Below are positions 1 to 64,000 of a stretch of DNA of 64,000 nucleotides, piece after piece. Each line of letters starts with the position of its first letter. Position 1 is the stretch's first letter. Where the stretch lies: the NCBI GenBank assembly GCA_026390935.1, contig JAPLEZ010000142.1, positions 35,196-99,195 of the forward strand, in the 5' to 3' direction. The DNA is from Bacteroidota bacterium (GTDB lineage: Bacteria > Bacteroidota > Bacteroidia > Flavobacteriales_C > GCA-002722245). Both the position numbers and the translations under genes were made by a program. The notes under the pieces were generated by a model, which had not been told where the DNA came from, did not search any database, and saw only the letters and a list, made by a program, of their open reading frames with translations.

Positions 1-3000
1 AAGGGAATTTCGTTGACAATGTAAACTCAGGATTTGTTGAAACAACGATCGGATCAATGAATCTCCAATCCAAAGAAGGCAATCCTTTTGTGTTTTGCAC
101 TTGTTTGAATTCTTTGATTTCGTTCACCAATCTTCTTTGCAATTGTGTGATGTCGTTGGCGCGTACAGAGTCACTCATGTTCACGTCGGCAGCGATCATT
201 TGTGTTGCTGTTGGAACAAACACGTTCGGACAGCTGCTCATCAGCAATTGATCCACACAACTTGTGGTATTTAATGTTGTGATGAATTCCATAGCACGTG
301 TATCGCGAGCATTTACAAAGTTGAGTAAACCATTGCTGGTGCCAGCACCTAATGTTACATTGTTGTTGATATCGCGTGAAATTTTCACTACGTTTTTAAA
401 TGAAGTCAACGGCACATTGAAGTTGTTGGTTCCACTAGTTCCACTGTATTGACCCAACACTTTTCCTCCGCAGGAATCCAATACCGTAATGATATTTCTG
501 GCTCCTGTTGGAACAGCGTTGTAATGATTCAATGCAGCATAATTTAAAGTTCCTGCAGTTTTGCTGTTAGGTTGGTAGTATTCCAAAGCACCTGCAAAAG
601 TACCTGTACCAGTGACTTTGAAGGAACCTTTGTTCCAGCACACCGGACGTTCGAAGTAGGTATACGACTCCGTCATTTCGCGCATTGTTAAGTCGATAGA
701 AGTGCCTGATCCAGGATTTCCAACAACGGTAAATGGCAAGCAAATTACCAAACCTGAATCCGTAAATTGGGGAACATTTGGTTTTGATAAGTTGCTGGTG
801 TAGTAAATACTAATGTTTGCGTAGGCAATGTTTGGATCAGTTTCTACACTTGGATTGGTAATGACACTGATTGCATATGTACCAGGGAAGTTTTTCGACA
901 ACACTACTTTTCCTAAGTTACTTGCATTTACTGTGGTTACCGGCGACAAATATCTTTTGTCGTAACGCAATGTGAAGTCCATTCCAATAATTCCATTTCT
1001 TACTGGCACTGTTGCATTGATAGGAATACAAATGTTTTTGTTAGCGCTTCCGCACACCCAGCTAACATTACCAATTTCGTATTCATAACCAATTTTTATG
1101 GTGTGTTGCGCAATACCAATTCTACCGTTTGCATCGTGAACAGTTACCTGGTAGGTAGTGTTTACATTGGGCTGAACTTTCAATGAATCAGTGCTTCCAA
1201 TCACTACTGATGAAGGTACTTGTGTCCACTCGTAAGTCAAAGGTTTAGTGAAGCAATTTCCTAATGAATCAGGAACAATTGCGTTCAATAAAATTGGTTT
1301 ACTCATGTTTTCATTGCCGCAAATTACTGTGCCACCTTTGATGTATACGGTGAACACATCCGGACAAATTTTGTAGGCAGGAGTGATAGAATCAATGTCA
1401 TCCAATTCATTGCCACAGAAAGCAAATCCTGAAGATTTGATCATGGTTTTAGAAGTAGCAACATAAATATCACAACCGCTGGCCACCTTAACATCAAACT
1501 CTAAAGTGATGATTTCATTTCGTGCACCTTGTACTACTGCGCCTGCAAAAGGAGCAACTTTAAATACAGTGTCGTTCAAACTCAACGCATACAATTCGCT
1601 GTTCAATGCTGTGCTGTTGTTTTTGATAGCAAAATCAAGAGGTTTAGCTAAAACTTTAGCGCCGTATTTTACTACAATGCTTGCAGTATCTAAGGTTAAA
1701 CCATCCGGAAAGTCAATATCGTATTTCACTTTATTCACTTCCGATCCTGTACTGGTTAAAGTGTGGATGTAATGAATTTTCGGATTGATACAACTTTCGC
1801 TAACGCTTTTAGCTGTTACATTTCCTAAGATTCCAGAAGTGATAGAGTAAGCTTTCACATCTTCTGTTGAGTAATAACACAAGTCGTTAAGATTATCAAA
1901 ATCAGTTGGCCATGCGTTGCAATCCCAACCAAATCCAACTTCAAAAGTTGCCGGATTGTTTGGATCGTTAAAGCATTTTGCTAAAGAACCTTTGATGCTT
2001 AGCGCAACAGATTTTTCCAGATTGATGGTGTTCGCTGTATAGGTGTTTTGCGGATCAATCTGATACAAAATACTAACGAAATCACCGTTTACTACTTTGT
2101 TCACTTCAGTTACTTCTTTTGGTAAAAGAGAGCTTACTAAAACCGAACTGAAAATAGTTTGATCATAAGTTAAAGTAACAAAAGGGAATTTTGCAGGAGA
2201 ACCGTTGCTGCCGTTGTTCAAGCTGAAATCCAAATTGAATTTGCTGGTGGTTACCGCTACAATTCCGGTTGAACTCAAAGTACTGGTGAGTTGATTTACC
2301 GGAGTTTCATATGGATTTCCAGGATTTTGAGAAACCATCACGTCGTATTGACTGATAGGATCCAAATCAAAGAAAGCTTTGAAACGGTATTGTTTTCCAA
2401 GTGCAGAAGTATCAGTAGGTTGAGTAGGGGTATAATCCCTGCCAGCTGGAATTTGATCGCACACCGCTTCATTGGTTACCCAAACATAATCCAATAAATG
2501 CTCGTCGATTTGTCGCATTGAATTTTTATTGGTGCCGTTGATTGCATCAATATCGGTAATTGGCGTGTAAATATTTGGAATGGACAAATGCGATAAAGTG
2601 TAATTAATTCCATCTATCACTGCAGTGGTAGATGGTGCGTTGGTAACACCAACACCAGAGTATGAACCGCCAGTATAATAAGCTGGAGCAGTTTTTCCAC
2701 CATCAGAAACTGAGCGATCAATTTTCATGAATTGATATCCTTCAGGAGTTAAAACATCTACTGCTTCAATCATTGGAGCCGGACGGAATTCGTTGGCGAA
2801 AAGTTTAGGGAAATTGTAATTTCCTATGGATGAAAAGAAGGAAAGCAAACGTCCTTTGTCGCACGATTTATCTTTTGCGTAAGTTCCAAATCCGTCTCCA
2901 TACCAGTAATCCTGCTGCACCGCAACGAGGTTGAAGATGGCTTCATAGCCCTCACAATTCAACCAAGTGTTTTTGTAAAACGGTGAAGTGAAAACTGGTT

Positions 3001-5544
3001 TAGGGATAGTTTCTATCACTTTTCCAGCTGAATCTTTTACCACTGGACCGAGTTTAGGGTCGCAGGAAAATTGCGGGAAATCACGAACATACAATGCAAT
3101 TGGAGTTGATGAGAAGTAAGGCATATTTTGGAAGCTCACTTCTTCATAAGCATCTTTTGTTTTCACATTGTATTGAATGTCCATGAAGAATTCAATTTCA
3201 ATTTCATCAGATGACTTGAAACGGAAATTTGGAGCCAGTGCGGGAGATCCGGCATCTTTGTAAGTGTTCATGGTGTTCACGTTTACTTCAAACAGGGATG
3301 TTCCAGTGTTGGCTTGTGTAAGCATTACAGCTGCCGGAACATGAAAAGTGTAATTGGTTCCACCGCTTGTGATGATTACTTTAAAAGGGAGTGATTTATC
3401 TACTTTAAAGGTGTCGTTTGGAAAGGACATGCGCAGATAAGAATATTTTAAATCGCCAATCATCTTGTCGTCAAAAATAATTCCGTTGCATTCTTCAGAA
3501 GAAGTTAAATAGTATTTGGTGTTCATTTGAACACGGTCGCCAACAATTCCAAACTTAGTACGAATGTTATTGTCGGGATTGTTATCCGTGTTTAAATTTT
3601 TTACTGCAGTGGCAGTTAAAGCACTACCATCATCAGGCAAACTATTGTCGTTGTTGTCCACCTGCCCGTAGGTCAAACGTGTCATTTTTGCAAAGCGACC
3701 AGCACCACCAGGGAACATGCAACCAGGGCACATGATATTAGCATCACGAGTGATTTTAATTGAAGGCATTACAAGCGGATTTCCGCAAGAAGCATCTGCT
3801 ACCAAATACATTTCAACGGAATAATTCGGACGCTCTTCTCTGTTCGGATCACTGCAGTTTCCAGTTAACGAATAAGCAATATCTGCAGCGTTGATGTAAT
3901 TATATAAAATCTGACTTTTCTCATCAAAATTACTTTGCGCCAGTTTTGGATACATGGCGTACAGGTCTTTCATTTTGAATTCAAACATTTTAATTTTTTT
4001 GTAATCGTATTTCGGTGTTTCATCTGTAGGGATGTTGTAGCCAACCGGTGATCCCAAAATATTTGTAGGATTCCAGTTTTTTCCATCCGGACTTCTAAAT
4101 TGCAAGTGGGGATAATATCCTCCTGCACCGGTTCCAACATAGTAATTGAGTCCACCTTCTAATTTTAAAACAACAATTAGTCGTGCGTCGTCGGCTTGGT
4201 AGTTTACTCCGTCGGAGTAGCTTGTACCTAAAAATGCATAAGTATTGTTTACAAATAAATTGTCGATTCTGCAGTTTCCGGTTTCGTTGGATTGCAGTGT
4301 TGAAACACGCTCAACATATGTGGCGGCATTATCAACATAATCACCATAACATGCCCCGCAAATCACATGATTGAAATAGAAGGTAGTGTTGGCCACGTCG
4401 GGATTCGTGAGCGGATTGGCAGTAGTGTTTTTTGCAGTAATTTTTGCAGCTGTTCCTAGTTCTGCATCACAATCGTCTTTCCCCATCCAGCTTGTACTCC
4501 AGCCGTCGTAAGAAGCAGTTGTAAAGTTTTTTAAATCAATGGTAGGTTGACAGTTGTATACTTTAAATTCAATGTAGTACATGTCATTGCCAGTAATATT
4601 TCCCAACGGAAAATATGCTCCGCTGATGGCATCAGAAAAACATCTTGTAACAGATCTTTTAACTGCTCCTCCGTATTTTGGATGCGGTACTGCTGTGATC
4701 GCCAATGGAGATCCTGTGCTTACATATTGTTTTGTAGTTGTGTTGTAAGTTGCTTTGTAAATTTTTACTGAGCTAAGTGGCACTTCTTCGGCGCCACCAG
4801 AAGAAACGCTTAAATAAAAATCTTTTACAGTTTCACCTGACGTTGGATTGTGCATTTTTGTGAAATAACTCACCTTGCGGAAACCGCTGGAAGGAGTGGG
4901 CTTTTTAGGATTGTAAGCACAAAAATCGTGACTACTTACGGCCACGTCCATTACATCAATAAATTCGCTTTTGGCTTTAGAAATTCTTTGTACCAAACGT
5001 GTGGTGCCCGATTGCCAAGCATCTTGCATTTGAAAGCAATTGCTCCCTTTGCTGTCGCATACATTTAAATCAACTGTTGATCGGCCTTTAACAATGTCAT
5101 CAATACAATCGGTTACTTTTACTCTTCTTGTAAAAATTAATCCTTTGTTGGCGCCAACGCTAATAGGTAAATTGTTTACCACTAATTGGTAAACGGTCCC
5201 TGAAACCAGACTTCCTTTTAATGTTGCATTGCCTGTAGTTTTCCATGAAAAAGTTGTTCCAGCAGGAATAGCTCCGTTTTCATAAGTGACCACTACATCT
5301 TGTAAACTAAGGGCCGATCCGTAAGTGTCGGTGTAAGAAATCACACCGCTGAAAGAAGTGTTACCCGTGTTTCTTACGGTGAAACTTTTGGTGAGATCGG
5401 TTCCTTTAAATGCGGTTAAATCTCCCGCAATAAAATCCTGAAAATTTGGAGCTGTAACAATAAGTTTCAGCTCTGCCTGTGCAGCAGCATACAGCGCTGC
5501 CAGCCAGACCATCATGAAGGTGAGTAAAATTTTTTTTGCTTTCA
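1..5544 (-). CDS. Giant T9SS-secreted surface protein, paralog B. Partial: the C-terminus runs off the left window edge
   Basis: Reverse-complement of 5544 downward reads MKAKKILLTFMMVWLAALYAAAQAELKLIVTAPNFQDF, close to the N-terminus of the 8039..14458 product. DNA similarity to 14320..14458 was seen directly. No stop occurs before the window edge, so the ORF track omits it. I did not trace every codon for frame integrity. Confidence 0.7.
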
Positions 5545-5667
5545 TTTGTTTGCGATTTAATAGAGGTTAAGTCTTTAAGTGCGCAAAACTATTCAGCAAA
5601 TGGTAGATGCCATATACCCATTTTTGGGTGATTTTACTTCGATAAAATTTTGGTGATTAGAAAGGGA

Positions 5668-6456
5668 TTACATCAATCCGTTTGTTTCGGCTAAAGCGAT
5701 CAACTGATGAACATTATTCACCCTCATTTTTTTAAGCAGATTGTTTCGGTGGTTGTAAATAGTACGTTTGCTGAGGTAAAGCTTTTGGGCTATATCTTCG
5801 GTGGAGTTGTTGTTTTTTAAAAGATGAAGGACGGATAATTCTTTTTTTGTCAGACTTTCTTTCTTGTTGAAATTATAAAAGCGCTGTGCTTTTACCACTT
5901 CAAATTTCCCTTCTTTATTTTTTTTTAAAGTAGTAAACGTGATGGCCTCATCCTGCTTAAAGTGATTGATATTATTGAGAAAAACAATAATGGTCGCCGG
6001 AATGATCCTGGCCTTTGTGTCGTGTACTATTGTGCTATTCATTATCCAGCTGTATTCGCCGTCGGGTTTTCTGTATTTCAATGTTACAGTGAATTTTATG
6101 TCGGCAACATTATGGGTTAAACAGTGCAGCGACATTTGGCGAAACATTGTCAGTAATATCTGATTGGAATGGATTTTAAAGTGATCGGGATGAACTAAGC
6201 TGGGAAGAAAATTTCCTTCCCTTCCTAATATTTCTTCTGCCGACCAGCCGATGACATCTTTATGGTTCGAACTCACGTAGAGGAGTTTTTTCTGCACAAG
6301 ATTATACACATGAAAAGCTTCCGGAATGAGCTTGAAATAGGGATTATTCAATTCATGCTGATAAGAAATTTCTGTTGGCTGCTCCTCTTGGTTGTGAAAG
6401 AAGCGCTTGTGTAATTCACTGATCGTTTGTTGTATATCTTGTTTGGAAGTTTTCAT
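5668..6456 (-). CDS. PAS-domain LuxR/GerE-family transcriptional regulator
   Basis: C-terminal LuxR-type HTH (LTKKELSVLHLLKNNNSTEDIAQKLYLSKRTIYNHRNNLLKKM). PAS-like core (GWSAEEILG...). Paralog of the next gene. Start overlaps the upstream stop by 4 nt. Confidence 0.8.
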   Translation of the reverse strand: MKTSKQDIQQTISELHKRFFHNQEEQPTEISYQHELNNPYFKLIPEAFHVYNLVQKKLLYVSSNHKDVIGWSAEEILGREGNFLPSLVHPDHFKIHSNQILLTMFRQMSLHCLTHNVADIKFTVTLKYRKPDGEYSWIMNSTIVHDTKARIIPATIIVFLNNINHFKQDEAITFTTLKKNKEGKFEVVKAQRFYNFNKKESLTKKELSVLHLLKNNNSTEDIAQKLYLSKRTIYNHRNNLLKKMRVNNVHQLIALAETNGLM

Positions 6457-7241
6457 ATCAATCCGTTAGTCTGAGAAACATGGATAAGTTGATGTACATT
6501 ATTCACCTGCATTTTTTTTAATAAACTGTTGCGATAGTTGTATACAGTGCGTTTACTGAGGTGAAGTTCTGTTGCGATTTCTTCGGTGGAGTTGTTTGTT
6601 TTTAAAAGATAAAGTACTGACAATTCTTTTTTTGTTAAGCTGACTTTGTTGTCGAAGTTGTAAAATCGTTGTGTTTTTACAACCCTAAAATTTCCTTCTT
6701 TATTTTTTTTCAAGACATTGAATGTGATGGCTTCGTCTTGCTTAAAGTGATTGATGTTGTTGAGGAAAGAAATCACTGTCATTGGAATAACCTTCATTGT
6801 GGATTTGTGAACAATAATTGTGTTTAATATCCAATCGTAATCACCATTTGATCTCCTGCATTTCACGGTAAGACTAAATTTTATTGCAGATGGATCATTG
6901 GATAAGCAATGCGCCGAAAATTGGCGAAACATGGACAATAAAATTTGGTCGTTGTACAACTTGGCGTGGTTGGGATGTATTGTGGTAAGCATGAAACCAG
7001 GGCCTCCAGCCATCATTTCTTCAGCGCTCCATCCCATTACATGTTTGTAATTCGGACTTACATATTCAAGTTTTTTAGTGATTAAATTGAAAACGTGAAA
7101 GGCCTCGGGAATGAGTTTGAAATATGGATTGTGTAATTCCTCTTGATACAAAACATCTTTATAATCATTGCCATTGTTTTTGAAAAAACGATGGTATAAA
7201 TTATCAATTGTGTTTTGGATATCTTGATTTGAGGATTTCAA
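6453..7241 (-). CDS. PAS-domain LuxR/GerE-family transcriptional regulator, paralog
   Basis: 262 aa, collinear with 5668..6456. Same PAS plus LuxR HTH layout. ATGA overlaps at both ends. Confidence 0.8.
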   Translation of the reverse strand: MKSSNQDIQNTIDNLYHRFFKNNGNDYKDVLYQEELHNPYFKLIPEAFHVFNLITKKLEYVSPNYKHVMGWSAEEMMAGGPGFMLTTIHPNHAKLYNDQILLSMFRQFSAHCLSNDPSAIKFSLTVKCRRSNGDYDWILNTIIVHKSTMKVIPMTVISFLNNINHFKQDEAITFNVLKKNKEGNFRVVKTQRFYNFDNKVSLTKKELSVLYLLKTNNSTEEIATELHLSKRTVYNYRNSLLKKMQVNNVHQLIHVSQTNGLI

Positions 7242-7912
7242 TTTGGGGTGGTTTTGTTTTTCTTTTTTATGTTCTTCCTGATCGTACTTACAGTATGCAC
7301 ACTGATCCCTAGTTTTTCTGCTATTTGATTGCTTTTATTTCCTTCTTTAATGAGTTTCATCACTTCATTTTCTCTGGGAGATAGCAATGTGTATTTTACT
7401 AAAGAAGTTGACACAGTTTCTTTTGCCAGCAATAAATGTTCGCCGTCAGGTTGAATTTTTTCAACTGTAAAAATTAAAGAATCAAATGGCGTTTCATCCG
7501 TTAAATCAGTTAAAAACAAAAGAGCTGTTTCTTCTTGTTGTGGCAGGTACATGTAACGGGTAAGGAAAATTTTTATGTCGTCACCATCGGCAAGGGGAAG
7601 ATTAATAGAAAACCGCAATTCTGTTTTTTCGTATTTATTTGAACTGTTCCAGGTAATTAATTCCTCTACTTTTTTGCTGTAGGGTTTGGCAACTAAATTT
7701 AAGATGAACTCATTTTCGAACATTATTTTTTGATAGATACTCTCACCAAGTATTTCTCTACAGTTCTTACTTACATGTAAATATTTATTTTGTTTAAAAT
7801 CATAAATGATGATTGCCGAAACAGAATGTGCAAAAATGGAAGACAGTAATCCTTCATCAATCTTATTTATGAAAGAAGATAAGACTGTATTCTTTGATAC
7901 AGATTCGTACAT
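7238..7912 (-). CDS. LuxR/GerE-family transcriptional regulator with N-terminal sensor (PAS-like) domain
   Basis: C-terminal LSPRENEVMKLIKEGNKSNQIAEKLGISVHTVSTIRKNI is a canonical LuxR HTH. Overlaps the downstream gene by 4 nt. Confidence 0.75.
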   Translation of the reverse strand: MYESVSKNTVLSSFINKIDEGLLSSIFAHSVSAIIIYDFKQNKYLHVSKNCREILGESIYQKIMFENEFILNLVAKPYSKKVEELITWNSSNKYEKTELRFSINLPLADGDDIKIFLTRYMYLPQQEETALLFLTDLTDETPFDSLIFTVEKIQPDGEHLLLAKETVSTSLVKYTLLSPRENEVMKLIKEGNKSNQIAEKLGISVHTVSTIRKNIKKKNKTTPN

Positions 7913-8038
7913 AGTTAAGTAATGTTAGGTTTTGGTGCTCAGCATAAAATTACAATAATTTATGGAAACGTAAAGGATATTAAAAAGCAAAACCCTCCAC
8001 GGGCGGGGAGGGTTTTGCACACAAGCATTTCTAGAGGT

Positions 8039-11000
8039 TTATTCAACAATAAATTTTATTGTTTTGTTTTGCTTGCTTTGAGCATCATGAATAGTACAGA
8101 AGTAAACACCTTTGCTTAGTTCTTGAGCCAAAACCGTTTGTGTTCCGACTTTTTCACTAATGAATGTTTTGTATATTGATTGACCAAGCACGTTGCTGAT
8201 TTCAATGTAATTGTGTTCATCAGCTGATGTGAAATGGTAAGTGATTTTGGATTCATTCACCACCGGAGAAGGGAAAATTTTGAGTTCGAACATTACGCCT
8301 TCGCCGAGAGGGGAGTTAACGTTGGTGGATCCTTTACCAACAATTTCCACATTCGCCCAGTCGCCATTGATCATGCCATAGCCAGTTTTCAAATCATTGA
8401 TAGTTAAGGCCTGGCCATCCAGCTTACGAACAGTGATGTAGTAGCAGGTACCTTTGGTATCCCAGGTGACAGGAGTGTAATTGGTTGACCGCAAATAATT
8501 GCTGCTGGCATCGTTGTTCCACATGAAATGGCTTTCATTGCCTGAAATACTGATGTCTTCTGTCATATCAACAATTTTCAGTGTTTGCGGGTTGTATTCC
8601 AATCCAAGGTCGAAACCGTATGCTGCTGCAGTGTCAGGAGCAAAGTAATTTACTGCGATACGGTAGTCGGTGGAGTTTAATTTTTCTGCTTTTTGCAAAT
8701 TGATGTTGAATGTGAATGGGCTCAACACTTTATCTGCGTCTTCAGTTTTAAGATGTAAGTTAGAAGTGTAATATTTACTGGTATAGTTCACCACATCGCC
8801 TAACAATATTCCTCTGAAGATTTCATTCGGACTGTCGGCGCATTGTTCCTGTATAGTAATACATTCAGGAACATTAGGCACATTGTCTCTCCAGTAACGC
8901 ACTTTTCCATCGTTGAAAGGATATTTGGTGGAGATCGTAAAATCGGGGTTGGTAGTTAGAATATCCGGATCGATGAATCTCCAGTCGAGTGATGGTTTAC
9001 CTTTTTGGTTTTGTACTTGTTTAAATTCGGTGATTTCACCAACCAATCTGCGTTGCAATTGAGTGATGTCGTTCGCCCGCACGGAGTCACTCATGTTCAC
9101 ATCGGCAGCAACCATTTGTCCGGCAGTTGGGATAAAAATACCAGGACAACTGGTGAGCACCATTTGATCAACACAGCTGTAGTTGTTCAATGTTGTGATG
9201 TATTCCATGGCTCTGGTATCGCGAGCATTTACATGATCAAGAAAGTTGAGTTTGGTGTTGTTGTTGATGTCGCGTTTGATCTGGATTACATTTTTGCTGG
9301 AGCTTACAGGAACAATAAAATTATTGGATGAATTGGTTCCTTTGTACGTGCCTAAAACTTTACCACCACAAGAATCAAGCACAGTGATTGTATTCAACGC
9401 ACCATTTGTTGTACCTATGGTGTGTGTAAGACCCTGGTAAAGTGAAATGCCTCCTGTTTTTTTGTAAGGTTGGTAATATTCAAGTGTTCCGGCAAAGGTT
9501 CCTGTGCCTGTTATTTTGAATGTGCCTTTATCCCAACAAACCGGTCGCTCAAAATAAGTGTACGACTCGTACATTTCACGCATCGTGAAATCAAAGGTAG
9601 TTCCAGCCGCTGGAGTTTTCTCTACAGTGAAAGGAACGCAGATTACCAGTCCCGAATCAACAAATTGTGGTGATCCCGGACCACTATGGCTGTTGTAGTA
9701 AATACTGATATTGGCGTGTCCGATATTTTTATCAGTTTCCACCGAAGGAGTTGTATTTACGCTGATGGCGTAAGTTCCTGGATAGCCGCCATTGAGCACT
9801 ACTTTTCCAAGATTTGAAGAAGATATTGTAATTACAGGCGATACATAACGCTTGTCATAACGGAGGGTGAAATCCATACCGATGATTCCTTTTCTTACGG
9901 GAACTAAAGCATTAATTGGCACGCAGATGTTTTTGTCTTTGCTTCCGCAAACCCACTTCACATCGGCGATGTCATATTCAAATCCTACTGAAATTGTATG
10001 TTGGTCGATGGCACTTCTTCCTGCAGCATCGTGCACCACCACTTGGTAAGTGCTATTCATTGTTGGTTTAACAATCAATGAATCGGCAGTTCCCAAAATA
10101 GTGCTTGAACCTACTTTAGTCCATTCATAAGTTAATGGATAAGTAACACAATTGCCTGGAGTATTGGGAACCACAGCTTTCAGCACAATTGGCGCGCTGG
10201 AGGCTTCATTGCCACAGATCACTGTTCCTCCAATGATGTTTACACTAAAGCTGTCGGGACAAGCTTTGTATGTTGGAACAATAGTATCCAATTCTGATAA
10301 TGTTGTTCCGCAGAAAGCAGATCCTGTAGTGAGAATAGAAGTTTTAGAAGTTGGAACATAAGTGTTGCAGCCACTGGCCACTTTTGCATCAAATTCCAAT
10401 GTGATGGTTTCATTACGTGCACCTTGCACCACTGCACCAGCAAAGGGAACTGTGCTGAATGCCGTGTCTTTCAGGTTGATGTTGTAAATGCCCTTATTGG
10501 ATGTTGTGCTATTGTCTTTAACACCATAAAATACTGGTCTGGACAGAGCGGCAGATCCGTATTTGATAACAATACTGTTGGTGTCTAAAGTCAATCCATC
10601 AGGGAAGTCAATATTATATTTTACGTTATTTACTTCTGAACCTGTGCTGGTGAGGTTATGTGTAAAATGAATTTTAGGATTGCTGCAATCGCCGCTCATA
10701 TCCGTTGAACTTACATTTCCTAAAATTCCGGAAGCGATGGAATAGGCTTTTATGTTTAGCGTATCATAGTAGCAAAGATTAGTTAAATTAGAAAAATCAT
10801 TTGGAAATGCATTACAATCCCATCCATAGCCAATAATGAATGTAGCCGGTTTTTTCGCATCATTGATGCATTGAGCTAAGCCACCCGTAATTTTTAATGC
10901 GATGCTCTTATTTATATCTAAGGTGTTTGCCATATATGTTCGCGAATCCAACGGGTTTACTCCGTATAATATGGATACTATATCGCCACTCACAGTTTTT

Positions 11001-14000
11001 TTCAATTCAGTTACTTGATTGATAAGTGATGAACTTAATGTGATGGGATTAAATTTTGTTTGATCGTATGTTATTGTAACAAATGGAAATTTTGCTGGAG
11101 AGCCATTGCTGCCATTGTTTAAGGAAAAATCGAAGTTGAACGATCTTGTGGTTACAGCTACAATTCCTGTTGAAGTAAGAGTACTGCTTAATTGATTTAC
11201 TGGTGTGGCCAGGTCGTTTCCGGAAGACCGAGAAACAATGACGTCCGAATCAGTAATTGGGTCCAAGTCGAAAAACGTTTTAAATCGGTATTGTAATCCT
11301 AAGGCTGAAGTGTCTTTTGGCTGATCAGGAGTACGAGTTCTGCCTGCAGGAATTTTGCTGCAAACAGCTTCGTAGTTAATATATACATCATCACGTATAT
11401 GTTCATCAACCTGACGCATGGCACTTGACTGTGTCCCACTGCTTACTTCAACATCTGTTACGTTGGTGTAAATTCCGGGGATATCAAGATGAAGAAGGGT
11501 GTAATTAATTCCACCGATAGTAGCTTTACTGGCTGGAAGTGATTGAATTCCGGATCCCTGATAATAGCTCATTGCATAGCCTATGGGTACAGTTTTTCCA
11601 TCATCAACTCCCCATCTTTGGATATTTGTGAATTGATATCCTTCAGGAATAAGTGCATCTACTGCTTCAATCATGGGTGCCGGTCGGAATTCATAATTAA
11701 ATAATTTTGGAAAATTGTGATTTCCTATTGATGAAAAGAAGGATAATCGTCGATATTTATTGCAAGATAAATCGCTCTGGGGAGTGTTGTATCCATCCGG
11801 ATACCAGTACTCTTGCTGAACTCGGACTAGATTAAAAATAGCTTCGTAACCTTCGCAATTCAACCAAGTGTTTTTATAATAAGGATTGGTATAGGGAGGT
11901 GTGGGAATTGTCTCAATTACATTTCCCGCAGGATCTTTTACTACCGGTCCTAAAACCGGATCACACTGAAATTGTGGGAAATCCCTAACGTATGCCGATT
12001 TAGGTGTGGAAGAAAAGTAAGGCATGTTTTGAAAACTCACTTCTTCGTAAGCACCTGTAGTCTTTGAATTTTCTGTGATATCCATGAAAAATTCAATTTC
12101 AATTTCATCATAGGATTTAAAGCGGAAGTCTGCAGGTAAATCTGGTGATGATGAATTTTTGTAAGCATTAATCGTATTGATATTAATTTCAAATGTATTG
12201 CTGGTGGATGCGCTTTGTGTCAACAACACCGAAGCAGGCACATTAAAGGTGTAGTTTATGCTATTGCTTGTAATAATCACTTTTATAGGATTGACTTTGT
12301 CCACTTTAAATGTGCTATAAGGAAAAGTCATTTCCAGATAGGAATATTTTAATTCACCAATCATTAAATCATCGAAATGATGGCCCTTGCAATCTTCATA
12401 TCCTGTGAGGTAATATTTAGTATTCATTTGAAGGCGGTCACCCACAATTCCAAAATTGGTGCGAATATTATTATCAGGATTTGCATCGTTGTTTATTGTG
12501 TTTACATCTGCATTGGTCAATAGATTTCCGTTATCTGGAATACCATTGTTGTTGTTATCTACTTTGCCGTAGTTTAGCCTTTTCATGGTGACAGATCTGC
12601 CAGCTCCGCCTGGAAATTGACAACCCGGACACATAATATTGGTATTTCGGGTGATTTTTAAAGAAGGCATTACCAGTGGATTCCCACAAGTAGCATCTGC
12701 TATTAGGTACATTTCCACTGAGTAATTTGGTTTTTCTTTTTTCTTTGGGTCGGCGCAATTCCCAGTTAATGAATAAGCGATATCTGCTGCGTTTAAGTAA
12801 TTGTAAAGTATGGTACTTTTTTGATCGAAATTACTTTGAGGAAGAGTGGGGTAAAGTTTGTATAAGGTAGTTAAATCAAATTCAAACATTTTTATTTTCT
12901 GATAGTCGTATGCCGGCAACTCATTCGTGGGGATATTATATCCTACTGCCGTTCCGTTGGTGTTTGTAGGCAGCCAATTATTCCCATCCGGATTTCTAAA
13001 TTGCATTGTAGTATAATATTTGGCATCGCTTCCGGTATAATAATCCAAACCTCCCTCTAACTTTAATACAATTACAAGTCGGGCTTTATCTGCTTGAAAG
13101 TTCACTCCGTCACCGGGACCAGCGCCTAAAAAAGCACCCTCATTGCTTACAAATAGATTATTCAATCGGCAATTTCCGGTTTCATTTTCCTTGAGAGTAG
13201 AAACACGTTCAATGTAAAGAGCATTATTGTCTACATGTTCTTCATAGCATCCGCCGCAAATCATGTCATTGGCGGGTCCAAAATAGGTGGTATTCGAAAT
13301 ATCCGGATTTCCTAAAGTATTTGTTGTAGTTTTGTTCTTAGCTGCATAGGAAGCCGGTTCCTGCATAAATCCATTACAGTCGTCTTTCCCAATCCATCTA
13401 TTGGTCCATTGGTCGTAATAATTTACAGTGAAATTCACTAAATCTATTTTAGGTGCGCAATTGTACACGTTGAATTCTACATAGTAGGCATCTGTTCCAG
13501 AGATATTTCCGATGGGGAAAAAAGCGTCGGAAACAACATTAGTAAAGCATTTCGGATTTGATTTAATAATAGCAAGCCATGGTTTTGTTGGGTCAGCAAC
13601 CGGTGTAATAGTAAGAGGGGATCCGCTGGCTTGGTATTTACCGGTAGAGGTATTTAAAACAGCTTTATAAATGCGTACATCATTAATTGGAATTTCTTCT
13701 TCACCGGCAGAGGATATTTTGATACCAAAATCTTTTACTGTTTCACCTAAAGTTGGATTGTGCATTTTAGTGAAGTAGCTCACTTTACGAACACCGCTAT
13801 TGGCCGTAGGACTTATAGGATTGTAAGCACAAAAATCATGAGCTTCAACATCGATATCAAAGACATCAATAAATTCATTTTTCGCTTTGGATATATATTG
13901 AACTAATCTAGTTCCTGTTGACCAGGCATCTGCCATCTGGATGCAATTTGCGCCATTGATATCGCAAACATTTAATTCAATAGAGGATTGTCCTTTGGAG

Positions 14001-14458
14001 TTCACATCAATACAGTCGATTATTTTTACTCTTCTGGTAAAAATCAAGCCTTTGTTTGCACCTATGCTGGCAGGAAGATTGGTTACAATGAGTTCGTAAG
14101 AAGTCCCTGAGTTGATGCTTCCGTTCAAGGTTGCTGTACCAGTGCTTTTCCATGCAAAGGTAGTTCCGGCAGGGATAGCGCCTCCTTCGTAAGTCACCAC
14201 AATATCTTGCACGCTTAGCGCTCCTCCGTAATTATCTTTATAAGAAATAACTCCGGTAAATGGGTTGTCCGCATTACTGGTGTTTCTTACAGTAAAACTT
14301 TTGACGAGATCGGAGCCTTTGAATGCTGTTAAATTCCCTGAAGTAAAATCCTGAAAATTAGGAGCTGTAACAATAAGTTTCAGCTCTGCTTGGGCGTTGG
14401 CGTAAAGCGATGCCAACCACACCATCATGAAGGTGAAGAAGATTTTTTTTGCTTTCAT
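8039..14458 (-). CDS. Giant (2139 aa) T9SS-secreted surface protein, paralog A, with type-A (Por_Secre_tail) C-terminal sorting domain
   Basis: N-terminal signal peptide MKAKKIFFTFMMVWLASLYANAQA. C-terminal ...GVYFCTIHDAQSKQNKTIKFIVE typical of a T9SS type-A CTD. Contains Ig-like segments, Cys-rich motifs (ICGGCY, MCPGCQFPGGAGR) and a dockerin-like motif (AADVNMSDSVRANDITQLQRRLVGE). Confidence 0.85.
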   Translation of the reverse strand: MKAKKIFFTFMMVWLASLYANAQAELKLIVTAPNFQDFTSGNLTAFKGSDLVKSFTVRNTSNADNPFTGVISYKDNYGGALSVQDIVVTYEGGAIPAGTTFAWKSTGTATLNGSINSGTSYELIVTNLPASIGANKGLIFTRRVKIIDCIDVNSKGQSSIELNVCDINGANCIQMADAWSTGTRLVQYISKAKNEFIDVFDIDVEAHDFCAYNPISPTANSGVRKVSYFTKMHNPTLGETVKDFGIKISSAGEEEIPINDVRIYKAVLNTSTGKYQASGSPLTITPVADPTKPWLAIIKSNPKCFTNVVSDAFFPIGNISGTDAYYVEFNVYNCAPKIDLVNFTVNYYDQWTNRWIGKDDCNGFMQEPASYAAKNKTTTNTLGNPDISNTTYFGPANDMICGGCYEEHVDNNALYIERVSTLKENETGNCRLNNLFVSNEGAFLGAGPGDGVNFQADKARLVIVLKLEGGLDYYTGSDAKYYTTMQFRNPDGNNWLPTNTNGTAVGYNIPTNELPAYDYQKIKMFEFDLTTLYKLYPTLPQSNFDQKSTILYNYLNAADIAYSLTGNCADPKKKEKPNYSVEMYLIADATCGNPLVMPSLKITRNTNIMCPGCQFPGGAGRSVTMKRLNYGKVDNNNNGIPDNGNLLTNADVNTINNDANPDNNIRTNFGIVGDRLQMNTKYYLTGYEDCKGHHFDDLMIGELKYSYLEMTFPYSTFKVDKVNPIKVIITSNSINYTFNVPASVLLTQSASTSNTFEININTINAYKNSSSPDLPADFRFKSYDEIEIEFFMDITENSKTTGAYEEVSFQNMPYFSSTPKSAYVRDFPQFQCDPVLGPVVKDPAGNVIETIPTPPYTNPYYKNTWLNCEGYEAIFNLVRVQQEYWYPDGYNTPQSDLSCNKYRRLSFFSSIGNHNFPKLFNYEFRPAPMIEAVDALIPEGYQFTNIQRWGVDDGKTVPIGYAMSYYQGSGIQSLPASKATIGGINYTLLHLDIPGIYTNVTDVEVSSGTQSSAMRQVDEHIRDDVYINYEAVCSKIPAGRTRTPDQPKDTSALGLQYRFKTFFDLDPITDSDVIVSRSSGNDLATPVNQLSSTLTSTGIVAVTTRSFNFDFSLNNGSNGSPAKFPFVTITYDQTKFNPITLSSSLINQVTELKKTVSGDIVSILYGVNPLDSRTYMANTLDINKSIALKITGGLAQCINDAKKPATFIIGYGWDCNAFPNDFSNLTNLCYYDTLNIKAYSIASGILGNVSSTDMSGDCSNPKIHFTHNLTSTGSEVNNVKYNIDFPDGLTLDTNSIVIKYGSAALSRPVFYGVKDNSTTSNKGIYNINLKDTAFSTVPFAGAVVQGARNETITLEFDAKVASGCNTYVPTSKTSILTTGSAFCGTTLSELDTIVPTYKACPDSFSVNIIGGTVICGNEASSAPIVLKAVVPNTPGNCVTYPLTYEWTKVGSSTILGTADSLIVKPTMNSTYQVVVHDAAGRSAIDQHTISVGFEYDIADVKWVCGSKDKNICVPINALVPVRKGIIGMDFTLRYDKRYVSPVITISSSNLGKVVLNGGYPGTYAISVNTTPSVETDKNIGHANISIYYNSHSGPGSPQFVDSGLVICVPFTVEKTPAAGTTFDFTMREMYESYTYFERPVCWDKGTFKITGTGTFAGTLEYYQPYKKTGGISLYQGLTHTIGTTNGALNTITVLDSCGGKVLGTYKGTNSSNNFIVPVSSSKNVIQIKRDINNNTKLNFLDHVNARDTRAMEYITTLNNYSCVDQMVLTSCPGIFIPTAGQMVAADVNMSDSVRANDITQLQRRLVGEITEFKQVQNQKGKPSLDWRFIDPDILTTNPDFTISTKYPFNDGKVRYWRDNVPNVPECITIQEQCADSPNEIFRGILLGDVVNYTSKYYTSNLHLKTEDADKVLSPFTFNINLQKAEKLNSTDYRIAVNYFAPDTAAAYGFDLGLEYNPQTLKIVDMTEDISISGNESHFMWNNDASSNYLRSTNYTPVTWDTKGTCYYITVRKLDGQALTINDLKTGYGMINGDWANVEIVGKGSTNVNSPLGEGVMFELKIFPSPVVNESKITYHFTSADEHNYIEISNVLGQSIYKTFISEKVGTQTVLAQELSKGVYFCTIHDAQSKQNKTIKFIVE

Positions 14459-14556
14459 TTGTTTGCGATTTAATAGAGGTTATGTTATTAAGTGCGCAAA
14501 ACTATCTAGCGAATTGGGAATCGCAAATACCCATTTTTACCTGATTTCGGTTTTGG

Positions 14557-14598
14557 GTGCAATAAAAAAGCCTTGTCGTTTTTGCGACAAGGCTTTTT
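14557..14598 (-). terminator. Rho-independent terminator (bidirectional hairpin) downstream of 14620..14841
   Basis: Perfect inverted repeat AAAAAGCCTTGTCG (loop TTTTTG) CGACAAGGCTTTTT, flanked by A/T runs. Confidence 0.7.
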
Positions 14599-14619
14599 AA
14601 AATTCTTGAATTTTATTTT

Positions 14620-14841
14620 TTAATATTCGTCCTCATTAAAGAGGAAATCATCTTTAGTTGGATAATCCGGCCAAATTTCTTCGATGGATTCGTAAGGCTC
14701 ACCTTCGTCTTCAATCTCCTGTAAGTTTTCAATTACTTCCATTGGCGCTCCAGAACGTTGAGCGTAATCAATCAATTCATCTTTGGAAGCTGGCCAAGGC
14801 GCGTCCGTTAAATACGATGCTAATTCTAATGTCCAGTACAT
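14620..14841 (-). CDS. Small acidic conserved hypothetical protein (DUF2795-like)
   Basis: 73 aa. MYWTLELASYLTDAPWPASKDELIDYAQRSGAP...WPDYPTKDDF pattern recalled for DUF2795. Followed by a strong terminator. Confidence 0.55.
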   Translation of the reverse strand: MYWTLELASYLTDAPWPASKDELIDYAQRSGAPMEVIENLQEIEDEGEPYESIEEIWPDYPTKDDFLFNEDEY

Positions 14842-14957
14842 ATATTATGTGTTTTTAAGTCCTAGTGTTTGAAACGCAAAAATAGATTTTTTGTTTACAC
14901 TACAAAGAAAAAAAGAAAATAATTCAGTGAATGCCTTGATAGAGGCTAGTTTCCCGT

Positions 14958-15509
14958 TTATTTTTTAACGGGGATCCAAGGTGATTCCGCCACTTTTGAA
15001 TCAAAGCCGGTTTTTCTGGCCAAAATAAAAAGGTAATCGGAAAGGCGGTTGAGGAGTTTTAATATGTGTGGATGAAGATGACCTTGCATGTTCAATTGCA
15101 CAATTCTTCGTTCTGTTCTTCGACATACCGCTCTGCAAACATGAATGTGCGAAATGATAAGGTTTCCGCCTGGAAGCACAAAGTGCTTCATTTCTGGTAA
15201 TGGATTGTTCATTTCATCAATGGCTTTTTCCAGCTCAGTGACCAAAGCCTCGTTGAATTCAGGCAAAGGCAGTGAATTTTTATCGGGAACAGCAGCGAGA
15301 TGTGCACCAATGGTGAACAATTCGGTTTGAATGTCAATGATGAGGTGTTGTTGTTTGGATGCAATTTGCAGAGAGCGAATCAATCCTAAATATGAATTCA
15401 ATTCATCTAAAGTCCCATACGCTTCTAAACGCAAATCGCTTTTTGATAAGCGCGTTCCGCCATACAAACCTGTTTCTCCTGAGTCTCCTGTCTTCGTGTA
15501 TATTTTCAT
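14958..15509 (-). CDS. ATP:cob(I)alamin adenosyltransferase, PduO type
   Basis: MKIYTKTGDSGETGLYGGTRLSKSDLRLEAYGTLDELNS matches the PduO/MMAB N-terminal signature. Confidence 0.85.
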   Translation of the reverse strand: MKIYTKTGDSGETGLYGGTRLSKSDLRLEAYGTLDELNSYLGLIRSLQIASKQQHLIIDIQTELFTIGAHLAAVPDKNSLPLPEFNEALVTELEKAIDEMNNPLPEMKHFVLPGGNLIISHIHVCRAVCRRTERRIVQLNMQGHLHPHILKLLNRLSDYLFILARKTGFDSKVAESPWIPVKK

Positions 15510-15652
15510 GGTAGATTGCCCCTCTCGACTAAAAATAGAAAAATAGAATTAAAAAAAAGAATGTTTTCTTGTAGAGACGCAAAATTTTGCGTCTCAATGG
15601 ATGAATTTGATGGGAGACGGAAAATCTTCCGTCTCTACAAAACCATCTGTGT

Positions 15653-16438
15653 TTAAAACTGCAAAATGAAATGTTCTTTTTCGCGACCTTTTTTAAAAAA
15701 AACGAGTCCGATAAAAAATAAATCGACAGTTGCTGTCACCTCTGGATGTTGTTGAATTTCCTTCCAGGCCTTCTCCATTTCGTCGCTCCAATGTATGTCG
15801 TCGAAAATCAATAATGTTTCTTCATGCACCAATGGCAAACATTGTTTGAAATAACGCACTGTTGGTTCGTATTGATGATTGCCGTCGATAAATACAAAGT
15901 CGAGGGAAGTTGTTTTACTTAGCACGTTTTGAAATGTCTCGTCGAAATTCCCAACTGTAATATTGATGTTATTTAATTTCAACGAATCAAAAACTTTTCG
16001 GGCCACTTTCGCGGTTTCCGGACAGCCTTCCAGTGTTTCAACAACAGCATTTTTATTGGCTGCTGCGAGGTAGGAAGTGGACATGCCAAGAGAAGTTCCA
16101 AGCTCCACTATATTTTTTGGTTGAAGATGATCAACCAATCGAAAAAACAATTTTCCGAATTTTTCGGGCTTGGCTGCGCGTTGAGCAATGTCCTTGATTT
16201 TTCTTTTTCTGCCGTTGCCAAACTGTGATCCAGCACCGAAATCGGTGATGGTGATTTCGTTTTCATTAGCGAGCAAAGCCTTGCGAGCACCTTCTATTTC
16301 ATCGAAAGGATAGTAGTGCTTTTTGGATAAAATCACTTCCGAGTACAATTTGAAAACAAAGGGAGAATGAATGCTGTAGCGGGTTTTTGCCCTAAGCAGG
16401 TACACAATATATTTTATGGCGGTCTTTAGTAAATGCAC
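15653..16438 (-). CDS. Class I SAM-dependent methyltransferase (O-methyltransferase-like)
   Basis: Rossmann-fold region VELGTSLGMSTSYLAAA...DFVFIDGNH typical of family-3 O-methyltransferases. Confidence 0.7.
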   Translation of the reverse strand: MHLLKTAIKYIVYLLRAKTRYSIHSPFVFKLYSEVILSKKHYYPFDEIEGARKALLANENEITITDFGAGSQFGNGRKRKIKDIAQRAAKPEKFGKLFFRLVDHLQPKNIVELGTSLGMSTSYLAAANKNAVVETLEGCPETAKVARKVFDSLKLNNINITVGNFDETFQNVLSKTTSLDFVFIDGNHQYEPTVRYFKQCLPLVHEETLLIFDDIHWSDEMEKAWKEIQQHPEVTATVDLFFIGLVFFKKGREKEHFILQF

Positions 16439-16538
16439 TTTTCAAACCTACATGATTCTTTATGATTCTCAAAAAATACAGTGATTAAAGTTGAGTGGCA
16501 GGATAATTGCATCAAAAAACGCACAAAACTTTTTTCTG

Positions 16539-17321
16539 ATGAAATCACTAGTCCTTTTTCTCGCTTTATCCACTTTTACAATTGCGCAAGCACAATCAAG
16601 ACTGACTTTGTTTGCCGTACAATCCAATCCAATTCTAGGTTTTAAACAACAAGGCTACTTGTCGGGTGGAGGCGTAGGAATGGGTTTGTATTATGTTATT
16701 GGTAACGACAATCTGTTTTCGTTGGACTTGGGCGGATCGGGTTTTGTTTCATACAATGGTGATCGTTCAGGATCTTCACCCATTGGAACCTATACCGTGG
16801 ATAACAGCTTTGGGGGTGGCTTTTTAGAAGGAAGAGTTTTGTTAAACCTTAAGCAGTGGAAACCATACATGCAGATGCATTACGGCGTTATTAATTGCAA
16901 AACAGAAGAATCAGTGCAGGATGTGAGCAGTAAATTATTTAGCGAAAGTTCAATCAACCATGGCGTTGGATTGGGAATTTTGTACGAAGCATCTGATGAT
17001 TTTTATATTGATTTTGGAGTAATGTATAACAGAGGAGGTAGTGTGAATTTTTTGGATCTGAATTCGTTCAGCTCAAAGGGAAATGTGATAGATTATAATG
17101 TTAACAGTGCTTCCAGCGACATGTTGATTTTCAAACTTGGCATTGCTTTTTACATTGATCAATTTGCTGGTAGCAGCAGCACTAGTTCGTACTCTTCTAA
17201 TTCAACTCCCTATTATGATAATGGCAATAGGAACAATTGCAATACATCATCGCCTCCCTCTTACGATAGAACGCCTACTATTATTCATCATGGAAAAACA
17301 CCTGTTGGAATTTCAAGATAA
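16539..17321 (+). CDS. Outer-membrane beta-barrel protein (OmpA-like barrel / porin family) with S/N-rich C-terminal tail
   Basis: Signal peptide MKSLVLFLALSTFTIAQAQS. Alternating hydrophobic, Gly and aromatic beta-strand pattern. The ORF track starts at an upstream TTG (16491), and the ATG at 16539 gives a canonical signal peptide. Confidence 0.65.
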   Translation: MKSLVLFLALSTFTIAQAQSRLTLFAVQSNPILGFKQQGYLSGGGVGMGLYYVIGNDNLFSLDLGGSGFVSYNGDRSGSSPIGTYTVDNSFGGGFLEGRVLLNLKQWKPYMQMHYGVINCKTEESVQDVSSKLFSESSINHGVGLGILYEASDDFYIDFGVMYNRGGSVNFLDLNSFSSKGNVIDYNVNSASSDMLIFKLGIAFYIDQFAGSSSTSSYSSNSTPYYDNGNRNNCNTSSPPSYDRTPTIIHHGKTPVGISR

Positions 17322-17322
17322 A

Positions 17323-17358
17323 AGCTGCCTTGCCGGAAGTAGGGGATGGCAAGGCAGC
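17323..17358. terminator. Bidirectional hairpin between convergent genes
   Basis: AGCTGCCTTGCC (loop of 12 nt) GGCAAGGCAGCT perfect 12-bp stem. Confidence 0.55.
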
Positions 17359-17376
17359 TGGAAGGGAAGGTTAGTT

Positions 17377-18974
17377 TTAAAGTATGGTCATGGTGCGGTT
17401 TATGGTGTATGTAATACCGTCGGCACCTCGCACAACAATTTCTAACGACACGCTTTCATTTTTTCGTAAGGCTCTTATAGAATTGATTTGAGTAGGATTG
17501 AAAACGCCACCGGGAGCATCTGTTTGAGGTCCCAGATCACTTCCCCTCACAAACTGTACTTTACAACTTTGTATGCTAGGAGTTGCGCTTAAAGGAAAAT
17601 CGTCGGAATATTTCGCTTTTATTTTCCCGATAGCCAATATTTCCGACTTATTGATTTTACCGCCAACTTCTTTATTTCCTAATATTATCTCCGGTTTTGG
17701 AAGTTTTTTGATCATCCATTGGTAAGTTCCCATGGTTTCCCATTTTCCTGGACTAATTTCTGCCTGAACCACGATATCCGTTTTTCCAATCGCGTTAGGT
17801 GTAAAGACAAATTGGCCATTGCCTTTTTTTGAGATGCTACATTTGCTATTAGACACACGAATTTTATCGCTTGAAATCCCTGGAACGGAAATAGTCATTT
17901 CGTTGGCCAATTTCATGTACATGATATTCAGTTTATCCGATGAAACTACTGCTGACGGCTGAGCTACCAAATATTTATTTTCAAAAGGATAAGTTAAAAA
18001 CTCTCCCTTGCGTTTCGGATTGGGATGCGGAATTCTCACTACTCCTTTCCATGTATGCTCGCCAACAGAGTTCCCCATACTTGCATAGTTTCCAAACCCG
18101 TCTGTGATATTCAATGTATCAGCTTTAGATCGAAATTTCAACTCTCCTGATGTGGTGAATAAATCGCTATCGTAATCTCCTATTAAAATGATGGCTTTTG
18201 CGTGGTATCCGACGCGGCTAAAAATATTTGCGCCTTGTATTGCTCGCCTTTCATCACATAACTGCTTTGCGCAATGGTAGCGGCCTGTATTTTATTCACC
18301 TTGTAAGTGTCTATCCCCAATTCTTCAAAAAGATAGTTGATGGTAATAGACTCGGTATTTCGTAAATAAGATTGAATATTGCTGAGGTTGGCGGTTACTG
18401 CAGCCAGCGGAAGATGCTCAGAAATTCCTGCTTCCCAAGTGGTTTTGCTTCCTTCGTAATCTTTGTATTCATCAGTCGCTAAAAGTGTGGAAATACTTTG
18501 GCGGATGGAAGTGTCTTTTTTATCAATCAAATTGACAACATATTCCTTCAAAGCAGTAATTTTTTTTCTTAAATCTTCGCCATGGCCCTTGGTCATCAGG
18601 TATTCAGCGCCGATGTCCTGATTGTCTTTCGCCAGCGGAATATTGTGCTCATCCACGCCGCCGGTATTTTCGATGAGCCACGTTTTGTGGGTTTCAATCA
18701 AAGCCGACAATTCCTGAATTTTAGCCTTCACCGTTTTGGCTTTTAGTAAGCTTTCTTTTGCCGCTTTGGAATTGGTGGCTGCTGCTGCTTCAATTTTGTT
18801 GTAGACGGGCTGAATATTTTCCACAAAATTATTGGCGGTGAGGTCGATTCCGCTTTCTAATTTTAAAAAAGCATCCAGTAAATCTTTGGATGCATTCATC
18901 GCCAACATGGCGAGTAATACGAGATACATCATGCCTATCATTTGCTGGCGGGGACTGAGTTTTTCTGCTGACAT
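17377..18974 (-). pseudogene. gldM: gldM/porM (gliding motility / T9SS motor component) disrupted by a frameshift. The N-terminal fragment is 18183..18974 and the C-terminal fragment 17377..18141, whose frame is open up to 18291
   Basis: N-terminus MSAEKLSPRQQMIGMMYLVLLAMLAMNASKD matches the GldM N-terminal TM region. The C-terminal fragment carries the GldM Ig-like domain motif SSDKLNIMYMKLANEMTISVPGISSDKI. The two fragments are in different frames with a 108-nt overlap. Adding one A to the A4 run at 18185..18188 yields a continuous protein of about 517 aa (...SDTTQKPSFLIGDYDSDLFTTSGELKFRSK...). Confidence 0.75.
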
Positions 18975-19183
18975 AGGGTTAAATTTTTTAAGGGTTTCTT
19001 CTCCATCAATGCAGGAAATTTGGATTGGTTACAAATGGATGTGCTTCTGGTTTTTTAGATGCCCCTAAACTTTTTTAACAGCGTCCCCTAAACATTTCTG
19101 TTTTTTCCTTGTGTTTATTCTTTGATAATGCGTATATTCGCGATCCTTTTTCTGTTTTATTTTTATTAAAGAATCGATTGAGT

Positions 19184-22100
19184 ATGATTGAGAATCAAGG
19201 ATTATATCACCCGTCATTTGAGCATGACTCTTGCGGGATCGGGTTTGTAGCGAATCTTAAGAACAAAAAATCCAATAAAATTATTCAGGATGCTATTGCC
19301 ATGTTGGAGAACATGGAGCATCGTGGTGGTTGTGGTTGCGAACCTGAAACTGGTGACGGTGCAGGGGTACTCATCCAAATGCCTCACGATTTTTTGAAAA
19401 ATGAACTCGAAAAACAAAACATTGAATTGCCTGAGTCAGGACAATACGGTGTTTGTATGACCTTCTTTCCTAAGGATGCAGATGAGCAACAACGTTGTAA
19501 GGATTTGTTTGTGGAATATGCTGTTCGCCTTGGATTTGATGTAATTGGCTTCCGCGTGGTTCCTACTGATAATTCAATGTTGGGCGCTACTTCAAAAAGA
19601 GTAGAACCACATGTTGAGCAAATCTTTTTGACTTTTAAAGATAGCAAGGATCCTGAGGCTTTGGAAAGAAGATTGTGTGTGTTGAGAAAATACGCCAACC
19701 GAAATATCCACCGCGAATTACCAAACACATACGATAGCTTCCACATTACTTCAAGCTCTTACAAAGTAATCGTTTACAAAGGTCAGTTGCGTACCAACCA
19801 ATTGCGCCCTTACTACAAAGATTTACAAACGAAAGAGATTGCTTCTGCGATGGCAGTAGTTCACTCTCGTTTCTCTACCAATACTACAGCGAAATGGAGA
19901 TTGGCTCAGCCTTTCCGTTTCATCGCCCACAACGGTGAAATCAACACAATCAAAGGTAACGTAAACTGGATGCGTTCTAAACAAGTTTTGTTGGAAAGCA
20001 CTTTGTTTACTGTGGAAGAAATCGACTGGATGATGCCAATTTGCGACATCAACCGTTCGGATTCATCCAACTTGGACAACGTTGTTGAGATTTTGACCTT
20101 AGGTGGTCGCCCGATGGCGCAGGTGATGATGATGCTGGTGCCTGAGGCATGGCAACAAAATCCTGGTATGCGTGAAGAAAAAAGGGCGTTCTACGAATAC
20201 TATTCTTCTATCATGGAGCCTTGGGATGGTCCGGCTTCTATCTCTTTTACCGATGGTAAAGTGGTGGGTGCTACTTTGGATAGAAACGGTTTGCGTCCGT
20301 CAAGATATTGCGTGTTGGATGACGATACTTTGATCATGTCTTCTGAAGCTGGTTCATTGCCAGTGGACGAATCGAAAGTGATTGAAAAAGGTCGTTTGCA
20401 ACCAGGTAAAATATTTGTTGCCGACTTGGAAAAAGGTCGCATCATCTCTGATAAAGAGTTGAAAGACGAAATTTGTTCTGCTAAACCTTACGGTAGATGG
20501 TTGAAAGAGAACAAGCTGACTTTAAAAGATTTGGCTCGTCCGATGAAAAAAACCAACGCTCCAACCAAAGGAATGGAGTTGTTGCAAAAACAAATTGCTT
20601 ACGGATTTACACGTGAAGATTTGAATACGATTCTGGAGCCAATGGCGAAAGACGGTATGGAGCCACTGGGATCAATGGGGACCGATGTTCCACTAGCAGT
20701 GTTGTCTTCACAAAGTCAGCATTTGGCAAGTTATTTCAAGCAATTGTTTGCACAGGTTTCTAACCCGCCAATTGACCCGATCCGTGAAAAAGTGATCATG
20801 TCGCTTTACACCAACTTGGGTTCACAAAAAAATATTTTGGCTGAAACGCCAGAACACTGTCGTCAGATCCACTTGGATGACCCTCAATTGTCGAATGGAC
20901 AATTGGATAAACTCCGCAAGCTGAACGACGGTTCATTTAAATCATATACTATCAATGCTATTTTCAGCGCTTCGGACAGACCGGGAACTTTGGAAAATGC
21001 TATCGATGAAATTTGCGCCAATGCTGAACGTGCAACTTTAATGGGTTGCAACGTGCTGATCATTTCCGATAGAAATGTAGATGCCAACACAGCACCAATT
21101 CCTTCTTTATTAGCGGTAGGAGCAATTCATTCCGACTTAATTAAAAAAGGATTGAGAACCCGTACAAGTTTAGTAGTTGAAGCTGGTGATGTGATTGAAG
21201 TTCATCATTTTGCTACCTTGATTGGTTTTGGTGCCAACGCTGTAAACGCTTACTTGGCAGGTGATACCATCCGTTCCATGTTCGAAGAAGAGCTGGTAGC
21301 TGGAGAAACCAATATCAAAAAATTATTGGGCAACTACGCTAAAGCCATCAATTATGGTTTGTTGAAAGTGTTCTCAAAAATGGGAATCTCTACAGTACAA
21401 TCTTACCAGGGTGCTCAAATCTTTGAAGCTTTAGGTATCGGTCCGGCTGTGATTGAAAAATGTTTCAGTGGTACAGTTTCTCGTATCAAAGGGATGACTT
21501 TTGATGACTTGGCAAAGGAGGTTTTGATTCGTCACAAACGCGCTTATCAAAATACAAGTCTGGATAAACACTTGTTCATTGGTGGTTACTACCAGTGGAA
21601 AAGAAAAGGAGAGGCGCATTTGTTCAATCCTGAATCTATTTCTTTATTACAAAAAGCAACAAGAACAAACGACGTAAATGTTTACAAACAATTTGCGCAA
21701 AAAATAAACGACCAAAGTCAGCAAGCGCTCACTTTACGTAGCATGCTGCAACTGAAAAAAGGAAATCCTATTCCTTTGGATCAAGTGGAATCTAAAGAAA
21801 GTATCTTCAAGCGTTTCGCTACAGGTGCAATGTCTTTTGGATCTATTTCTTACGAAGCACACAGCACTTTGGCAATTGCGATGAACCGCATTGGTGGTAA
21901 ATCCAACTCGGGTGAAGGTGGTGAAGATGAAGCTCGCTATGCTAAAAAAGCAAATGGGGATTGGGAAAGAAGTGCAATCAAACAAGTGGCTTCTGGCCGT
22001 TTTGGGGTAACAGCACATTACTTAACCAATGCTGATGAATTACAAATTAAAATTGCTCAAGGTGCTAAACCGGGTGAAGGTGGACAATTACCGGGACATA

Positions 22101-23707
22101 AAGTTGATGAGTGGATCGGACGTGTGCGTCACTCAACGCCAGGAGTTGGTTTGATTTCCCCTCCTCCTCACCACGATATTTACTCTATTGAGGATTTGGC
22201 GCAATTGATTTACGATTTAAAAAATGCCAACCGTGCTGCACGCATCAACGTTAAGTTGGTGTCGGAAGCTGGTGTAGGTACTATTGCTTCTGGTGTTGCC
22301 AAAGCAAAAGGTGATGTGGTGTTGATCGCTGGTTACGATGGTGGAACAGGAGCTTCTCCTATCAGTTCTATCCGTCACGCTGGATTGCCATGGGAATTGG
22401 GCTTGGCTGAAACACACCAAACATTATTATTAAACGATTTAAGAAGTCGTATCACTGTACAAACCGACGGACAATTGAGAACCGGTCGTGATATCGCCAT
22501 CGCTACTTTATTGGGAGCGGAAGAATGGGGTATCGCCACAGCTTCCTTAGTAGTTGCAGGTTGTATCATGATGCGTAAATGTCACTTGAATACTTGTCCG
22601 GTAGGAGTTGCTACACAAGATCCTGAATTGAGAAAACTCTTTACAGGAAATCCTGATCACGTAGTGAACTACTTTACTTTCGTTGCAGAAGATCTTCGTT
22701 CTATCATGGCTGAATTAGGATTCAGAACTATTGATGAAATGGTGGGAAGAACAGATTTGTTAGAAGTGAAGTACAACGAACCGAACTGGAAAACTAAAAA
22801 CTTAGATTTATCTCCTTTATTATATCGTCCGAATGTTGCTGCAGGTGTAGGTTCTTACAAGCAAAAAGAGCAGGATCATGAGATCCACGACATCATTGAT
22901 CGCAAATTAATGGAGATCGCTAAACCAGCCATTGAAAAAGGTACAGCGGTTAAAAAAGAATTCAAAATCATTAATACAGATCGTTCGGTTGGTGCAATGT
23001 TGTCGAACGAAATCTGTAAAGTTCACGGTGGCGTTGGTTTACCAGCTGGAACTATCGACATTAAATTTGTTGGTTCTGCCGGACAAAGCTTCGGAGCTTT
23101 CACCACAACAGGTGTTCGTTTCACAGTAGAAGGAGAAGCCAACGATTATTTCGGTAAAGGCTTATCGGGTGCTGAACTGGTGATTTATCCAAACAAGAAA
23201 ACCAAGTATGTTGCTGAAGACAATATGATCATTGGTAACGTTGCTTTTTACGGAGCTACTTCCGGGAAAGCTTTTATCCGCGGACAAGCGGGCGAGCGAT
23301 TCTGCGTAAGAAACTCAGGTGTTACAACCGTTGTAGAAGGTATTGGTGATCATGGTGTGGAATACATGACTGGTGGTAGAGTAGTGGTATTGGGTAAAAC
23401 CGGAAGAAACTTTGGTGCTGGTATGAGCGGTGGTTATGCCTATATCTGGGACAAATGGAAAGAATTTGCTGGAAATTTCAACAATGAATTATCTGATATC
23501 GAAGTGCTTTCTGCAGAAGACGCTGCTGAATTGAAAGCCTTGATTGAAGAGCATTTCCAATACACAAATAGTGGTGTTGCAAAAGGAATTTTGGATAACT
23601 GGGACAAAGAGTTGAAGTATTTCAAAAAGGTAATGCCACGCGATTACAAACGTGTGGTGGAAAAAAAGAAAGCAGATAAAAAAGAGAAAAAAGAATTGGT
23701 TAAATAA
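19184..23707 (+). CDS. gltB: Glutamate synthase (NADPH) large subunit
   Basis: MIENQGLYHPSFEHDSCGIGFVANL gives the amidotransferase N-terminal Cys after the propeptide. FMN and Fe-S regions. The C-terminal GXGXG domain is present. The ORF track extends upstream to a non-conserved start, and I chose the ATG at 19184. Confidence 0.9.
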   Translation: MIENQGLYHPSFEHDSCGIGFVANLKNKKSNKIIQDAIAMLENMEHRGGCGCEPETGDGAGVLIQMPHDFLKNELEKQNIELPESGQYGVCMTFFPKDADEQQRCKDLFVEYAVRLGFDVIGFRVVPTDNSMLGATSKRVEPHVEQIFLTFKDSKDPEALERRLCVLRKYANRNIHRELPNTYDSFHITSSSYKVIVYKGQLRTNQLRPYYKDLQTKEIASAMAVVHSRFSTNTTAKWRLAQPFRFIAHNGEINTIKGNVNWMRSKQVLLESTLFTVEEIDWMMPICDINRSDSSNLDNVVEILTLGGRPMAQVMMMLVPEAWQQNPGMREEKRAFYEYYSSIMEPWDGPASISFTDGKVVGATLDRNGLRPSRYCVLDDDTLIMSSEAGSLPVDESKVIEKGRLQPGKIFVADLEKGRIISDKELKDEICSAKPYGRWLKENKLTLKDLARPMKKTNAPTKGMELLQKQIAYGFTREDLNTILEPMAKDGMEPLGSMGTDVPLAVLSSQSQHLASYFKQLFAQVSNPPIDPIREKVIMSLYTNLGSQKNILAETPEHCRQIHLDDPQLSNGQLDKLRKLNDGSFKSYTINAIFSASDRPGTLENAIDEICANAERATLMGCNVLIISDRNVDANTAPIPSLLAVGAIHSDLIKKGLRTRTSLVVEAGDVIEVHHFATLIGFGANAVNAYLAGDTIRSMFEEELVAGETNIKKLLGNYAKAINYGLLKVFSKMGISTVQSYQGAQIFEALGIGPAVIEKCFSGTVSRIKGMTFDDLAKEVLIRHKRAYQNTSLDKHLFIGGYYQWKRKGEAHLFNPESISLLQKATRTNDVNVYKQFAQKINDQSQQALTLRSMLQLKKGNPIPLDQVESKESIFKRFATGAMSFGSISYEAHSTLAIAMNRIGGKSNSGEGGEDEARYAKKANGDWERSAIKQVASGRFGVTAHYLTNADELQIKIAQGAKPGEGGQLPGHKVDEWIGRVRHSTPGVGLISPPPHHDIYSIEDLAQLIYDLKNANRAARINVKLVSEAGVGTIASGVAKAKGDVVLIAGYDGGTGASPISSIRHAGLPWELGLAETHQTLLLNDLRSRITVQTDGQLRTGRDIAIATLLGAEEWGIATASLVVAGCIMMRKCHLNTCPVGVATQDPELRKLFTGNPDHVVNYFTFVAEDLRSIMAELGFRTIDEMVGRTDLLEVKYNEPNWKTKNLDLSPLLYRPNVAAGVGSYKQKEQDHEIHDIIDRKLMEIAKPAIEKGTAVKKEFKIINTDRSVGAMLSNEICKVHGGVGLPAGTIDIKFVGSAGQSFGAFTTTGVRFTVEGEANDYFGKGLSGAELVIYPNKKTKYVAEDNMIIGNVAFYGATSGKAFIRGQAGERFCVRNSGVTTVVEGIGDHGVEYMTGGRVVVLGKTGRNFGAGMSGGYAYIWDKWKEFAGNFNNELSDIEVLSAEDAAELKALIEEHFQYTNSGVAKGILDNWDKELKYFKKVMPRDYKRVVEKKKADKKEKKELVK

Positions 23708-23774
23708 TTATGAATTATGAATGTTGAATTGTGAATATTCAGCATTCAAAATTCAAAACTCAACATTAATTAAT

Positions 23775-25262
23775 ATGGGCCAACCAGACGGATTTTTAAA
23801 GTACGATAGAAAATTACCGGATTACGAGAAACCGGCAGAAAGAGTTAAACATTACACGGAGTTTTACAAACCGATGTCGGAAGAAAAAACTCGTGAACAA
23901 GCTGCGCGCTGCATGAATTGCGGTGTTCCGTTTTGTCACAATGGTTGTCCGCTCGGAAATGTTATTCCCGAATTCAACGATGCGGTATATCGCAAAGAAT
24001 GGAAAGAGGCTTACACTATCTTAAGTGAAACCAACAATTTCCCTGAGTTCACCGGAAGAATTTGTCCGGCGCCTTGCGAAGGTTCTTGCGTTTTAGGGAT
24101 CAACAAACCTCCTGTAGCTATTGAGCACATTGAGAAAAGCATTATTGAAGAAGCATACAAACAAGGTTGGGTAAAAGCCAATACCAACATCAAAAGAACA
24201 GGCAAAAAAGTGGTTGTGGTAGGTTCTGGTCCGGCAGGATTAGCTGCTGCTGATCAATTGAACAAAGCTGGTCATTTTGTTGTGGTGTATGAAAGAGCTC
24301 AAAAACCTGGTGGTTTAGTTCGTTTTGGAATTCCTGATTTTAAATTGGATAAAGCGGTAGTAGAGAGAAGAATTAAAGTGATGACGGAAGAAGGAATTCT
24401 TTTCAAATGTGGCGTTAACGTTGGTGTTGACATCACTAAAGAAGAATTATTGAAAAGCTTTGATGCTGTTGTTTTAGCGGGTGGCGCAACCAATCCGCGC
24501 GATGTGCAAATTCCAGGAAGAGAGTTCAAAGGAATTTATCCTGCCATGGAATTCTTGTCGCAAAACAATGCTCGTGTTTCTAAATTGAAACATGAAAATC
24601 ACAAAGGACAAAAGGTTGAAGAAATATTGGCTACAGGTAAGAATGTAGTGGTGATTGGTGGTGGTGATACGGGTTCCGACTGTGTGGGAACATCTAACCG
24701 TCATGGTGCAAAATCCATCACTCAATTAGAGATTGCTCCAAAACCATCTGAAGGTCGTACAGCGAGCAATCCTTGGCCAGAGTGGCCTTTGATCTTGCGT
24801 ACTTCTTCATCGCATGATGAAGGTGCAGAAAGAAAATGGAGCATATTGACCAAAGAATTTGTTGGTGATAAAAATGGAAATGTAAGCGGTTTGAAAGTCG
24901 CTGAAATTGAGTGGACAAAAGACGCTCAAGGAAAACATATTTTCAACGAAATTCCTGGTACAGAAAAAATATTGCCTTGTGAATTGGTAACGATTGCTGC
25001 TGGTTTTCTTGGGCCTGATCAAAAGGGTTTATTGGATTCTTTAGGCGTTGCTTACGATGAAAGAAGCAATGTTAAAGCGAGCACCAAAGATTACACTACA
25101 TCAGTAGAAAAAGTATTTGCAGCAGGCGATATGCGCAGAGGTCAGTCGTTGGTGGTTTGGGCCATTAGCGAAGGTCGCGAATGTGCAAAGGCAGTGGATA
25201 CTTATTTGATGGGCGACAGTGCTTTGGAGTCGAAAGATGCGTCAATGCTCGCTATAGGGTAA
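23775..25262 (+). CDS. gltD: Glutamate synthase (NADPH) small subunit
   Basis: MGQPDGFLKYDRKLP... start. Fe-S cysteine clusters (CMNCGVPFCHNGCPLGN). FAD/NAD(P) motifs VVVVGSGPAGLAAA and VVVIGGGDTGSDC. Located immediately downstream of gltB. Confidence 0.9.
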   Translation: MGQPDGFLKYDRKLPDYEKPAERVKHYTEFYKPMSEEKTREQAARCMNCGVPFCHNGCPLGNVIPEFNDAVYRKEWKEAYTILSETNNFPEFTGRICPAPCEGSCVLGINKPPVAIEHIEKSIIEEAYKQGWVKANTNIKRTGKKVVVVGSGPAGLAAADQLNKAGHFVVVYERAQKPGGLVRFGIPDFKLDKAVVERRIKVMTEEGILFKCGVNVGVDITKEELLKSFDAVVLAGGATNPRDVQIPGREFKGIYPAMEFLSQNNARVSKLKHENHKGQKVEEILATGKNVVVIGGGDTGSDCVGTSNRHGAKSITQLEIAPKPSEGRTASNPWPEWPLILRTSSSHDEGAERKWSILTKEFVGDKNGNVSGLKVAEIEWTKDAQGKHIFNEIPGTEKILPCELVTIAAGFLGPDQKGLLDSLGVAYDERSNVKASTKDYTTSVEKVFAAGDMRRGQSLVVWAISEGRECAKAVDTYLMGDSALESKDASMLAIG

Positions 25263-25266
25263 TCCT

Positions 25267-25827
25267 ATGAATATTTTTCGCAAGTTAGTTTTCGTTGGTT
25301 GTTTTATTTCTTTCGGAAGTAATTTGTGTGCACAAGAAAAGTATTCTCCTTTTCATTATACTTTTTTTCAAGAAGGTGGCGCCTCTATATATTATAGTGG
25401 ATACGCACTCGGACCGTCATTAAGCTATTGGTTCCGATTTAATTTTTACGAATTCAGCGAGTTTTTATCTCTGTCGGCTTCATGTCCTGTAAGTATTGGA
25501 GGTTATTTTAGTTCCTATTCTGGTGGCTATTTTGCTTTGGACTTACCCGCTACCCTGGATTTTAATTTTGGCAACCGGGCTAATGACGAAACAGAATTTC
25601 CAGTGGGTGGATTTGCAGGTGTTGGTGCTGCTTTTAATGCTATGTATGGCATTGGAGCAAGCCGTTCATACGGACCACTTGTTCATACAGGATTTCGCAC
25701 ATCTGTTGCTGGAAGAAGTATGACTTTACGGTTTTCTTATTTGTTTGGCTTAGGCGGAATGGACGCTTCCACTCAAGTTGATGGTAATCCAAATGTGATC
25801 GGACTTGGACTTTTTTATTTAATGTAA
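25267..25827 (+). CDS. Hypothetical secreted/outer-membrane protein (Gly/aromatic-rich, small beta-barrel-like)
   Basis: Signal peptide MNIFRKLVFVGCFISFGSNLCAQE. Alternating G/Y/F pattern. Confidence 0.5.
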   Translation: MNIFRKLVFVGCFISFGSNLCAQEKYSPFHYTFFQEGGASIYYSGYALGPSLSYWFRFNFYEFSEFLSLSASCPVSIGGYFSSYSGGYFALDLPATLDFNFGNRANDETEFPVGGFAGVGAAFNAMYGIGASRSYGPLVHTGFRTSVAGRSMTLRFSYLFGLGGMDASTQVDGNPNVIGLGLFYLM

Positions 25828-25836
25828 ATCTTTACA

Positions 25837-26397
25837 GTGGAAGACAACAAAACCTTTACTAGGGTTGATTATTCAGATAAATATTTGTCCAACGAAGTTT
25901 TCGAATTGTGCACATTTATCAATTGCAATTTCTCTAATTGCAATTTTTCTAGCGCCGAATTTATTGAATGTATTTTTGAAGATTGCAATTTCAGCAATGC
26001 AAAAATGGATGGTACAGGATTGAAGGATGTAACCTTAAAAAACTGTAAAGTTTTAGGCATTGACTTTTCAAGATGCAATGATTTTTTACTCTCTTTTCAT
26101 TTTGAAAGATGCATTCTCGATTATTCAAATTTCCATAAAAAGAAAATTAGAAACACAGTGTTCAAGGAGTGTTCCGTACGTGAGGTGGATTTTTCCAATG
26201 CTGATTTATTCGGTTCGTTATTTGAAAATTGCGATTTAAGCAGAAGTATTTTTCAGCAAACAGTTTTAGAAAAAGTGGATTTCCGCACCGCAAAAAATTA
26301 CTCCATTGATTTGGAAAATAACAAGGTGAAAAAAGCTAAGTTTTCTTTGAGTGGAATTATTGGTGTGCTGGATAAATACCAGATTGTGATTGAGTAA
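25837..26397 (+). CDS. Pentapeptide-repeat protein
   Basis: Tandem A(D/N)LXX-type pentapeptides (CNFSNCNFSSAEFIECIFEDCNFSNAKMDG...). Confidence 0.8.
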   Translation: MEDNKTFTRVDYSDKYLSNEVFELCTFINCNFSNCNFSSAEFIECIFEDCNFSNAKMDGTGLKDVTLKNCKVLGIDFSRCNDFLLSFHFERCILDYSNFHKKKIRNTVFKECSVREVDFSNADLFGSLFENCDLSRSIFQQTVLEKVDFRTAKNYSIDLENNKVKKAKFSLSGIIGVLDKYQIVIE

Positions 26398-26485
26398 TTG
26401 TCTGAACCTTGATTCACTTGATGGAAGGATTAAAGGATGTGCAATCAAGATAATCTTTTAATCAAGTGAATCAAGGTTCGGACAA
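26398..26485 (+). terminator. Long hairpin immediately after the pentapeptide gene stop (about 24-bp stem, 1 mismatch, 38-nt loop)
   Basis: TTGTCTGAACCTTGATTCACTTGAT ... ATCAAGTGAATCAAGGTTCGGACAA. Confidence 0.4.
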
Positions 26486-26489
26486 TCTT

Positions 26490-26510
26490 ATTTCTTACTC
26501 ACCATATTCA
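26490..26510. repeat. 21-bp direct repeat ATTTCTTACTCACCATATTCA, copy 1. Copy 2 is at 27246..27266
   Basis: Identical 21-mers 756 bp apart. Copy 2 encodes the last codons of the Anbu gene. Confidence 0.8.
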
Positions 26511-26513
26511 TTG

Positions 26514-26789
26514 CTTCGTGAAGTTTAGCGAAGCGAACTTCGCGAAATTTCGTATCTACTTGGAAGTTTTCAACTTCCTTTTTCTGAAAGAAAAAAATTA
26601 ATGTTATTCGGGATGTCCCTCTTCGAGGAAAGAAGCTGAAAGCTTCTAAGTGCGTTCGTAAAATCACCAAGTTCGCTTCGCTAAACTTGGTGAAGCGGCG
26701 CTCAAAAATTAAAGCAATCTCATTCTTGGGTTAGAACTTCCATAAATAATTCTTTCTTAAAAAATCGGGGGATTGCTTTAATTTTTGAG
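26514..26789. repeat. Cluster of long inverted repeats: 26514..26539 with 26670..26695 (26 bp, 3 mismatches), and 26701..26719 with 26771..26789 (19 bp, perfect). Several local palindromes are also present
   Basis: Read directly from both strands. Non-coding. Confidence 0.7.
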
Positions 26790-26833
26790 TACAAAAATTT
26801 TCGCAATGACGTGCGTGTGGTTTTGTGTGAATT

Positions 26834-27247
26834 TTATTTCGGACGGTATGCGTATTTGTTAAAACCCAGCTGCCCGTCATTGTCAAATTCAATGAACCCA
26901 ATGTCACCATCATCAAAGTAGCTCCACGTTCCGTCTTCGAATTCCTGGTTTTTATTATAAATTTTGTATGAGTTGTCCTTGCTTAATTCAAGAATGCAAT
27001 CACTGCAATTTGGATAGGCGGTGAGCTCATATTTTCCCACATGTTTTTGTCCAATATCATTTTTCCAATTGTCTTTTGTTCCTATCCATATCGAATAGAG
27101 ACCTATTGAAACAATAAGAGAAGCGCCAAAAAACTTTCTCCTGTTACCCGCATATTTTATTGTTAAAAATACGAATGTGAGGCAAATTGCAATGGAAAAT
27201 AGATGTACGAGGAAAATGAAAATTCCTACAAAACCTGCGACACTCAT
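26834..27247 (-). CDS. Hypothetical small membrane protein (2 predicted TM helices plus an acidic soluble domain)
   Basis: 137 aa. Hydrophobic N-terminus (VAGFVGIFIFLVHLFSIAICLTFVFL). Start codon overlaps the stop of the Anbu gene (27244..27247). Lies inside a segment bounded by 21-bp direct repeats. Confidence 0.5.
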   Translation of the reverse strand: MSVAGFVGIFIFLVHLFSIAICLTFVFLTIKYAGNRRKFFGASLIVSIGLYSIWIGTKDNWKNDIGQKHVGKYELTAYPNCSDCILELSKDNSYKIYNKNQEFEDGTWSYFDDGDIGFIEFDNDGQLGFNKYAYRPK

Positions 27248-27963
27248 TTCTTACTCACCATATTCACCCAATCCGCCGACATTTCATGAATACCATCCTT
27301 TAAAACACTTGCCCATTGTTCGGTATAATGGCGCAAATCTTTTTCTTCAAAACGGTGCTGTTTGATGTTGAAAGAATCCTTTTCGTAAATGAATACATCA
27401 ATTGGGTAACCCACGTCGTTGGCGCAAACTTGAGTGGAGTCAAAAGACAATAATCCGGTTTTTAATGCGAATGGAATTCCAACTTCTTTGGTGATGGAGC
27501 GACTCAAAATAGGTTTGCCATAACCTGAATTTCCAATGATCATAAAGGGAGCGGATGCTCCAATTTCAATCCAATTTCCTTGCGGGTACACAAGATATAA
27601 ATGATGTTCTGTATCTCCTTCCATTTGTCCGCCAATGAGTGTATGAATATTGAAATTCAATTTGGCTTCTTCTAAATACGATTTGTCTTCTTTTGCAACG
27701 CGGCGAATTTGCTCGCTAAAAACGTTTACTACTTTAAAAATTTTGTCCATTGGTTCCGATTTCTCGGCCAGAACTTCTTTAAAATAGGTGAGTGCTTTAT
27801 CACGCACAGAGCGCAATCCCGAAGTCATTAAAAACAGAGAATTATTCCCTTCCTGATGGGTGAATAATTTTTTGCCCATGGTGGTTTCTGTTCCTGAAGT
27901 GATGCGTGTATCGGCTATTCCAACGATACCTTCTTTCAATTTTATTCCTAAGCAGTAAGTCAT
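27244..27963 (-). CDS. Anbu (ancestral beta-subunit) proteasome-like Ntn-hydrolase peptidase
   Basis: MTYCLGIKLKEGIVGIADTRITSG, with a Thr nucleophile directly after Met and a 20S beta-subunit-like fold signature. Operon context with CP-ATP-grasp, alpha-E and transglutaminase genes. Confidence 0.8.
   Translation of the reverse strand: MTYCLGIKLKEGIVGIADTRITSGTETTMGKKLFTHQEGNNSLFLMTSGLRSVRDKALTYFKEVLAEKSEPMDKIFKVVNVFSEQIRRVAKEDKSYLEEAKLNFNIHTLIGGQMEGDTEHHLYLVYPQGNWIEIGASAPFMIIGNSGYGKPILSRSITKEVGIPFALKTGLLSFDSTQVCANDVGYPIDVFIYEKDSFNIKQHRFEEKDLRHYTEQWASVLKDGIHEMSADWVNMVSKK
27246..27266. repeat. 21-bp direct repeat, copy 2 (the 3' end of the Anbu gene)
   Basis: See copy 1. Confidence 0.8.
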
Positions 27964-27964
27964 G

Positions 27965-28825
27965 TTATTGTATTTGTTGCACGTGTACCTGGTGTTCTGA
28001 GGACTGTTGATTCGCCGACGAATTTACAACTCCTGAAACAGGTAAGCAATCATCATAATCATAGCCGTGGCAAATTTTAACATAATTATGGTCACATAAA
28101 AGTTTATTTGTAGGATCTATGCCTATCCAGCCCATTTCGGGGATGTGACATTCCACCCACGCGTGCAATTGAGATGCGCCACGTATGGCTTCACTCTGGT
28201 GCAGATAGCCGCTGGTGTATCTTGCTGCTACGCCATTGTTGCGAAGTAATCCTAAAAATAGATGTGTGAAATCCTGACATACTCCTTGACGCAGTTTTAT
28301 CACCTCAGAAGCAAGTGTGGAAGTAGTGGTAACGCCAGTGATAAATTCCATGCTGCCATGCACCTGATCGCGCAAATGAATTATTTTGTCCAATAAATTT
28401 CCTTCGTTGAGCCATAAGAAGTTGGCACTTTCTTCTGGTGATAAGTAAGCTTTTGGTCGCGATTTAGTGAGATGAATGAATTTGTAATTGTCGATGATCC
28501 ACTCGTTGGATTTAAGCACGTTTATTTCTTGTCCGACAGGCAGCGATAATCGTTCAAAAGGATTTAGATCCGGCACATATATTTTAACCGAATACGCAAT
28601 GTTCAGCGTATTAAATTTATTGGTGCTTTTGTAATAAATTTCGCTTACTTCTTTTTGTCGCGCATTGCTGATCCACCAGTCGCCATCTACGTTTATAGAA
28701 AAAACCGGACTGTTAATTTGTGCGCCCAGTGCGGCATAAGGATGAATTAAAAACTTAAGGTACGCTCCCCAAACTGGAGACGCGTAGGCATTTGTTGCCG
28801 TATACTCTAATTGATATTGACGCAT
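27965..28825 (-). CDS. Transglutaminase-like cysteine protease family protein
   Basis: CQDFTHLFLGLLRNNGVAARYTSGYL...HAWVECHIPEMGWIGIDPTN shows the Cys-His-Asp transglutaminase core. Confidence 0.8.
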   Translation of the reverse strand: MRQYQLEYTATNAYASPVWGAYLKFLIHPYAALGAQINSPVFSINVDGDWWISNARQKEVSEIYYKSTNKFNTLNIAYSVKIYVPDLNPFERLSLPVGQEINVLKSNEWIIDNYKFIHLTKSRPKAYLSPEESANFLWLNEGNLLDKIIHLRDQVHGSMEFITGVTTTSTLASEVIKLRQGVCQDFTHLFLGLLRNNGVAARYTSGYLHQSEAIRGASQLHAWVECHIPEMGWIGIDPTNKLLCDHNYVKICHGYDYDDCLPVSGVVNSSANQQSSEHQVHVQQIQ

Positions 28826-28828
28826 AAA

Positions 28829-29767
28829 TTAAAAGGAAAAATATTCTTCTACCAGTTTATTGCCAATAAGATAAATATCATATTGGGTTTTCATGATAAA
28901 GGAAGGCAAATCTTCGTTGATTTCCTCAATGGTGAGGTGTTTTAATCCTGAATATTTTTTGTTGGCTAAAAATTCTGCAGAATCCTTGCTAGGAGTTTTT
29001 GCATCGCTGATGACTTGAATTTGTTCGGTCACTTTTCGCAGGCAACTGAGCACTGATCGGGGAAAGCGATCATTGAGCAGCAAAAATTCCAATGAATCAT
29101 TCATGTTGGGAGCTCTGCGGTAGTGCTTTCTGCTCATGTCGAAAGACTCCAATCCACGCAGTAATGCTGCCAATTGATGTGTTAGTAGGGATATGTTTTC
29201 TTTTTCATTTCCTTTCAAGGCTTCTATGTCGTCCCACTTGGTTTTGATGGCTCTCAAAATTTGTGCAGCGCGTTCTAAAAATATTCCCAATTTAATAATC
29301 GACCATGCTTCATTGTGCACCAATGTGCCATCCATTTGGCCCTTGATGATGGTAAGTTGTTCAATGCTGCTTTGAGTAAAGTCGAAGAGGCCGGTAGTAC
29401 GATATTTTTTTTGATCGTAGTTTAAAACGAAGTGGTAGTATTTATTGATGGACTCCCACAATTCAGTACTAATGATATCTCTGGCGCCTCTTGCATTTTC
29501 TCGGGCATAGATGATACTTGTAATAATGGAGGATGGATTTTTTTTATCAAAGGCAACGGTTTGCAAAACATTTTGTTCGTTGAATTCTTCTTTCGGCAAA
29601 GAACTTCCATTCATTTTTAAAATAGAATTTAGCACCAGCTCTTTTTTAATGAGAATGGGTGCATCCATTGCCGAAAAATAATTCACTTTAGTATAGCGCG
29701 CCGAGTGCTCTATCCGTTCGAGGTAGCGGCCCATCCAAAATAAATTATTTGCAATCCGTGATAACAT
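28829..29767 (-). CDS. Alpha-E domain protein
   Basis: N-terminus MLSRIANNLFWMGRYLERIEHSARY is the hallmark of the alpha-E family that partners with circularly permuted ATP-grasp proteins. Confidence 0.8.
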   Translation of the reverse strand: MLSRIANNLFWMGRYLERIEHSARYTKVNYFSAMDAPILIKKELVLNSILKMNGSSLPKEEFNEQNVLQTVAFDKKNPSSIITSIIYARENARGARDIISTELWESINKYYHFVLNYDQKKYRTTGLFDFTQSSIEQLTIIKGQMDGTLVHNEAWSIIKLGIFLERAAQILRAIKTKWDDIEALKGNEKENISLLTHQLAALLRGLESFDMSRKHYRRAPNMNDSLEFLLLNDRFPRSVLSCLRKVTEQIQVISDAKTPSKDSAEFLANKKYSGLKHLTIEEINEDLPSFIMKTQYDIYLIGNKLVEEYFSF

Positions 29768-29776
29768 ATCTTTGTT

Positions 29777-31231
29777 TTAAATCACCCAGGTGTCCTTTGA
29801 ACCACCACCCTGCGATGAGTTGACAATTAAATTTCCTCTTTTTAAAGCTACACGAGTCAAGCCGCCTGGCAACACGTATTCGATGTTTTTTCCCAACAAA
29901 CAAAAAGTTCGTAAATCGATGTGACGCGATTCAATGATGTTTTCTCCTTCAATAAATGTTGGATGAACCGACAATGACATGATAGGTTGCGCTATATATT
30001 TTCTGCGGTTTTGCTGTATTTGTAGTTTTACCTCATTGATTTGTTCTTTGGTTAAAGTATTTCCAATGGAAATTCCATAACCTCCAGATTCATCCACCGG
30101 CTTGATCACCAGCTTGTCAACGTTTTCCAATACATATTTTAAATCGGAGTCAATACCGCAACGATAAGTTGGAACATTTTTAATGATTTGCTCTTCACCT
30201 AAATAGTATTTAATGATTTCGGGCATATAGGCATATACGGCTTTATCGTCGGCAACGCCTGTTCCGGGAGCGTTCACTAAGGTGACGTTGCCAGCAAGAT
30301 ATGCGCTCATTAAGCCTGGAGTTCCTAAAACAGAATCGGGATTGAACAACAATGGATCCAAGAATGGATCATCAATACGACGGTAAATCACGTGCACTCT
30401 GCGAGAGCCATGAATGGTTTTCATGTACACCACATCGCTTTTTACAAATAAGTCTCTTCCTTCAACCAATTCAACGCCCATGCTTTGTGCTAAAAAGCAA
30501 TGCTCAAAGTAGGCAGAATTGTACATTCCCGGACTCAGTACTACGCAGTTGGGAGCACTGTTTCCCGGACTCACCGATTGCAACATCGTGAGCAGTTTTT
30601 CGGGATAATCGATAATAGGTTGAGGTTGACATTTACTGAATAATTTCGGGAAAGTCTTTTTCAAAGTATTGCGATTGGCCAATACATAACTTACTCCCGA
30701 AGGGCAACGCACGTTGTCTTCCAGCACATAATATTCGCCATCGCTGTGACGGATCAAATCGGTTCCTGAAATGTGGTTGTAAATGCCGCCCAGTGGATTG
30801 AATCCTTCCATTACCGACAACATATTAGCACTGGAGTAAATTAGTTCCTTTGGAACAACTCCATCTTTCAATATTTTTTTATCGTGGTATAAGTCCTTTA
30901 AAAATTCATTAATGGCGTGGTTTCTTTGCAAGATGCCCTTTTCAATTTTAGTCCATTCGTCGTGAGCAATAATGCGTGGAATAAAGTCGAAAGGAAATAT
31001 TTTTTCAGATCCCAATGGATTGTCGGAATAAACTGCAAAGGTGATTCCTTCATTAAAAAAAACAATTTTGGCTTCTTCGTTGAACTTGCAATAATCTTGG
31101 GTGGTGTATTGTGAAAATTGTTCCGATAGAGCGTCATAATGCTGTCGGACCTTCATTTCTTTAGAAACAAACTCGTCGTAAACTCCATCCTTCGGAGTGT
31201 ATGCTGAATTGAAAAGTTGTTTTTGTTCCAA
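29777..31231 (-). CDS. Circularly permuted type-2 ATP-grasp protein
   Basis: 484 aa. Operon partner of alpha-E, transglutaminase and Anbu. The architecture matches the described CP-ATP-grasp amidoligase family. Confidence 0.75.
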   Translation of the reverse strand: MEQKQLFNSAYTPKDGVYDEFVSKEMKVRQHYDALSEQFSQYTTQDYCKFNEEAKIVFFNEGITFAVYSDNPLGSEKIFPFDFIPRIIAHDEWTKIEKGILQRNHAINEFLKDLYHDKKILKDGVVPKELIYSSANMLSVMEGFNPLGGIYNHISGTDLIRHSDGEYYVLEDNVRCPSGVSYVLANRNTLKKTFPKLFSKCQPQPIIDYPEKLLTMLQSVSPGNSAPNCVVLSPGMYNSAYFEHCFLAQSMGVELVEGRDLFVKSDVVYMKTIHGSRRVHVIYRRIDDPFLDPLLFNPDSVLGTPGLMSAYLAGNVTLVNAPGTGVADDKAVYAYMPEIIKYYLGEEQIIKNVPTYRCGIDSDLKYVLENVDKLVIKPVDESGGYGISIGNTLTKEQINEVKLQIQQNRRKYIAQPIMSLSVHPTFIEGENIIESRHIDLRTFCLLGKNIEYVLPGGLTRVALKRGNLIVNSSQGGGSKDTWVI

Positions 31232-31550
31232 GTGACTAAATAATTAATTAGATAAGACTAAGATAATAATTATACTAATCAAAATCTAATAAAATTGTAT
31301 TTGATCGGTTTTTTTTTACCACTAGTAGAATTTAAGAATAAATTTTCATTGTGCCTTAACTGCAAAATTCCTACTTAGTTCAAGGGCAATTAATGTTGGT
31401 AGGCAAGAGAATAGACTAAAATATCATTGTGCTATAAGCGTATAAGGTAAATTCGTAAGTAATTGACAATCAGATTTGTATGTTGACTTCACAACTATAA
31501 TGATGTATTTTTGTGCCCGGGGGAATTAAACAACCAACTTTTGTATTAGT

Positions 31551-33413
31551 ATGAGCTTTATAGTCAATCGCGTGCGGGTTATTTTTGCGACCACATTCTT
31601 CGTTATTTTTTTTAGTTTTCAGGGATACGGGGTTACCTATTACGTGAATGACAATTCAACTACGGGCGACATTTACTGTTCGGCAGTTGGAAATAATGGA
31701 ACTGGAACGGGCTCACAATCGAATCCCTACTTAACGGTTTCTTATGTGATAAACAATAAGACTTTGGGTGCCGGAGACATTGTATACATTGATGCTGGAA
31801 ATTACAATGAAGGTTGGGTTTTAAATTCCAATGCTGATGGAGGAAGTGCCGGAAATCCTTTGACGTTCCAAGGAGCAGGAGTTTCGTTGACGAAAAATAT
31901 TTACACCTCTTCTCAGGGAATAGCTATTGGAAATGGATCGGGTGCAGGTAATAGCTACATTACTTTTAAAGATGTGTATGTAGAAACTACACAAAACGTA
32001 AACACGGTATATGTTAATGCCGGAACGTCAAATATCATTTTTAATAGCTGCTCCTTTAAATCGGTGGTTAGTGGTGCGGCGATCGTTTTTATGTCAGCAA
32101 GCTCATGTAGAGTGATATCGTGCAGTATTAGCACTGTATACAATGGCATTGACTCCTATAACGGCTCAAATCAGATTTTCGACGGGAACACAATTACGCA
32201 TGCTTCGGCCTATACAGCTGGACAAAATCATCTTGGAATTATTGTAGAAGGTACTACAAGTTTTCCTGCACCTTATTTGGCAGACAACTGTGTTATTAGT
32301 AGTAATCGCGTGAGTGGATTTAATTATGGATTTTACATTCAACAAGAAGGCACCGGAAACACTTGGAAGAATAACTATGTGTGGGCAACTGAATACGGTT
32401 TGTTTTGTCCCAATAGCACATATAGTCATGCTTCCAACACTTTTAAATTCAATTCCATTTTATCTGATAAGGATTGTATTTACGGTGCTTGTTTAAGCTG
32501 GGACATTCAAAGCAACATTCTTTATTCCAACACGAGAAATTGTATCACTTTGCTGGATGCTTCCAACGACCCATCTACAATGAATTATAATTTGTATTAT
32601 GCACCAAGTGGTAACATTGGAAGCAGAAATGGGACTACATATGCAACTTTGGCGGCTTGGAAAGCAGCGCTTTCAAAAGATGTCAATAGTTTAAGTGGCA
32701 ATCCTTTATTTTCAAGCACTACAGTTTTGGATATTACGGGTTCATCTCCAGCAATTGGGCTTGCAGGCACCGATGCTGGCGTAACGGATGACGTGCGAAG
32801 AAATCCGACTTACACTCGTCCAACAAGCAATAAGGATATTGGGGCTTTTCAATATAGCAGTGCAGTCTTGCCTGTTGAACTCATTGATTTTTCTGCGTTT
32901 GTTGTTGATGGCGGCAATGAAGTTAGTTGGGTAACTGGTACTGAAATTAACAACGATTATTTTACACTGGAGCGTTCTCATGACGGAATAAACTTTAGTG
33001 CTATTCATTATGAAAAGGGGGCGGGAAGTTCTAATTCGATCATTAATTATTCATATGTTGACAATGCTAAATCTACTGGAATCGTGTATTACAGACTGAA
33101 GCAAACAGATTACGACGGCACCTTTTGCTACTCAAAAGTAGTAGCTGTAGAAAGTAAAAATTCAAATAATTTCTCTTTTTTACTTTACCCTAATCCTTCC
33201 AATGGCAGTACAATTTCCTTTGTTCTGCCTGAAAATAAAGCATCTTCATCCTTAGAAATATATGATGCTTTAGGTAAAATAATATTTTCTGAAAAACTCA
33301 CTTCTCAGAGCCACTATATTTTGGAATGGAGCGAAAAACCCGCTGCTGGTGTTTATTTCGTGACTTTGAAAAGTGGTGATCAAAGTTTTAATCAAAAACT
33401 AATCGTGGAGTAA
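31551..33413 (+). CDS. Secreted right-handed parallel beta-helix (PbH1) repeat protein with T9SS type-A C-terminal sorting domain
   Basis: Signal peptide. Repeated NxxFxxCxF/GxxxG beta-helix turns. C-terminal ...GVYFVTLKSGDQSFNQKLIVE. Confidence 0.75.
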   Translation: MSFIVNRVRVIFATTFFVIFFSFQGYGVTYYVNDNSTTGDIYCSAVGNNGTGTGSQSNPYLTVSYVINNKTLGAGDIVYIDAGNYNEGWVLNSNADGGSAGNPLTFQGAGVSLTKNIYTSSQGIAIGNGSGAGNSYITFKDVYVETTQNVNTVYVNAGTSNIIFNSCSFKSVVSGAAIVFMSASSCRVISCSISTVYNGIDSYNGSNQIFDGNTITHASAYTAGQNHLGIIVEGTTSFPAPYLADNCVISSNRVSGFNYGFYIQQEGTGNTWKNNYVWATEYGLFCPNSTYSHASNTFKFNSILSDKDCIYGACLSWDIQSNILYSNTRNCITLLDASNDPSTMNYNLYYAPSGNIGSRNGTTYATLAAWKAALSKDVNSLSGNPLFSSTTVLDITGSSPAIGLAGTDAGVTDDVRRNPTYTRPTSNKDIGAFQYSSAVLPVELIDFSAFVVDGGNEVSWVTGTEINNDYFTLERSHDGINFSAIHYEKGAGSSNSIINYSYVDNAKSTGIVYYRLKQTDYDGTFCYSKVVAVESKNSNNFSFLLYPNPSNGSTISFVLPENKASSSLEIYDALGKIIFSEKLTSQSHYILEWSEKPAAGVYFVTLKSGDQSFNQKLIVE

Positions 33414-33529
33414 AAGGAAGCTCTCGCTCATACCTACCTCCGACTTTTGCAGAGACAATTTGCCAGTTCACCGATTGCGTTTGTTTGCCAACGCTGATTC
33501 ATGATTCTTTGTAAGAAAAAACAAAACTC

Positions 33530-33925
33530 ATGAAAATTCCTATCCTATTTCTTCAACTTGGCGGGGTGATAAATCTTCTCGTTGGGGTGCTGCATTGCTT
33601 TTTTTGGAAACTTTTTTCTTGGCAAAGTGAACTTAAAAAGCTGAGTGTGGAAAACAGTAACATCGTGCAAATGCTAAATCTTTTTTGCATTGTCTTCTTT
33701 TTTTATTCTTCGATATTGTTGATTTTCAAACCCTATCAATTTTTATCGAATGCGATTGGTCGTGCTTTTGTGGGCCTATTTGCCACTTTGTTTTTGGCCC
33801 GATTGGCAATGGAGTTTTACTTTCCGGCAGGCAGTATTGGGTTTGCCGCTTTCTTGCTATTTACCGTTTTCCTTTTTCCTTTTCCACTAATTAAAACTAA
33901 TACCTCTACTTATGCGAATCAATAA
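33530..33925 (+). CDS. Hypothetical integral membrane protein
   Basis: 131 aa, four hydrophobic segments. Confidence 0.5.
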   Translation: MKIPILFLQLGGVINLLVGVLHCFFWKLFSWQSELKKLSVENSNIVQMLNLFCIVFFFYSSILLIFKPYQFLSNAIGRAFVGLFATLFLARLAMEFYFPAGSIGFAAFLLFTVFLFPFPLIKTNTSTYANQ

Positions 33926-34502
33926 CAAAGAACACCTCAAACTTGCCTGGCGAGTGCATTCCTTACTACCCGATTTCACAGTAGAAGACACTTGGCTGCT
34001 TCCCATGACTTTGAAAGCCAATGAGAGCATACAAGAAGTGCAATTGGTTTTTGCGCAAGCAATGCACGAAACTGCCACAAGGGGAATGGCCGGATTACTC
34101 TTTAAATTCAGATTCTTTTTAGGTAGAGTTTTTGGTTGGGAGGATCCTGTATCCCCTGTTTCTGCGCTACCTGAAGGAAGCATTCGGGCAAGATATGCGG
34201 AGCAAGAATCGTTGCAGGCAAAAGATTTTACCTCCAATGGCTTTGGTGGTTTTGTACCTGTGTACCATTTAGAAATGGAGATTTTGTTAGAGATAGAAAA
34301 CAAAACGGTACTGGCCGCCTGTCACTTAGGAAAAGTGCAATTGGGGCCCAATGACTTTGGTGTTCACATGACTATTTATGTAAAACCAAAGGGACGGTTT
34401 GGAAAATTTTATATGCAATTAATTAAGCCCTTTCGACTTTTCATTGTGTATCCTGCTCTGCTTAAAATGGTTGGAAAGCAATGGAAAAGGTACAAATCGT
34501 AA
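33912..34502 (+). CDS. Hypothetical protein (possibly DUF2867-like)
   Basis: 196 aa. Overlaps the upstream gene by 14 nt. No recognisable catalytic motif. Confidence 0.5.
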   Translation: MRINNKEHLKLAWRVHSLLPDFTVEDTWLLPMTLKANESIQEVQLVFAQAMHETATRGMAGLLFKFRFFLGRVFGWEDPVSPVSALPEGSIRARYAEQESLQAKDFTSNGFGGFVPVYHLEMEILLEIENKTVLAACHLGKVQLGPNDFGVHMTIYVKPKGRFGKFYMQLIKPFRLFIVYPALLKMVGKQWKRYKS

Positions 34503-34567
34503 AACATTTTTTGGCCTTCGCCATTGATCTATTTATTGTATTTTAGAAACTTAATTTTATCACACAA

Positions 34568-35578
34568 ATGCAGCGATTCGTTTATTTCACCGCACATTTT
34601 TTGTTTTGGACTGTTTTTGCTGCGCTGTCGTGGATGAGTTTTAGTGCTAATCCTTTGGAATTGGCGTTTGTGAAATCGAATCTTGAAGCTCCTGTAATGC
34701 TGATTCTTTGGGCGGCAATAAGTTTTTACGCTTTCTATTTTTTTGTACAACCGCTGTTTCTCGACACTAAAAAGTACTTCACTTATTTTGTAGTATCGGT
34801 GCTTTCAAGCATCACAATGAGTGCGCTGTTTACCGTCATTTTCTGGTTCAGCTATCCAGTGTTCACTGAGCATGCGCTGCAGAAATTTTCGGAAGGAATT
34901 ATAGGTTCGTTCATCATTAGTCAGTGTGGTAGTTTGCTGCGCGGATTTGTTAATTGGAATAAAAACTTACAGTACAAAGCCGCTTTGGAAAATCAGTCGC
35001 TCCGCAATGAATTGGCTATGCTCAAAGCACAATTGAGTCCGCATTTTCTTTTCAATACGCTCAACAACATTGATTCATTGATTTACAAATCGCAGGACGA
35101 GGCCTCTGCCTCATTAATTAAATTGTCGGGATTACTTAGGTATATGTTGTATGAAAGCGAAAGTAAGGAAGTGTTTATCGCCAAGGAAATAGAGTACATC
35201 CAACAATTGGTTGAGTTACAGCAATTGCGATTTGCTGAAAAAAATTTCGTGACGCTTGACATTCAAAATAGCTGTTCCGAATTTAAAATTGCTCCTCTAT
35301 TGTTTCTGCCATTGATTGAGAATGCTTTTAAATTTGTGTCGAATCCGGCAACAATGCCCGCTATACACATTGAATTAAACGTACAAAATAATGGCGTGAA
35401 ATTAATTTGCTGCAACTACTTTGTGCCAAAGAACGCAGGTACTGTGCAAACGCAAGGCGGCATCGGACTGGTGAATACCCGCCGCCGATTGGAGCTGTTA
35501 TACCCCAATCGTTTTAATTTGCAGGTATCGCAAACCCACAATATGTTTACAGTTGAACTCAATATTGAAAGGATATGA
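34568..35578 (+). CDS. Sensor histidine kinase, LytS/YehU family
   Basis: N-terminal multi-TM region. His_kinase box LKAQLSPHFLFNTLNNI. Followed by a HATPase region. Overlaps the response regulator by 4 nt. Confidence 0.85.
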   Translation: MQRFVYFTAHFLFWTVFAALSWMSFSANPLELAFVKSNLEAPVMLILWAAISFYAFYFFVQPLFLDTKKYFTYFVVSVLSSITMSALFTVIFWFSYPVFTEHALQKFSEGIIGSFIISQCGSLLRGFVNWNKNLQYKAALENQSLRNELAMLKAQLSPHFLFNTLNNIDSLIYKSQDEASASLIKLSGLLRYMLYESESKEVFIAKEIEYIQQLVELQQLRFAEKNFVTLDIQNSCSEFKIAPLLFLPLIENAFKFVSNPATMPAIHIELNVQNNGVKLICCNYFVPKNAGTVQTQGGIGLVNTRRRLELLYPNRFNLQVSQTHNMFTVELNIERI

Positions 35579-36282
35579 TCGTGACATGCATCCTCATAGA
35601 AGACGAGCCTTTGGCGGCAGAAAAGTTAGTTGGATTTATCAAAAAAGTGCCCTTCCTTGAATTAAAGGAGAACTTCCAAAGCAGCGTATTGGGGCTAAAC
35701 TATTTAAAAGAAAATTCAGTTGATCTTGTATTTCTAGATATTCAAATGGATTCATTAACGGGCATAGATTTACTGGAAAGTTTGTCGAAGAAACCAGCCA
35801 TAATTTTAACTACTGCATTTCAGGAATACGCATTGCAGGGATATGAACTTCGTGTGAGCGATTATTTGCTAAAACCCTATTCTTTTGTTCGGTTTTTGAA
35901 GGCGGTGGATAAGGTGTATGATGAGCTATTGCCAAGCCATCCTACCCCGGAAATAGCGCAAGATTGCATATTTGTAAAAACAGAATACCGCATTGAAAAA
36001 GTTGAAATTCAAAACATATTGTACATTGAAGGAATGAGTGATTATTTGCGGATTCATTTGGCCGGCGGAAAAAAAATTATGAGTCTGCAAAGCTTTAAAT
36101 CGTATGAAGCAATATTACCAAAAATCAATTTTATACGCGTGCATAAGTCCTTTCTGATTGCGATGGACAAAATTGAAAGCATTGAAAGACAAAGAGTAAA
36201 AATTGCCGATCAGCTGATACCGATCAGCGACACCTATAAAGCAGATTTTTTCGCTAGGATAGAAAATAAAGGATTGTTGTAA
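35575..36282 (+). CDS. LytTR-family two-component response regulator
   Basis: Receiver domain (LIEDEPLAAEKL...FLDIQMDSLTGIDLLE) plus a C-terminal LytTR DNA-binding domain. Confidence 0.85.
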   Translation: MIVTCILIEDEPLAAEKLVGFIKKVPFLELKENFQSSVLGLNYLKENSVDLVFLDIQMDSLTGIDLLESLSKKPAIILTTAFQEYALQGYELRVSDYLLKPYSFVRFLKAVDKVYDELLPSHPTPEIAQDCIFVKTEYRIEKVEIQNILYIEGMSDYLRIHLAGGKKIMSLQSFKSYEAILPKINFIRVHKSFLIAMDKIESIERQRVKIADQLIPISDTYKADFFARIENKGLL

Positions 36283-36290
36283 AATGAAAA

Positions 36291-36318
36291 AAGGGAAGCG
36301 AACGCTTCCCTTTTTTCA
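36291..36318. terminator. Rho-independent terminator shared by convergent genes
   Basis: GGGAAGCG-AAC-GCTTCCC followed by TTTTTTC. The reverse strand has the equivalent T-run. Confidence 0.75.
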
Positions 36319-36334
36319 TTAGTTGCCGTAATTT

Positions 36335-37708
36335 TTATTTCAGCACAATTTTCTTGGTCACCAGTGAGATGCCATTGTTGTCTTTAAGCGTTACAAAATA
36401 AACTCCTGCGCCAGTCCATGCACTTAAGTCGATATTTACTGTTTGCTGCGATATCAGTGAGTTGTAAACTTGCTGTGATTGTTCATTTACAATATTAAGA
36501 GTGTAATTGTTGAAATTTTGAAAGGTTCCAAAATCAATCGTTAAATGATCTTTAGTTGGGTTCGGGAACATTTTGATAGTTAACTGATCCAACACATTTA
36601 TACCCAATTTAAATTGAATGAAAAGCGTGTCGCTGGTATTCTTATACAAAGTGTCCGTTTTGTTTACGTAAACAGTATCAATTACCTTCAAATAAACGGT
36701 GTCCTTGGCAAGATATATAGTGTCATGAATGCTTCCTTTACCTACTGAATCCACTTCTAGAGAAGCTATTGAAGTGGTGTCGGAACATTGGTCGTTGGCA
36801 ATAATGCAACGGAAGGAGTTTTTGTCCATTCCAATACCAACGATGTCCACACTCAATGCAGAGCTATTTACTCCGCTGTAATTGCAAGTGCCAGGAATAT
36901 TTGTAAATCCTTTTCCCTCGTTTATTTGCCACTGATAGTTACTAGGGTTTAAGTTTGAATAAGTCCAAAACCCTGCATTTCCGCCACCTTTAGCTTTGTA
37001 GTTTTGTGGCTGCATCGCAATAATGTTAGTACATGGGTTTTGTTCACTACACAAAATCTTTGCTTCCTGCGGAGAAACTGCTCTGTTGTATATTCTGATA
37101 TCGTCAATTTTTCCTGCGAAGAAATAGGTGCTTAAATTTCGTGATGAACCAATAATAGTTTTGCTTAATCCATTCACCGAATTTGCAAGATTGGACGTGG
37201 TTTGAGAGATTTCAAAACAATCCAAGAAAATTTGAGTTGTGTTGGTGGTTCTTGTGATTAAAATATGATGCCATTCATTTTTTGTGATGGGAGCTTCTGC
37301 TCTTTGGTATCCAACAGCAAAAGTGACTTTATCGGTGCCGCTGCTATTTATAAGGTTCACTACTGTGCAGCCATTTACAATATTGGCAAAATCCGAGCTG
37401 TAAATCATTTTTGCAGTGCTTTCAATTGCGGTAGCATAAAACCAAAAACTAATGCTTCTTTCTGGAAGATCATACGGACTGGTTAGGTCAATGTACGAGC
37501 TACTTCCATTGAAGGAATAGGCCGAATTAGGATTGTTAAATCGGTCGGAGGTGATAGAAGCTCCGTAGTTTGCGCCATTGGAACCCGACCCTTTGTTGTT
37601 GACATTTCCATTAAAAGGAAAATAGCCCACGAGTCCTGAATCTAAATTTTGTGAAAAGGCTGCAGTGACGCTAATAGCCGCTAGCAGCGAGAGTAGTGTT
37701 TTCTTCAT
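36335..37708 (-). CDS. Secreted LamG/concanavalin-like lectin domain protein with T9SS type-A C-terminal domain
   Basis: Signal peptide MKKTLLSLLAAISVTAAFSQ. I chose the internal ATG at 37708 over the ORF-track start at 37951. LamG motif (DDIRIYNRAVSPQEAKIL). C-terminal ...GVYFVTLKDNNGISLVTKKIVLK. Confidence 0.7.
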   Translation of the reverse strand: MKKTLLSLLAAISVTAAFSQNLDSGLVGYFPFNGNVNNKGSGSNGANYGASITSDRFNNPNSAYSFNGSSSYIDLTSPYDLPERSISFWFYATAIESTAKMIYSSDFANIVNGCTVVNLINSSGTDKVTFAVGYQRAEAPITKNEWHHILITRTTNTTQIFLDCFEISQTTSNLANSVNGLSKTIIGSSRNLSTYFFAGKIDDIRIYNRAVSPQEAKILCSEQNPCTNIIAMQPQNYKAKGGGNAGFWTYSNLNPSNYQWQINEGKGFTNIPGTCNYSGVNSSALSVDIVGIGMDKNSFRCIIANDQCSDTTSIASLEVDSVGKGSIHDTIYLAKDTVYLKVIDTVYVNKTDTLYKNTSDTLFIQFKLGINVLDQLTIKMFPNPTKDHLTIDFGTFQNFNNYTLNIVNEQSQQVYNSLISQQTVNIDLSAWTGAGVYFVTLKDNNGISLVTKKIVLK

Positions 37709-37856
37709 AAAAATATTTGTTGTTAGTAGTGGCGCTAAAATAGGCATATTATTTAAAGCTGTCAATATCTTAAACAGTTTCATTGCACACTCACCAACTA
37801 TCTTTATATTAGCGCTATTCTTCCAAAAAGCAAACAACTGTGACCTGTAAATAGAG

Positions 37857-40463
37857 ATGGCAACCTTAGAAAAATTCCAGAACAACGTAGCGGTTAAATA
37901 CCAAATTTTTAACAGTTTATTTTTAACCCTTCCTTTTGAGGAAGTCACCAATATAGGTGTTACTCTGCCTTTGCTTTTTCAAGATTGTAAGGACGGTTTT
38001 GAGCACAATAGAACTCCTCAGGAAATTGTTGATCAGTTTTTCAAAAAAAGAACAAAAATAAAAAATGAAGAAGAAATCAATTTGTTGATTTTTAAGTTCA
38101 TTCAATACATCGAAAGACAAGTGGTGTTGTTTGACGCCATTGAAGATTCAGCATTTGAAAAGATCAACGATTTAGACGGTCAGGGCACTATTAAATATTT
38201 ATTCAGTCGTTCACAAAATGCCAACCGTATGGAGAAGTTGGTGCAAAAGCTGAAGGATTTTAAAGTGCGTCCGGTGTTGACCGCTCACCCTACACAGTTT
38301 TATCCAAGTCGAGTTTTATCAATTATCAACGACCTGGAAGTAGCCATTCGTAAAAACGATTTGCGCGACATCAACGATTTGCTTCGTCAGCTCGGAAGAA
38401 CTCCATTTGTAACCAAAGAAAAACCAACTCCGCTGGATGAAGCCATGCGTTTAATGTGGTACTTGGAATATGTTTTTTACCATTCCATTCCTAAAATTCA
38501 CAGCAGAATGCGCAAGCAAATGAAGTTGGCTGGGGTGGATGTGGATGATTTTGATAATAATTTAATTGACCTTGGTTTTTGGCCAGGTGGCGATAGAGAC
38601 GGAAATCATTTTGTTACTGCCGATATCACCAGAAAGGTGGCTTCTGAGTTGAAACAAAAAGTTTTCATTTGCTACTATAGAGATTTAAGAAATTTAAGAA
38701 AACGCTTGACCTTTAGTGGAATCGATGAGCGCATAGAAATTATTTACAATACGCTTTCCAACACCATTTTCAATACTGATGGAAAACGCTACCACACTAA
38801 GGAAGATTTACTGAAGGATTTAAATTACATCCGCGTGTTGATAGTGGAAAAACACAATGGTTTGTTTATTCATTTGTTGGATGAATTGATTTGGAAAGTG
38901 AAAATTTTTGGTTTCCATTTCGCTTTGTTGGATGTGCGCCAGGATTCCCGCATCCACGGAAAAGTGCTCAGCGATGTTTTTGAAGCGATGGCTTCTGGAA
39001 AATTAAAAGACTCGGTACGAGGTAAGATCCCAAAAAATTACGAAGAGCTTTCTGAAGCTAAAAAAATTGCAGCGTTGTTGACGTTGGAAGGAAATATTGA
39101 TCCTGATCTTTTTGAAGACGACATGACGAAAGAGACTTTGAAATCTCTTTACGTGATCAGAGACATTCAAAAAGCTAACGGTGAAATTGCATGTCACCGT
39201 TACATTATCAGCAACACGCAAACAGCGGTGAACATGTTTGAGGTGTACGCTTTGGCTCGCATTTGCGGATGGGAAAAAGAAATGACATTGGACATCGTTC
39301 CTTTGTTTGAAACCATTGATGATTTGGTCAACGCCAATGACATCATGGCTACCATGTATGGAAATGATGCTTATGAAGCACAATTGAAATTCCGTGGTAA
39401 AAAACAATACATCATGTTGGGCTTCTCCGATGGAACAAAAGATGGTGGCTATTTGATGGCCAACTGGTCTATTTTCCGTGCGAAAGAAAACCTGACGGAA
39501 ATTGCAAGAAAGAATAAAGTGAGTGTGGTGTTTTTCGACGGTCGCGGCGGACCACCAGCGCGAGGCGGAGGAAATACCAATAAATTTTACTCCAGTTTAG
39601 GAGATAGAATCGAAGACGATGAAATTCAATTGACCGTTCAAGGTCAAACCATTTCTTCCAACTTCGGAACAGTAGATTCTTCTCAGTACAACATAGAGCA
39701 GTTGATTTGTGCTGGCTTGGAAAACTTTGTTTTTAAAGGAGATATTTTAAAATTATCCGACAAAAATCGTGAGTTGATTGACGACATGGCGAAGGAGGCT
39801 TACGATGAATATTGCCGATTTAAAAACGATCCTAAATTCATTGATTACCTTGAAGAAGTGAGCGTTTTGCAATACTACGGTAAAACAAATATTGGTTCCC
39901 GTCCATCCAAAAGAAAAAAAGCAGATAAGCTTACATTGAGCGATTTACGTGCGATTCCTTTTGTAGGAGCGTGGACTCAGATGAAGCAAAATGTTCCTGG
40001 ATTTTTTGGTTTCGGTACTGCCATCAAGAAATACAAAGATGCTGGCAGAATCGACGAGATAAAAGATTTGTACCAAAAATCATTGTTCTTCAGAACGCTG
40101 GCAGAAAACTCAATGATGTCCTTGTCTAAAACCTATTTCCCGTTAACAGCTTATTTGGCCAACGACAAAAAATTTGGAAAATTTTGGAAATGGATTCACG
40201 ATGAATATACCATCACTAAAGCTCTTTTGCTGGAGATTTCAGGAATGGATTCTTTGCTGGAAAATCAACCTTCCAACCAGGCATCTATTCAAATGAGAGA
40301 GAATATTATTTTGCCATTGATCACTATTCAGCAATATGCTTTAATGAACTTAAAAGATATTGAAAAGGGCGAGAGAAAAGATGCGGAGATGGCTCCTGTG
40401 TTTGAAAAAATGATCATTCGTGCTTTCTTTGGAAGTATTAATGCGAGTAGGAATTCGGCTTAG
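37857..40463 (+). CDS. ppc: Phosphoenolpyruvate carboxylase
   Basis: VLTAHPTQFYPSRVL, FFDGRGGPPARGGG and GYLMANWS motifs. 868 aa. Confidence 0.9.
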   Translation: MATLEKFQNNVAVKYQIFNSLFLTLPFEEVTNIGVTLPLLFQDCKDGFEHNRTPQEIVDQFFKKRTKIKNEEEINLLIFKFIQYIERQVVLFDAIEDSAFEKINDLDGQGTIKYLFSRSQNANRMEKLVQKLKDFKVRPVLTAHPTQFYPSRVLSIINDLEVAIRKNDLRDINDLLRQLGRTPFVTKEKPTPLDEAMRLMWYLEYVFYHSIPKIHSRMRKQMKLAGVDVDDFDNNLIDLGFWPGGDRDGNHFVTADITRKVASELKQKVFICYYRDLRNLRKRLTFSGIDERIEIIYNTLSNTIFNTDGKRYHTKEDLLKDLNYIRVLIVEKHNGLFIHLLDELIWKVKIFGFHFALLDVRQDSRIHGKVLSDVFEAMASGKLKDSVRGKIPKNYEELSEAKKIAALLTLEGNIDPDLFEDDMTKETLKSLYVIRDIQKANGEIACHRYIISNTQTAVNMFEVYALARICGWEKEMTLDIVPLFETIDDLVNANDIMATMYGNDAYEAQLKFRGKKQYIMLGFSDGTKDGGYLMANWSIFRAKENLTEIARKNKVSVVFFDGRGGPPARGGGNTNKFYSSLGDRIEDDEIQLTVQGQTISSNFGTVDSSQYNIEQLICAGLENFVFKGDILKLSDKNRELIDDMAKEAYDEYCRFKNDPKFIDYLEEVSVLQYYGKTNIGSRPSKRKKADKLTLSDLRAIPFVGAWTQMKQNVPGFFGFGTAIKKYKDAGRIDEIKDLYQKSLFFRTLAENSMMSLSKTYFPLTAYLANDKKFGKFWKWIHDEYTITKALLLEISGMDSLLENQPSNQASIQMRENIILPLITIQQYALMNLKDIEKGERKDAEMAPVFEKMIIRAFFGSINASRNSA

Positions 40464-40488
40464 ATGTAAGAGGATATAATCCCTGTAT

Positions 40489-42294
40489 CTATTGTCCCTT
40501 TATTAATTTAAGCTCATCAGCCGAGAATCCGGCTGGATCGCCTTCGCCCGCATAATTTGCGGAAAAGGTTAATTTATAGAGATACTTAAGATCAATAGAA
40601 GCAGACCAAGATGTACACCCCGTGCCCGCTGCAACCTGATAGGTGCAAGATCCGAAACTAGTTGACGCTATTTTTACTTTGTCGTCAATGCTGTAATAAT
40701 CTAAATCAAATTGGCTTCTAAGACCTGGCGAATATTCTTGTGACCATCTAAGTGTGCCGGTTTGCATAAGATCTGGAACCCCGTCTAATATGCTTCTTGT
40801 AACGCATATAAATCGGTAATTTGGAAATGGTGCTGAGTAGAAATAGATATCTCCCGTTTGTCCTGCTTGTGGAGAACAGGTGCTGCCAGGGCTCCATTCT
40901 CCCAATTCATATTTACCAACATACCAAACTGGTTTTTGTGGCGGAATTAATTCCAATGTCGCACTTAAAGTGAGCTTTGATTCACCGAATTTCGATTTAT
41001 ACATGATATCAAAAGTAAATTCCTGGTTTACAATTTCTGTGGTAGTGAACTCTACGATAATACCGTCGGCACTGAAATCTAATTTTCCAGTGACTTTCGG
41101 ATTTGAAATGTTAGTCATGAAAAGCAGATGCGGATCTACAGCCAAGGTTTTTGATTTCGCCACTGCAACATTGTTGAGGTCATAAGCCGAGCCTTCTAGC
41201 ACGTAGCCGAATTTGGAGGTGAACTGGTTTATTTTGTCCCACATTTTTCCAATTTCATTTAAGGAAATGATCATGTCATTCATCAAAATTGAAGTGGAGT
41301 TGACGTCTTCTTTATCAGGATTTCTATACGGAGACTGTAATTTTATTTGGTAGGCTTTGTCTTTTTGAAAGGTATATACTGAGGCTGTTTTAAGCGAGGA
41401 GTTCAAGTCGGCAACCAAAATTTCACCAAAGCGCACCAGCGCTCTATCTAGTCCGTCAATATTACTTGCATTGAACTGGTACAGTTTAACCATCAGTCCA
41501 AGACCACAAGCTGCGCTTATCCACGGTGCTGATGGGGCTGCCACAATGCCTATAAGAACAAGACTCAGTAGTTTATTTTTATTTACACGAGCCCTTTCAA
41601 TGGTTTGTTCCAAAATGGCTTCAGGGCAATCTAGTGCTTCGTCGCCACTTGTTTTAAATGAATAGCCCTTGATGTTGTTTGCAATAGGATTTTGAACAGC
41701 AGAAAACAATTCGAGATTGGCAGCGATAAATGCAGCCAACTCCTTCTTTTGATCCGCTGACATATTCGCTATACTGTCGTTAACAGCTTTTGTATAGGCT
41801 TTTATAGTTGCAAGGTGTTGCGCGCTGAATTGTGATCCGTCGGCATCTTTTATATGGGAATAAATACTGTCTAGATTATTGTCGCTGAAAGTGAATTCGC
41901 TGAATGAATTATTTATGAAGGCAGTTGGATCAGCTATCAAAGTACCTGCACTTACATTGAATTCGGTTTTATATTCTATGTTGTTTACTATGATTTTAAA
42001 GTCATATTTGCCACTGGCCAGTTCAGGCACAATGAAAGCCAAAATTGCAGCACTTGAATCCACACCAACTTTTATGGTTTTTCCACCAATTGTTGCGTCG
42101 TAAATTTTAGCGTCAAAGGCTAGGTTGGTGACTTCAATAGTGGCGATTTCCATTACTGTAACATCTGATTTCTTTGCGGAAATGTACGATTGACCAGTGT
42201 TTGTATTAGTGTTGCTGTTGTTTGTGTTGGATTCCTTAGTGCAGGCTGCTGTTAGCACTATCAAAAGTATAAGAAGGGGAACTAAATTTTTCAT
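40489..42294 (-). CDS. Hypothetical lipoprotein (large, surface-exposed, beta-rich)
   Basis: Lipoprotein signal MKNLVPLLILLIVLTAAC followed by a low-complexity N/T linker. I chose the start at 42294, internal to the ORF-track start. Confidence 0.55.
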   Translation of the reverse strand: MKNLVPLLILLIVLTAACTKESNTNNSNTNTNTGQSYISAKKSDVTVMEIATIEVTNLAFDAKIYDATIGGKTIKVGVDSSAAILAFIVPELASGKYDFKIIVNNIEYKTEFNVSAGTLIADPTAFINNSFSEFTFSDNNLDSIYSHIKDADGSQFSAQHLATIKAYTKAVNDSIANMSADQKKELAAFIAANLELFSAVQNPIANNIKGYSFKTSGDEALDCPEAILEQTIERARVNKNKLLSLVLIGIVAAPSAPWISAACGLGLMVKLYQFNASNIDGLDRALVRFGEILVADLNSSLKTASVYTFQKDKAYQIKLQSPYRNPDKEDVNSTSILMNDMIISLNEIGKMWDKINQFTSKFGYVLEGSAYDLNNVAVAKSKTLAVDPHLLFMTNISNPKVTGKLDFSADGIIVEFTTTEIVNQEFTFDIMYKSKFGESKLTLSATLELIPPQKPVWYVGKYELGEWSPGSTCSPQAGQTGDIYFYSAPFPNYRFICVTRSILDGVPDLMQTGTLRWSQEYSPGLRSQFDLDYYSIDDKVKIASTSFGSCTYQVAAGTGCTSWSASIDLKYLYKLTFSANYAGEGDPAGFSADELKLIKGQ

Positions 42295-42422
42295 TAGATA
42301 CTGTTTGATTGTTTTATGAGCATGCAATATGGGTATTATATTGATGGGGAACTAATAAATTGTAAAACAAAAAAGCAATCCCTGTTGGAGATTGCTTCTT
42401 TCGTTTTACTGTATATGTTTTG

Positions 42423-44669
42423 TTATTTACTCAATAAAAATCCTTTACTCATTCCATCTACCAGCACCGTGAAATCTCCAGCTTCGGTAATCCATTCGTT
42501 TTTAGCGTTCACAAAAGCTAAGTCCTTAGGATGAATAACAAAAGTTACAATGGTGCTTTCTCCGGCTTTTAAATTCACTTTAGAGAAGCCTTTTAAACGT
42601 TTGTTAGATGGCGTAATTGACGCCACTTCATCTCTCACATACAATTGAACTACTTCTTTTCCTTCGCGGGTTCCGGTGTTGCTTACTTTAACGGAAACTT
42701 TTATGCTGTCGTTAAAACCAATGCTATTTTTATCGAGGATCAAATCGCTGTATTTAAAAGTAGTGTAGCTCAATCCTGATCCGAAGGTATACTGCGGATT
42801 GATGGCATTCATTCCAAATGAAGGATCTCTCATTTCCGATTTTTTGTAATCGTAAGTAGTGAATGATCCAGTGTATCTTGGGTAAGTGAATGGAAGTTTT
42901 CCGCTGGGATTTGCATCGCCAAAAAGAATTTCGGCAATTGCTCTTCCTCCTTCGTTGCCTGGATGATAAGCCATTACAACAGCATCCACCAATGGTTCAA
43001 TTTCTGAAATAAGACGTGGACGGTTTTCTGCTAAAACCAAAATTATTTTTTTACCCGTTTTTGCCAACTCCTTGATCAAATTGAGTTGATTTCTGTCCAT
43101 GGTTAAATCTTCAATATCACCAGGTTTTTCTGCACTTGGTTTTTCTGCTAAACAAACAATGATATAATCGGCGTTTTGAGCTTGTTTAACGGCCTCTGCT
43201 GTATTTACATCTTTGTCGTAAGTTGTTCCTTCAACATAAATTGTTTTGTCGGCTCCAATCTCATCTTGAATGGCTTGAAGAATAGTTTTTTTGTCTTTAG
43301 GATTGTGTTTGGTTTCAACACCTTGCCAAGTGTAGGTCCACGCGCCATTTAAAGGATTTAGTAAGTTTGCTCCGGCACCTGTTACTAATACTTTTTTGTC
43401 TTTCGCCAATGGCATAATGTTATTGGTGTTTTTCAAAAGAGTAACACTTTCTAACGCGGTTAAATAATTTTGATTGGCAAATTCTGGAGATGCAAATTTC
43501 GGATACATTTTAGCATCATAATATGGATGTTCAAATAGACCCAATTTTATTTTCACGCGAAGAATTCTTCTAACAGCATCATCAATTCTGCTCATTGGAA
43601 CTTTTCCTTCGTTAACGTTTTCAATTAAATATTTGCAGAAGTCTACATCTAGTGGAGTCATGCTCATGTCGATTCCAGCGTTGATCGATAGGGCAACAGC
43701 ATCTTTATAATTGGCAGCAACGTTGTGCACCGTGTATAGCATGATGATGTCTTCCCAGTCGGTGACAGCAAATCCCTGGAAATTTAATTCTTGTTTTAGT
43801 ATTTCAGTAACGATGTGGTAATCGGCATGAACAGGAGTACCATTGATTTCGCTAGAGTTTACCATCACCGTCATTGCTCCATTTTTAATGGCTTCGGCAA
43901 AAGGAACTAAATAGTATTCTCTTAATAAACGCTCAGGCATTAAAATCGGTGTTCTGTCTTTTCCGCTGGTGGAGTTGCTGTACCCAACGTAATGCTTCAA
44001 GCATGCTGCAACTTTTTCGGGATTAGAAAAATCATCCCCTTGGTAACCATGAATAATGGCTTTTCCCATTTGTGATGCTAAGTATGGATCTTCTCCGAAG
44101 GTTTCGAAAAAACGCGACCACAATGGTTGTCGTCCTAAATCCAATACAGGAGAAAAATTCCACGGAATTCCAGAAGCACGAACTTCGTAGGCCGAAATTG
44201 CACCAGCTTTTTCAATCAATGCAGGATTCCAGGTTGCAGCCATTGCTAATTCTTGCGGAAAAATGGTAGAACCTGCGGTGTAGGTAGCGCCATGAATAGC
44301 ATCAATACCATATAATACCGGAATTTTCATTCGGGTTTTTTCTGTCGCTACTTTTTGAATTTTAGAAATGATGTCGTGCCATCTTTCACGTGGAATGGCA
44401 TAAGTACCAGTATTTAAAATTGATCCAACATGATATTTCAATAAAATAGAATCCAGTTTTGCAGGATCAATTTCCATTGTTTTATTGTCATCAAATGCTT
44501 TTCCTTTAGCTACCACATCCAAAGTAACTTGTGTCATTTGTCCAACTTTTTCAGCCAGGGTCATTTGAGAAATCAGCTTATCAATTTTTGCTTCGGTAGT
44601 ATTTTGCTGAGCCGAAGATGTTATGTAAAAAAGACACAACAACGCTAGGGGTAAGGTTTTAATGTTCAC
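42423..44669 (-). CDS. Glycoside hydrolase family 3 beta-glucosidase
   Basis: GH3 N-terminal catalytic domain (GFAVTDWEDI region, KHYVGYS), a C-terminal domain and a fibronectin-like domain. Signal peptide. Confidence 0.85.
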   Translation of the reverse strand: MNIKTLPLALLCLFYITSSAQQNTTEAKIDKLISQMTLAEKVGQMTQVTLDVVAKGKAFDDNKTMEIDPAKLDSILLKYHVGSILNTGTYAIPRERWHDIISKIQKVATEKTRMKIPVLYGIDAIHGATYTAGSTIFPQELAMAATWNPALIEKAGAISAYEVRASGIPWNFSPVLDLGRQPLWSRFFETFGEDPYLASQMGKAIIHGYQGDDFSNPEKVAACLKHYVGYSNSTSGKDRTPILMPERLLREYYLVPFAEAIKNGAMTVMVNSSEINGTPVHADYHIVTEILKQELNFQGFAVTDWEDIIMLYTVHNVAANYKDAVALSINAGIDMSMTPLDVDFCKYLIENVNEGKVPMSRIDDAVRRILRVKIKLGLFEHPYYDAKMYPKFASPEFANQNYLTALESVTLLKNTNNIMPLAKDKKVLVTGAGANLLNPLNGAWTYTWQGVETKHNPKDKKTILQAIQDEIGADKTIYVEGTTYDKDVNTAEAVKQAQNADYIIVCLAEKPSAEKPGDIEDLTMDRNQLNLIKELAKTGKKIILVLAENRPRLISEIEPLVDAVVMAYHPGNEGGRAIAEILFGDANPSGKLPFTYPRYTGSFTTYDYKKSEMRDPSFGMNAINPQYTFGSGLSYTTFKYSDLILDKNSIGFNDSIKVSVKVSNTGTREGKEVVQLYVRDEVASITPSNKRLKGFSKVNLKAGESTIVTFVIHPKDLAFVNAKNEWITEAGDFTVLVDGMSKGFLLSK

Positions 44670-44699
44670 GGTTTAAATTTTTCGCAATTTATAAATTAA

Positions 44700-45686
44700 T
44701 TATGGTTGATAAGGATGATTGATCGTAAATATTGGATGATCGAAAGCAACTGATACTGCATTGGTATAAGGCGCCACTTGATCAGAAAGCAAAACAAAAG
44801 AGACTTTATCCAACTTATCTGGTTTACCAGGTGTTGACACATTGTCTAATAGCTCAGCATAGGTGTAGCTCAATAATTTCCATCCTGTCCAATCTGGACG
44901 TATATTGATATGTCGAGCTACGCCGCCTTCTTCCCAAAAATTTACTAAAAACCAAGTGTCCGACGGACCATTTCCATAAACCATTATATTGAAATATACT
45001 TTGTTGGAATCGGTCGATAAACCGTAGGTTGAACCATGATTCACATCTGCTTTATTGGAAGCAATATCCATGTAATTTACATAAGGTTCGATAGGTAACT
45101 TGGGATCAAAATTTTGGTGTTTCCATGGCGTTCCCGACATGTAAAAATATTTACCGCCGTCGGCTTTTGGATGAGAATTATCGAATACAGTTACTGCAGG
45201 CCAGTCGCGAGGCCAATCGGTAGCGCTTTTCAATGCAGAGAAATCAGTGATGAGAATGCCATTTTTATCAGGATTTCTCAAGCCTGTTATTGGCATCGTT
45301 GTTTTGAAAGTGTCGGTGGTATGTTTAAAGGTGAGAAAAATGGTCACAGTTTCTTTTTGGAAAGATGGAACGTCATCAGCGGTACCATTCCAAAGTGCAT
45401 TTGATTTATCTACCACTTTTGAAATGGTAGTAAATGTTTTTGTAGCGCCGCTGGTATTCCCTTTTACGGTAATTACCCAGTCGGTTTCTTTTTCAAAGGA
45501 CGCCGTAAAATAAACCGTTTCATCTTTTGAAAAATCTACAGCGGACATACTTTTATTGAGTGGATCAACAACCGTTACCGGACCGTAAATCCCAACAATG
45601 GAAGGGCCTAGCGTGTCTTTTCTGCAGCCGAACTGCAGAGTAAGAACAGCGGTAAAGGCAATTAATATAAATGATAAGTTCTTCAT
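44700..45686 (-). CDS. Hypothetical lipoprotein, candidate glycan-binding surface protein
   Basis: Lipoprotein signal MKNLSFILIAFTAVLTLQFGC. Sits between the GH3 gene and the outer-membrane barrel genes. Confidence 0.5.
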   Translation of the reverse strand: MKNLSFILIAFTAVLTLQFGCRKDTLGPSIVGIYGPVTVVDPLNKSMSAVDFSKDETVYFTASFEKETDWVITVKGNTSGATKTFTTISKVVDKSNALWNGTADDVPSFQKETVTIFLTFKHTTDTFKTTMPITGLRNPDKNGILITDFSALKSATDWPRDWPAVTVFDNSHPKADGGKYFYMSGTPWKHQNFDPKLPIEPYVNYMDIASNKADVNHGSTYGLSTDSNKVYFNIMVYGNGPSDTWFLVNFWEEGGVARHINIRPDWTGWKLLSYTYAELLDNVSTPGKPDKLDKVSFVLLSDQVAPYTNAVSVAFDHPIFTINHPYQP

Positions 45687-45697
45687 AATTTCTTCAA

Positions 45698-47401
45698 TTA
45701 AAAGTTCATGTTGAACATTACTAAAATTTGACTCAGCGAATAGTTGTTCGCGCTAGTTGCTTTGTCTTGATAAGAGAACAAATGATCCTGAACAGTCAAA
45801 TATGATTTTTCGCTGAAGCGGTATTTCACTCCGAAAGCGATAACTGTTTGAGCTACGTCCATGTTAGTGGTAGTGAAATTAACGATCAAATCATTGTAAG
45901 TATTTCTAACCGAAATAAATTCATTTCCTTTTGAGGTCAACATTTTATAACCTCCCAAAACACTCATCTTTTTAAATACTTCCACTTCTAAACCTAGGTC
46001 AGCTAAATTATTTACCAAACTAACTTTTTCAAGTACATCCCCGCCACGATTGGTGGATTCAAAGCTGTATCCGGCAGTTAAAATTAAGCGTTTGTTCCAG
46101 TTCAAAAATTTATGAATGTTGAAATCAACAGCTCCTTTTACAAGCATAAAGCTTCTTAATTGGCTAGATCCTACACCTGCAATTTCCGATAAATATGCAG
46201 CGTCAACATCGGCTACAATTTTTTGTAATGAATCTTTGTACTGTGCATTCAATTGAAATCCTGTTCTGTTTGGCGTTGCTTTTCCGTAAGGCTGTGCATT
46301 TCCATACATTGGATTGTATGCCATCAAACTTCTTGAAATTACTTTGTTGTAAATATTGGCATCTCTTACTAAGTCGAAAATGGTGATACCACGCGTTAAC
46401 GTGTTGTTGTATTTTTGAAAATCGGTAACAGTACCACCATAATTTACACGTTTGCTTTGTGCTGCTGAACTGTAAAATTCGGGCGCAACGTAAGAGTAGT
46501 TGGTGGTTAAAATTAAGTGTTGGTTTTTCAATTGCAATTGTAAACCTGCATCGTAAAAATATCCTTTGGAGTTGCCCGATTTAAATGCTGTGTGTGCATT
46601 TTCAGAATATCCTCCTTCACCAATTAATGACAATTGAGTATTTGCTCCATTAACAATTTTATAATTGATTTCTCCTGTTGCAACCGGATTGTAAAGAAGC
46701 ACTGTATCGCTTTTTACGTTGGCAGCTACATCAAATAAATTTACATAGTTGGCAGCAATTTTCAGTCGTGAACTTTGAGTGATGGTAATTTTTCCTCCGG
46801 CATGAAAAGCAGATGGGAAAGTAGCGTAGCTTGCTCTGTTTCTTAAAAAGAATCCATCTACTCTAATAGTGTCTATAGGAGCTTGATCAAAGGCCAAAGC
46901 AAAGTTTGTTGCTGCACCTTGCTGCCACCAAGAGTTTCCTCTGTTGCTAAGGTTTTCGTAGTTGGTGTAGTCTCTGCGCATATCACTAAAAATTAGCGCT
47001 TCATTTACAGAACCCTCTGAACTATTATTGAAAAAAGTATATGGAGTTAACTTCATGTACAAGTCACCCACCTGATAGTTGAAGATTTTGGCAACTGTTC
47101 CTTTTACCGACAATTGTCGCAAAGTTGCAGAAGCGCCTGCAGTGTAAAATCCACTGAAGTCGTTGTTGAAACGAACAATGGCTTGTATCTCCGTTTTTTT
47201 ATCGGGATTGATGTTAATGCCCAAATCCATCAACACATTCCCTTTGCTGGTGTGGTTGGCGTTGGTGGTGTCGGCATTGTTCATTGTATTTACTTTCTGC
47301 AATGCCCGAGCGTATGCACCAAATTTGATTTTGTCATCTTGTGCATTCATTAGTTGAACACTGATGAAGAACAAACAAAGTAAGATTGCTTTTTTATTCA
47401 T
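45698..47401 (-). CDS. Uncharacterised outer-membrane beta-barrel protein (about 567 aa)
   Basis: Signal peptide MNKKAILLCLFFISVQLMNAQ. C-terminal aromatic residue (...LVMFNMNF) typical of OMPs. Alternating beta-strand pattern. No TonB plug. Confidence 0.6.
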   Translation of the reverse strand: MNKKAILLCLFFISVQLMNAQDDKIKFGAYARALQKVNTMNNADTTNANHTSKGNVLMDLGININPDKKTEIQAIVRFNNDFSGFYTAGASATLRQLSVKGTVAKIFNYQVGDLYMKLTPYTFFNNSSEGSVNEALIFSDMRRDYTNYENLSNRGNSWWQQGAATNFALAFDQAPIDTIRVDGFFLRNRASYATFPSAFHAGGKITITQSSRLKIAANYVNLFDVAANVKSDTVLLYNPVATGEINYKIVNGANTQLSLIGEGGYSENAHTAFKSGNSKGYFYDAGLQLQLKNQHLILTTNYSYVAPEFYSSAAQSKRVNYGGTVTDFQKYNNTLTRGITIFDLVRDANIYNKVISRSLMAYNPMYGNAQPYGKATPNRTGFQLNAQYKDSLQKIVADVDAAYLSEIAGVGSSQLRSFMLVKGAVDFNIHKFLNWNKRLILTAGYSFESTNRGGDVLEKVSLVNNLADLGLEVEVFKKMSVLGGYKMLTSKGNEFISVRNTYNDLIVNFTTTNMDVAQTVIAFGVKYRFSEKSYLTVQDHLFSYQDKATSANNYSLSQILVMFNMNF

Positions 47402-47440
47402 GGTAGATGTATATAAGTTTTTCATTTGTTTCTGTTTTCT

Positions 47441-49399
47441 TTAGAACATTACTTTCAATTCAAGTGTGCCTTCATTTCCTGAGAATTTCTCAGTGGCGAA
47501 ATTTTTGTCTTCAAAGGAGAACCATCGTTGACGGATGTATAAGGTGGTTGAGCTCGTTAGCGAAAAATCGAAACCTACGCCAATCGCTTTTCCAACCTGA
47601 TCTCTCGCATTTCCGTTAGTTCCTAAATCAGTGCTTTGATTTCCTTTGATCATTTCTATACCTCCGTAGAGTGTAAGAATGAAATTTTTGTGCAATTGGT
47701 AGTACACGTCCATTTCATGGTATTGTGCACGAATGTATGCGCTATTATCAAATTTGGTGAAGGCCGAAAATTGTTTTTGCACCGAGCTGAATGTTCCAAG
47801 GTAGTTCACATATAAATCGCGATCCAACACATTCATTTTGTATTTCACTTGGAAATCGAAAGCGTTGTAAAATCTTTTGAATTGGGCATTTCCGTTGGCA
47901 AGTGTATCTGTAAGATTAACTTGCTCATAAGCACCACGGTAGTAAGTTCCAACTCTGTTGTTTGGACCGAACATGCCGGGAATAGGGAAGTAGCCAGGCA
48001 ATCTCGACCACAATAGACTATTCACTCTGTGACCATAGTTTAACACTTTGCCGTTGGCAATCAGTTCTTTTTCAGCTGAAATTTGTGTGCCTGTTGACAC
48101 CATGAATTTCCATACTTTAAAGTTGGTGTTTACTGCGCCACCCATTCTGTTGTTGGCTATGTCGCCAACATTGTCGAGAGAAGGACCAAAGGGCTGCAAT
48201 GAGGTCGTGCCTGTATTTCCTTGGTAACCCGTGTACACTTCTTTAATGGTTGTGTTGTTGAAATTGGCAACGTTGCTGGTGAAGCTTTTGCCAATAGTGT
48301 AATAGCGAAAATCCAAAGGAATGAACGTGTATTTTTTAGGAATGGATAAATCTAAAATCACACCTTCACTCCAGTTTTCTTTGTAAGACGGACTCACATA
48401 TCTTCCGGCACCAACTTCCCCTTTTAAGGATATGCCTTTTATTTTAAATGAGAATTCGGACGTGATAATGTTCCATTGAACATCATTTTTCGATTTAATA
48501 CTATCCGATCTATTGAAATTATTGAAAGTGTTTAAGCTTACGTAATTGTTGTCTTTCAAATTTTTCTTCAATCGGATCCCTAAATTTTGAGAAGGCTTTA
48601 CTTCATTTTCTCTGTTGATTCCACCGTTGGCTCCCGTTTTTCCGTAAAATATATCAACGTTGGTGTTGATTTTAGTGATCAAGCCTGTTGCCATAAAACC
48701 TTTGAACGCTTGTGTTCCAAACCTGTTATCTTGAGTGATCGCACCGCTATAGTAGTAGGAAGCATAACGTGTTTTTACGTTGCCTGCTGGATCCCACGGT
48801 CGTCTTTCAAAAATGCTGAAGCGATTGAATCCTACGTTGGCTCCAAAAGTAAATGGAGTTAATTTCGTCCATTCAATACCACCTGCAATTAAAAAGAAAT
48901 TACCAATCGGGGTGTTTATGTTTCCTCTCAATACAGCAGAGAAGAAAGGACTTACGGTAGGTGCCGCGCCAATACCCGGACCTTTATACACCTGAAAAGG
49001 ATTTCCTATCATCACCTCGGTACCAAAGCTTGTGGTGGCTGTGGGCTGACCACCAACATATAAAAACATGGTAGGATCAAAATAACCATCACCCACGCTC
49101 ATGCTTCGTTTAGGTCCGTCGCCGTATGCTTGATTCATATCTCGGTTGTAGAAAAAACCTCTGTAGTAACCGCCGGTTTGAATACCACTGAGGAATTCTT
49201 TGAACAAGCTTTTTTCTACCGGTGAACTAATTCCATCCGATGAATTTTCTCTTACCAGAGATTTTCTAACCAATGACCAGGGTGTGAAGGCAGCCTTCAT
49301 GGAATCTGATTCTGTTTGTTGCGCGTACGTGGCGTTAAAGCCTGCGCAGCACGCAAACAAGAGGGTTAGAATTCTTTTATTATTTTTTTTAATATGCAT
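47441..49399 (-). CDS. Uncharacterised outer-membrane beta-barrel protein (652 aa)
   Basis: Signal peptide MHIKKNNKRILTLLFACCAGFNATYAQQ. C-terminal ...TLELKVMF. Gly/aromatic-rich strands. No TonB box. Confidence 0.6.
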   Translation of the reverse strand: MHIKKNNKRILTLLFACCAGFNATYAQQTESDSMKAAFTPWSLVRKSLVRENSSDGISSPVEKSLFKEFLSGIQTGGYYRGFFYNRDMNQAYGDGPKRSMSVGDGYFDPTMFLYVGGQPTATTSFGTEVMIGNPFQVYKGPGIGAAPTVSPFFSAVLRGNINTPIGNFFLIAGGIEWTKLTPFTFGANVGFNRFSIFERRPWDPAGNVKTRYASYYYSGAITQDNRFGTQAFKGFMATGLITKINTNVDIFYGKTGANGGINRENEVKPSQNLGIRLKKNLKDNNYVSLNTFNNFNRSDSIKSKNDVQWNIITSEFSFKIKGISLKGEVGAGRYVSPSYKENWSEGVILDLSIPKKYTFIPLDFRYYTIGKSFTSNVANFNNTTIKEVYTGYQGNTGTTSLQPFGPSLDNVGDIANNRMGGAVNTNFKVWKFMVSTGTQISAEKELIANGKVLNYGHRVNSLLWSRLPGYFPIPGMFGPNNRVGTYYRGAYEQVNLTDTLANGNAQFKRFYNAFDFQVKYKMNVLDRDLYVNYLGTFSSVQKQFSAFTKFDNSAYIRAQYHEMDVYYQLHKNFILTLYGGIEMIKGNQSTDLGTNGNARDQVGKAIGVGFDFSLTSSTTLYIRQRWFSFEDKNFATEKFSGNEGTLELKVMF

Positions 49400-49424
49400 T
49401 ATTTCGTTGAGTTATAATGAGTAT

Positions 49425-50324
49425 TTATGGTTTCTTATATACACGTACGTAGTCTACAAACATATACTTTGGAAAAGTAGTGCTTTCGTCGGGCGGACCA
49501 GGCCATTGACCGCCAATGGCGAGGTTGAGAATCATGTGAAAAGTTTGGTCGAATGGCCATCTGTGTGGATCGGTATCTGTAGTTTTTTTTGTGGAGTACA
49601 GCACGCCATCTAAATACCATCTAATTTCTTTCGGTTCCCATTCCACTGAGTACACATGAAAGGCGGTAGATAAATCACCTTCAGCAACATCAGTATGTTC
49701 TCCTTTGTAAGAATTGTTTGGCCAAGGCTGTCCGAAGTGAATGGTTCCGTAGCAAGTTTTTGGTTGGTGACCGATGGATTCCATGATGTCAATTTCACCA
49801 CTTTGTGGCCAAGTGCCATAAACATAGTCGGTAGGCAACATCCATATTGCTGGCCATACCCCTTGCTGTACCGGAGTTTTGGCGCGGATGTCGAAACGAC
49901 CATAAGTCCAGCCATGCTTGTATCTTGTGTTCAATCTACCAGAAGTATAAAATTTCCCTTTGTAGTTTTGTTTGATGGCTTTAAGTACCAAGTATTTTTT
50001 ATCGATGATGTAAGAGTTGGCTTTTGAAGCGGTGTAGTATTGTAATTCATTATTTCCTCCTCCATCACCATTTACTTCGTGCGTCCATTTTGTGCTGTCA
50101 ATTTCAGTTCCTGCAAATTCATCGGACCAAACCAATTCCCATCCATCTTTTTTAATTGGCTCTTTAAAACCATTGTCGGGAGTGGAAGTGAGGTCAACGG
50201 CAATATTTTCCGAAGCTGATTCGTACAAATCGGGTTGCTCCACCATGCTCACATGGGAGCAGCTATACATTGCAAACAAAGCGATGCAGAGCGAGGAGTA
50301 AAGTCGAAAGTTTTTATTGATCAT
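49425..50324 (-). CDS. Glycoside hydrolase family 16 beta-glucanase (laminarinase-like)
   Basis: GH16 catalytic motif GEIDIME (E-x-D-x-x-E). Signal peptide. Confidence 0.85.
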   Translation of the reverse strand: MINKNFRLYSSLCIALFAMYSCSHVSMVEQPDLYESASENIAVDLTSTPDNGFKEPIKKDGWELVWSDEFAGTEIDSTKWTHEVNGDGGGNNELQYYTASKANSYIIDKKYLVLKAIKQNYKGKFYTSGRLNTRYKHGWTYGRFDIRAKTPVQQGVWPAIWMLPTDYVYGTWPQSGEIDIMESIGHQPKTCYGTIHFGQPWPNNSYKGEHTDVAEGDLSTAFHVYSVEWEPKEIRWYLDGVLYSTKKTTDTDPHRWPFDQTFHMILNLAIGGQWPGPPDESTTFPKYMFVDYVRVYKKP

Positions 50325-50334
50325 GTGTTTTAGC

Positions 50335-50922
50335 TTATTTTTTAAGTTTCTTTACGAAGCGAATCTCATCTAGATACAATGTTCCTGTTGGAAGCACCAT
50401 ATATAAGAGCGTATTTACGCGGGCAAGGTCGGCTCCTTTAATGTTGATGGAGTACTTTTTCCATTCGCTGCCGATCTCTAAAAATGTGTCATTTACTTTG
50501 TCAACTTCAGGCGCACCGCCGCCACCAACGCCTATTTCGGGCAAGATGTATGGTCCGCTTTCAGTCTCTTCTGCACGGGCATAAAACTCTAATTTATCGT
50601 AAGGGGTGAGGTCGGGTAATTTTTGATCTTCTTTTAAAGAAATATTCCATGAGCCTGTAAATTGAATGTGCAAACCTCGCCATGCTTCCGAATTATCGGT
50701 TGTGATTTTCATGCAGTTTTCCCCTTTATAAGGTTTGTCTTTGCAGTTGATGTCGATTTTCATGCTCTTCCCATCTTTCTCTCCCATGAAGCCTGTAGGT
50801 ATACCATGTTTGAAATAGTCGGAATAGATTAAGTAGGATTCCACTTCATCTTGTAAAGAAGGAGTAAATGCCAAAAGTGCAACCAAAAAAGCAAGTGAGA
50901 GTATTAGCTTATAACTTTTCAT
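50335..50922 (-). CDS. Hypothetical secreted protein, possible carbohydrate-binding module
   Basis: Signal peptide MKSYKLILSLAFLVALLAF. Beta-sandwich-like composition. Genomic context with GH16. Confidence 0.45.
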   Translation of the reverse strand: MKSYKLILSLAFLVALLAFTPSLQDEVESYLIYSDYFKHGIPTGFMGEKDGKSMKIDINCKDKPYKGENCMKITTDNSEAWRGLHIQFTGSWNISLKEDQKLPDLTPYDKLEFYARAEETESGPYILPEIGVGGGGAPEVDKVNDTFLEIGSEWKKYSINIKGADLARVNTLLYMVLPTGTLYLDEIRFVKKLKK

Positions 50923-51016
50923 TCAATGAATTTTTAGATAAGTAATTAAACAATGATAAAATATTAATAACAAGAAATCAAGCAAATAGTCATTTATTTC
51001 ACGTTCTCAAAACTTC

Positions 51017-51046
51017 TGTAAATAGCTGATAATTAAGCTATTTACA
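51017..51046. promoter_or_regulatory. Palindromic candidate operator TGTAAATAGCT-N8-AGCTATTTACA
   Basis: Perfect 11-bp arms with an 8-nt spacer. Shares the TAGCT-N8-AGCTA core with the palindrome at the hipB promoter. Confidence 0.4.
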
Positions 51047-51227
51047 TCTATGTTGTTGCGGATTGGTCGCAATCATTATCTACGCTAAAGTACTGATAAT
51101 TAATGATATTGTCAAATATACACTAACATTTATTTTTCGCTTGTATAACATATCGTTTGGGACGGGGGAGTAAAAGATTTTTGGGGAGGGAAGTTTATTT
51201 TGACGTTTTAATAAACAGAAAAGGTAA

Positions 51228-52454
51228 TTACATACATCTATCAATTGCCCTTTGTATCATGTTTTTTGAATCCCTGCTCACTCCGCACTCACTTGCATAT
51301 TTTTTCCAGTTGTTCACCACCTCTTGCACCTGCTCAATAATATTTGCAGAGTTTTTTACTCTAAAATAATTTGCCAGCTCCAATAAGTGCTTTTTTGTGG
51401 GATTTGCACTTTCTCCGCCTACCATAGTGCTATGCATGCCATATCCCGAACTTGAAAAAGTTAAATCATAGGCAGGTGCCACTTTCCATTTCCCCGTAGC
51501 GTCCATTAAGAAAGAAAAGTTTTTACTGTGATCATCTCTGTTGTGGGTGAAGATATTAAATGCTGCCAATCGCAATATTTTTTCATAGGCATTTATATCC
51601 TTTTCCAGTCGGAAAGCACAATCCATCAGATTTCCATAATCCAATGAACTTGATCTAAAATTATCGTGCATTATTCCTGCTGCCGAATGCATATGTAGGC
51701 GCGTATTTCCGTTTCTGTCAAAGCGTTTGGTGCCAAAATATACTTTTTGTGATTTGCCTTTAAAGAGTTTGCACTCGCTCATTTCAATGCCTGCATCGGA
51801 AGCCATTCGATAATAAGCATATTCTATGTTTGCAACGTCAGTTAGATCTAAGGAAGATGGAAATTTGATCAGCCAGTGCTGATAATCTTTGGGCAACATT
51901 TTTTCATCTGCAATTAAATGCTGTGTAACAGGATTGTATCCCACTACAATTTTTGGTCGGGCTCCACCTGAAGAGCCACCAAGAATAACTAGCTCATCTA
52001 AAACATCAATCGCAGTGCCCGAAATAATTTGTTGGCTAGCCTTAGCAATTTCATCCAATTCAAGCTTGAAATTGTTGTCGATTTCTTCCCCTTTAGCTGG
52101 TTGGTAAATCAAGGCCCCCATGCCGTTAGCGCCCACATAAGCCAGACGGTCGAGTGCGCCAACATCATCAAGCGCTATGCCTTTGGCACTTAAAGATCTA
52201 TCGAGCAACAATCTTCCCCAGCCATCAGGCAATGAATCTGCAAACACACCAAATAATCCATCGAAAGGAAGGGCGTCGGCTTTATTTATCTCCCTGTTTA
52301 ATTTTAATTTGATGGGGGATATTTCGAGCCCTGTTTTTATAAAATCACTGTAGTATTTGAAATAAATATTTTTTGCTTCCGCCACCAATTCACCCACTTC
52401 AATTTCTTCTTTATTGAACTGAATCGAAACAATTATTTTCTTGATACGCCCCAT
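51228..52454 (-). CDS. hipA: HipA-family serine/threonine kinase toxin
   Basis: HipA N-terminal coupling domain and a C-terminal kinase core with HSKNFSFLMD (HxKNxS catalytic loop). Start overlaps the hipB stop (TAATG). Confidence 0.8.
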   Translation of the reverse strand: MGRIKKIIVSIQFNKEEIEVGELVAEAKNIYFKYYSDFIKTGLEISPIKLKLNREINKADALPFDGLFGVFADSLPDGWGRLLLDRSLSAKGIALDDVGALDRLAYVGANGMGALIYQPAKGEEIDNNFKLELDEIAKASQQIISGTAIDVLDELVILGGSSGGARPKIVVGYNPVTQHLIADEKMLPKDYQHWLIKFPSSLDLTDVANIEYAYYRMASDAGIEMSECKLFKGKSQKVYFGTKRFDRNGNTRLHMHSAAGIMHDNFRSSSLDYGNLMDCAFRLEKDINAYEKILRLAAFNIFTHNRDDHSKNFSFLMDATGKWKVAPAYDLTFSSSGYGMHSTMVGGESANPTKKHLLELANYFRVKNSANIIEQVQEVVNNWKKYASECGVSRDSKNMIQRAIDRCM

Positions 52455-52783
52455 TATTTTCTAGTTTTATCTCCAAATAATTTTTCTATCGCCTTAAGAT
52501 TTTCTGTTGATTTTAATATTAATTCAAAGTCGTTTATCCGGTTTAAGACGTGTGCTAATTTTAATAGTGATTCCAACGAAATCTGCCCGCTTAACTCAAA
52601 GCGTTTAATGCTTCCCAGCGAAACGCCTGATCGTTTGGCCAGTTCCATTTGTGTAAAACCCATTTGCTTTCTTAAAACTTTATGTTTTTGAGCAAGTTCT
52701 TCTAAAAAATCATGAGGATATTTCTCTATTCCAAATTTTGCCATGATGGATAATATATTATCTAAATGTAGATGTTTGTTCAC
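52454..52783 (-). CDS. hipB: XRE-family HTH antitoxin (HipB-like)
   Basis: HTH MGFTQMELAKRSGVSLGSIKRFE. Lies immediately upstream of hipA and is translationally coupled to it. Confidence 0.75.
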   Translation of the reverse strand: MNKHLHLDNILSIMAKFGIEKYPHDFLEELAQKHKVLRKQMGFTQMELAKRSGVSLGSIKRFELSGQISLESLLKLAHVLNRINDFELILKSTENLKAIEKLFGDKTRK

Positions 52784-52787
52784 TAAA

Positions 52788-52805
52788 TAGCTAATATATT
52801 AGCTA
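52788..52805. promoter_or_regulatory. Perfect 18-bp palindrome TAGCTAATATATTAGCTA 5 nt upstream of the hipB start, a candidate HipB operator
   Basis: Read directly. The half-site spacing (N8) mirrors the E. coli HipB operator architecture. Confidence 0.5.
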
Positions 52806-52970
52806 AAATGATTCGAGTCTAGCCTGAATTTAGAATGCTTTCAGCGTATTAGGTAACCTTATTTTAAGTCCCTGTTTTACCACTTACTTGGACCATATGC
52901 ACCACCTAAATCCCAACTTAATCTTAACGCACATTATATCATAACGCCTTCACCTACAAAAGGAATTAGA

Positions 52971-53615
52971 TTAATTCAATTTTATTTTTGACCTTTTTTG
53001 TTTACCAAAATCCTCTATGTATTTTGCTCTATCAAACTCTTTAATATATTCAATATTCCAATTTATAAAGGATTCTTTTGAAAGCTTTTTACTATATTCT
53101 TCATTCAAAAGAATAGCAGATTCCTTCCCTTTTAATAAGGCTGTTGTAATTATTTTAGTATACATAGCACTTTCATTGGATGGATTCTGATTAAGCAAAA
53201 AATCTGCTACTTCATTTGCTTTTTTAAAGTAATAATTTGCAGTATCATTCTTTCGCAATTTTGCATAAAACACTCCCTTATCAAGTAATAACACATCATT
53301 TTCTGGATTTACAGATATCATATGATTTATTAGTGTAATCGCCTTGGTCCAATCTTCTTTTTGAATTAATGCATTTAACTTATTATGATAAGGCAATGCA
53401 TAATTGGGATCACATTGAATGGCTTTATCTAAGAGGTAAATAGCTGAATCTAGATAAAAGGTAGAATCCTCTTCCATATATTTTTGTAGGAACCGAGTTC
53501 CTTCATTGTTATATAAGATGCATTCTTTATCTGTATTGCTTTTACAAGAAATGGATAATCCATAACAAACAATACTGAGTAAAATCCATTTGAAAATATT
53601 ACTGTTTTCTTTCAT
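52971..53615 (-). CDS. Tetratricopeptide-repeat protein (secreted/lipoprotein)
   Basis: Signal peptide plus Cys (LSISCKSN). TPR-like helical repeats (YALPYHNKLNALIQKEDWTKAITLINHMISVNPEN...). Confidence 0.6.
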   Translation of the reverse strand: MKENSNIFKWILLSIVCYGLSISCKSNTDKECILYNNEGTRFLQKYMEEDSTFYLDSAIYLLDKAIQCDPNYALPYHNKLNALIQKEDWTKAITLINHMISVNPENDVLLLDKGVFYAKLRKNDTANYYFKKANEVADFLLNQNPSNESAMYTKIITTALLKGKESAILLNEEYSKKLSKESFINWNIEYIKEFDRAKYIEDFGKQKRSKIKLN

Positions 53616-53660
53616 TTATTGTCATTCAATATAAAAGCCCAGAATTGCTGGGCTTGTGAT

Positions 53661-53918
53661 TTACTTTTCTTGCTCCAAAGGCAGACGAACATATTCTTTG
53701 AACCTTTCTTCGATTGCTCCAAAAGATTTAAAATTCTCTTTTGCCTGCATTAAACTAACACTATTTGCTCCCCCTTGATAATTAGGCTCTTGAAATTGTA
53801 CGCCATCATCTTCCCAGTAGCATACTGGACAAAATTGAAAGGTATTCTCAGCTTTGTCATTTAAAGTATAAAAGCCACAACACGGGCACTTATACTTTCC
53901 AAAAATATTAGTGTCCAT
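53661..53918 (-). CDS. Cysteine-rich CPCC-domain small protein
   Basis: YKCPCCGFYTL...FCPVCYWEDDGVQ is the CPxCG...CPxC-WEDD pattern of the Cys_rich_CPCC family. Confidence 0.65.
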   Translation of the reverse strand: MDTNIFGKYKCPCCGFYTLNDKAENTFQFCPVCYWEDDGVQFQEPNYQGGANSVSLMQAKENFKSFGAIEERFKEYVRLPLEQEK

Positions 53919-54140
53919 GTAGCTATACTTGTTTTAGATAGTAATAGATTCCTCTTGTTGGGCGGAAATATGACTCCATATAGCGGCTAAAATGTTTACT
54001 TATGACTAAGCCACAAATAAGTGATTTTTTCATTGGAATACGTTTAGTTAAATAATTTGGCTCACTGGTTAGGTGAGCGACGAAGCTAAAAAATATTATT
54101 CGTTTCCATTTAGAAAAAATTGCTTGGATGGAATGTTTGA

Positions 54141-54178
54141 AAATAAAAAAGAGGATAATGATTGCTCATTATCCTCTT
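54141..54178 (-). terminator. Rho-independent terminator downstream of 54203..55078
   Basis: 13-bp stem AAGAGGATAATGA / TCATTATCCTCTT with a 4-nt loop, followed on the minus strand by TTTTATTT. Confidence 0.75.
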
Positions 54179-54202
54179 AACTATGGGGTATAGTAAGTAT
54201 TC

Positions 54203-55078
54203 TTAGTTCAAAAACAATCTTTGAGTAGTTGTTCCTGCTGCAGTTTGCACTGTGATGTAGTAGATACCAGCATTTTTACCATTCAAATCAATGTTTACGT
54301 TTGATTGTGTTGATTGAGTTGAATAAATGGTTTGTCCTAAAACGTTTGAAACCGATACAGTAATCAAATCTGAATTTGCATTGTTTAAAGAAACGTTAAC
54401 TAAACCAGTTGAAGGGTTTGGGTAAACTGCCAACTTATTTTCGGTGATTAGATTAATTCCATTTGATTTTTCGCCAACTGTAAGTTTGGCAACTTTAAGA
54501 GTTCCGCTCAACGCAACAGTGAAGTCGGCTGCATCAGGCAGACCTTTGTGGTATGGCCATTCACTTGCATATCCAGCATTAACCCAAAAACGAATTTTTT
54601 TGATTTTAGTGGAATCAACATTTCCCTGCGCAGTACCGTTAGCTCCACCGTAATTATCTTTAAACTGACCTTGGAAATTGCAGCTATGTGCAGTGAACCC
54701 TGCGTCTTTAACTACCTTGAAGATGTTTTGTTGACCGCCTGCTAATTGGTTATCAGCTTGCTTATTGTTTTCATCAACCAACACAAATTGTAAAGCTACT
54801 GTTTGATCAGTGCTTGCATTAATGGTAACTATAGGTTTAACCCCTGCAGCAGAAAAATCAATGGAAGTAGGGAAAGTGATTTCAAAGTTGTCGTAATGAT
54901 CGTATCCAGCAGAAGTGATCGCCCAGTTGTTGCCGTCACTTGTGCTAGTGAAGTTAACATAATTGTTCCCAGTCAAAGTTGGAGCAGTGGTAAATTCATC
55001 AGAGTAAGAGTAAGTTTGCGCATTCGCTGTTATTCCCAAAAACAACAGACTAACAATAGAGAGTAAATTTCTTTTCAT
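54203..55078 (-). CDS. Hypothetical secreted protein with T9SS type-A C-terminal sorting domain
   Basis: Signal peptide MKRNLLSIVSLLFLGITANAQ. C-terminal ...GIYYITVQTAAGTTTQRLFLN. Confidence 0.7.
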   Translation of the reverse strand: MKRNLLSIVSLLFLGITANAQTYSYSDEFTTAPTLTGNNYVNFTSTSDGNNWAITSAGYDHYDNFEITFPTSIDFSAAGVKPIVTINASTDQTVALQFVLVDENNKQADNQLAGGQQNIFKVVKDAGFTAHSCNFQGQFKDNYGGANGTAQGNVDSTKIKKIRFWVNAGYASEWPYHKGLPDAADFTVALSGTLKVAKLTVGEKSNGINLITENKLAVYPNPSTGLVNVSLNNANSDLITVSVSNVLGQTIYSTQSTQSNVNIDLNGKNAGIYYITVQTAAGTTTQRLFLN

Positions 55079-55379
55079 AATTATAAAATTAGTTTATAGA
55101 ACAATGTTAAGTGTTATTTGTTTATTTGTCAAGAGATATTTGAAATAAATATTTTGTAAAATATTGAATAATACGTAGTTAAAATGAACTAAAATACACT
55201 AACATTACGTTTAGTGGTTTTGATAATATTTTGATAATCAGTGATGTAAGTTATTTTGGTAGCGCTAATATTTGCGTTTAGATAACAACGTTTTGCGGTA
55301 TAATAGTTTTGTAATTTCACTTTGAATGATTTTGAATTATCAGTTCACTTATACTTGATTTTTGAAAATACGTTGCATA

Positions 55380-57233
55380 TTATTTTTCTTCCTCTGAATT
55401 TAGCACCAGCTGACTCCAGCCATCTTGATCTTTGTCCTTGGATTTCTTTCTTGTTGCCAGTACCTCCTGAATCTTTTTATTAAACGTCCAGCAAGTGCTT
55501 TGTCGCAGCGATAAAATAGTAGACAATTCCAATGACGTAATTTTCTCTTTGTTGGCAAACACAAGGAAGAGAAGGTAAAAGGCTTTATTTATTGGGAATT
55601 TCAATTTATGGAAAATGGTATCCACCGTTGGAGATTCATCATAACGACACTTGGTGCAGCGGCGATAAAAATCATCTTTGCCTTCACACCATTTCTGATT
55701 GCCGCATTTCTTGCAGGCGTAGCCCTTCGACCATTTCAAGTCAACCAGGTATTTAAGACAGCTTTCTTTATCGGGGAAGATTCTGCTGAATTCTTCGAAA
55801 TTCACTTCCTTCATCAACACCCTCGCTTTTGTTAATTCCTTGACGTTGGTGGTTAATGCCTTATTGTCTTCGTTCAGCAAGGCATTCATGCGGTTGATTT
55901 CTTCGTAGGCATCCTGCAACTCAAGATTTTTTTCGTCGAGGTCGCGGGTACGTTCCAATACTTTTTCCTCTAATTCTCTATTTACTTTGTCTTTTAATAG
56001 TTCATTCTCTTTCAATTGTTCAATTACTCTTTGTTGAGCAGCTTGCTGCTTGGCGCGAATCAACTTTATTCTATCTCCCAGTGCGAAAGAAAGAATAACG
56101 ATTTCAAACACAAATCCAATGTTGAAGGAATACACAAAGAAAATATTGTCGCTATGGATTAAACCACTCATTCTGAAGGCCAGAAAAATAATGGTTACAA
56201 TCATGAACGAGTAACCGATGATGAAATATCTTGCTTGGTGCAGACCTTTTTTAATGCACAGTATAGATGCAATGTAAATAAATAAAAAGGGTAGAAGATA
56301 AAATTCAAAGTGCAAAGGCATTCTCATTATTATTCCAACAAAGAAGAAGGCGATGTAAAAAAGCATCACGATATTAAGGGCTGTATTGATTTTTGGAAGT
56401 AAACTCTTAAGCTCTAAAAAGCGTTTTGCATAAATGGTGAAAGTTAAAAGCAATAACAAAGGCGCTAAATTACCAATGACCAAGTTTATAGAAGGGAAGT
56501 TCGGCCATATGTACTGAAATCCTAAACCATCTTCTACCATTGAAATCATGGCGCAACAAACTACATAGAGTACATAATACAAGTATACTTTGTCGCGTAA
56601 GGAGAAAAACATAATCAGGTTGTAAATACCCATGATGGCAAGTATTCCATAGAATAAGCCAAGCAAGTAATATTCACCTAAAGCATATCTGCTAAAAGAC
56701 GAGGTGGACCGTATTTTAAAAATGAAGGGATTGTGATTATTGGATTTACATCGCACAAAGTAGGTTTGAACGGCTGTGTCGGGAGAAATGTCAAACACAA
56801 AATTTTTGTGCTGGTATTTTCTAATGCCAAAATTGGAGGTGAAGCCGGCTTTTTCTTTGGTGAATACTTCGGGATCATTTGTAGATTGCTTGTACAACTC
56901 AAAATCGTTGATGTGTGAGTCGCTGTTTTCCAGCACATAATGCTTGTTTAAACTAGCATTTGCCTTGATGCGGAATTTGATCCAATACGCAGATTCAGGA
57001 TTAACAATGAAAGCAAAGCGCTCACTACTTTGGAATGGAGTAAATCCATTGTTGTGCTTGATGTCATTGATGTTGAGCTTGTTGGTTTTGTCCTCCAGAA
57101 TTTCAGTTGATTTCCCTTCTATCAAGTAATCATCACTGATTTTTTCATCTAACAGAATCACTTCCTGAGCCTTTAAATCGGCAGATAAAAGAAGAAGAGT
57201 GACACAAAAAATTTTGCAGATATATCGGATCAT
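55380..57233 (-). CDS. 7TMR-DISM membrane receptor (extracellular DISMED2-like domain plus 7 TM) fused to a coiled coil and a C-terminal IS1595/ISXO2-type transposase Zn-ribbon/HTH DNA-binding module. Lacks a DDE domain
   Basis: Signal peptide. About 200 aa extracellular beta-rich domain. Seven hydrophobic helices (YYLLGLFYGILAIMGIYNLIMFF ... FVFEIVILSFALG). Coiled coil (KQQAAQQRVIEQLKENELLKDKVNRELEEKVLERTRDLDEKNLELQ). C-terminal CLKYLVDLKWSKGYACKKCGNQKWCEG...YRRCTKCRYDESPTVDTIFHKLKFPINKAFYLLFLV...SLELSTILSLRQSTCWTFNKKIQE parallels the N-terminal Zn-ribbon plus HTH of IS1595-family transposases. Confidence 0.7.
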   Translation of the reverse strand: MIRYICKIFCVTLLLLSADLKAQEVILLDEKISDDYLIEGKSTEILEDKTNKLNINDIKHNNGFTPFQSSERFAFIVNPESAYWIKFRIKANASLNKHYVLENSDSHINDFELYKQSTNDPEVFTKEKAGFTSNFGIRKYQHKNFVFDISPDTAVQTYFVRCKSNNHNPFIFKIRSTSSFSRYALGEYYLLGLFYGILAIMGIYNLIMFFSLRDKVYLYYVLYVVCCAMISMVEDGLGFQYIWPNFPSINLVIGNLAPLLLLLTFTIYAKRFLELKSLLPKINTALNIVMLFYIAFFFVGIIMRMPLHFEFYLLPFLFIYIASILCIKKGLHQARYFIIGYSFMIVTIIFLAFRMSGLIHSDNIFFVYSFNIGFVFEIVILSFALGDRIKLIRAKQQAAQQRVIEQLKENELLKDKVNRELEEKVLERTRDLDEKNLELQDAYEEINRMNALLNEDNKALTTNVKELTKARVLMKEVNFEEFSRIFPDKESCLKYLVDLKWSKGYACKKCGNQKWCEGKDDFYRRCTKCRYDESPTVDTIFHKLKFPINKAFYLLFLVFANKEKITSLELSTILSLRQSTCWTFNKKIQEVLATRKKSKDKDQDGWSQLVLNSEEEK

Positions 57234-57304
57234 TGCTAAGCTATAGGTTGATTATTTACTGGTGCTGATACTTAAAAAGATAGAAGTAAGTTTCATATCG
57301 TCTT

Positions 57305-60300
57305 TTATCTGATCAAAGTGATCCGGCCAATTAAAGATTTTTCTGAAGTTTTTTCATTTTTACTTGCCACCGAAAAGGTGATTTTGTAAACGTAAACATC
57401 AATTTGTGAATCGTGTCCGTATTTCCCTTTTCCATTCCAGCCTGTATTGATATCTGTGGAAGTAAAAATGTTTTCTCCCCACCTGTTGAAGATGTCCATT
57501 TTGAAATCCAGGATATTGTAAGCTGATGGTGTAAAGACATCGTTTTTATTATCGCCGTTAGGAGTGAAGGAATTAGGCACAAAAAAACTGTACGGACAAT
57601 TGCCATCAAAAACTATGGTATCACTTATTTCCTTGCAATCACCGCTGCTCATTCGCACAATATATTGTCCTGGTTGCTTTGCTAAATATTGCGCCTTGGT
57701 GCTGTTGTCCTGCCAAATGTAAGTGTTGACGGTACTTGTGTCGCCGGCATTTAAAAGAACATTATCACCATCACATAAAGTGGAATCTTCTCCTAAATTA
57801 ATTTGTGGCAACGCTTTTACTTTGATAATGACGCTTTGTGTATCGCTAGGGCAGCTGCCGTTTGAGGTAGTCCAAAGTAATGTTGTACTGCTTCCATTAG
57901 TTAATTCTGTGAGCTGAGTGCTAGGAGAATTTACATCCATAATATTTGCACTTCCTGAAATTAGCTTCCAGGAGCCGCTTCCGATAACAGGAACCGTTGC
58001 TGATAAAGTGGTTGTTGTACTGCAAATGCTTTGATCATTTCCTGCAAGGGCCGGGCTTGGCAGACTTTCAATCACGATGTCTACACTATCCGACGAAGAG
58101 CAAACTCCGTTGGAGATCGTCCAAAGCAATGTTGTTTTTCCGGCAGTCAAACCGCTGATTGACGATGCTGCATCATTAGCATTTGCAATTGTTGCCGATC
58201 CACTGCTTACCGTCCATGTTCCGGTTTCCGAAAGCTGAGCGCTATTTCCAGCTAGAATTGCAGTGCTCATATTACACAACACCTGATCATTTCCTGCGTC
58301 GGAAAGGCTTGGTGCTAAAAGACTTTGAACATTTATTGAGGTGGATGAACTCGGACAGGAACCGTTCACTATCGTCCACACAAAAGTGTTAGTCCCTGCG
58401 GTTAAACCATTTACAGTAGCGTTTGGAGCAGTAATATTGGAAAAAGTTCCGCTGCCAGATGATACTGTCCAGATGCCTGTTCCAACACTTGCGATATTTC
58501 CCGAGAGTTGAATATCCGTGCCACAAATCACAGTGTCATTTCCTGCGATAGATGGAGTTGGCAGGGCATTGAATACAACTGGAGTTCCTTTTGAAACGGA
58601 GAGGCATGGATCGCTCAAGTCGATTCCTCCTCCGCCATTGCTGTTTCCTGCTACAGCCGAAATGTAGTAGGTGGTGCCGTACACCATAGGATTAACAAAG
58701 GAAAATGAAGGAGTAGTATTTGTTCCGAAAACAGTGCCCAGTAGGGTGCCGTTGTTACTGTGCAAATAGTACATCAAGGCATCGTCGGCATCTAAATTGG
58801 CGCCTGTGGCAGCAGCTGCAATTGCGTTTGCATTTTCGCAAACATTCATTGCTGTTAACGCCATACTTCCCGCTGAGGTAGCGCAATTGCAATTTTTTGA
58901 TCCGGCAACAATATTGGGCGTGCAATTGTTTTTGTCTTTAACAATGAAGGAATAAGCGCTGCCACTTGGTATTGGAGCACTTGTAAATGTATTGCCTAAT
59001 AATACTCCTGGTCCTCCTGGTCCAACTCCGTTTACCAACACTTCATAGGAAAGAGAATCTCCACCGCTTAAAGTAAAGGTCACAGTGTAATCACTAATTC
59101 CATTGCAGGTTTCAGAGAAGATAGGAGTTGCTGGAGCCTGAGCATTTTTGACGTTGACTGTGTCAGAATCCTTGCAACCGTTGGTGTCCGTTACTACAAC
59201 TGAATAGTCGTTAGCGTTGGAAACACTAATGGTTTTTGATGTCTCAGAAGTTGACCATTGGTAAGTTCCGTTTACACCGGCATCTAAAGTTATTGTTGAT
59301 GCCTGGCAAACCACAGTGTCGGTTCCAAGATTTACCACGGGCAAAGCATTAAATACAACTGGAGTTCCTTTTGCAACCGATAAACATGGGTCGTTCAAAT
59401 CAATTTCTCCAAGTCCGTTGTCAGTGCCTACTACAGAAGAAATGTAGTATGTTGTGCCATACACCATGCCACTACTGAAGTTGAAGTAGGGGCTGTTTCC
59501 AGTGGCATAAACTGTCCCTAAGTTTGTTCCGCTGCCGCTGTGTAAATAGTAAAGTAAAACATCATTGGGGTCCAGTATTTCGTTGTTGTTATGGCTTGCT
59601 GATGCGTGAGCCGTGTCGCCACATATTTTTATTAGAGTTTGCTTCATTGTTCCGGCATTGCTAATGCACGAGCAAGATTTTGAGCCAGAAATTGTGTCGA
59701 CATCACAAGAGTTTTTATCAGTCACGATGAAGGAGTAAGCGGATCCGCTGGCAATCAAGGAACTTGTAAAGGAAGTGCCGGAAAGTGTACCGGGTCCACC
59801 CGTAGCACCGCCATTTACACTTACGGAATATGGTGCTTCTCCTCCCGAAATGTCAAAAGTAAGGGTGTAAGAAGTTCCAGTGCCGTTGCATGTTTTAGTA
59901 ATGTTGGTTTCGTTGATGGTGTCTTTTAACTGAACAATGAAAGTGTCTTTTTTTACTATACAATTGCTGATGTTGTAGCTTATGTGGTAGGTTCCTGCAG
60001 CAGATGCAGTGTAGGTATTGGTGTTTGCACCTCCAATGTTTACGCCGTTTTTGTCCCATTGGTAATTGGTGGCGCAGGTAGTGTCTTTTGCTTTTAGTTT
60101 TACTGGATTGTTTGGGCAAATCACATAAATACTATCGGGAATTTTTGTTTCCGGACATTTATTAAATACATACATGGAGTCTTCATTGGGGAGTAGAAAA
60201 CAACTGCCATCGGAAAAGGTGACTTTCGTTTTTGCGAAAGCACCTGCCGGATTGTATACCACATAATTTTTGCAGCCATTTTTATTGAATACGGCATAGG

Positions 60301-62647
60301 TAGGCATATCGGCTGTGATAGTGGCGTCAACAGTTCCAAGTTTTTCTAAAGAGTATATCCATTGGTAGGTATGTGCTTTGGTTTCGCCAGTTTGGGGAAT
60401 ATAAGTGGCTTCATTGGCGGCAAAAGTGCTTTTTGCTGAGGCATTGTCAATTAAGGCTTGAAAATTCCAAATGATGTCTTTGAAATCGGTGTGAGGAGCG
60501 GCAATTTTACTATTGACGTTCAGGTTGTTGGTGGTCATTTCATTGTAGTTGTCTGCGGCTGCAGCCTGATTTAAACCCAGGTACAATGAACTTCCGTTGA
60601 TGGGTAGAAAACTAATTCCGTGATTGTATTCGGGGTTATAAGGGCCTGGCCACATAGCACTTCCAAACCATGTTTGGTAGCCAACTCCCCATCCCCAAAC
60701 CATTCCGGCGGTGTTGAACCAGTTGCCAGACGGATAGGTTATTTTGTCTTCGTCTTGCCAGTACTGTCTGTAGCCATCAATTTCTGTGGCATAAAGAAAG
60801 GCCCCCAAATCGCGCAAGGTTTTATTGTTTGTTTCTGTCCCCCATAAAGCAACGCCAGAGGCGAAGTTGATGGCTTCGGAGCTAGATTCCTGATTATTAC
60901 CTGCAGTAAAGTTGGAGTGACCCGAAGCCCATGAATGTCCGGCGTAAGGATCAAAATTACGCAGAAATGGAAATTGAGTATTGCTGCGATCCCAGTTGGC
61001 CACATCTTTAATCAACATTTCAACCATTGGTCCCCATTGGGTTTCCCAAGTGTTGTTGGGTTCAAACTTTGCCACAATAGCTGCTGCTTTCACAAAATAG
61101 CCATAGCCGAAATGGTGGTCGTTCAGCTGTCTGTCAGATTCAAAAGCAGAAGGCATTCCAATTAAAGATTGCCATTTTGAATCGTAGTAAAATTGGTCGT
61201 CATTAGGCGCTGCTGCTTTGTTTGTGGTGAACCAGCGTTGCAGGTAGTCTTTGGTCCATTGCCTGAAAGTATCACGAGCAACGGTATGGCCAACCATATC
61301 TGCTAGTTCAATCAAATCGCATACTTTAAGTAAAGCAACTCCAGCTCCATAAACAGCGAGGGACGCATTGTCGGCATAAAAGAAAAAGTTTTTTCCTTTT
61401 ACTAGTTCCGCCTGGACGTAGTTATACAACTTCGTTTTGTCGTAGGTGCCGTAATCGGGCATTCCCGGCAGAAAGCCGTGATTGGTATGTGAATTCACAA
61501 AAGAGCTTCCTTCATATACTTTCATTTCTCCTCGAGCTGTTGATGGGTAACTATATGCTGTTGCTGCGGCAGGGGATGAGGCATCAATGTTTTTCCACTG
61601 GTGCGGATACATAGCCATTAATGTTTTGGTTTCAGTGCTGTTTCCCTGTGGCACGGTGGTGCATGTGAAGGTATTGCGGACAACCGATTTACATTCGTCA
61701 TATTCCCAGGAAACCTTTGTGTCGGTGACAAAAGCAAATGCAAATTTCGCATAATAGGCAAGTGTTGCAGGAGAATTGTCGGGTAATACAGCAACGGAAA
61801 AATAATTTTGTCCCGCTGGCAATTGAACTTTTTGTGCGTCTCGAGGTACATTGTTGTAGGCCATATCGCCTTCCATCTGATTAAGAATGTATGATGCACT
61901 GAGTGTTGTTCCCGGAGGACAAAAGATCCCGTAATGCTTGCCTAAAAGCGTAACTCCTCGGGCTTCAATGGTGGCGTTGGAAATGCTAGCAAAGGGTACA
62001 GGAGTTCCTGCGATGTACCTTAATGTAGGATTGCTTGAGCCTGTTTTTTTAAAATATACATAGGGTGATCCATGACCAGAGGTAGCTTCAAGCACTCTAC
62101 CGGCTCCATCATCCCATTGCATTGTAACCGACCAATCACCATAGCTTTTTACCTTCGTTCCAGTTGAAGCTGGAACATCCATACCGTCCAAACCTACCCA
62201 TAAGTGATTTTCTCTCCAAACGTGATAATCTACCATGCCGCCATTTGCGTTATTGGAAAAAACAGGATTGTTTTCATAGGACACATTTAATCCGTATCGA
62301 GTAGCTTGGATAATTAATGGATGAGGATGCATGAGGAAAGAATACGGAGAAATCAACCAATCAGGATAATAAACACTATTTGGCATTTCGTAACTCCAAA
62401 TGGCCGATGACCACCAATCGTTGGTTTGTATTGGCTGCGAAAAACCGGGTACTACTTTCGGCAACGCACCAGTGCGATCAGCATTGTCAACTCTTTGATA
62501 GTGACTTGTACCAGGCGCCGGATTATTAGGTAAAATAGTTGCGCCTGTTGGCAGTGCTGTCGTATAACTTCCCGCTCCTACCGAAACCGTTTGTGCGGAT
62601 ACAGACAGTGAACTTAAGAGCAGTATAAAGAGTAATCTAAAAATCAT
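57305..62647 (-). CDS. Cell-surface GH81 endo-beta-1,3-glucanase with multiple Ig-like/Cys-rich repeat domains and a T9SS type-B (gliding-motility-associated) C-terminal domain
   Basis: GH81 signatures LNDHHFGYGYF, DPYAGHSWASGH and ESSSEAINF. Signal peptide MIFRLLFILLLSSLSVSAQ, with the start chosen at 62647. C-terminal FVPNSFTPNGDNKNDVF...GRITLIR is the type-B CTD. Internal 780-bp tandem duplication (58561..59340 and 59341..60120). Confidence 0.8.
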   Translation of the reverse strand: MIFRLLFILLLSSLSVSAQTVSVGAGSYTTALPTGATILPNNPAPGTSHYQRVDNADRTGALPKVVPGFSQPIQTNDWWSSAIWSYEMPNSVYYPDWLISPYSFLMHPHPLIIQATRYGLNVSYENNPVFSNNANGGMVDYHVWRENHLWVGLDGMDVPASTGTKVKSYGDWSVTMQWDDGAGRVLEATSGHGSPYVYFKKTGSSNPTLRYIAGTPVPFASISNATIEARGVTLLGKHYGIFCPPGTTLSASYILNQMEGDMAYNNVPRDAQKVQLPAGQNYFSVAVLPDNSPATLAYYAKFAFAFVTDTKVSWEYDECKSVVRNTFTCTTVPQGNSTETKTLMAMYPHQWKNIDASSPAAATAYSYPSTARGEMKVYEGSSFVNSHTNHGFLPGMPDYGTYDKTKLYNYVQAELVKGKNFFFYADNASLAVYGAGVALLKVCDLIELADMVGHTVARDTFRQWTKDYLQRWFTTNKAAAPNDDQFYYDSKWQSLIGMPSAFESDRQLNDHHFGYGYFVKAAAIVAKFEPNNTWETQWGPMVEMLIKDVANWDRSNTQFPFLRNFDPYAGHSWASGHSNFTAGNNQESSSEAINFASGVALWGTETNNKTLRDLGAFLYATEIDGYRQYWQDEDKITYPSGNWFNTAGMVWGWGVGYQTWFGSAMWPGPYNPEYNHGISFLPINGSSLYLGLNQAAAADNYNEMTTNNLNVNSKIAAPHTDFKDIIWNFQALIDNASAKSTFAANEATYIPQTGETKAHTYQWIYSLEKLGTVDATITADMPTYAVFNKNGCKNYVVYNPAGAFAKTKVTFSDGSCFLLPNEDSMYVFNKCPETKIPDSIYVICPNNPVKLKAKDTTCATNYQWDKNGVNIGGANTNTYTASAAGTYHISYNISNCIVKKDTFIVQLKDTINETNITKTCNGTGTSYTLTFDISGGEAPYSVSVNGGATGGPGTLSGTSFTSSLIASGSAYSFIVTDKNSCDVDTISGSKSCSCISNAGTMKQTLIKICGDTAHASASHNNNEILDPNDVLLYYLHSGSGTNLGTVYATGNSPYFNFSSGMVYGTTYYISSVVGTDNGLGEIDLNDPCLSVAKGTPVVFNALPVVNLGTDTVVCQASTITLDAGVNGTYQWSTSETSKTISVSNANDYSVVVTDTNGCKDSDTVNVKNAQAPATPIFSETCNGISDYTVTFTLSGGDSLSYEVLVNGVGPGGPGVLLGNTFTSAPIPSGSAYSFIVKDKNNCTPNIVAGSKNCNCATSAGSMALTAMNVCENANAIAAAATGANLDADDALMYYLHSNNGTLLGTVFGTNTTPSFSFVNPMVYGTTYYISAVAGNSNGGGGIDLSDPCLSVSKGTPVVFNALPTPSIAGNDTVICGTDIQLSGNIASVGTGIWTVSSGSGTFSNITAPNATVNGLTAGTNTFVWTIVNGSCPSSSTSINVQSLLAPSLSDAGNDQVLCNMSTAILAGNSAQLSETGTWTVSSGSATIANANDAASSISGLTAGKTTLLWTISNGVCSSSDSVDIVIESLPSPALAGNDQSICSTTTTLSATVPVIGSGSWKLISGSANIMDVNSPSTQLTELTNGSSTTLLWTTSNGSCPSDTQSVIIKVKALPQINLGEDSTLCDGDNVLLNAGDTSTVNTYIWQDNSTKAQYLAKQPGQYIVRMSSGDCKEISDTIVFDGNCPYSFFVPNSFTPNGDNKNDVFTPSAYNILDFKMDIFNRWGENIFTSTDINTGWNGKGKYGHDSQIDVYVYKITFSVASKNEKTSEKSLIGRITLIR

Positions 62648-62951
62648 CGTTGCAGGATTACGTTTAGAAAAAAAATTAGTTTGCATAGAAAGATCAGTAA
62701 TAAGCATAACTCCAATTTAAAGTAAATCAAAGCAGAAACAAAGTAAAACCATCAAAAGTTACAGCGTAATAAATTGATTTACAGATAGTTAAATTGATGG
62801 TAATTCACGCTTACAAGGCAAAATCGTTATTTGCTAAAAATGTGATAATGAGGCTATTGATTATTTTGGTAACAAGAAGGTTTTACACTTAGTGCGCAAT
62901 TGCAAAAGTGAAGCGTAATTTTATTTTACTAAAAAAGGAGGGAGATTTTTT

Positions 62952-62985
62952 AAAAGCAGACAGTAGTTTAATACTGTCTGCTTTT
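62952..62985 (-). terminator. Rho-independent terminator downstream of the partial gene 62991..64000
   Basis: AAAAGCAGACAGTA (loop GTTTAA) TACTGTCTGCTTTT perfect 14-bp inverted repeat with U-tail. Confidence 0.7.
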
Positions 62986-62990
62986 ACTTT

Positions 62991-64000
62991 TTAATTTTTT
63001 ATCAAAGTGACATAGCCAGTTTGCTCGTAGCTATTTTTGGAAGAATCCGTGTAGTTAACAATCCAATAGTACGTACCTGATGCAGCCAATGAGTTTTTGA
63101 AATAGCCATCCCAAACCGGAATTTGTGGTTCATTTACTTCGAACATCTTAATGCCCCATCTGTCGTAAACAACAAAGTGCATAGCTAAAATATTTTCGCT
63201 GTAGAATTTATAATTTCCATTATCAGTGATGACTTCTTTTTCATTTCCGCAGGGTCTGAAATCATCATTTACACCATCAGAGTTTGGCGTGAACACATCG
63301 GGGAAGCACAACTTTATTGCTTCGCAATATTCACCTACATAAACTGTATCACTTGCAAAGCAGTTGTATTGATTGGATACTGTAACCCAAACACTGTCCG
63401 GTTTTAATAGTGAAGTGCTGTTGACCATTTCTCCAGTAGACCACATTATTGACTTGTAAGTATTTGCAATGGTATCCTTCCAAAGTTCTCCGCCTGTAAA
63501 GCAAACTGTTGTGTCGCTACCAAGAGATACAGATGGTTTAGGATAAATTGTTACTGCAAAAGATGCAGTCGCTTGACAATTATTTTTATCTGTAACTAAA
63601 ACAGTATGTGCTCCATTTGTACCGACAGATTTAGTAGCAATGGCACCAGCGGGCCCAGCATCCCATGAGTATGTTGCTGGCGTGGCAATGGTTGCTTTTA
63701 AAGTTGCGTCCAATAAAATTGTACTACAAGCTGAAGTGTCCTTTAAGCCCAGTACTGGTAAAGAATTTACAGTGATTGTCGCAGTGTTGCTGCTGCTGCA
63801 AGTTGTTGTTGGATCGGTGTAGTTGTATGTTAATGTGTGCGCACCAACTGTTGTAGAAGCAGGATTGTAATTTGCCCCACTTACGCCGCTTCCCGAATAG
63901 GTTCCTCCTACAGGTGAGCCACCTGATAAGGGAAATGCAGGTGCATTAATACATGCACTGGAAGATGGAAGAGTAAATGTTACAACTGGCAGGGCATCCA
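62991..64000 (-). CDS. Partial secreted repeat protein with T9SS type-B C-terminal domain. The N-terminus lies beyond the right window edge
   Basis: C-terminal ...CFPDVFTPNSDGVNDDFRP...GTYYWIVNYTDSSKNSYEQTGYVTLIKN is the type-B CTD. The frame stays open to position 64000. Confidence 0.65.
   Translation of the reverse strand, partial: DALPVVTFTLPSSSACINAPAFPLSGGSPVGGTYSGSGVSGANYNPASTTVGAHTLTYNYTDPTTTCSSSNTATITVNSLPVLGLKDTSACSTILLDATLKATIATPATYSWDAGPAGAIATKSVGTNGAHTVLVTDKNNCQATASFAVTIYPKPSVSLGSDTTVCFTGGELWKDTIANTYKSIMWSTGEMVNSTSLLKPDSVWVTVSNQYNCFASDTVYVGEYCEAIKLCFPDVFTPNSDGVNDDFRPCGNEKEVITDNGNYKFYSENILAMHFVVYDRWGIKMFEVNEPQIPVWDGYFKNSLAASGTYYWIVNYTDSSKNSYEQTGYVTLIKN

Follow-up and report, generated by a model that had tools for sequence, protein, structure and literature searches.

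How might a locus for β-1,3-glucan bring oligosaccharides across the outer membrane when it lacks the SusC/SusD gene pair by which polysaccharide utilisation loci (PULs) are conventionally recognised (PMC12016534)? The question is posed by six tightly spaced genes, all on the minus strand at 42423–50922 and separated by gaps of 10–30 nt, in the window, the 64,000-nucleotide stretch of Bacteroidota DNA analysed here.

A six-gene cluster and its surroundings

The genes of the cluster, in the order of the operon, are:

50922–50335, minus strand: CBM-like secreted protein (probable), 195 aa, first gene of the operon
50324–49425, minus strand: predicted GH16 laminarinase lipoprotein, 299 aa (lipobox MYSC and Pfam GH16)
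49399–47441, minus strand: barrel A, 652 aa (AlphaFold barrel; CHU_1276-position homologue)
47425–45698, minus strand: barrel B, 575 aa (AlphaFold 22-stranded barrel; CHU_1277 homologue)
45686–44700, minus strand: lipoprotein, 328 aa (lipobox QFGC; CHU_1278-position homologue)
44669–42423, minus strand: predicted GH3 exo-β-glucosidase, 748 aa (Pfam GH3 domains; type-I signal peptide)

Around it lie:

57305–62707, minus strand: GH81, 1800 aa (Pfam), 6.4 kb from the cluster
55380–57233, minus strand: 7TMR-DISM membrane sensor (Pfam), candidate regulator
40489–42327, minus strand: lipoprotein of 612 aa, encoded 95 nt downstream of GH3, with only weak Ig/TIG-like matches
37857–40463: 868-aa ORF, called PEP carboxylase from a sequence motif

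Our ORF analysis recovered the six genes, their shared orientation and their coordinates as described in the initial annotation, along with the 652-aa length of one barrel; the other, put there at about 567 aa, has 575 aa. SusC and SusD had been reported missing, and no SusC-like, SusD-like or plug-bearing protein is found among the window's ORFs of at least 400 aa (the 868-aa ORF being judged by motif), nor does any cluster protein match the SusD/RagB Pfam model. The cluster is not a chance arrangement, because its genes keep their order in 57 related loci. Of the flanking genes, the PEP carboxylase-like ORF has a 91%-identical copy adjoining the cluster in one of these (L003), and the 612-aa lipoprotein, for which comparison with 30 related loci gave no homologue, is a doubtful member of the system.

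Enzymes, a probable CBM-like protein and a sensor

The GH16 protein carries a lipobox that can be read in its sequence (...AMYSC) and a Pfam match (E = 2e-24), and its best solved relatives are laminarinases and β-1,3-glucanases (3iln, E = 5e-64; 2hyk, E = 5e-60); by homology it is an endo-β-1,3-glucanase (laminarinase) lipoprotein. The GH3 protein, found downstream of the two barrels and the 328-aa lipoprotein (together, the triad) in many related loci, has the Pfam N-terminal, C-terminal and Fn3-like domains and BoGH3B as its nearest solved structure (5jp0, E = 9e-201), and is presumably periplasmic because it has a type-I signal peptide. Pfam and the nearest structures thus agree with the identities first given to both enzymes. 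GH81, which lies slightly closer than the 7 kb originally noted, combines the N-terminal and C-terminal Glyco_hydro_81 domains of Pfam with a CHU_C tail (T9SS), and is likely an extracellular, first-attack endo-β-1,3-glucanase. With laminarinases and BoGH3B as nearest relatives and GH81 nearby, the probable substrate is β-1,3-glucan. The window had been said to encode a complete degradation set for this polymer; endo-acting (GH81, GH16) and exo-acting (GH3) enzymes are indeed present, but completeness was overstated, as the window, outside the ORFs of 131–336 aa at 33530–36282, showed no transporter that would carry sugars across the inner membrane.

The 195-aa protein has a type-I signal peptide and no Pfam or NCBIfam match. 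It is kept directly upstream of GH16 in 25 loci, and in Cytophagales loci its counterpart is the C-terminal half of proteins of ~370 aa. Weak profile similarity to the N-terminal CBM-like domain of CHU_1279-like proteins (hhalign 77%, E = 2e-5) and to the Pfam-CBM30 region of lipoproteins from loci L026–L031 (hhalign 70%, E = 4e-5) suggests that it is probably a CBM-like β-sandwich and a candidate glycan-binding protein. The sensor comprises a DISMED2 extracellular domain, a 7TM region and a Zn-ribbon (Pfam); in 13 or more related loci a homologue is encoded no more than a few kb from the cluster, a recurrence that makes it a candidate regulator.

Two predicted barrels and an obligate lipoprotein

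The C-terminal residue of barrels A and B alike is Phe (...LKVMF and ...NMNF), and each has an ordinary, 'AQ'-type signal peptide whose cleavage site lacks a lipobox Cys, just as the initial annotation had it; together with the predicted folds, these features support an outer-membrane location. Neither protein has a Pfam, NCBIfam or PDB sequence match. AlphaFold models each as a β-barrel with no N-terminal globular domain (A, pLDDT 74.8, pTM 0.73; B, pLDDT 87.9, pTM 0.84). The B model has 22 strands, short even-numbered turns and two long loops, L3 (125–165) and L7 (314–386); A is predicted to have about 22–24 strands. Conservation peaks in the long extracellular loops and not in the strands, the opposite of the pattern in ordinary porins. 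Alignment of the two family profiles (hhalign E = 2.9e-7 over 444 columns) indicates that A and B are remote paralogues, and an exhaustive profile search places ~770 clusters at 50% identity in the B family (E ≤ 1e-3).

The third member, the 328-aa lipoprotein, matches nothing in Pfam or among PDB sequences; its lipobox (LQFGC) can be read directly, and no sequence of the family alignment departs from its Cys. A member of this family lies directly downstream of B in all 47 evaluable loci, and A directly precedes B in 45 of the 47. Both exceptions are ORF-calling artefacts: in L031 the upstream gene belongs to the A family (hhalign E = 6e-99), and for L056 the database lists a 694-aa protein without Pfam match in the A position. 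Seven loci (L008, L012, L013, L026, L027, L028 and L030) have an A stop codon that overlaps the B start codon, which suggests translational coupling. The conserved unit, judged from synteny among close relatives that all come from MAGs, is therefore three genes, two paralogous barrels and an obligate lipoprotein. An association of barrel homologues with glycoside hydrolases had been anticipated and is consistently seen across related loci; the obligate role of the lipoprotein and the paralogy of A and B had been missed.

The enzymes beside the triad vary. GH16 and GH3 accompany it in related loci, but other loci combine it with a GH2_C-like TIM barrel, a CBM30 lipoprotein, GH3, GH30 and an MFS transporter, or with LacI, CBM30/SGBP_B_XBD, GH16, GH3 and an MFS transporter, and GH9, GH18 and GH5 adjoin it in different loci again. 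Because the same module adjoins GH9, GH5 and GH18 genes elsewhere, the triad family as a whole is not specific to β-1,3-glucan, and the earlier proposal of a channel family for β-glucan oligosaccharides in particular was too narrow. Variable partners are as expected if the triad is a transporter core, by analogy with the logic of SusCD.

A relative of the chu_1276–1280 locus

The barrels had also been called uncharacterised, which does not hold for their family: B is homologous to CHU_1277, and A to the product of the gene in the chu_1276 position, of Cytophaga hutchinsonii, where these proteins have been studied genetically. B shares 37% identity with CHU_1277 over 546 aa (BLASTP E = 3e-102; CHU_1277 sequence from Table S2 of PMC5553014), and CHU_1277 aligns to the B family alignment of 146 sequences with hhalign E = 1e-123. 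Contig L033 serves as proxy for the flanking genes: its gene order matches chu_1276–1280, and its B gene and CHU_1277 share 79% identity. Its gene upstream of B (747 aa) is 28% identical to barrel A (E = 2e-61), and its downstream gene matches the 328-aa lipoprotein (BLASTP E = 4e-11); the HMM of the lipoprotein family finds the counterpart on every Cytophaga-like contig (E = 1e-90 to 1e-99). On contigs with CHU_1277 near-orthologues, homologues of A and of the lipoprotein flank B, followed by a CHU_1279-sized gene and GH9. By this proxy, A is the CHU_1276-position and the lipoprotein the CHU_1278-position homologue. Since B, A and the lipoprotein are homologous to CHU_1277 and its flanking genes, we read the locus as a β-1,3-glucan variant of the chu_1276–1280 'atypical PUL'.

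CHU_1276 and CHU_1277 are outer membrane proteins required for the use of cellulose, cello-oligosaccharides and glucose (PMC12016534, PMC5553014), and CHU_1276 is also required for taking up glucose when its concentration is low (PMC12016534, citing Ji 2014 and Zhou 2016). Mutants without CHU_1276 or CHU_1277 have less cell-associated β-glucosidase activity (PMC5553014), which is as compatible with a role in scaffolding or presentation as with a channel. In the literature consulted, the chu_1276–1280 system has been described only in three cellulolytic species (PMC12016534), and a 2026 review of bacterial glycoside transporters makes no mention of Cytophaga.

Channel, scaffold or divergent receptor

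What, then, would the barrels do? We think it most likely that the triad is a TonB-independent module for oligosaccharide uptake. A second reading, which we consider unlikely but deserving of weight, is that A and B form an outer-membrane scaffold or assembly platform by which the lipoproteins and enzymes of the locus (GH16, the 328-aa lipoprotein and CBM proteins) would be anchored, stabilised or exposed at the surface, with sugars entering through other porins. The obligate lipoprotein partner is consistent with this, as are the lowered β-glucosidase activity of the mutants, the proposal that CHU_1279 works by being physically present in a complex and not by binding cellulose (PMC12016534), and the most conserved segment of A, the long loop 173–231, which is modelled at low confidence (pLDDT 40–58), as would be an interface that needs a partner. 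However, a pair of ~22-strand barrels would be a costly anchor, the poor growth of a chu_1276 mutant on low glucose (PMC12016534) points to permeation, and the module is exchanged between loci with different GH families, as SusCD is. Scaffold and channel roles are not mutually exclusive.

One or both barrels could instead be highly divergent TonB-dependent (SusC-like) transporters (TBDTs), the lipoprotein being a non-homologous but functional SusD, which it resembles in adjoining the barrels. The 22 strands of B equal the TBDT barrel count, the best query-normalised Foldseek TM-scores are to TBDT barrels (0.41–0.43 for A, 0.39–0.40 for B), and the structural matches of a CHU_1276 model are TBDTs (PMC12016534). 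Nevertheless, we judge this improbable. Neither barrel matches the Plug or TonB_dep_Rec models (PF07715, PF00593), or those for OprB, porins or SusD, even at E ≤ 1, in keeping with the initial annotation and with AlphaFold models devoid of an N-terminal globular domain. The first strand of B begins ~4 residues past the signal-peptide cleavage site, leaving no space for a plug or TonB box, and the ~45-residue N-terminal tail of A (27–73) is disordered and poorly conserved (0.40 versus 0.61–0.82 elsewhere in A). Ushers and AlgE, moreover, give TM-scores at least as good: A finds only generic barrels (TM ≤ 0.43), and target-normalised scores for the barrels reach at most 0.47, sugar porins included.

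Very improbable, finally, is a polysaccharide exporter (AlgE, PgaA or Wza-type) or a general porin placed in the operon by chance: AlgE and ushers, with sugar-specific porins, are among the generic Foldseek matches, but no glycosyltransferase or synthase genes lie alongside the barrels, the neighbours across loci are hydrolases, CBM proteins, LacI or 7TMR-DISM regulators and MFS/SSF sugar importers, the C. hutchinsonii mutants have catabolic phenotypes, and synteny that holds in 47 of 47 loci rules out a fortuitous position.

A model for uptake

We thus favour, with somewhat better than even confidence, a SusC/SusD-independent polysaccharide utilisation operon for β-1,3-glucan in which oligosaccharides enter through the triad independently of TonB. 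In this model, T9SS-secreted GH81 and the GH16 lipoprotein would cut laminarin-type glucan outside the cell, and the CBM-like secreted protein and the 328-aa lipoprotein would hold substrate or products at the surface. Oligosaccharides would then cross the outer membrane through A and B, two plug-less barrels of ~22 strands that probably form a stoichiometric complex with the lipoprotein. Passage would most likely be TonB-independent and substrate-selective, with selectivity arising from highly conserved, aromatic-rich long loops on the extracellular side (L3 of A; L3 and L7 of B), which, with no plug present, would fill the lumen or gate it. Periplasmic GH3 would trim the imported oligosaccharides to glucose. 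Channel function, complex formation, loop gating and TonB independence are the steps that we infer.

Implications

The triad, as far as gene neighbourhoods indicate, recurs beside different glycoside hydrolases in many uncultured Bacteroidota. Loci built on it would be missed by a definition whose hallmark is the SusC/SusD pair, and estimates of what many Flavobacteriales, Cytophagales and Chitinophagales of fresh water and soil can do in glycan degradation may be too low. CHU_1276 and CHU_1277 have been genetically studied, so homologues of the triad are not an unknown family; what is new here is the three-gene core of two paralogous barrels and a lipoprotein, the extent of its family (several hundred clusters at 50% identity, for which neither Pfam nor NCBIfam has a model) and its combination with GH16/GH3/GH30, GH9, GH5 and GH18 genes. 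The old question of how C. hutchinsonii imports cellulose products in the absence of SusCD could be recast as one case of a general import system. More tentatively, and with odds that we would place somewhat below even, the triad may be a second general paradigm for the way Bacteroidota and Rhodothermota import glycans, one that relies on neither TonB nor SusCD and would be widespread in environmental lineages. A hetero-oligomeric pair of 22-stranded barrels would be gated by the conserved loops L3 and L7 together with a lipoprotein partner, and exchange of the adjoining GH and CBM genes would set the substrate range (β-1,3-glucan, cellulose, chitin and other β-glycans). Soluble substrates such as laminari-oligosaccharides are much easier than crystalline cellulose for transport and structural work.

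Comparison with known systems

The sugar porins of Proteobacteria (LamB, ScrY, ChiP, OprB) are likewise plug-less barrels in sugar catabolic operons, and passive, substrate-selective diffusion through loop constrictions is what we propose for the triad. These porins have 16–18 strands, whereas the window's barrels have ~22, and the triad consists of two different paralogues and a lipoprotein, not a homotrimer. With no sequence or Pfam relationship (PF02264, PF04966; E ≤ 1), 22 strands in B and TM-scores of at most 0.47, membership in the LamB/ScrY, OprB or chitoporin families was rejected.

Canonical SusC/SusD PULs, including those for β-1,3-glucan in Bacteroides (GH16, GH3, GH158 and SGBPs; PMC7974029), share with the locus an endo-glucanase lipoprotein and glycan-binding proteins at the surface, import across the outer membrane, a periplasmic GH3, here closest to BoGH3B, and a transporter core combined with varying glycoside hydrolase families. 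The window, in contrast, has no TonB-dependent transporter with plug or TonB box and no SusD-like TPR lipoprotein, and assignment to this class was rejected; its import core would be two paralogous plug-less barrels and an unrelated lipoprotein.

The closest counterpart is chu_1276–1280 of C. hutchinsonii, which (PMC12016534; Ji et al. 2014 AEM; Zhou et al. 2016 AEM) comprises the outer membrane proteins CHU_1276 and CHU_1277, CHU_1278, CHU_1279, which resembles SGBP-B and has tandem CBM-like domains, and the GH9 enzyme CHU_1280. That locus has GH9 for cellulose where the window has GH16 and GH3, with GH81 nearby, for β-1,3-glucan. No two-domain CHU_1279-type gene follows the lipoprotein in the window, where a single-domain CBM-like protein heads the operon instead; A has 652 aa against 747–773 aa in Cytophaga-type homologues (~100 aa longer); the candidate regulator is a 7TMR-DISM sensor, whereas an ECF sigma factor is reported for C. 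hutchinsonii; and the host is an uncultured Flavobacteriales-like MAG. Both systems nonetheless have the order barrel A, barrel B, lipoprotein, in co-oriented and tightly spaced genes without SusC/SusD, and in both the triad is accompanied by proteins of CBM type, in the window a probable one, and by glycoside hydrolases, those of the window, GH16 and GH3, being co-oriented within the operon as in the atypical PUL.

A SusC/SusD-free glucan operon

The glucan operon comprises six head-to-tail ORFs on the minus strand (42423-50922) with intergenic gaps of 10-30 nt, and a GH81 gene lies 6.4 kb away.

Genes of the glucan operon and the nearby GH81
50922-50335, minus: operon gene 1, a 195-aa protein with a type-I signal peptide (ORF reading)
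50324-49425, minus: GH16, 299 aa, with a lipobox (Pfam)
49399-47441, minus: barrel A, 652 aa (AlphaFold2 barrel)
47425-45698, minus: barrel B, 575 aa (AlphaFold2 barrel)
45686-44700, minus: 328-aa lipoprotein, the operon member directly after B
44669-42423, minus: GH3, 748 aa, with a type-I signal peptide (Pfam, three GH3 domains)
57305-62707: GH81, 1800 aa, with a CHU_C type IX secretion tail

The solved structures nearest to the GH16 are laminarinases or beta-1,3-glucanases (3iln, E 5e-64), and that nearest to the GH3 is the periplasmic beta-glucosidase BoGH3B (5jp0, E 9e-201). Neither SusC, SusD nor any TonB-dependent receptor occurs among the window ORFs of at least 400 aa, so the initial annotation was right that the cluster lacks SusC/SusD. 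The other ORFs of this size encode glutamate synthase subunits, type IX secretion system (T9SS) cargo proteins, an ATP-grasp enzyme, HipA, a 7TMR-DISM sensor and a putative PEP carboxylase, called by sequence motif rather than Pfam scan.

T9SS C-terminal domains (Por_Secre_tail or CHU_C) are found on six window ORFs (8039-14458, 31551-33413, 36335-37951, 54203-55078, 57305-62707 and 62991-63713), among them a 2139-aa protein and one with a LamG domain. T9SS is clearly what this organism depends on for the proteins that it secretes or displays at its surface. Downstream of the GH3 on the same strand is a 612-aa lipoprotein (40489-42327) with weak Ig/TIG-like matches. We rejected it as a conserved member of the system, as it has no homologues in the related loci; possibly it is a surface protein peculiar to this strain.

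Two remote paralogues predicted to form barrels

Even at E<=1, barrels A and B have no match among Pfam or NCBIfam models, and PDB sequence searches with them found nothing. With family alignments, AlphaFold2 predicts a large beta-barrel for both (A, pLDDT 74.8 and pTM 0.73; B, pLDDT 87.9 and pTM 0.84). The B model has 22 strands; its even-numbered turns (periplasmic) are very short and its odd-numbered loops (extracellular) longer, and two of these loops, L3 (125-165) and L7 (314-386), are long. Very short periplasmic turns and longer extracellular loops are the usual pattern of outer-membrane barrels. Strand 1 of B starts about 4 residues past the predicted signal-peptide cleavage site, which leaves no space for a plug or TonB box. 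In the A model, a disordered N-terminal tail of 45 residues precedes the barrel, whose strand count from the DSSP string is 22-24 and, by homology to B, probably 22. The null domain searches and these models agree with the earlier proposal of two barrels without plugs. Foldseek searches of the PDB with both models returned only generic barrels (porins, AlgE, ushers and TonB-dependent transporter barrels) at query-normalised TM-scores <=0.43, a result that cannot tell these classes apart.

Profile-profile comparison of A with B (probability 93%, E 2.9e-7, 444 aligned columns) shows, at the level of sequence profiles, that they are remote paralogues. In both, conservation peaks in the long extracellular loops, above the strands, whereas ordinary porins have the opposite pattern. 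Residues 173-231 of A (GFNRFSIFERRPWDPAGNVKTRYASYYYSG...RFGTQAFKG) reach a conservation of 0.82, compared with 0.61-0.68 in strand regions; the peaks in B are PYGKATPNRTG, within L7, and YQVGD..LTPYTFFN, where L3 begins. This pattern suggests that the loops, which are rich in aromatic residues, serve as a binding site, a constriction or an interface.

The public annotation of A (NT150_12650, 619 aa; P0001; 47441-49399) begins 33 codons into the ORF, which would leave the protein without a signal peptide. As homologues of 651-655 aa span the entire 652-aa ORF, the deposited start is probably wrong.

A conserved triad with changing partners

We compared the window with 57 related loci (30 from GTDB genomes, 22 from metagenomes and five from exact-protein look-ups). 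The lipoprotein directly follows B in 47 of 47 evaluable loci, and A directly precedes B in 45 of 47, the two misses being ORF-caller artefacts: in L031 the gene upstream of B is an A-family member (hhalign E 6e-99), and in L056 the database gene call has a putative A, a 694-aa protein without a Pfam match, in the A position. In several loci the two barrel genes overlap, with the A stop codon running into the B start codon.

Around this triad, the partners vary. One order is 195-aa protein, GH16, A, B, lipoprotein (L001-L024 and L029), followed by GH3 in about half. L026-L030 carry a GH2_C-like TIM barrel, A, B, lipoprotein, a CBM30/CBM9 lipoprotein and GH3, with an additional GH30 and MFS sugar transporter in L026. 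L031 and L054-L056 have LacI and a T9SS protein, A, B and lipoprotein, together with a CBM30/SGBP_B_XBD lipoprotein, a TIM-barrel glycoside hydrolase and GH16; in some of them GH3 and an MFS transporter are present as well. Elsewhere the module stands beside GH9 (L032-L038 and L052), GH18 (L050 and L053) or GH5 (L057), and SSF symporters occur in L025 and L042. An import module would be expected to look like this, its outer-membrane core fixed while the hydrolases, CBM proteins, regulators and inner-membrane sugar transporters around it change.

In L050 (1217-8537) and L053 (6381-13701), a GH18 chitinase-family gene lies directly 5' of A, B and two tandem lipoprotein copies, which suggests a chitin-directed version of the module. 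Two kinds of large protein without a Pfam match also recur beside the module, of 692-701 aa just upstream of A (L040 5331-7409, L042 3839-5944 and L049 5310-7406) and of 1170-1212 aa downstream on the opposite strand (L031 16758-20396, L055 15517-19041 and L056 15904-19416); these may represent additional components or enzymes not yet recognised as such.

Family size and distribution

An exhaustive profile search placed 770 clusters at 50% identity in the B family at E<=1e-3, 289 of them at E<=1e-30. These counts are not inflated by the A family, which the B profile misses at library scale. Word-indexed protein search recovered 105 clusters (90% identity) of B relatives, and a third such search, with a 146-sequence alignment, added no B-family members; indexed search alone would badly underestimate the size and taxonomic spread of the family.

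All 30 GTDB hits were MAGs, from Flavobacteriales, Cytophagales and Chitinophagales, and Rubricoccus marinus was one cultured carrier seen. The GTDB scan, made via A, used narrow motifs such as [FW]ER[RK]PWDP, and its 30 species are a lower bound. It overlooked A-family members such as that of L031, which reads FERTPWEG, and the absence of Cytophaga hutchinsonii from its list is uninformative. One locus, L006 (CAZNHL010000027.1), is labelled 'uncultured Bifidobacteriaceae bacterium' and carries a full Bacteroidota-type cluster with an A 64% identical to that of the window; an error of binning or taxonomy probably lies behind the label.

Accessory genes and upstream DNA

The 195-aa protein has no database matches, and PDB-sequence profile searches with its family and the lipoprotein family gave only noise. 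Profile comparison links it weakly to two groups, at 77% (E 2e-5) for the CBM-like N-terminal domain of CHU_1279-type proteins and at 70% (E 4e-5) for the Pfam-CBM30 region of the L026-L031 lipoproteins, and all three share a terminal G-T-L-Y-L-D-E-I-R strand motif; between the CHU_1279-like and CBM30-lipoprotein alignments themselves, no relationship was detectable (hhalign probability 5%). A CBM-like nature for the 195-aa protein is plausible on these similarities.

The 7TMR-DISM protein (55380-57233) combines a DISMED2 extracellular domain, a 7TM region and a C-terminal Zn-ribbon. At least 13 related loci (among others L001 4037-5899, L003 3483-5357, L011 4167-6047 and L019 5158-7194) have a homologue, 26-88% identical, no more than a few kb from their GH16-A-B cluster, and it may be a sensor or regulator of this type of polysaccharide utilisation locus (PUL).

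Between this gene and the operon, at 51228-53615, GC content drops to 0.336 across a HipA-like kinase (408 aa), its HTH partner (109 aa), whose stop and start codons overlap, and a TPR lipoprotein. No homologue of any of these genes occurs in the 30 related loci, so the segment has the appearance of a toxin-antitoxin insertion peculiar to this genome. A perfect 11-bp inverted repeat, TGTAAATAGCT-N8-AGCTATTTACA, stands at 51017-51046, about 95 nt upstream of operon gene 1. Its sequence is not kept in related loci; several have a stem-loop of different sequence 40-70 nt upstream of the equivalent first gene. Possible roles for the repeat are those of an operator, a hairpin in the 5'-UTR or a terminator serving the gene upstream; a scan for sigma-70 promoters and terminators carries no information in Bacteroidota.

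Proposed function and relation to the C. hutchinsonii cellulose cluster

In C. hutchinsonii, the co-oriented genes chu_1276-chu_1280 encode the outer membrane proteins CHU_1276 and CHU_1277, the SGBP-B-like CHU_1278 and CHU_1279 and the GH9 endoglucanase CHU_1280; they are needed for cellulose use, and the authors term them an "atypical PUL" without SusC/SusD (PMC12016534). Barrel B is 37% identical to CHU_1277 (sequence from Table S2 of PMC5553014) across 546 residues (E 3e-102), and CHU_1277 matches the B-family alignment with an hhalign E of 1e-123. Scanning metagenome contigs with CHU_1277 identified L032 and L033, whose B genes are 79-81% identical to it and stand in the order A-family gene (747-773 aa), B, lipoprotein of the 328-aa family (377-382 aa), a 374-aa protein (CHU_1279 has 375 aa) and a 606-aa GH9. 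The window's A matches the gene upstream of B in L033 (E 2e-61) and its lipoprotein the gene downstream (E 4e-11). With B matching CHU_1277 and the flanking genes matching those of L033, which serve as stand-ins for CHU_1276 and CHU_1278, the window holds a homologue of the chu_1276-1278 core.

The best explanation of the locus, which we consider reasonably probable, is that extracellular GH81 and surface GH16 would cut beta-1,3-glucan, that oligosaccharides would cross via the A/B/lipoprotein module without TonB, and that GH3 would finish hydrolysis in the periplasm. We infer the channel role of A and B from their plug-less folds, conserved aromatic loops, genomic logic and published phenotypes of C. 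hutchinsonii, whose mutants have defects in cello-oligosaccharide and low-glucose utilisation (PMC12016534, PMC5553014). The main alternative, a scaffold or surface-presentation role for the module, is in keeping with the obligate lipoprotein partner and with the loss of cell-associated beta-glucosidase in C. hutchinsonii mutants (PMC5553014); given the import-like pattern of partners, we think it unlikely. A divergent TonB-dependent transporter, for whose plug and TonB box B has no space, is quite improbable, and an exporter or bystander porin is hardly to be expected at all.

These comparisons uphold part of the initial annotation and correct the rest. Beyond the absence of SusC/SusD and the plug-less barrels, the association of homologues with glycoside hydrolases holds, with GH16, GH3, GH30, GH9, GH18 and GH5 neighbours across loci. 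Specificity to beta-1,3-glucan does not, since the module also stands beside GH9, GH18 and GH5; nor are the barrels an uncharacterised family, B being homologous to the genetically studied CHU_1277; and the lipoprotein partner had been missed. Four aspects appear to be absent from the accessible literature: the core as a three-gene unit, the paralogy of the two barrels, the existence of a large family without a Pfam or NCBIfam model, and the combination of the core, in several orders, with six or more glycoside hydrolase families. The window locus itself is not a new kind of system; it belongs with the CHU_1276-1280 atypical PUL, as a variant for beta-1,3-glucan.

Follow-up and report, generated by a model that had tools for sequence, protein, structure and literature searches.

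A 617-aa protein encoded in a 64,000-nucleotide stretch of Bacteroidota DNA (hereafter the window) is, with a probability that we put at roughly 0.65, an inner-membrane, glycan-sensing one-component regulator of a beta-glucan utilisation locus, equipped with a tethered operator-binding module. It is a member of a large, conserved and undescribed Bacteroidota family and no accident of one genome. In this protein, the periplasmic and membrane parts of a 7TMR-DISM receptor are followed by a coiled coil and by a module related to the N-terminal region of IS1595-family transposases. The features on which this reading is based are listed in Table 1.

Table 1. Receptor gene, neighbouring genes and candidate regulatory sites in the window
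Feature	Position	Strand	Basis
Whole ORF, 617 aa, 7TMR-DISM receptor with IS1595-type Zn-ribbon/HTH	55380..57233	(-)	
Signal peptide, residues 1-22	57168..57233	(-)	Hydropathy
7TMR-DISMED2 periplasmic beta-sandwich, residues 40-173, putative ligand-binding domain	56715..57116	(-)	Pfam, AF2/Foldseek
7TMR-DISM_7TM, seven TM helices, residues 187-388	56070..56675	(-)	Pfam, hydropathy, AF2
Cytoplasmic helical linker/coiled coil, residues 389-478	55800..56069	(-)	AF2
S-helix-type ERT signature, residues 427-429	55947-55955	(-)	Homologue alignment, S-helix definition (PMC1592074)
Two short helices and Zn-ribbon, residues 479-535, with CxxC at 507-510 and 526-529	55629..55799	(-)	
Three-helix HTH, residues 536-600, predicted recognition helix 577-595, then basic tail	55434..55628	(-)	
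GH81 beta-1,3-glucanase, 1800 aa, CHU_C type IX secretion signal	57305..62707	(-)	Pfam
T9SS-sorted 291-aa protein, function not recognised, downstream of receptor gene	54203..55078	(-)	
Terminator-like hairpin after 291-aa T9SS gene	54149-54178		
Rest of locus: 195 aa, GH16, 652 aa, 575 aa, 328 aa, GH3, 612 aa	40489..50922	(-)	
Candidate operator CACTAAGTGTAAAA, 185 nt upstream of GH81 start	62881..62894	(-)	
Candidate operator copy ATCTAAACGCAAAT, between receptor and T9SS genes	55270..55283	(-)	
13-mer AATGTTAGTGTAT, variant element, upstream of T9SS gene	55194..55206	(-)	
Second AATGTTAGTGTAT copy, overlapping TAnnTTTG -7-like box upstream of 195-aa/GH16 operon	51118..51130	(-)	

The sensor half of the protein is readily recognised. 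Pfam identifies a 7TMR-DISMED2 domain (PF07696, E 2.8e-20) followed by a full-length 7TMR-DISM_7TM domain (PF07695, E 1.9e-46, 159 bits against a cut-off of 29). The hydropathy profile consists of a signal peptide and seven TM segments, and the TM helices are also present in the AF2 model. When the full-length model was searched with Foldseek, the top matches were structures of the RetS periplasmic domain (3jyb/2xbz), and the DISMED2 model was likened both to RetS and to carbohydrate-binding beta-sandwiches. No HK, GGDEF/EAL, PP2C or cyclase domain was detected in the receptor ORF by Pfam or NCBIfam, even at E<=1. Among homologues, variation is greatest in the sensor domain, and the module matches the 7TM core in conservation.

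In the AF2 model, the TM7 helix runs on to residue 438, and the stretch between the two coils (residues 439-476) is modelled at low confidence. The linker contains the sequence E427-R428-T429, in which R428 and T429 are at least 90% conserved. An ERT in the central heptad of a parallel coiled coil of ~40 residues, leading from sensor to output, is what defines the S-helix (PMC1592074), and as judged by eye the linker is a candidate member of this class.

The C-terminal module resembles the N-terminal part of IS1595 transposases by several measures. HMM searches of the last 140 aa return IS1595 matches: Zn_ribbon_IS1595 (PF12760) aligns with residues 488-531 (E 4e-5) with a score of 23.9 bits, 1.5 under the gathering score of 25.4 that relatives exceed, and positions 3-57 of the NCBIfam model transpos_IS1595 align with residues 545-598 (E 7.7e-5). 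By BLASTP, residues 482-597 are 47% identical over 116 residues, gapless, to residues 12-127 of an IS1595 transposase of Chondrinema (E 1e-36), which bears DDE_Tnp_IS1595 and is encoded between 31-nt inverted repeats (84% complementary). The model of the module (pLDDT 87.9) contains an HTH fold resembling DNA-bound homeodomains and the DNA-binding domains of TnsB and Tc3; scanning PDB sequences with a profile of the module returned noise only (PKC C1 domains, ribosomal Zn-ribbons and MarR, E>0.03). By homology, we infer that this region of IS1595 transposases is their DNA binder. In 64 homologues, the four CxxC cysteines, R577, T580 and F584 are invariant and position 587 is Lys in 63, a pattern that indicates purifying selection on the module, and the predicted base-contacting positions 578, 579, 583 and 585 are variable. 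Given how strongly the recognition helix is conserved, it is not obvious how paralogues within one genome avoid cross-talk.

The receptor ORF stops where, in the alignment to the transposase, the DDE domain would start. Pfam finds no DDE_Tnp_IS1595 in it, and when the DDE portion of the Chondrinema transposase was used as a tblastn query, no frame of the window yielded a remnant. The module is not bordered by IS-like inverted repeats, occurs once in the window and has the same gene position in relatives. For the lack of both DDE remnants and flanking inverted repeats, the reading as a disrupted IS was rejected. The first-pass annotation, which was made from the letters of the window, had described a 7TMR-DISM N terminus, an IS1595/ISXO2-like C terminus and the loss of the DDE domain in what is no longer a mobile element. 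Each of these points is upheld by the results above, and its ORF of 617 aa exists, on the minus strand.

The fusion is widespread. A profile search with the module recovered 482 cluster representatives (50% identity) at E<=1e-30, and among the matches listed the module is C-terminal in 150/150. There are >120 full-length homologues sharing 38-88% identity, and a metagenome scan with an alignment yielded at least 525 relatives, far more than the 10 loci obtained by scanning genome contigs with a single-protein query. Current labels of members include 'transposase' (NCBI, one), 'sensor histidine kinase LadS' (JGI, several) and '7TM diverse intracellular signaling domain-containing protein'. A second architecture consists of Reg_prop plus Y_Y_Y sensors ending in the same cassette of coil and module, including the linker of the 7TMR-DISM member. 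By Pfam, Reg_prop and Y_Y_Y are absent from the receptor itself, and HisKA/HATPase_c, receiver and AraC HTH domains are found neither in the receptor nor in its Reg_prop/Y_Y_Y sister proteins. We found no paper describing this architecture, in keeping with the earlier remark that the domain combination seemed uncharacterised.

Association of the family with polysaccharide utilisation loci (PULs) is position-specific. In a sample of 51 dereplicated loci, SusC is encoded at +1 in 13/49, SusD at +2 in 13/46 and a glycoside hydrolase (GH) at -1 in 12/47, high rates when compared with 1/97 at five or more genes upstream (<=-5). A PUL context is seen in annotated genomes of Persicobacter, Aureibacter, Flammeovirga and AO1-C; cultivable carriers are Persicobacter psychrovividus NBRC 101262 (AABK40_RS22480, next to GH16/GH3, and AABK40_RS17490), Aureibacter tunicatorum (AABK36_RS21235) and Flammeovirga kamogawensis (KM029_RS25565). 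GH9 neighbours occur in four further loci, and the three readable loci encoding Reg_prop/Y_Y_Y fusions (3/3) all lie within PULs. As judged from the positional census, annotated genomes and the GH genes of the window, genes of the family are encoded in or beside SusC/SusD/CAZyme clusters, in many lineages, which makes it a PUL-associated class. Members are most likely sugar-sensing switches of polysaccharide-degradation clusters. In HTCS, Reg_prop/Y_Y_Y serves as the sensor that binds oligosaccharides (PMC3243724). Its fusion to the same output, the similarity of the DISMED2 model to RetS and carbohydrate-binding beta-sandwiches, and the positional association with SusC, SusD and GH genes all argue against a non-glycan signal. 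If such a signal were used, the receptor would still be a membrane DNA-binding regulator, but its DISMED2/7TM part would sense an ion or the state of the envelope or membrane, and it would tune secretion and surface-enzyme genes generally. We consider this unlikely, although the ligands of 7TMR-DISM proteins are mostly undefined or debated, and approximately one-third of the dereplicated loci have no CAZyme or SusC/D neighbour, Por_Secre_tail proteins being the commonest neighbours there. Ion or envelope/membrane-state sensing has been proposed for some 7TMR-DISM kinases.

In the window, the receptor gene comes second, starting 71 bp past the stop of the GH81 gene, and since the gap contains no terminator-like site and the arrangement is syntenic, the two genes are probably co-transcribed. 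The receptor gene had been placed immediately upstream of the GH81 gene on the same strand; the strand is indeed shared, but the receptor gene lies downstream. The 291-aa T9SS gene that follows it is syntenic in all close relatives, and the GH81/GH16/GH3 beta-glucan locus is conserved in relatives by synteny. The genes from the 195-aa to the 612-aa protein (Table 1) are likely to be the regulated ones, and no other recognisable regulator is found in this locus or its relatives. The window locus contains no SusC/D and is therefore not a canonical PUL.

A candidate operator, CTAAGYGYAA, recurs beside family genes and is accompanied by conserved blocks in orthologous intergenic regions. In the window, CACTAAGTGTAAAA is such a conserved block and the best PWM match overall, and the variant element AATGTTAGTGTAT occurs exactly twice. 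A hold-out test of the motif, which was found post hoc, gave 7 matches in 14.8 kb against 1.15 expected (P ~2e-4). Across the window, the PWM gave 2 matches of >=13 bits compared with 2.6 in shuffles; because it is not specific, we present the motif as a lead only. No CTAAGTGTAA-like site was found beside the Reg_prop member in L100, where a different repeated element (GGGTGTGATATT) is present. Intergenic repeats of the TAATTATCAG type are not enriched (10 versus 6.75 expected), and a scan for sigma-70 promoters, which is uninformative for Bacteroidota, returned 43 sites versus 39.7 expected. An operator resembling IS1595 ends was also considered and dropped, the Chondrinema inverted repeat TTATTTAATAGGGTTACCCATTTAAATCTCA being unlike the conserved intergenic elements.

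In the mechanism that we propose, the periplasmic DISMED2 beta-sandwich would bind a glycan breakdown product, in this locus most likely beta-1,3-gluco-oligosaccharides released by secreted GH81 and GH16. The signal would then pass from the 7TM bundle through a dimeric signalling helix bearing the ERT motif to the second coiled coil, and the change in the coil may set the geometry of the two C-terminal Zn-ribbon/HTH modules. With the protein still in the membrane, these modules would bind operator DNA adjoining the receptor gene, thereby acting as the transcriptional switch of neighbouring GH and SusC/D operons. What we infer here is that the protein dimerises and binds DNA, together with its operator, its ligand and the sign of its regulatory effect. 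The earlier guess at a transmembrane carbohydrate-sensing transcription factor is strongly supported by comparison, through PUL loci and HTCS-type sensor fusions.

Should the module be the output but not a classical tethered operator binder, it could act after release by regulated proteolysis, through contacts with proteins such as a sigma factor, RNA polymerase or a further regulator, or on RNA. The poorly modelled stretch between the coils, operator evidence that is only suggestive, and a recognition helix unusually invariant for a paralogous TF family would suit this alternative. We find it quite improbable in view of the HTH fold with its basic recognition helix and tail, the homology of the module to sequence that is presumed to contact the IS ends in the transposase, the conserved linker of S-helix type, which is typical of intact dimeric receptors, and the absence of a conserved protease site or partner gene nearby.

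Concerning the origin of the module, we suggest that it began as the DNA-binding N terminus of an IS1595-family transposase and was domesticated once, with loss of the DDE domain, and that the cassette of coil and module may since have been swapped between 7TMR-DISM and Reg_prop/Y_Y_Y sensors. The nearest relative of the module outside the family belongs to an active-looking, multi-copy IS1595 of Cytophagales, and truncated transposases are established inhibitors in other IS families, a precedent for a DDE-less fragment that binds IS1595 ends and inhibits or targets transposition under receptor control. We give such a retained transposon role very little credence. The window contains neither an IS1595 copy nor a DDE remnant, the IS inverted repeat (AATAGGGTTACCCAT core) is unlike the elements conserved beside family genes, family modules are 52-69% identical among themselves versus 26-42% to the transposase, and this role would account for neither the PUL context nor the association with glycan sensors. 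A meaningless fusion, as the 'transposase' and 'LadS' labels might suggest, produced by an IS1595 that inserted and decayed in the gene of a 7TMR-DISM kinase or by chimeric assembly, is refuted by the family census: intact homologues of full length with the same junction number in the hundreds across independent assemblies, the module is under purifying selection, synteny is conserved, and DDE, inverted-repeat and kinase remnants are all missing.

We regard the family as a well-supported and, among bacteria, rare example of a host regulator that was domesticated from the DNA-binding domain of a transposase. A broader reading, on which we are evenly divided, is that 7TMR-DISM or Reg_prop/Y_Y_Y sensors joined to a domesticated IS1595 Zn-ribbon/HTH constitute a major class of PUL regulators that has so far escaped notice in Cytophagia and Flavobacteriia. 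These would be phosphorelay-free, with a signalling helix gating a membrane-tethered module on a TTGY-N4-CTAAGYGYAA-type operator beside the regulator's own gene, and with the cassette shuffled between sensors. If true, bacteria would here provide a clear case of a transcription-factor family derived from the DNA-binding domain of a transposase. PUL regulation is known mainly from gut Bacteroides, in the form of HTCS, SusR and ECF sigma/anti-sigma pairs. Environmental Cytophagia and Flavobacteriia turn over laminarin, cellulose and other glycans and, to our knowledge, many of their PULs have no recognisable regulator, a gap that a large family would partly fill. It would also offer a simple phosphorelay-free path from sensor through helix to DNA, and modular glycan biosensors. 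Pipelines that use PF12760 as a transposase marker will miscount family members as mobile elements.

Compared with IS1595/ISXO2-like transposases, the receptor shares the N-terminal helices, the CxxC...CxxC Zn-ribbon and the HTH. Unlike them, it has no DDE domain or terminal inverted repeats, its single copy is syntenic, and the module sits C-terminal to a receptor in what is not a mobile element. With RetS, LadS, RgsP and related kinases and cyclases, it has in common DISMED2 and 7TM domains scoring well above Pfam thresholds and a periplasmic domain whose model matches RetS crystal structures; the known outputs of 7TMR-DISM receptors are HK, GGDEF/EAL, PP2C and cyclase domains, whereas here the output is a putative DNA-binding module and no enzyme.

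Transcription is controlled from the membrane by ToxR, CadC, TcpP and SusR of Bacteroides, which are membrane-embedded direct DNA binders like the proposed regulator, although their DNA-binding folds and families are unrelated to its own. ToxR-like regulators have an N-terminal cytoplasmic OmpR-type wHTH, a single TM segment and a C-terminal periplasmic domain, a topology opposite to that of the receptor. ChiS of Vibrio cholerae, a membrane-embedded direct DNA binder that senses a chitin product, similarly controls transcription from the membrane as a sensor carrying its own DNA-binding domain (PMC8092284). ChiS-type DNA-binding domains are also found joined to 7TMR-DISM, but ChiS keeps kinase and receiver domains and its DNA-binding fold is unrelated. 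In S-helix receptor kinases and cyclases, an ERT likewise lies in a coiled-coil linker right after the last TM helix, but their helix feeds an enzyme rather than a DNA-binding module (PMC1592074).

HTCS and the receptor are both inner-membrane proteins encoded in or beside PULs in which a single chain joins a sensor for glycans in the periplasm, putative in the case of the receptor, to a DNA-binding output, likewise predicted there, and the Reg_prop/Y_Y_Y sensor of HTCS is used by the sister architecture of the receptor family. HTCS sense through a beta-propeller and contain HisKA/HATPase, receiver and AraC HTH domains, whereas the receptor has none of these three and, behind its 7TMR-DISM sensor, a coiled coil couples directly to the IS1595-type Zn-ribbon/HTH.

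The receptor gene is a real ORF, and its 617-aa product joins a 7TMR-DISM sensor half to a C-terminal module consisting of an IS1595-type Zn-ribbon and helix-turn-helix (HTH). The 7TMR-DISM architecture proposed by the first-pass annotation is borne out by Pfam, hydropathy and structure prediction, which together show a signal peptide, a DISMED2 domain and seven transmembrane (TM) segments. This topology places the C terminus in the cytoplasm. Pfam and NCBIfam detected no further output domain in the receptor (kinase, GGDEF, phosphatase or any other), even at E ≤ 1. In the predicted full-length model (pLDDT 84.5), a β-sandwich (residues 25-176) and a seven-helix bundle, whose TM7 would continue as a helix through residue 438, are followed by a second helix (residues 444-471, of low confidence in this monomer model) and then by the module. 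The periplasmic domain of RetS (3jyb and 2xbz) was the sole Foldseek match of this model at E ≤ 0.001, the next, weak matches being carbohydrate-binding modules and GH2 sugar-binding domains. The linker contains an E427-R428-T429 motif, with R428 and T429 each at least 90% conserved. An 'ERT' signature in the sensor-output coiled coil defines the signaling helix of receptor kinases and cyclases (PMC1592074), to which the likeness is one of motif rather than of profile score.

Features of the window and of the receptor protein (residue numbers refer to the latter)
Feature	Position	Strand	Remark
Receptor gene	55380-57233	-	617 aa
7TMR-DISMED2	residues 40-173		Pfam E 2.8e-20
7TMR-DISM_7TM	residues 187-388		Pfam E 1.9e-46, model covered end to end
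Zn_ribbon_IS1595 (PF12760)	residues 488-531		Pfam E 4e-5, 23.9 bits (cut-off 25.4)
IS1595 transposase model (NCBIfam)	residues 545-598		first 57 model positions
GH81	57305-62707	-	CHU_C type IX secretion signal; first in minus-strand order
291-aa T9SS-sorted protein	54203-55078	-	no other domain; terminator-like hairpin after gene
Cys_rich_CPCC protein	53661-53918	-	in insertion block 51228-53918
TPR lipoprotein	52971-53615	-	in insertion block
HTH_3 partner of HipA	52454-52783	-	in insertion block
HipA kinase	51228-52454	-	in insertion block
652-, 575-, 328- and 195-aa proteins	44700-49399 and 50335-50922	-	conserved; GH16/GH3 region
CTAAGTGTAA, exact	62883-62892		185 nt upstream of GH81 start
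AATGTTAGTGTAT, copy 1	55194-55206		upstream of T9SS gene
AATGTTAGTGTAT, copy 2	51118-51130		upstream of 195-aa/GH16 operon, overlaps TAnnTTTG box
Three tandem LuxR/GerE-type paralogues	5668-7912	-	262, 262 and 224 aa; one with PAS fold
2139-aa T9SS-sorted protein	8039-14458	-	no other recognizable domain; adjoins LuxR/GerE-type trio
Glutamate synthase	19109-25262		
CP_ATPgrasp/Alpha-E/transglutaminase operon	27965-31231	-	
LytTR-type two-component pair	34568-36282	+	
PEP carboxylase	37857-40463		

The IS1595/ISXO2-type assignment of the module rests on Pfam, NCBIfam and a direct alignment with a true transposase. By tblastn, the last 146 residues of the receptor match multi-copy genes for an 'IS1595 family transposase' on plasmids of Chondrinema litorale (Cytophagales), with 40-43% identity and a best E value of 1e-28. 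One of these transposases (L001:2468-3370, 300 aa) has DDE_Tnp_IS1595 at residues 131-268, and its gene is flanked by 31-nt inverted repeats that are 84% complementary. Receptor residues 482-597 align without gaps to its residues 12-127 (BLASTP, 47% identity, E 1e-36), so the receptor stops approximately where the DDE domain would start. A broken insertion sequence is excluded, because the DDE part of the Chondrinema transposase has no match in any frame of the window, no inverted repeats bracketing the module were found, and the receptor gene, present in one copy, is syntenic across relatives. The earlier view that no DDE domain follows and that this is no mobile element thus holds. In one metagenomic locus (L041, about 15000-16000, minus strand), a 320-aa ORF two genes downstream of a receptor-fusion gene matches the module only and is probably a genuine IS1595 transposase; the near-identical locus L042 is without it. 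The IS1595 family and the domesticated family would therefore coexist.

A word-indexed search identified more than 120 full-length homologues (∼620 aa, 38-88% identity) in Cytophagaceae, Microscillaceae, Cytophagales and Flavobacteriales assemblies, in several cases as two paralogues on one contig. Cultured carriers include Persicobacter, Flammeovirga, Aureibacter, Pararhodonellum and Arthrospiribacter, and a scan of metagenomes yielded at least 525 relatives. When scored against 1.84 billion cluster representatives, a module profile gave 482 matches at E ≤ 1e-30, 3,731 at ≤ 1e-10 and 11,891 at ≤ 1e-3, with ordinary IS1595 transposases presumably forming part of the weaker tiers; among the matches listed, the module was C-terminal in 150/150. 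The receptor family appears to be large and unrecognized. Its most variable part is the periplasmic domain (mean majority-residue frequency 0.49), with the module (0.66) and coil (0.65) conserved at least as well as the 7TM core (0.60), which is the pattern expected of differing ligands and a common output. Four Cys, R577, T580 and F584 are invariant in all 64 sequences compared and residue 587 is Lys in 63, with recognition-helix positions 578, 579, 583 and 585 differing among polar and basic residues. Members bear the generic database name '7TM diverse intracellular signaling domain-containing protein', and some homologues (P0094, P0009, P0019 and others) are publicly misnamed, one as 'transposase' and several as 'two-component system, sensor histidine kinase LadS'; none of these has a DDE or kinase domain. 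One published listing gives PF12760 solely as a transposase marker, and transposase counts relying on it would take in members of this family.

The same coil and module also terminate a second type of sensor. Ten of the best 150 module-profile representatives are ∼1,000-aa proteins, and all nine that were scanned contain Reg_prop repeats and Y_Y_Y, a single TM segment, and then a coil with the ERT-type motif and the 'EEI.RMN.LL...VKELTKAR' stretch of the 7TM type, followed by the module; kinase, receiver and AraC domains are absent from all nine. In the hybrid two-component systems (HTCS) of Bacteroides, Reg_prop/Y_Y_Y serves as the periplasmic sensor that binds oligosaccharides (PMC3243724). 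The modules of these proteins share 52-69% identity with 7TM-type modules and only 26-36% with the transposase, and they are not monophyletic in a neighbor-joining tree rooted on the transposase. As judged from this quick distance tree, this suggests a single domestication followed by swapping of the cassette between sensor types. All three informative loci of this class lie inside polysaccharide utilization loci (PUL). In locus L100 (12942-13907), the intergenic DNA downstream of one such paralogue has GGGTGTGATATT(C/G)CG twice, together with a related GGGGTGTAATAAA, and these may form its operator.

At the window locus, 71 bp separate GH81 from the receptor gene and 301 bp separate the latter from the T9SS gene, which directly follows it in every close relative. 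The first-pass annotation correctly put the receptor gene on the same strand as GH81 but had the order reversed, since GH81 precedes it in minus-strand order. A HipA block separates this unit from a cluster in the order 195-aa ORF, GH16, 652/575/328-aa proteins, GH3 and 612-aa protein. Because the block is absent from the corresponding place in L003, L004, L005 and L020, it is seemingly a recent insertion that splits a β-glucan locus; relatives at 72-88% identity keep the gene order without it. The 652-, 575-, 328- and 195-aa proteins match nothing in Pfam or NCBIfam. The first three have homologues in L015 (345-6008), which lie upstream of a different paralogue of the family at a distance of ∼4 kb and of which the first carries CBM_4_9. 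Perhaps the four serve glycan capture or uptake in place of SusC/D at this T9SS-based locus. Apart from the receptor, no protein of the locus matches a regulator family. Glutamate synthase and PEP carboxylase mark the window as ordinary chromosome.

Distant members are found in Persicobacter after SusD-PKD-GH3-GH16 (pPP7) and between SusC-SusD-GH3-GH5-GH2 and GH16-SusC-SusD-GH3 (pPP2), in Aureibacter after bglX-GH43-GH97-bglX-sulfatase, and in bacterium AO1-C ahead of SusC-SusD-GH3-GH16-CBM9-transporter. For a census, ORFs were called in 99 fetched loci and labeled by phmmer against reference proteins, a simple procedure, and dereplication at 80% identity left 51 loci with at least two neighbors. 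A PUL marker lies within three genes in 29/51; by Pfam, four of the other 22 have GH9 cellulases and one a glucoamylase, and no carbohydrate context is evident at about one-third of the loci. The profile of positions peaks sharply, with SusC at +1 in 13/49, SusD at +2 in 13/46 and a glycoside hydrolase at -1 in 12/47, against 1/97 each for SusC/D and glycoside hydrolases at least five genes upstream; as the reference set is small, all of these are minimum counts.

The adjoining intergenic DNA contains candidate cis-elements. The window has exactly two copies of the 13-mer AATGTTAGTGTAT, and orthologous loci retain both. In a group of distant loci, whose proteins are 34-36% identical to the query, GCGTGTGyr-CTARGTGTAA lies between the receptor gene and SusC, and the exact CTAAGTGTAA is also present in the window, ahead of GH81. 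Defined on this group and tested on all other dereplicated loci with at most one mismatch, the motif matched seven times in the intergenic DNA adjoining on the downstream side (14.8 kb in all), versus 1.15 expected from its rate in other intergenic DNA (Poisson P about 2e-4), a number reached by 2/500 shuffles. Alignments of orthologous intergenic DNA show TTGY-N4-CTAAGYGYAA blocks kept amid diverged flanks ahead of GH81, ahead of the GH16 operon, and in the gap from the receptor gene to the T9SS gene, whose promoter region holds candidate operator copies. With a PWM built on non-window sites, the GH81 promoter site scores highest in the whole window; overall, however, matches are no commoner in the window than in shuffles. 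This candidate operator, found post hoc, is a lead and not a result. In another subgroup (L006-L008, L061, L066, L070 and L071), the ∼25-nt AAACGTTTGAAAAYAATGTTTTT is enriched ahead of SusC, 35-230 nt past the receptor stop codon, and includes the 8-bp palindrome AAACGTTT, ∼50-fold enriched relative to other intergenic DNA.

In the mechanism that we propose, DISMED2 of a dimeric inner-membrane receptor would bind a periplasmic glycan fragment, and the change would be passed on via the 7TM bundle and signaling helix to paired Zn-ribbon/HTH modules. These would bind operator DNA beside the receptor gene and switch the adjoining GH and SusC/D operons. The analysis shows the anatomy, homology, loss of transposase features, conservation, genomic context and shared cassette; we infer the dimerization, DNA binding, operator and sign of regulation. 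Because the window locus has GH81, GH16 and GH3, its ligand would be β-1,3-gluco-oligosaccharides. ToxR, CadC and SusR are membrane-embedded proteins that bind DNA directly. ChiS is a further precedent for such a sensor, and its type of DNA-binding domain is also found with 7TMR-DISM (PMC8092284).

A full-text literature search, with subscription journals largely outside its coverage so that an earlier description is possible, returned no paper on this architecture, in line with the initial impression that the combination is uncharacterized. With neither a DDE domain nor inverted repeats nor mobility, the receptor is not an IS1595 transposase. Nor is it an HTCS, which is defined by kinase, receiver and AraC domains, since it has none of the three. 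By its sensor half it belongs to the 7TMR-DISM receptors, with a non-canonical output. We rate it as a putative transmembrane one-component PUL regulator whose output domain is new and derives from a transposase; in its manner of working, the protein would resemble HTCS or membrane regulators of the SusR/ChiS type.

Follow-up and report, generated by a model that had tools for sequence, protein, structure and literature searches.

Closest described systems

Endo-β-1,3-glucanase is the only activity that has been reported for GH81 enzymes (PMC9609564). Among solved structures, CtLam81A of the Clostridium thermocellum cellulosome (PDB 6FOP) is the best relative of the catalytic region of the protein described here, which is encoded in a 64,000-nt stretch of DNA (the window), and the two share identical NDHHF, HSWASGH and SSSEAIN blocks. 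[quoted passage not shown] Similarly, BhGH81 (BH0236) of Halalkalibacterium halodurans (PDB 5T49, 5UPI and others) has the same family, fold and catalytic Glu, but it carries a CBM56 (PMC9609564) and differs in secretion route, and no CBM was detected in the window protein with Pfam.

At its C-terminus the window protein resembles SprB of Flavobacterium johnsoniae and PG1035 of Porphyromonas gingivalis, with which it shares the TIGR04131/CHU_C class of C-terminal domain; like SprB, it is also very large and highly repetitive. Unlike these proteins it carries an enzyme at its N-terminus; no SprB repeat was detected with Pfam, no sprF/porP-like gene is adjacent, and nothing points to a role in motility. 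Type A T9SS tails (PF18962) are anchored through A-LPS, and other Bacteroidota GH81 proteins, for example P0009 from a Cytophagaceae MAG (1011 aa), are T9SS cargo of this kind. Their catalytic domains are 52-56% identical to that of the window protein, but they have a PF18962 tail and, instead of its 850-aa Ig-like stalk, a short linker of roughly 150 aa. Finally, large type-B-CTD repeat proteins such as P0129, P0130 and P0150 contain 2-9 tandem copies of a two-domain module (B+C) that the window protein also has, and they share its Ig/PKD-like spacers and its CHU_C tail, yet have neither a GH81 nor any other recognisable catalytic domain.

The gene and its catalytic region

The gene is contained in a single ORF of 1800 codons on the minus strand (57305..62707), as are all features given with coordinates below. 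The ATG at 62707 opens the longest version of this ORF, and a sequence-only reading had accordingly given the product as 1800 aa. An ORF of that length is real, but translation most likely starts at Met21 (62647), giving a gene of 57305..62647 and a product of 1780 aa plus stop, because the upstream ATG is absent from two orthologous loci (L002 and L003), whose own protein starts align with Met21, and because the NCBI model (P0001; 1780 aa, 100% identical to the window protein) begins there. The protein is already deposited at NCBI as "MAG: glycosyl hydrolase [Bacteroidetes bacterium]". Residues 21-38 (62594..62647) form a putative Sec signal peptide (MIFRLLFILLLSSLSVSA, followed by Q), as read by eye from the translation. 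The N-terminus, MIFRLLFILLLSSLSVSAQ, has the positive charge, hydrophobic stretch and small residues typical of such peptides, and the orthologues have equivalent hydrophobic N-termini.

Pfam matches and alignments to PDB sequences identify residues 39-850 (60158..62593) as a predicted GH81 endo-β-1,3-glucanase region that consists of an N-terminal β-sandwich, a linker domain and an (α/α)6 barrel. Both Pfam halves score above the cutoff of 25.6 bits (PF03639, 45.5 bits, aa 90-406; PF17652, 162.7 bits, aa 451-766), and solved GH81 structures can be aligned over the full length of the region. The alignment to 6fop_A covers aa 79-819 at E = 1e-143, BH0236 chains match at about 1e-92 (5t49_A, 2e-92) and the fungal GH81 enzymes 4k35 and 5xbz at 2e-20. 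The blocks from which GH81 had been read at the N-terminus were found at aa 529 (NDHHFGYGY), 591 (HSWASG) and 607 (ESSSEAINF), and together with these matches they bear that assignment out.

The catalytic motif E607-S-S-S-E611 (60875..60889), within NNQESSSEAINF, is intact as QESSSE; in the PDB comparison its first Glu is Q in the BH0236 chains 5upi, 5upm, 5upn and 5upo and A in 6fop. The NDHHFGYGY block (aa 529-537; 61097..61123), which includes the conserved Asp530, is identical or nearly identical in 6fop and BH0236. The acidic residues E607 and E611 (of E-S-S-S-E) and D530 (of N-D-H-H), which we take to be the GH81 catalytic residues, are all present.

A surface-tethered enzyme of this size had been considered unusual. 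Large multi-domain GH81 proteins are common, however, with many of 1000-2600 aa carrying accessory domains, and what does set the protein apart is its tail: GH81 with a type B tail is restricted to a small clade (8 clusters among the matches listed, plus P0138 and the fragment P0162), and a type A tail was found on 13 among the 120 GH81 matches listed. Type B CTDs on CAZymes have been described as rare (PMC10792170), and a literature search for GH81 together with T9SS found no dedicated study.

Architecture of the proposed stalk

Residues 851-1703 contain 26 Cys and form a series of Ig-like, Cys-containing modules that, judging from domain matches and models, would act as a stalk; the long stalk proposed earlier stands, at about 850 rather than about 1000 aa. 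The series begins with Ig-like domain A1 (aa 851-930; 59918..60157), which opens repeat unit 1, has weak PKD_3, PKD and Ig_7 matches and is related to domain A3 at E = 8e-7. This is followed by the first copy of the B+C module (B1+C1; aa 939-1123; 59339..59893), which scores 359.5 bits with a custom HMM and comprises two β-sandwich domains with conserved Cys, the AF2 model having been built on the sister copy. Repeat unit 2 opens with Ig-like domain A2 (aa 1124-1190; 59138..59338), which has weak K319L-like_PKD, Ig_2 and Ig_7 matches and is related to A3 (E = 9e-9) and D2 (E = 2e-7), and continues with B2+C2 (aa 1200-1383; 58559..59110), assigned by homology to copy 1 and by the AF2 model. B1 and B2 are 57% identical (E = 5e-28), as are C1 and C2 (E = 1e-46). 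Next come three tandem PKD-like domains, D1-D3 (aa 1384-1633; 57809..58558), repeating about every 83 aa (249-252 nt), with DNA repeat spacings of 252 and 249 nt, a K319L-like_PKD match of 30.5 bits on this segment alone, and pairwise identities of 38-49% (E = 1e-18 to 1e-22). Ig-like domain A3 (aa 1634-1703; 57599..57808), with a weak Ig_7 'CHU_C associated' match, stands directly before the CTD.

Each repeat unit therefore consists of one Ig-like domain and a 184-aa pair of β-sandwiches (B+C). Neither subdomain of the pair has a match in Pfam at E<=10 or in NCBIfam, and a profile search against PDB sequences gave none. The AF2 model of B2+C2 is all-β with two sandwiches and a mean pLDDT of 85.3. 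When the full module and subdomain C were searched with Foldseek, the matches were weak and generic throughout (tandem Ig/FN3/V-set, TM <= 0.52). These searches (Pfam, NCBIfam, the PDB profile search and two AF2 and Foldseek runs) revealed no CBM or other known domain in B/C, and no known CBM was found in the C-terminal region by sequence (Pfam, NCBIfam) or by fold (Foldseek). A CxG...GG...Y pattern had raised the suspicion that B is a SprB repeat, but PF13573 was absent from the B domains at E<=10 and from the whole protein in the Pfam search.

These structural results bear on a different reading, in our view an unlikely one, in which the Ig-like region is an adhesin or glycan-binding array rather than a passive stalk and GH81 serves as the warhead of an adhesin used in attack or foraging; in a further step, to be doubted to the same degree, the two-sandwich modules would dock the bacterium or its enzyme on β-glucan-rich algal, fungal or oomycete cells. 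The missing canonical CBM could be taken to favour such an array, as BH0236 and PsLam81A, both characterised GH81 enzymes from bacteria, carry CBM56 (PMC9609564), and β-sandwich laminarin-binding CBMs have recently been found in multimodular Bacteroidota proteins (bioRxiv 10.1101/2023.09.07.556657), but the weak fold matches to the module included no CBM and the model of subdomain C alone is of moderate confidence (pLDDT 71). The module also has invariant Cys and aromatic positions, although the conserved aromatics fall in predicted core strands (YYLH, YGTTYYIS). Furthermore, it dominates hundreds of large type-B-CTD proteins that look like adhesins because they are without a catalytic domain, yet these carriers are overwhelmingly unconnected with glucan.

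The module was found in at least 1560 protein clusters (E<=1e-3). Among the best 147 carriers, which have 2-9 copies each, a type-B-like CTD stands at the end of 132, and the GH81 family is represented by P0138 and the orthologue fragment P0162 only. Pfam confirmed CHU_C in six of seven proteins sampled. P0162 had been considered as an independent non-GH81 carrier whose module is nearer to copy 2 than is copy 1, but it is an N-terminally truncated GH81 orthologue that is 81% identical to P0008. As judged from these carriers, the module is a generic scaffold of type-B cargo and not particular to the GH81 enzyme. It seems quite improbable that it is instead an undescribed functional unit of such cargo, whether glycan- or cell-binding or a coupler to PorP/SprF-like anchors or the gliding track. 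If it were, the catalytic head would sit on a SprB-like adhesin chassis as a surface enzyme that is directed at prey or particles and might itself move. Being common among type-B-CTD proteins and a Pfam orphan, the 184-aa module could be defined as a domain family, which may be the more useful result.

Similarity and age of the tandem repeat

An internal 780-nt tandem duplication had been read from the sequence, and it is present: the spacing of the two units (58561..59340 and 59341..60120) is exactly 780 nt, and the units of 260 aa align at 48% amino acid identity (E = 1e-59). This likeness is far above chance and is not low complexity, so the repeat is no artefact of sequence composition. 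However, the units are not strongly similar at the DNA level along their whole length, as had also been claimed. Their ungapped DNA identity over the 780 nt is 40%, and their gapped identity is about 60% in the nucleotide alignment and 55% in the codon alignment. High similarity is limited to a 128-nt patch (58560-58687 against 59340-59467) that is 77% identical and codes for the module's conserved end (...DPCLSVxKGTPVVFNALP); the segment that had been given as an example (59341.. against 58561..) is 82% identical in its first 60 nt.

The duplication had been called recent, with the implication that it has just lengthened the stalk and that copy number varies among close relatives, and this we find barely credible. 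Between the copies, synonymous sites have reached saturation (NG86 dS about 2.6, dN 0.50). Eight orthologues, which are 47-77% identical to the window protein, were compared and both full copies are present in six of them (P0001, P0002, P0003, P0005, P0006 and P0007); the sole variation resembling a change in copy number is that unit 1 has lost its C subdomain in P0004 and P0008. In a neighbour-joining tree the copies cluster by position: first copies from different genomes fall together, and so do second copies. With both copies in six orthologues and grouping by position, the comparison indicates that the duplication is old and predates the sampled orthologue lineages.

What would speak for recency is the exact spacing and the local DNA similarity. 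In the last 132 nt of the module, copies within a genome are 75% identical in DNA, compared with 61-71% for cross-genome paralogue pairs, and third codon positions agree at 57% compared with 25-55%. The 128-nt patch, however, corresponds to the best-conserved peptide of the module, so that its similarity is largely explained by purifying selection. The module's 3' end may be locally homogenised. Gene conversion there was considered and set aside as too weak, as the excess is small, covers 44 codons and was seen in the window and L004 but not in L001 or L002. The repeat is best described as a probable old tandem duplication of a three-domain unit, an Ig-like domain plus the two-sandwich module, that would have been kept by selection. 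Without the recent duplication, which is not real, the gene loses its special feature and is a straightforward homology-based annotation.

C-terminal domain, with proposed secretion and anchoring

Residues 1704-1800 (57308..57598) match the type B T9SS sorting domain above cutoff in both models that describe it, PF13585 CHU_C (52.7 bits, cutoff 27, aa 1710-1786 of 1800) and TIGR04131 (39.2 bits, cutoff 35, aa 1710-1784), and the type B CTD proposed for the extreme C-terminus is confirmed at this level. According to the published model, type B cargo is anchored via PorP/SprF-like proteins, and SprB and PG1035 are surface-retained (PMC9143113). In C. hutchinsonii, type B substrates remain in the outer-membrane fraction, with the anchoring mechanism stated as unresolved (PMC12860637). 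By analogy with these systems, SprB-like surface attachment of the window protein is plausible. No PorP/SprF-like gene was found among the window ORFs scanned or among the genes of the orthologous loci L001-L004, which lowers the case for tethering and leaves the CTD assignment unaffected. Genes for such partners often neighbour those of their cargo, but here the partner may be encoded elsewhere.

The lack of an adjacent anchor gene, and the unresolved anchoring in C. hutchinsonii (PMC12860637), would also fit a soluble extracellular glucanase for which the type B CTD is an export signal only. We consider such release rather unlikely, given that the studied type B cargo is retained through PorP-like proteins (PMC9143113), that the C. 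hutchinsonii substrates stay with the outer membrane (PMC12860637) and that a stalk of about 850 aa would make most sense on a tethered enzyme.

The lineage appears to have a T9SS. In the orthologous locus L001, genes for PorU-like (Peptidase_C25) and PorV proteins are found some 7 kb upstream of the orthologue, and the window holds several type A and type B cargo genes plus a gldM. This gldM homologue, the only one in the window, is split by a frameshift, which may reflect either misassembly of the MAG or a true defect.

Upstream block and gene neighbourhood

A repeat search identified a conserved, putatively promoter-proximal block upstream of the gene (62736..62798) that is near-invariant upstream of the orthologues in L001, L002 and L003. 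It consists of a 20-nt tandem direct repeat (ATCAATTTAACTATCTGTAA / ATCAATTTATTACGCTGTAA) followed by CTGTAACTTTT ... TTTTACTTTGTTT, and within the window the repeat pattern is unique to the GH81 upstream region. An operator common to the promoters of GH81 and the GH16 operon was considered and rejected, as the repeat pattern and the TTTTACTTTGTTT box occur upstream of GH81 only, and no regulon link between the two was found. An Rfam scan of the window gave no RNA family. The downstream neighbour (55380..57233) encodes a 7TMR-DISM membrane sensor (PF07695, PF07696) with a coiled-coil and Zn-ribbon tail, and this adjacency is kept in L001 and L002/L003; a regulatory link between the sensor and the GH81 gene may exist.

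A co-oriented glucan-processing cluster lies nearby (42423..50922), with GH16 and GH3 assigned by Pfam/NCBIfam. It comprises genes for a 195-aa protein, a GH16 lipoprotein, two proteins of 652 and 575 aa that are probable outer-membrane barrels (C-terminal Phe and weak paralogy), a 328-aa lipoprotein and GH3. Three relatives, L001, L002 and L003, keep GH81, the 7TMR-DISM gene, type A cargo, GH16 and the two unknown proteins in this order. Within the cluster, the gene order from the 195-aa protein across GH16 to the two large unknowns is also shared with L001 and L002/L003. These loci stop short of any GH3, which in the window adjoins the cluster. The neighbourhood of the distant orthologue P0006 is unrelated, which makes the link of GH81 to the GH16/GH3 cluster specific to this clade.

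Proposed function and significance

Taken as a whole, the protein is probably a modular secreted endo-β-1,3-glucanase with a GH81 head, an Ig-like stalk and T9SS type B export and anchoring. The Sec signal peptide would carry it to the periplasm, where the type B CTD would pass it to the type IX secretion system and across the outer membrane. On the cell surface it would most likely be held by a PorP/SprF-like outer-membrane protein, by analogy with SprB/SprF and PG1035/PorP. The head, predicted to be an inverting (α/α)6 enzyme with its catalytic Glu/Glu/Asp intact, would be held off the membrane on ten Ig-like β-sandwich domains, roughly 35-40 nm if extended, and would cut laminarin, chrysolaminarin or cell-wall β-1,3-glucan into oligosaccharides. 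In this clade, the nearby GH16/GH3 cluster would probably process these products.

Laminarin is an abundant algal storage glucan. If the model holds, an uncultured Flavobacteriales clade would use the type B branch of the T9SS, the less studied one, to display a β-1,3-glucanase on a long stalk, and the pairing of GH81 with a GH16/GH3 cluster lacking SusC/SusD would offer a way of using laminarin other than the classical PUL route. Furthermore, the protein would provide a clear enzymatic example among type B cargo, a class for which the mode of anchoring has yet to be settled (PMC12860637, PMC9143113).

Architecture and catalytic domain

The protein encoded in one long frame at window positions 57305..62707 (minus strand; 1800 codons counted from the first ATG) carries an ordinary GH81 catalytic domain at its N-terminus and a type B T9SS domain at its extreme C-terminus. 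The real start is most likely Met21 (62647), since the NCBI model P0001 has 1780 aa and since two orthologous loci, L002 and L003, lack the upstream ATG and have protein starts that align with Met21. P0001 is identical in protein sequence and is already in the database, under the generic name 'MAG: glycosyl hydrolase [Bacteroidetes bacterium]'. By inspection, the sequence that begins at Met21, MIFRLLFILLLSSLSVSAQ, looks like a Sec signal peptide.

The GH81 assignment made in the sequence-only reading is clearly borne out, as both Pfam halves score above cutoff (PF03639, 45.5 bits; PF17652, 162.7 bits) and the motifs it listed occur at aa 529 (NDHHFGYGY), aa 591 (HSWASG) and aa 607 (ESSSEAINF). 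An end-to-end alignment of residues 79-819 is obtained with the solved GH81 of Clostridium thermocellum (6fop_A, E 1e-143), and another with Bacillus halodurans BH0236 (E about 1e-92). The Asp of NDHHF is intact, as is the first Glu of the motif NNQ-E607-SSS-E611-AINF; the position of E607 is Q in BH0236 chains 5upi/5upm/5upn/5upo and A in 6fop. [quoted passage not shown]

The C-terminal 950 aa can be parsed into an Ig-like domain A1 (851-930), a two-sandwich module B1 + C1 (939-1123), a second Ig-like domain A2 (1124-1190) and module copy B2 + C2 (1200-1383), three PKD-like domains D1-D3 that are 38-49% identical (1384-1633), a third Ig-like domain A3 (1634-1703) and the C-terminal domain (CTD; 1704-1800). 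At the CTD, CHU_C gives 52.7 bits (cutoff 27) and TIGR04131 39.2 bits (cutoff 35), so the type B call was correct. GH81 proteins exported by the T9SS with a type A tail are common in the database, accounting for 13 of the 120 GH81 matches listed. A long stalk combined with a type B tail is found in a small clade only, comprising eight clusters among the matches listed plus P0138 and the N-terminally truncated fragment P0162. CAZymes that carry type B CTDs are reported to be rare, though known (PMC10792170).

Age of the internal repeat

The 780-nt period is real, with DNA repeat family D1 pairing 58560-58687 with 59340-59467 at 77% identity, and the two 260-aa units (each A+B+C) are 48% identical in protein alignment (E 1e-59). 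The earlier view that the duplication is recent has to be abandoned: DNA identity between units is 40% ungapped over the full 780 nt, about 60% gapped and 55% codon-aligned, and NG86 gives dN 0.50 and a saturated dS of 2.6. Furthermore, both complete copies occur in six orthologues (P0001, P0002, P0003, P0005, P0006 and P0007) whose identity to the window protein is 47-100%. In a neighbour-joining tree all copy-1 modules cluster together and copy-2 modules do likewise, and therefore the duplication is older than the split of these lineages. The high-identity patch that had suggested recency codes for the module's most conserved peptide, YGTTYYIS...DPCLSVxKGTPVVFNALP.

Stalk length does vary between relatives, through domain loss and not recent duplication. 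The sole structural variation among the orthologues compared is the precise loss of the C subdomain of unit 1 (about 110 aa; equivalent to window 59339..59674) in P0004 and P0008, with B1 kept. Over the module's last 132 nt, copies within a genome (the window and L004, the locus of a relative) share 75-77% DNA identity, with 57% at third codon positions, compared with 61-72% and 25-59% for cross-genome paralogue pairs that include these copies. This within-genome excess is faint and is absent from L001 and L002; local gene conversion at the 3' patch is possible but unproven.

Genomic neighbourhood

The GH81 gene is followed downstream, on its own strand, by a 7TMR-DISM sensor, a small type A cargo gene, a TPR gene, hipBA and then a glucan cluster. 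The 7TMR-DISM protein (55380..57233, minus) consists of 7TMR-DISMED2, seven TM helices and a 230-aa cytoplasmic tail in which a Cys-rich Zn-ribbon comes after a coiled coil; it has no recognised output domain, and the ribbon resembles the IS1595 transposase N-terminus below cutoff (E 4e-5). The protein may be a one-component system that both senses at the membrane and, as a regulator, binds DNA. Its gene also adjoins the GH81 gene in L001, L002 and L003. The glucan cluster (44700..50922, minus) encodes a 195-aa protein, a GH16 lipoprotein, 652-aa and 575-aa proteins and a 328-aa lipoprotein, followed by GH3. The 652-aa and 575-aa proteins match no family, both end in Phe and show weak paralogy (E 6e-4); they are probable outer-membrane beta-barrels and could be oligosaccharide uptake channels. 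No SusC/SusD pair lies within the window.

The order GH81, 7TMR-DISM, type A cargo, 19x-aa protein, GH16, 652-aa and 575/602-aa proteins is kept in L001 (77% orthologue) and L002/L003 (73%), whereas the neighbourhood of P0006, a 50% orthologue, does not share it. The close relatives are all Flavobacteriales MAGs. The hipA/hipB toxin-antitoxin pair and TPR gene (51228..53615, minus), between the type A cargo gene and the GH16 cluster, are present only in the window genome and absent from all three syntenic loci, and are therefore a lineage-specific insertion.

The gene immediately upstream of GH81 encodes a further type B CTD protein, also with Ig-like domains (62991 to beyond 64000, minus; cut by the window end); the L001 orthologue of this protein has 1201 aa, and a hairpin terminator follows the gene. 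The GH81 gene has its own 283-nt upstream region, in which 62736..62798 holds a tandem 20-nt direct repeat (ATCAA-N9-CTGTAA, twice) and an adjoining near-invariant block, CTGTAACTTTT ... TTTTACTTTGTTT. The repeat pattern occurs nowhere else within the window, and the block is almost invariant in three orthologous loci (four loci in all) with proteins just 73-77% identical. This stretch is probably a promoter that includes a binding site for a regulator.

Four type A CTD cargo genes (8039-14458, 31551-33413, 36335-37951 and 54203-55078) and the upstream type B protein make the region rich in T9SS cargo. An open frame of >1855 aa runs off the left window end (1..5566, minus). Three tandem paralogous genes for PAS/LuxR-type (GerE) regulators (262, 262 and 224 aa), whose stop and start codons overlap, occupy 5668..7912 (minus).

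Proposed surface display

On the reading with the most support, the GH81 protein would be exported by Sec, translocated by the T9SS by way of its type B CTD and probably retained at the surface by a PorP/SprF-like protein, by analogy with the published model for type B cargo (PMC9143113). In C. hutchinsonii, retention of type B cargo in the outer membrane does not depend on LPS (PMC12860637). The head would then be presented on a stalk made of ten Ig-like domains, with an estimated length of roughly 35-40 nm at about 3.5-4 nm per domain; it would cut beta-1,3-glucan and pass oligosaccharides to the GH16/GH3 cluster. The analysis establishes the domain identities, how old the repeat is, where the module occurs and the synteny, while location in the cell, the part played by the stalk, substrate and regulation are inferences.

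Several observations count against this model. No PorP/SprF-like anchor partner gene lies within the window, and no carbohydrate-binding module was recognisable in B+C with Pfam, NCBIfam, PDB sequences or Foldseek. Moreover, the sole gldM/porM homologue in the window (17377..18974, minus), without flanking gldK/L/N, is interrupted by a frameshift of one base near 18183-18200 (...CAAAAGCCATCATTTTAATAGG...), which leaves two ORFs, of 263 aa and 254 aa; across the junction the downstream frame is open. Possible explanations are an indel from MAG assembly, a pseudogene or an orphan paralogue, and the answer bears on whether this organism has a working T9SS.

The two-sandwich module

B and C have no Pfam match even at E<=10, and no NCBIfam or PDB sequence match. 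An AlphaFold2 model of B2+C2 (12-sequence alignment, mean pLDDT 85) shows two beta-sandwiches, for which Foldseek against the PDB returns generic tandem Ig/FN3 proteins only (best E 9e-4, TM about 0.3-0.44); C alone (pLDDT 71) gives only weak matches to V-set or phage Ig-like domains. The two copies of the GH81 clade are mutual nearest relatives, 58% identical versus at most 52% to modules of other proteins. In a profile search across 1.84 billion representative proteins, the module turns up in 1560 clusters at E<=1e-3 (639 at E<=1e-30). Among the best 147 proteins, a custom HMM finds a type-B-like CTD at the end of 132, full copies number 2-9 (commonest 3), and the only GH81 family members are P0138 and the fragment P0162; Pfam confirms CHU_C in six of seven sampled module proteins. 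The module is thus a stock building block of type-B-CTD surface proteins, so far unannotated. Recognising this abundant Pfam-orphan module of type B cargo is the most useful by-product of the analysis.
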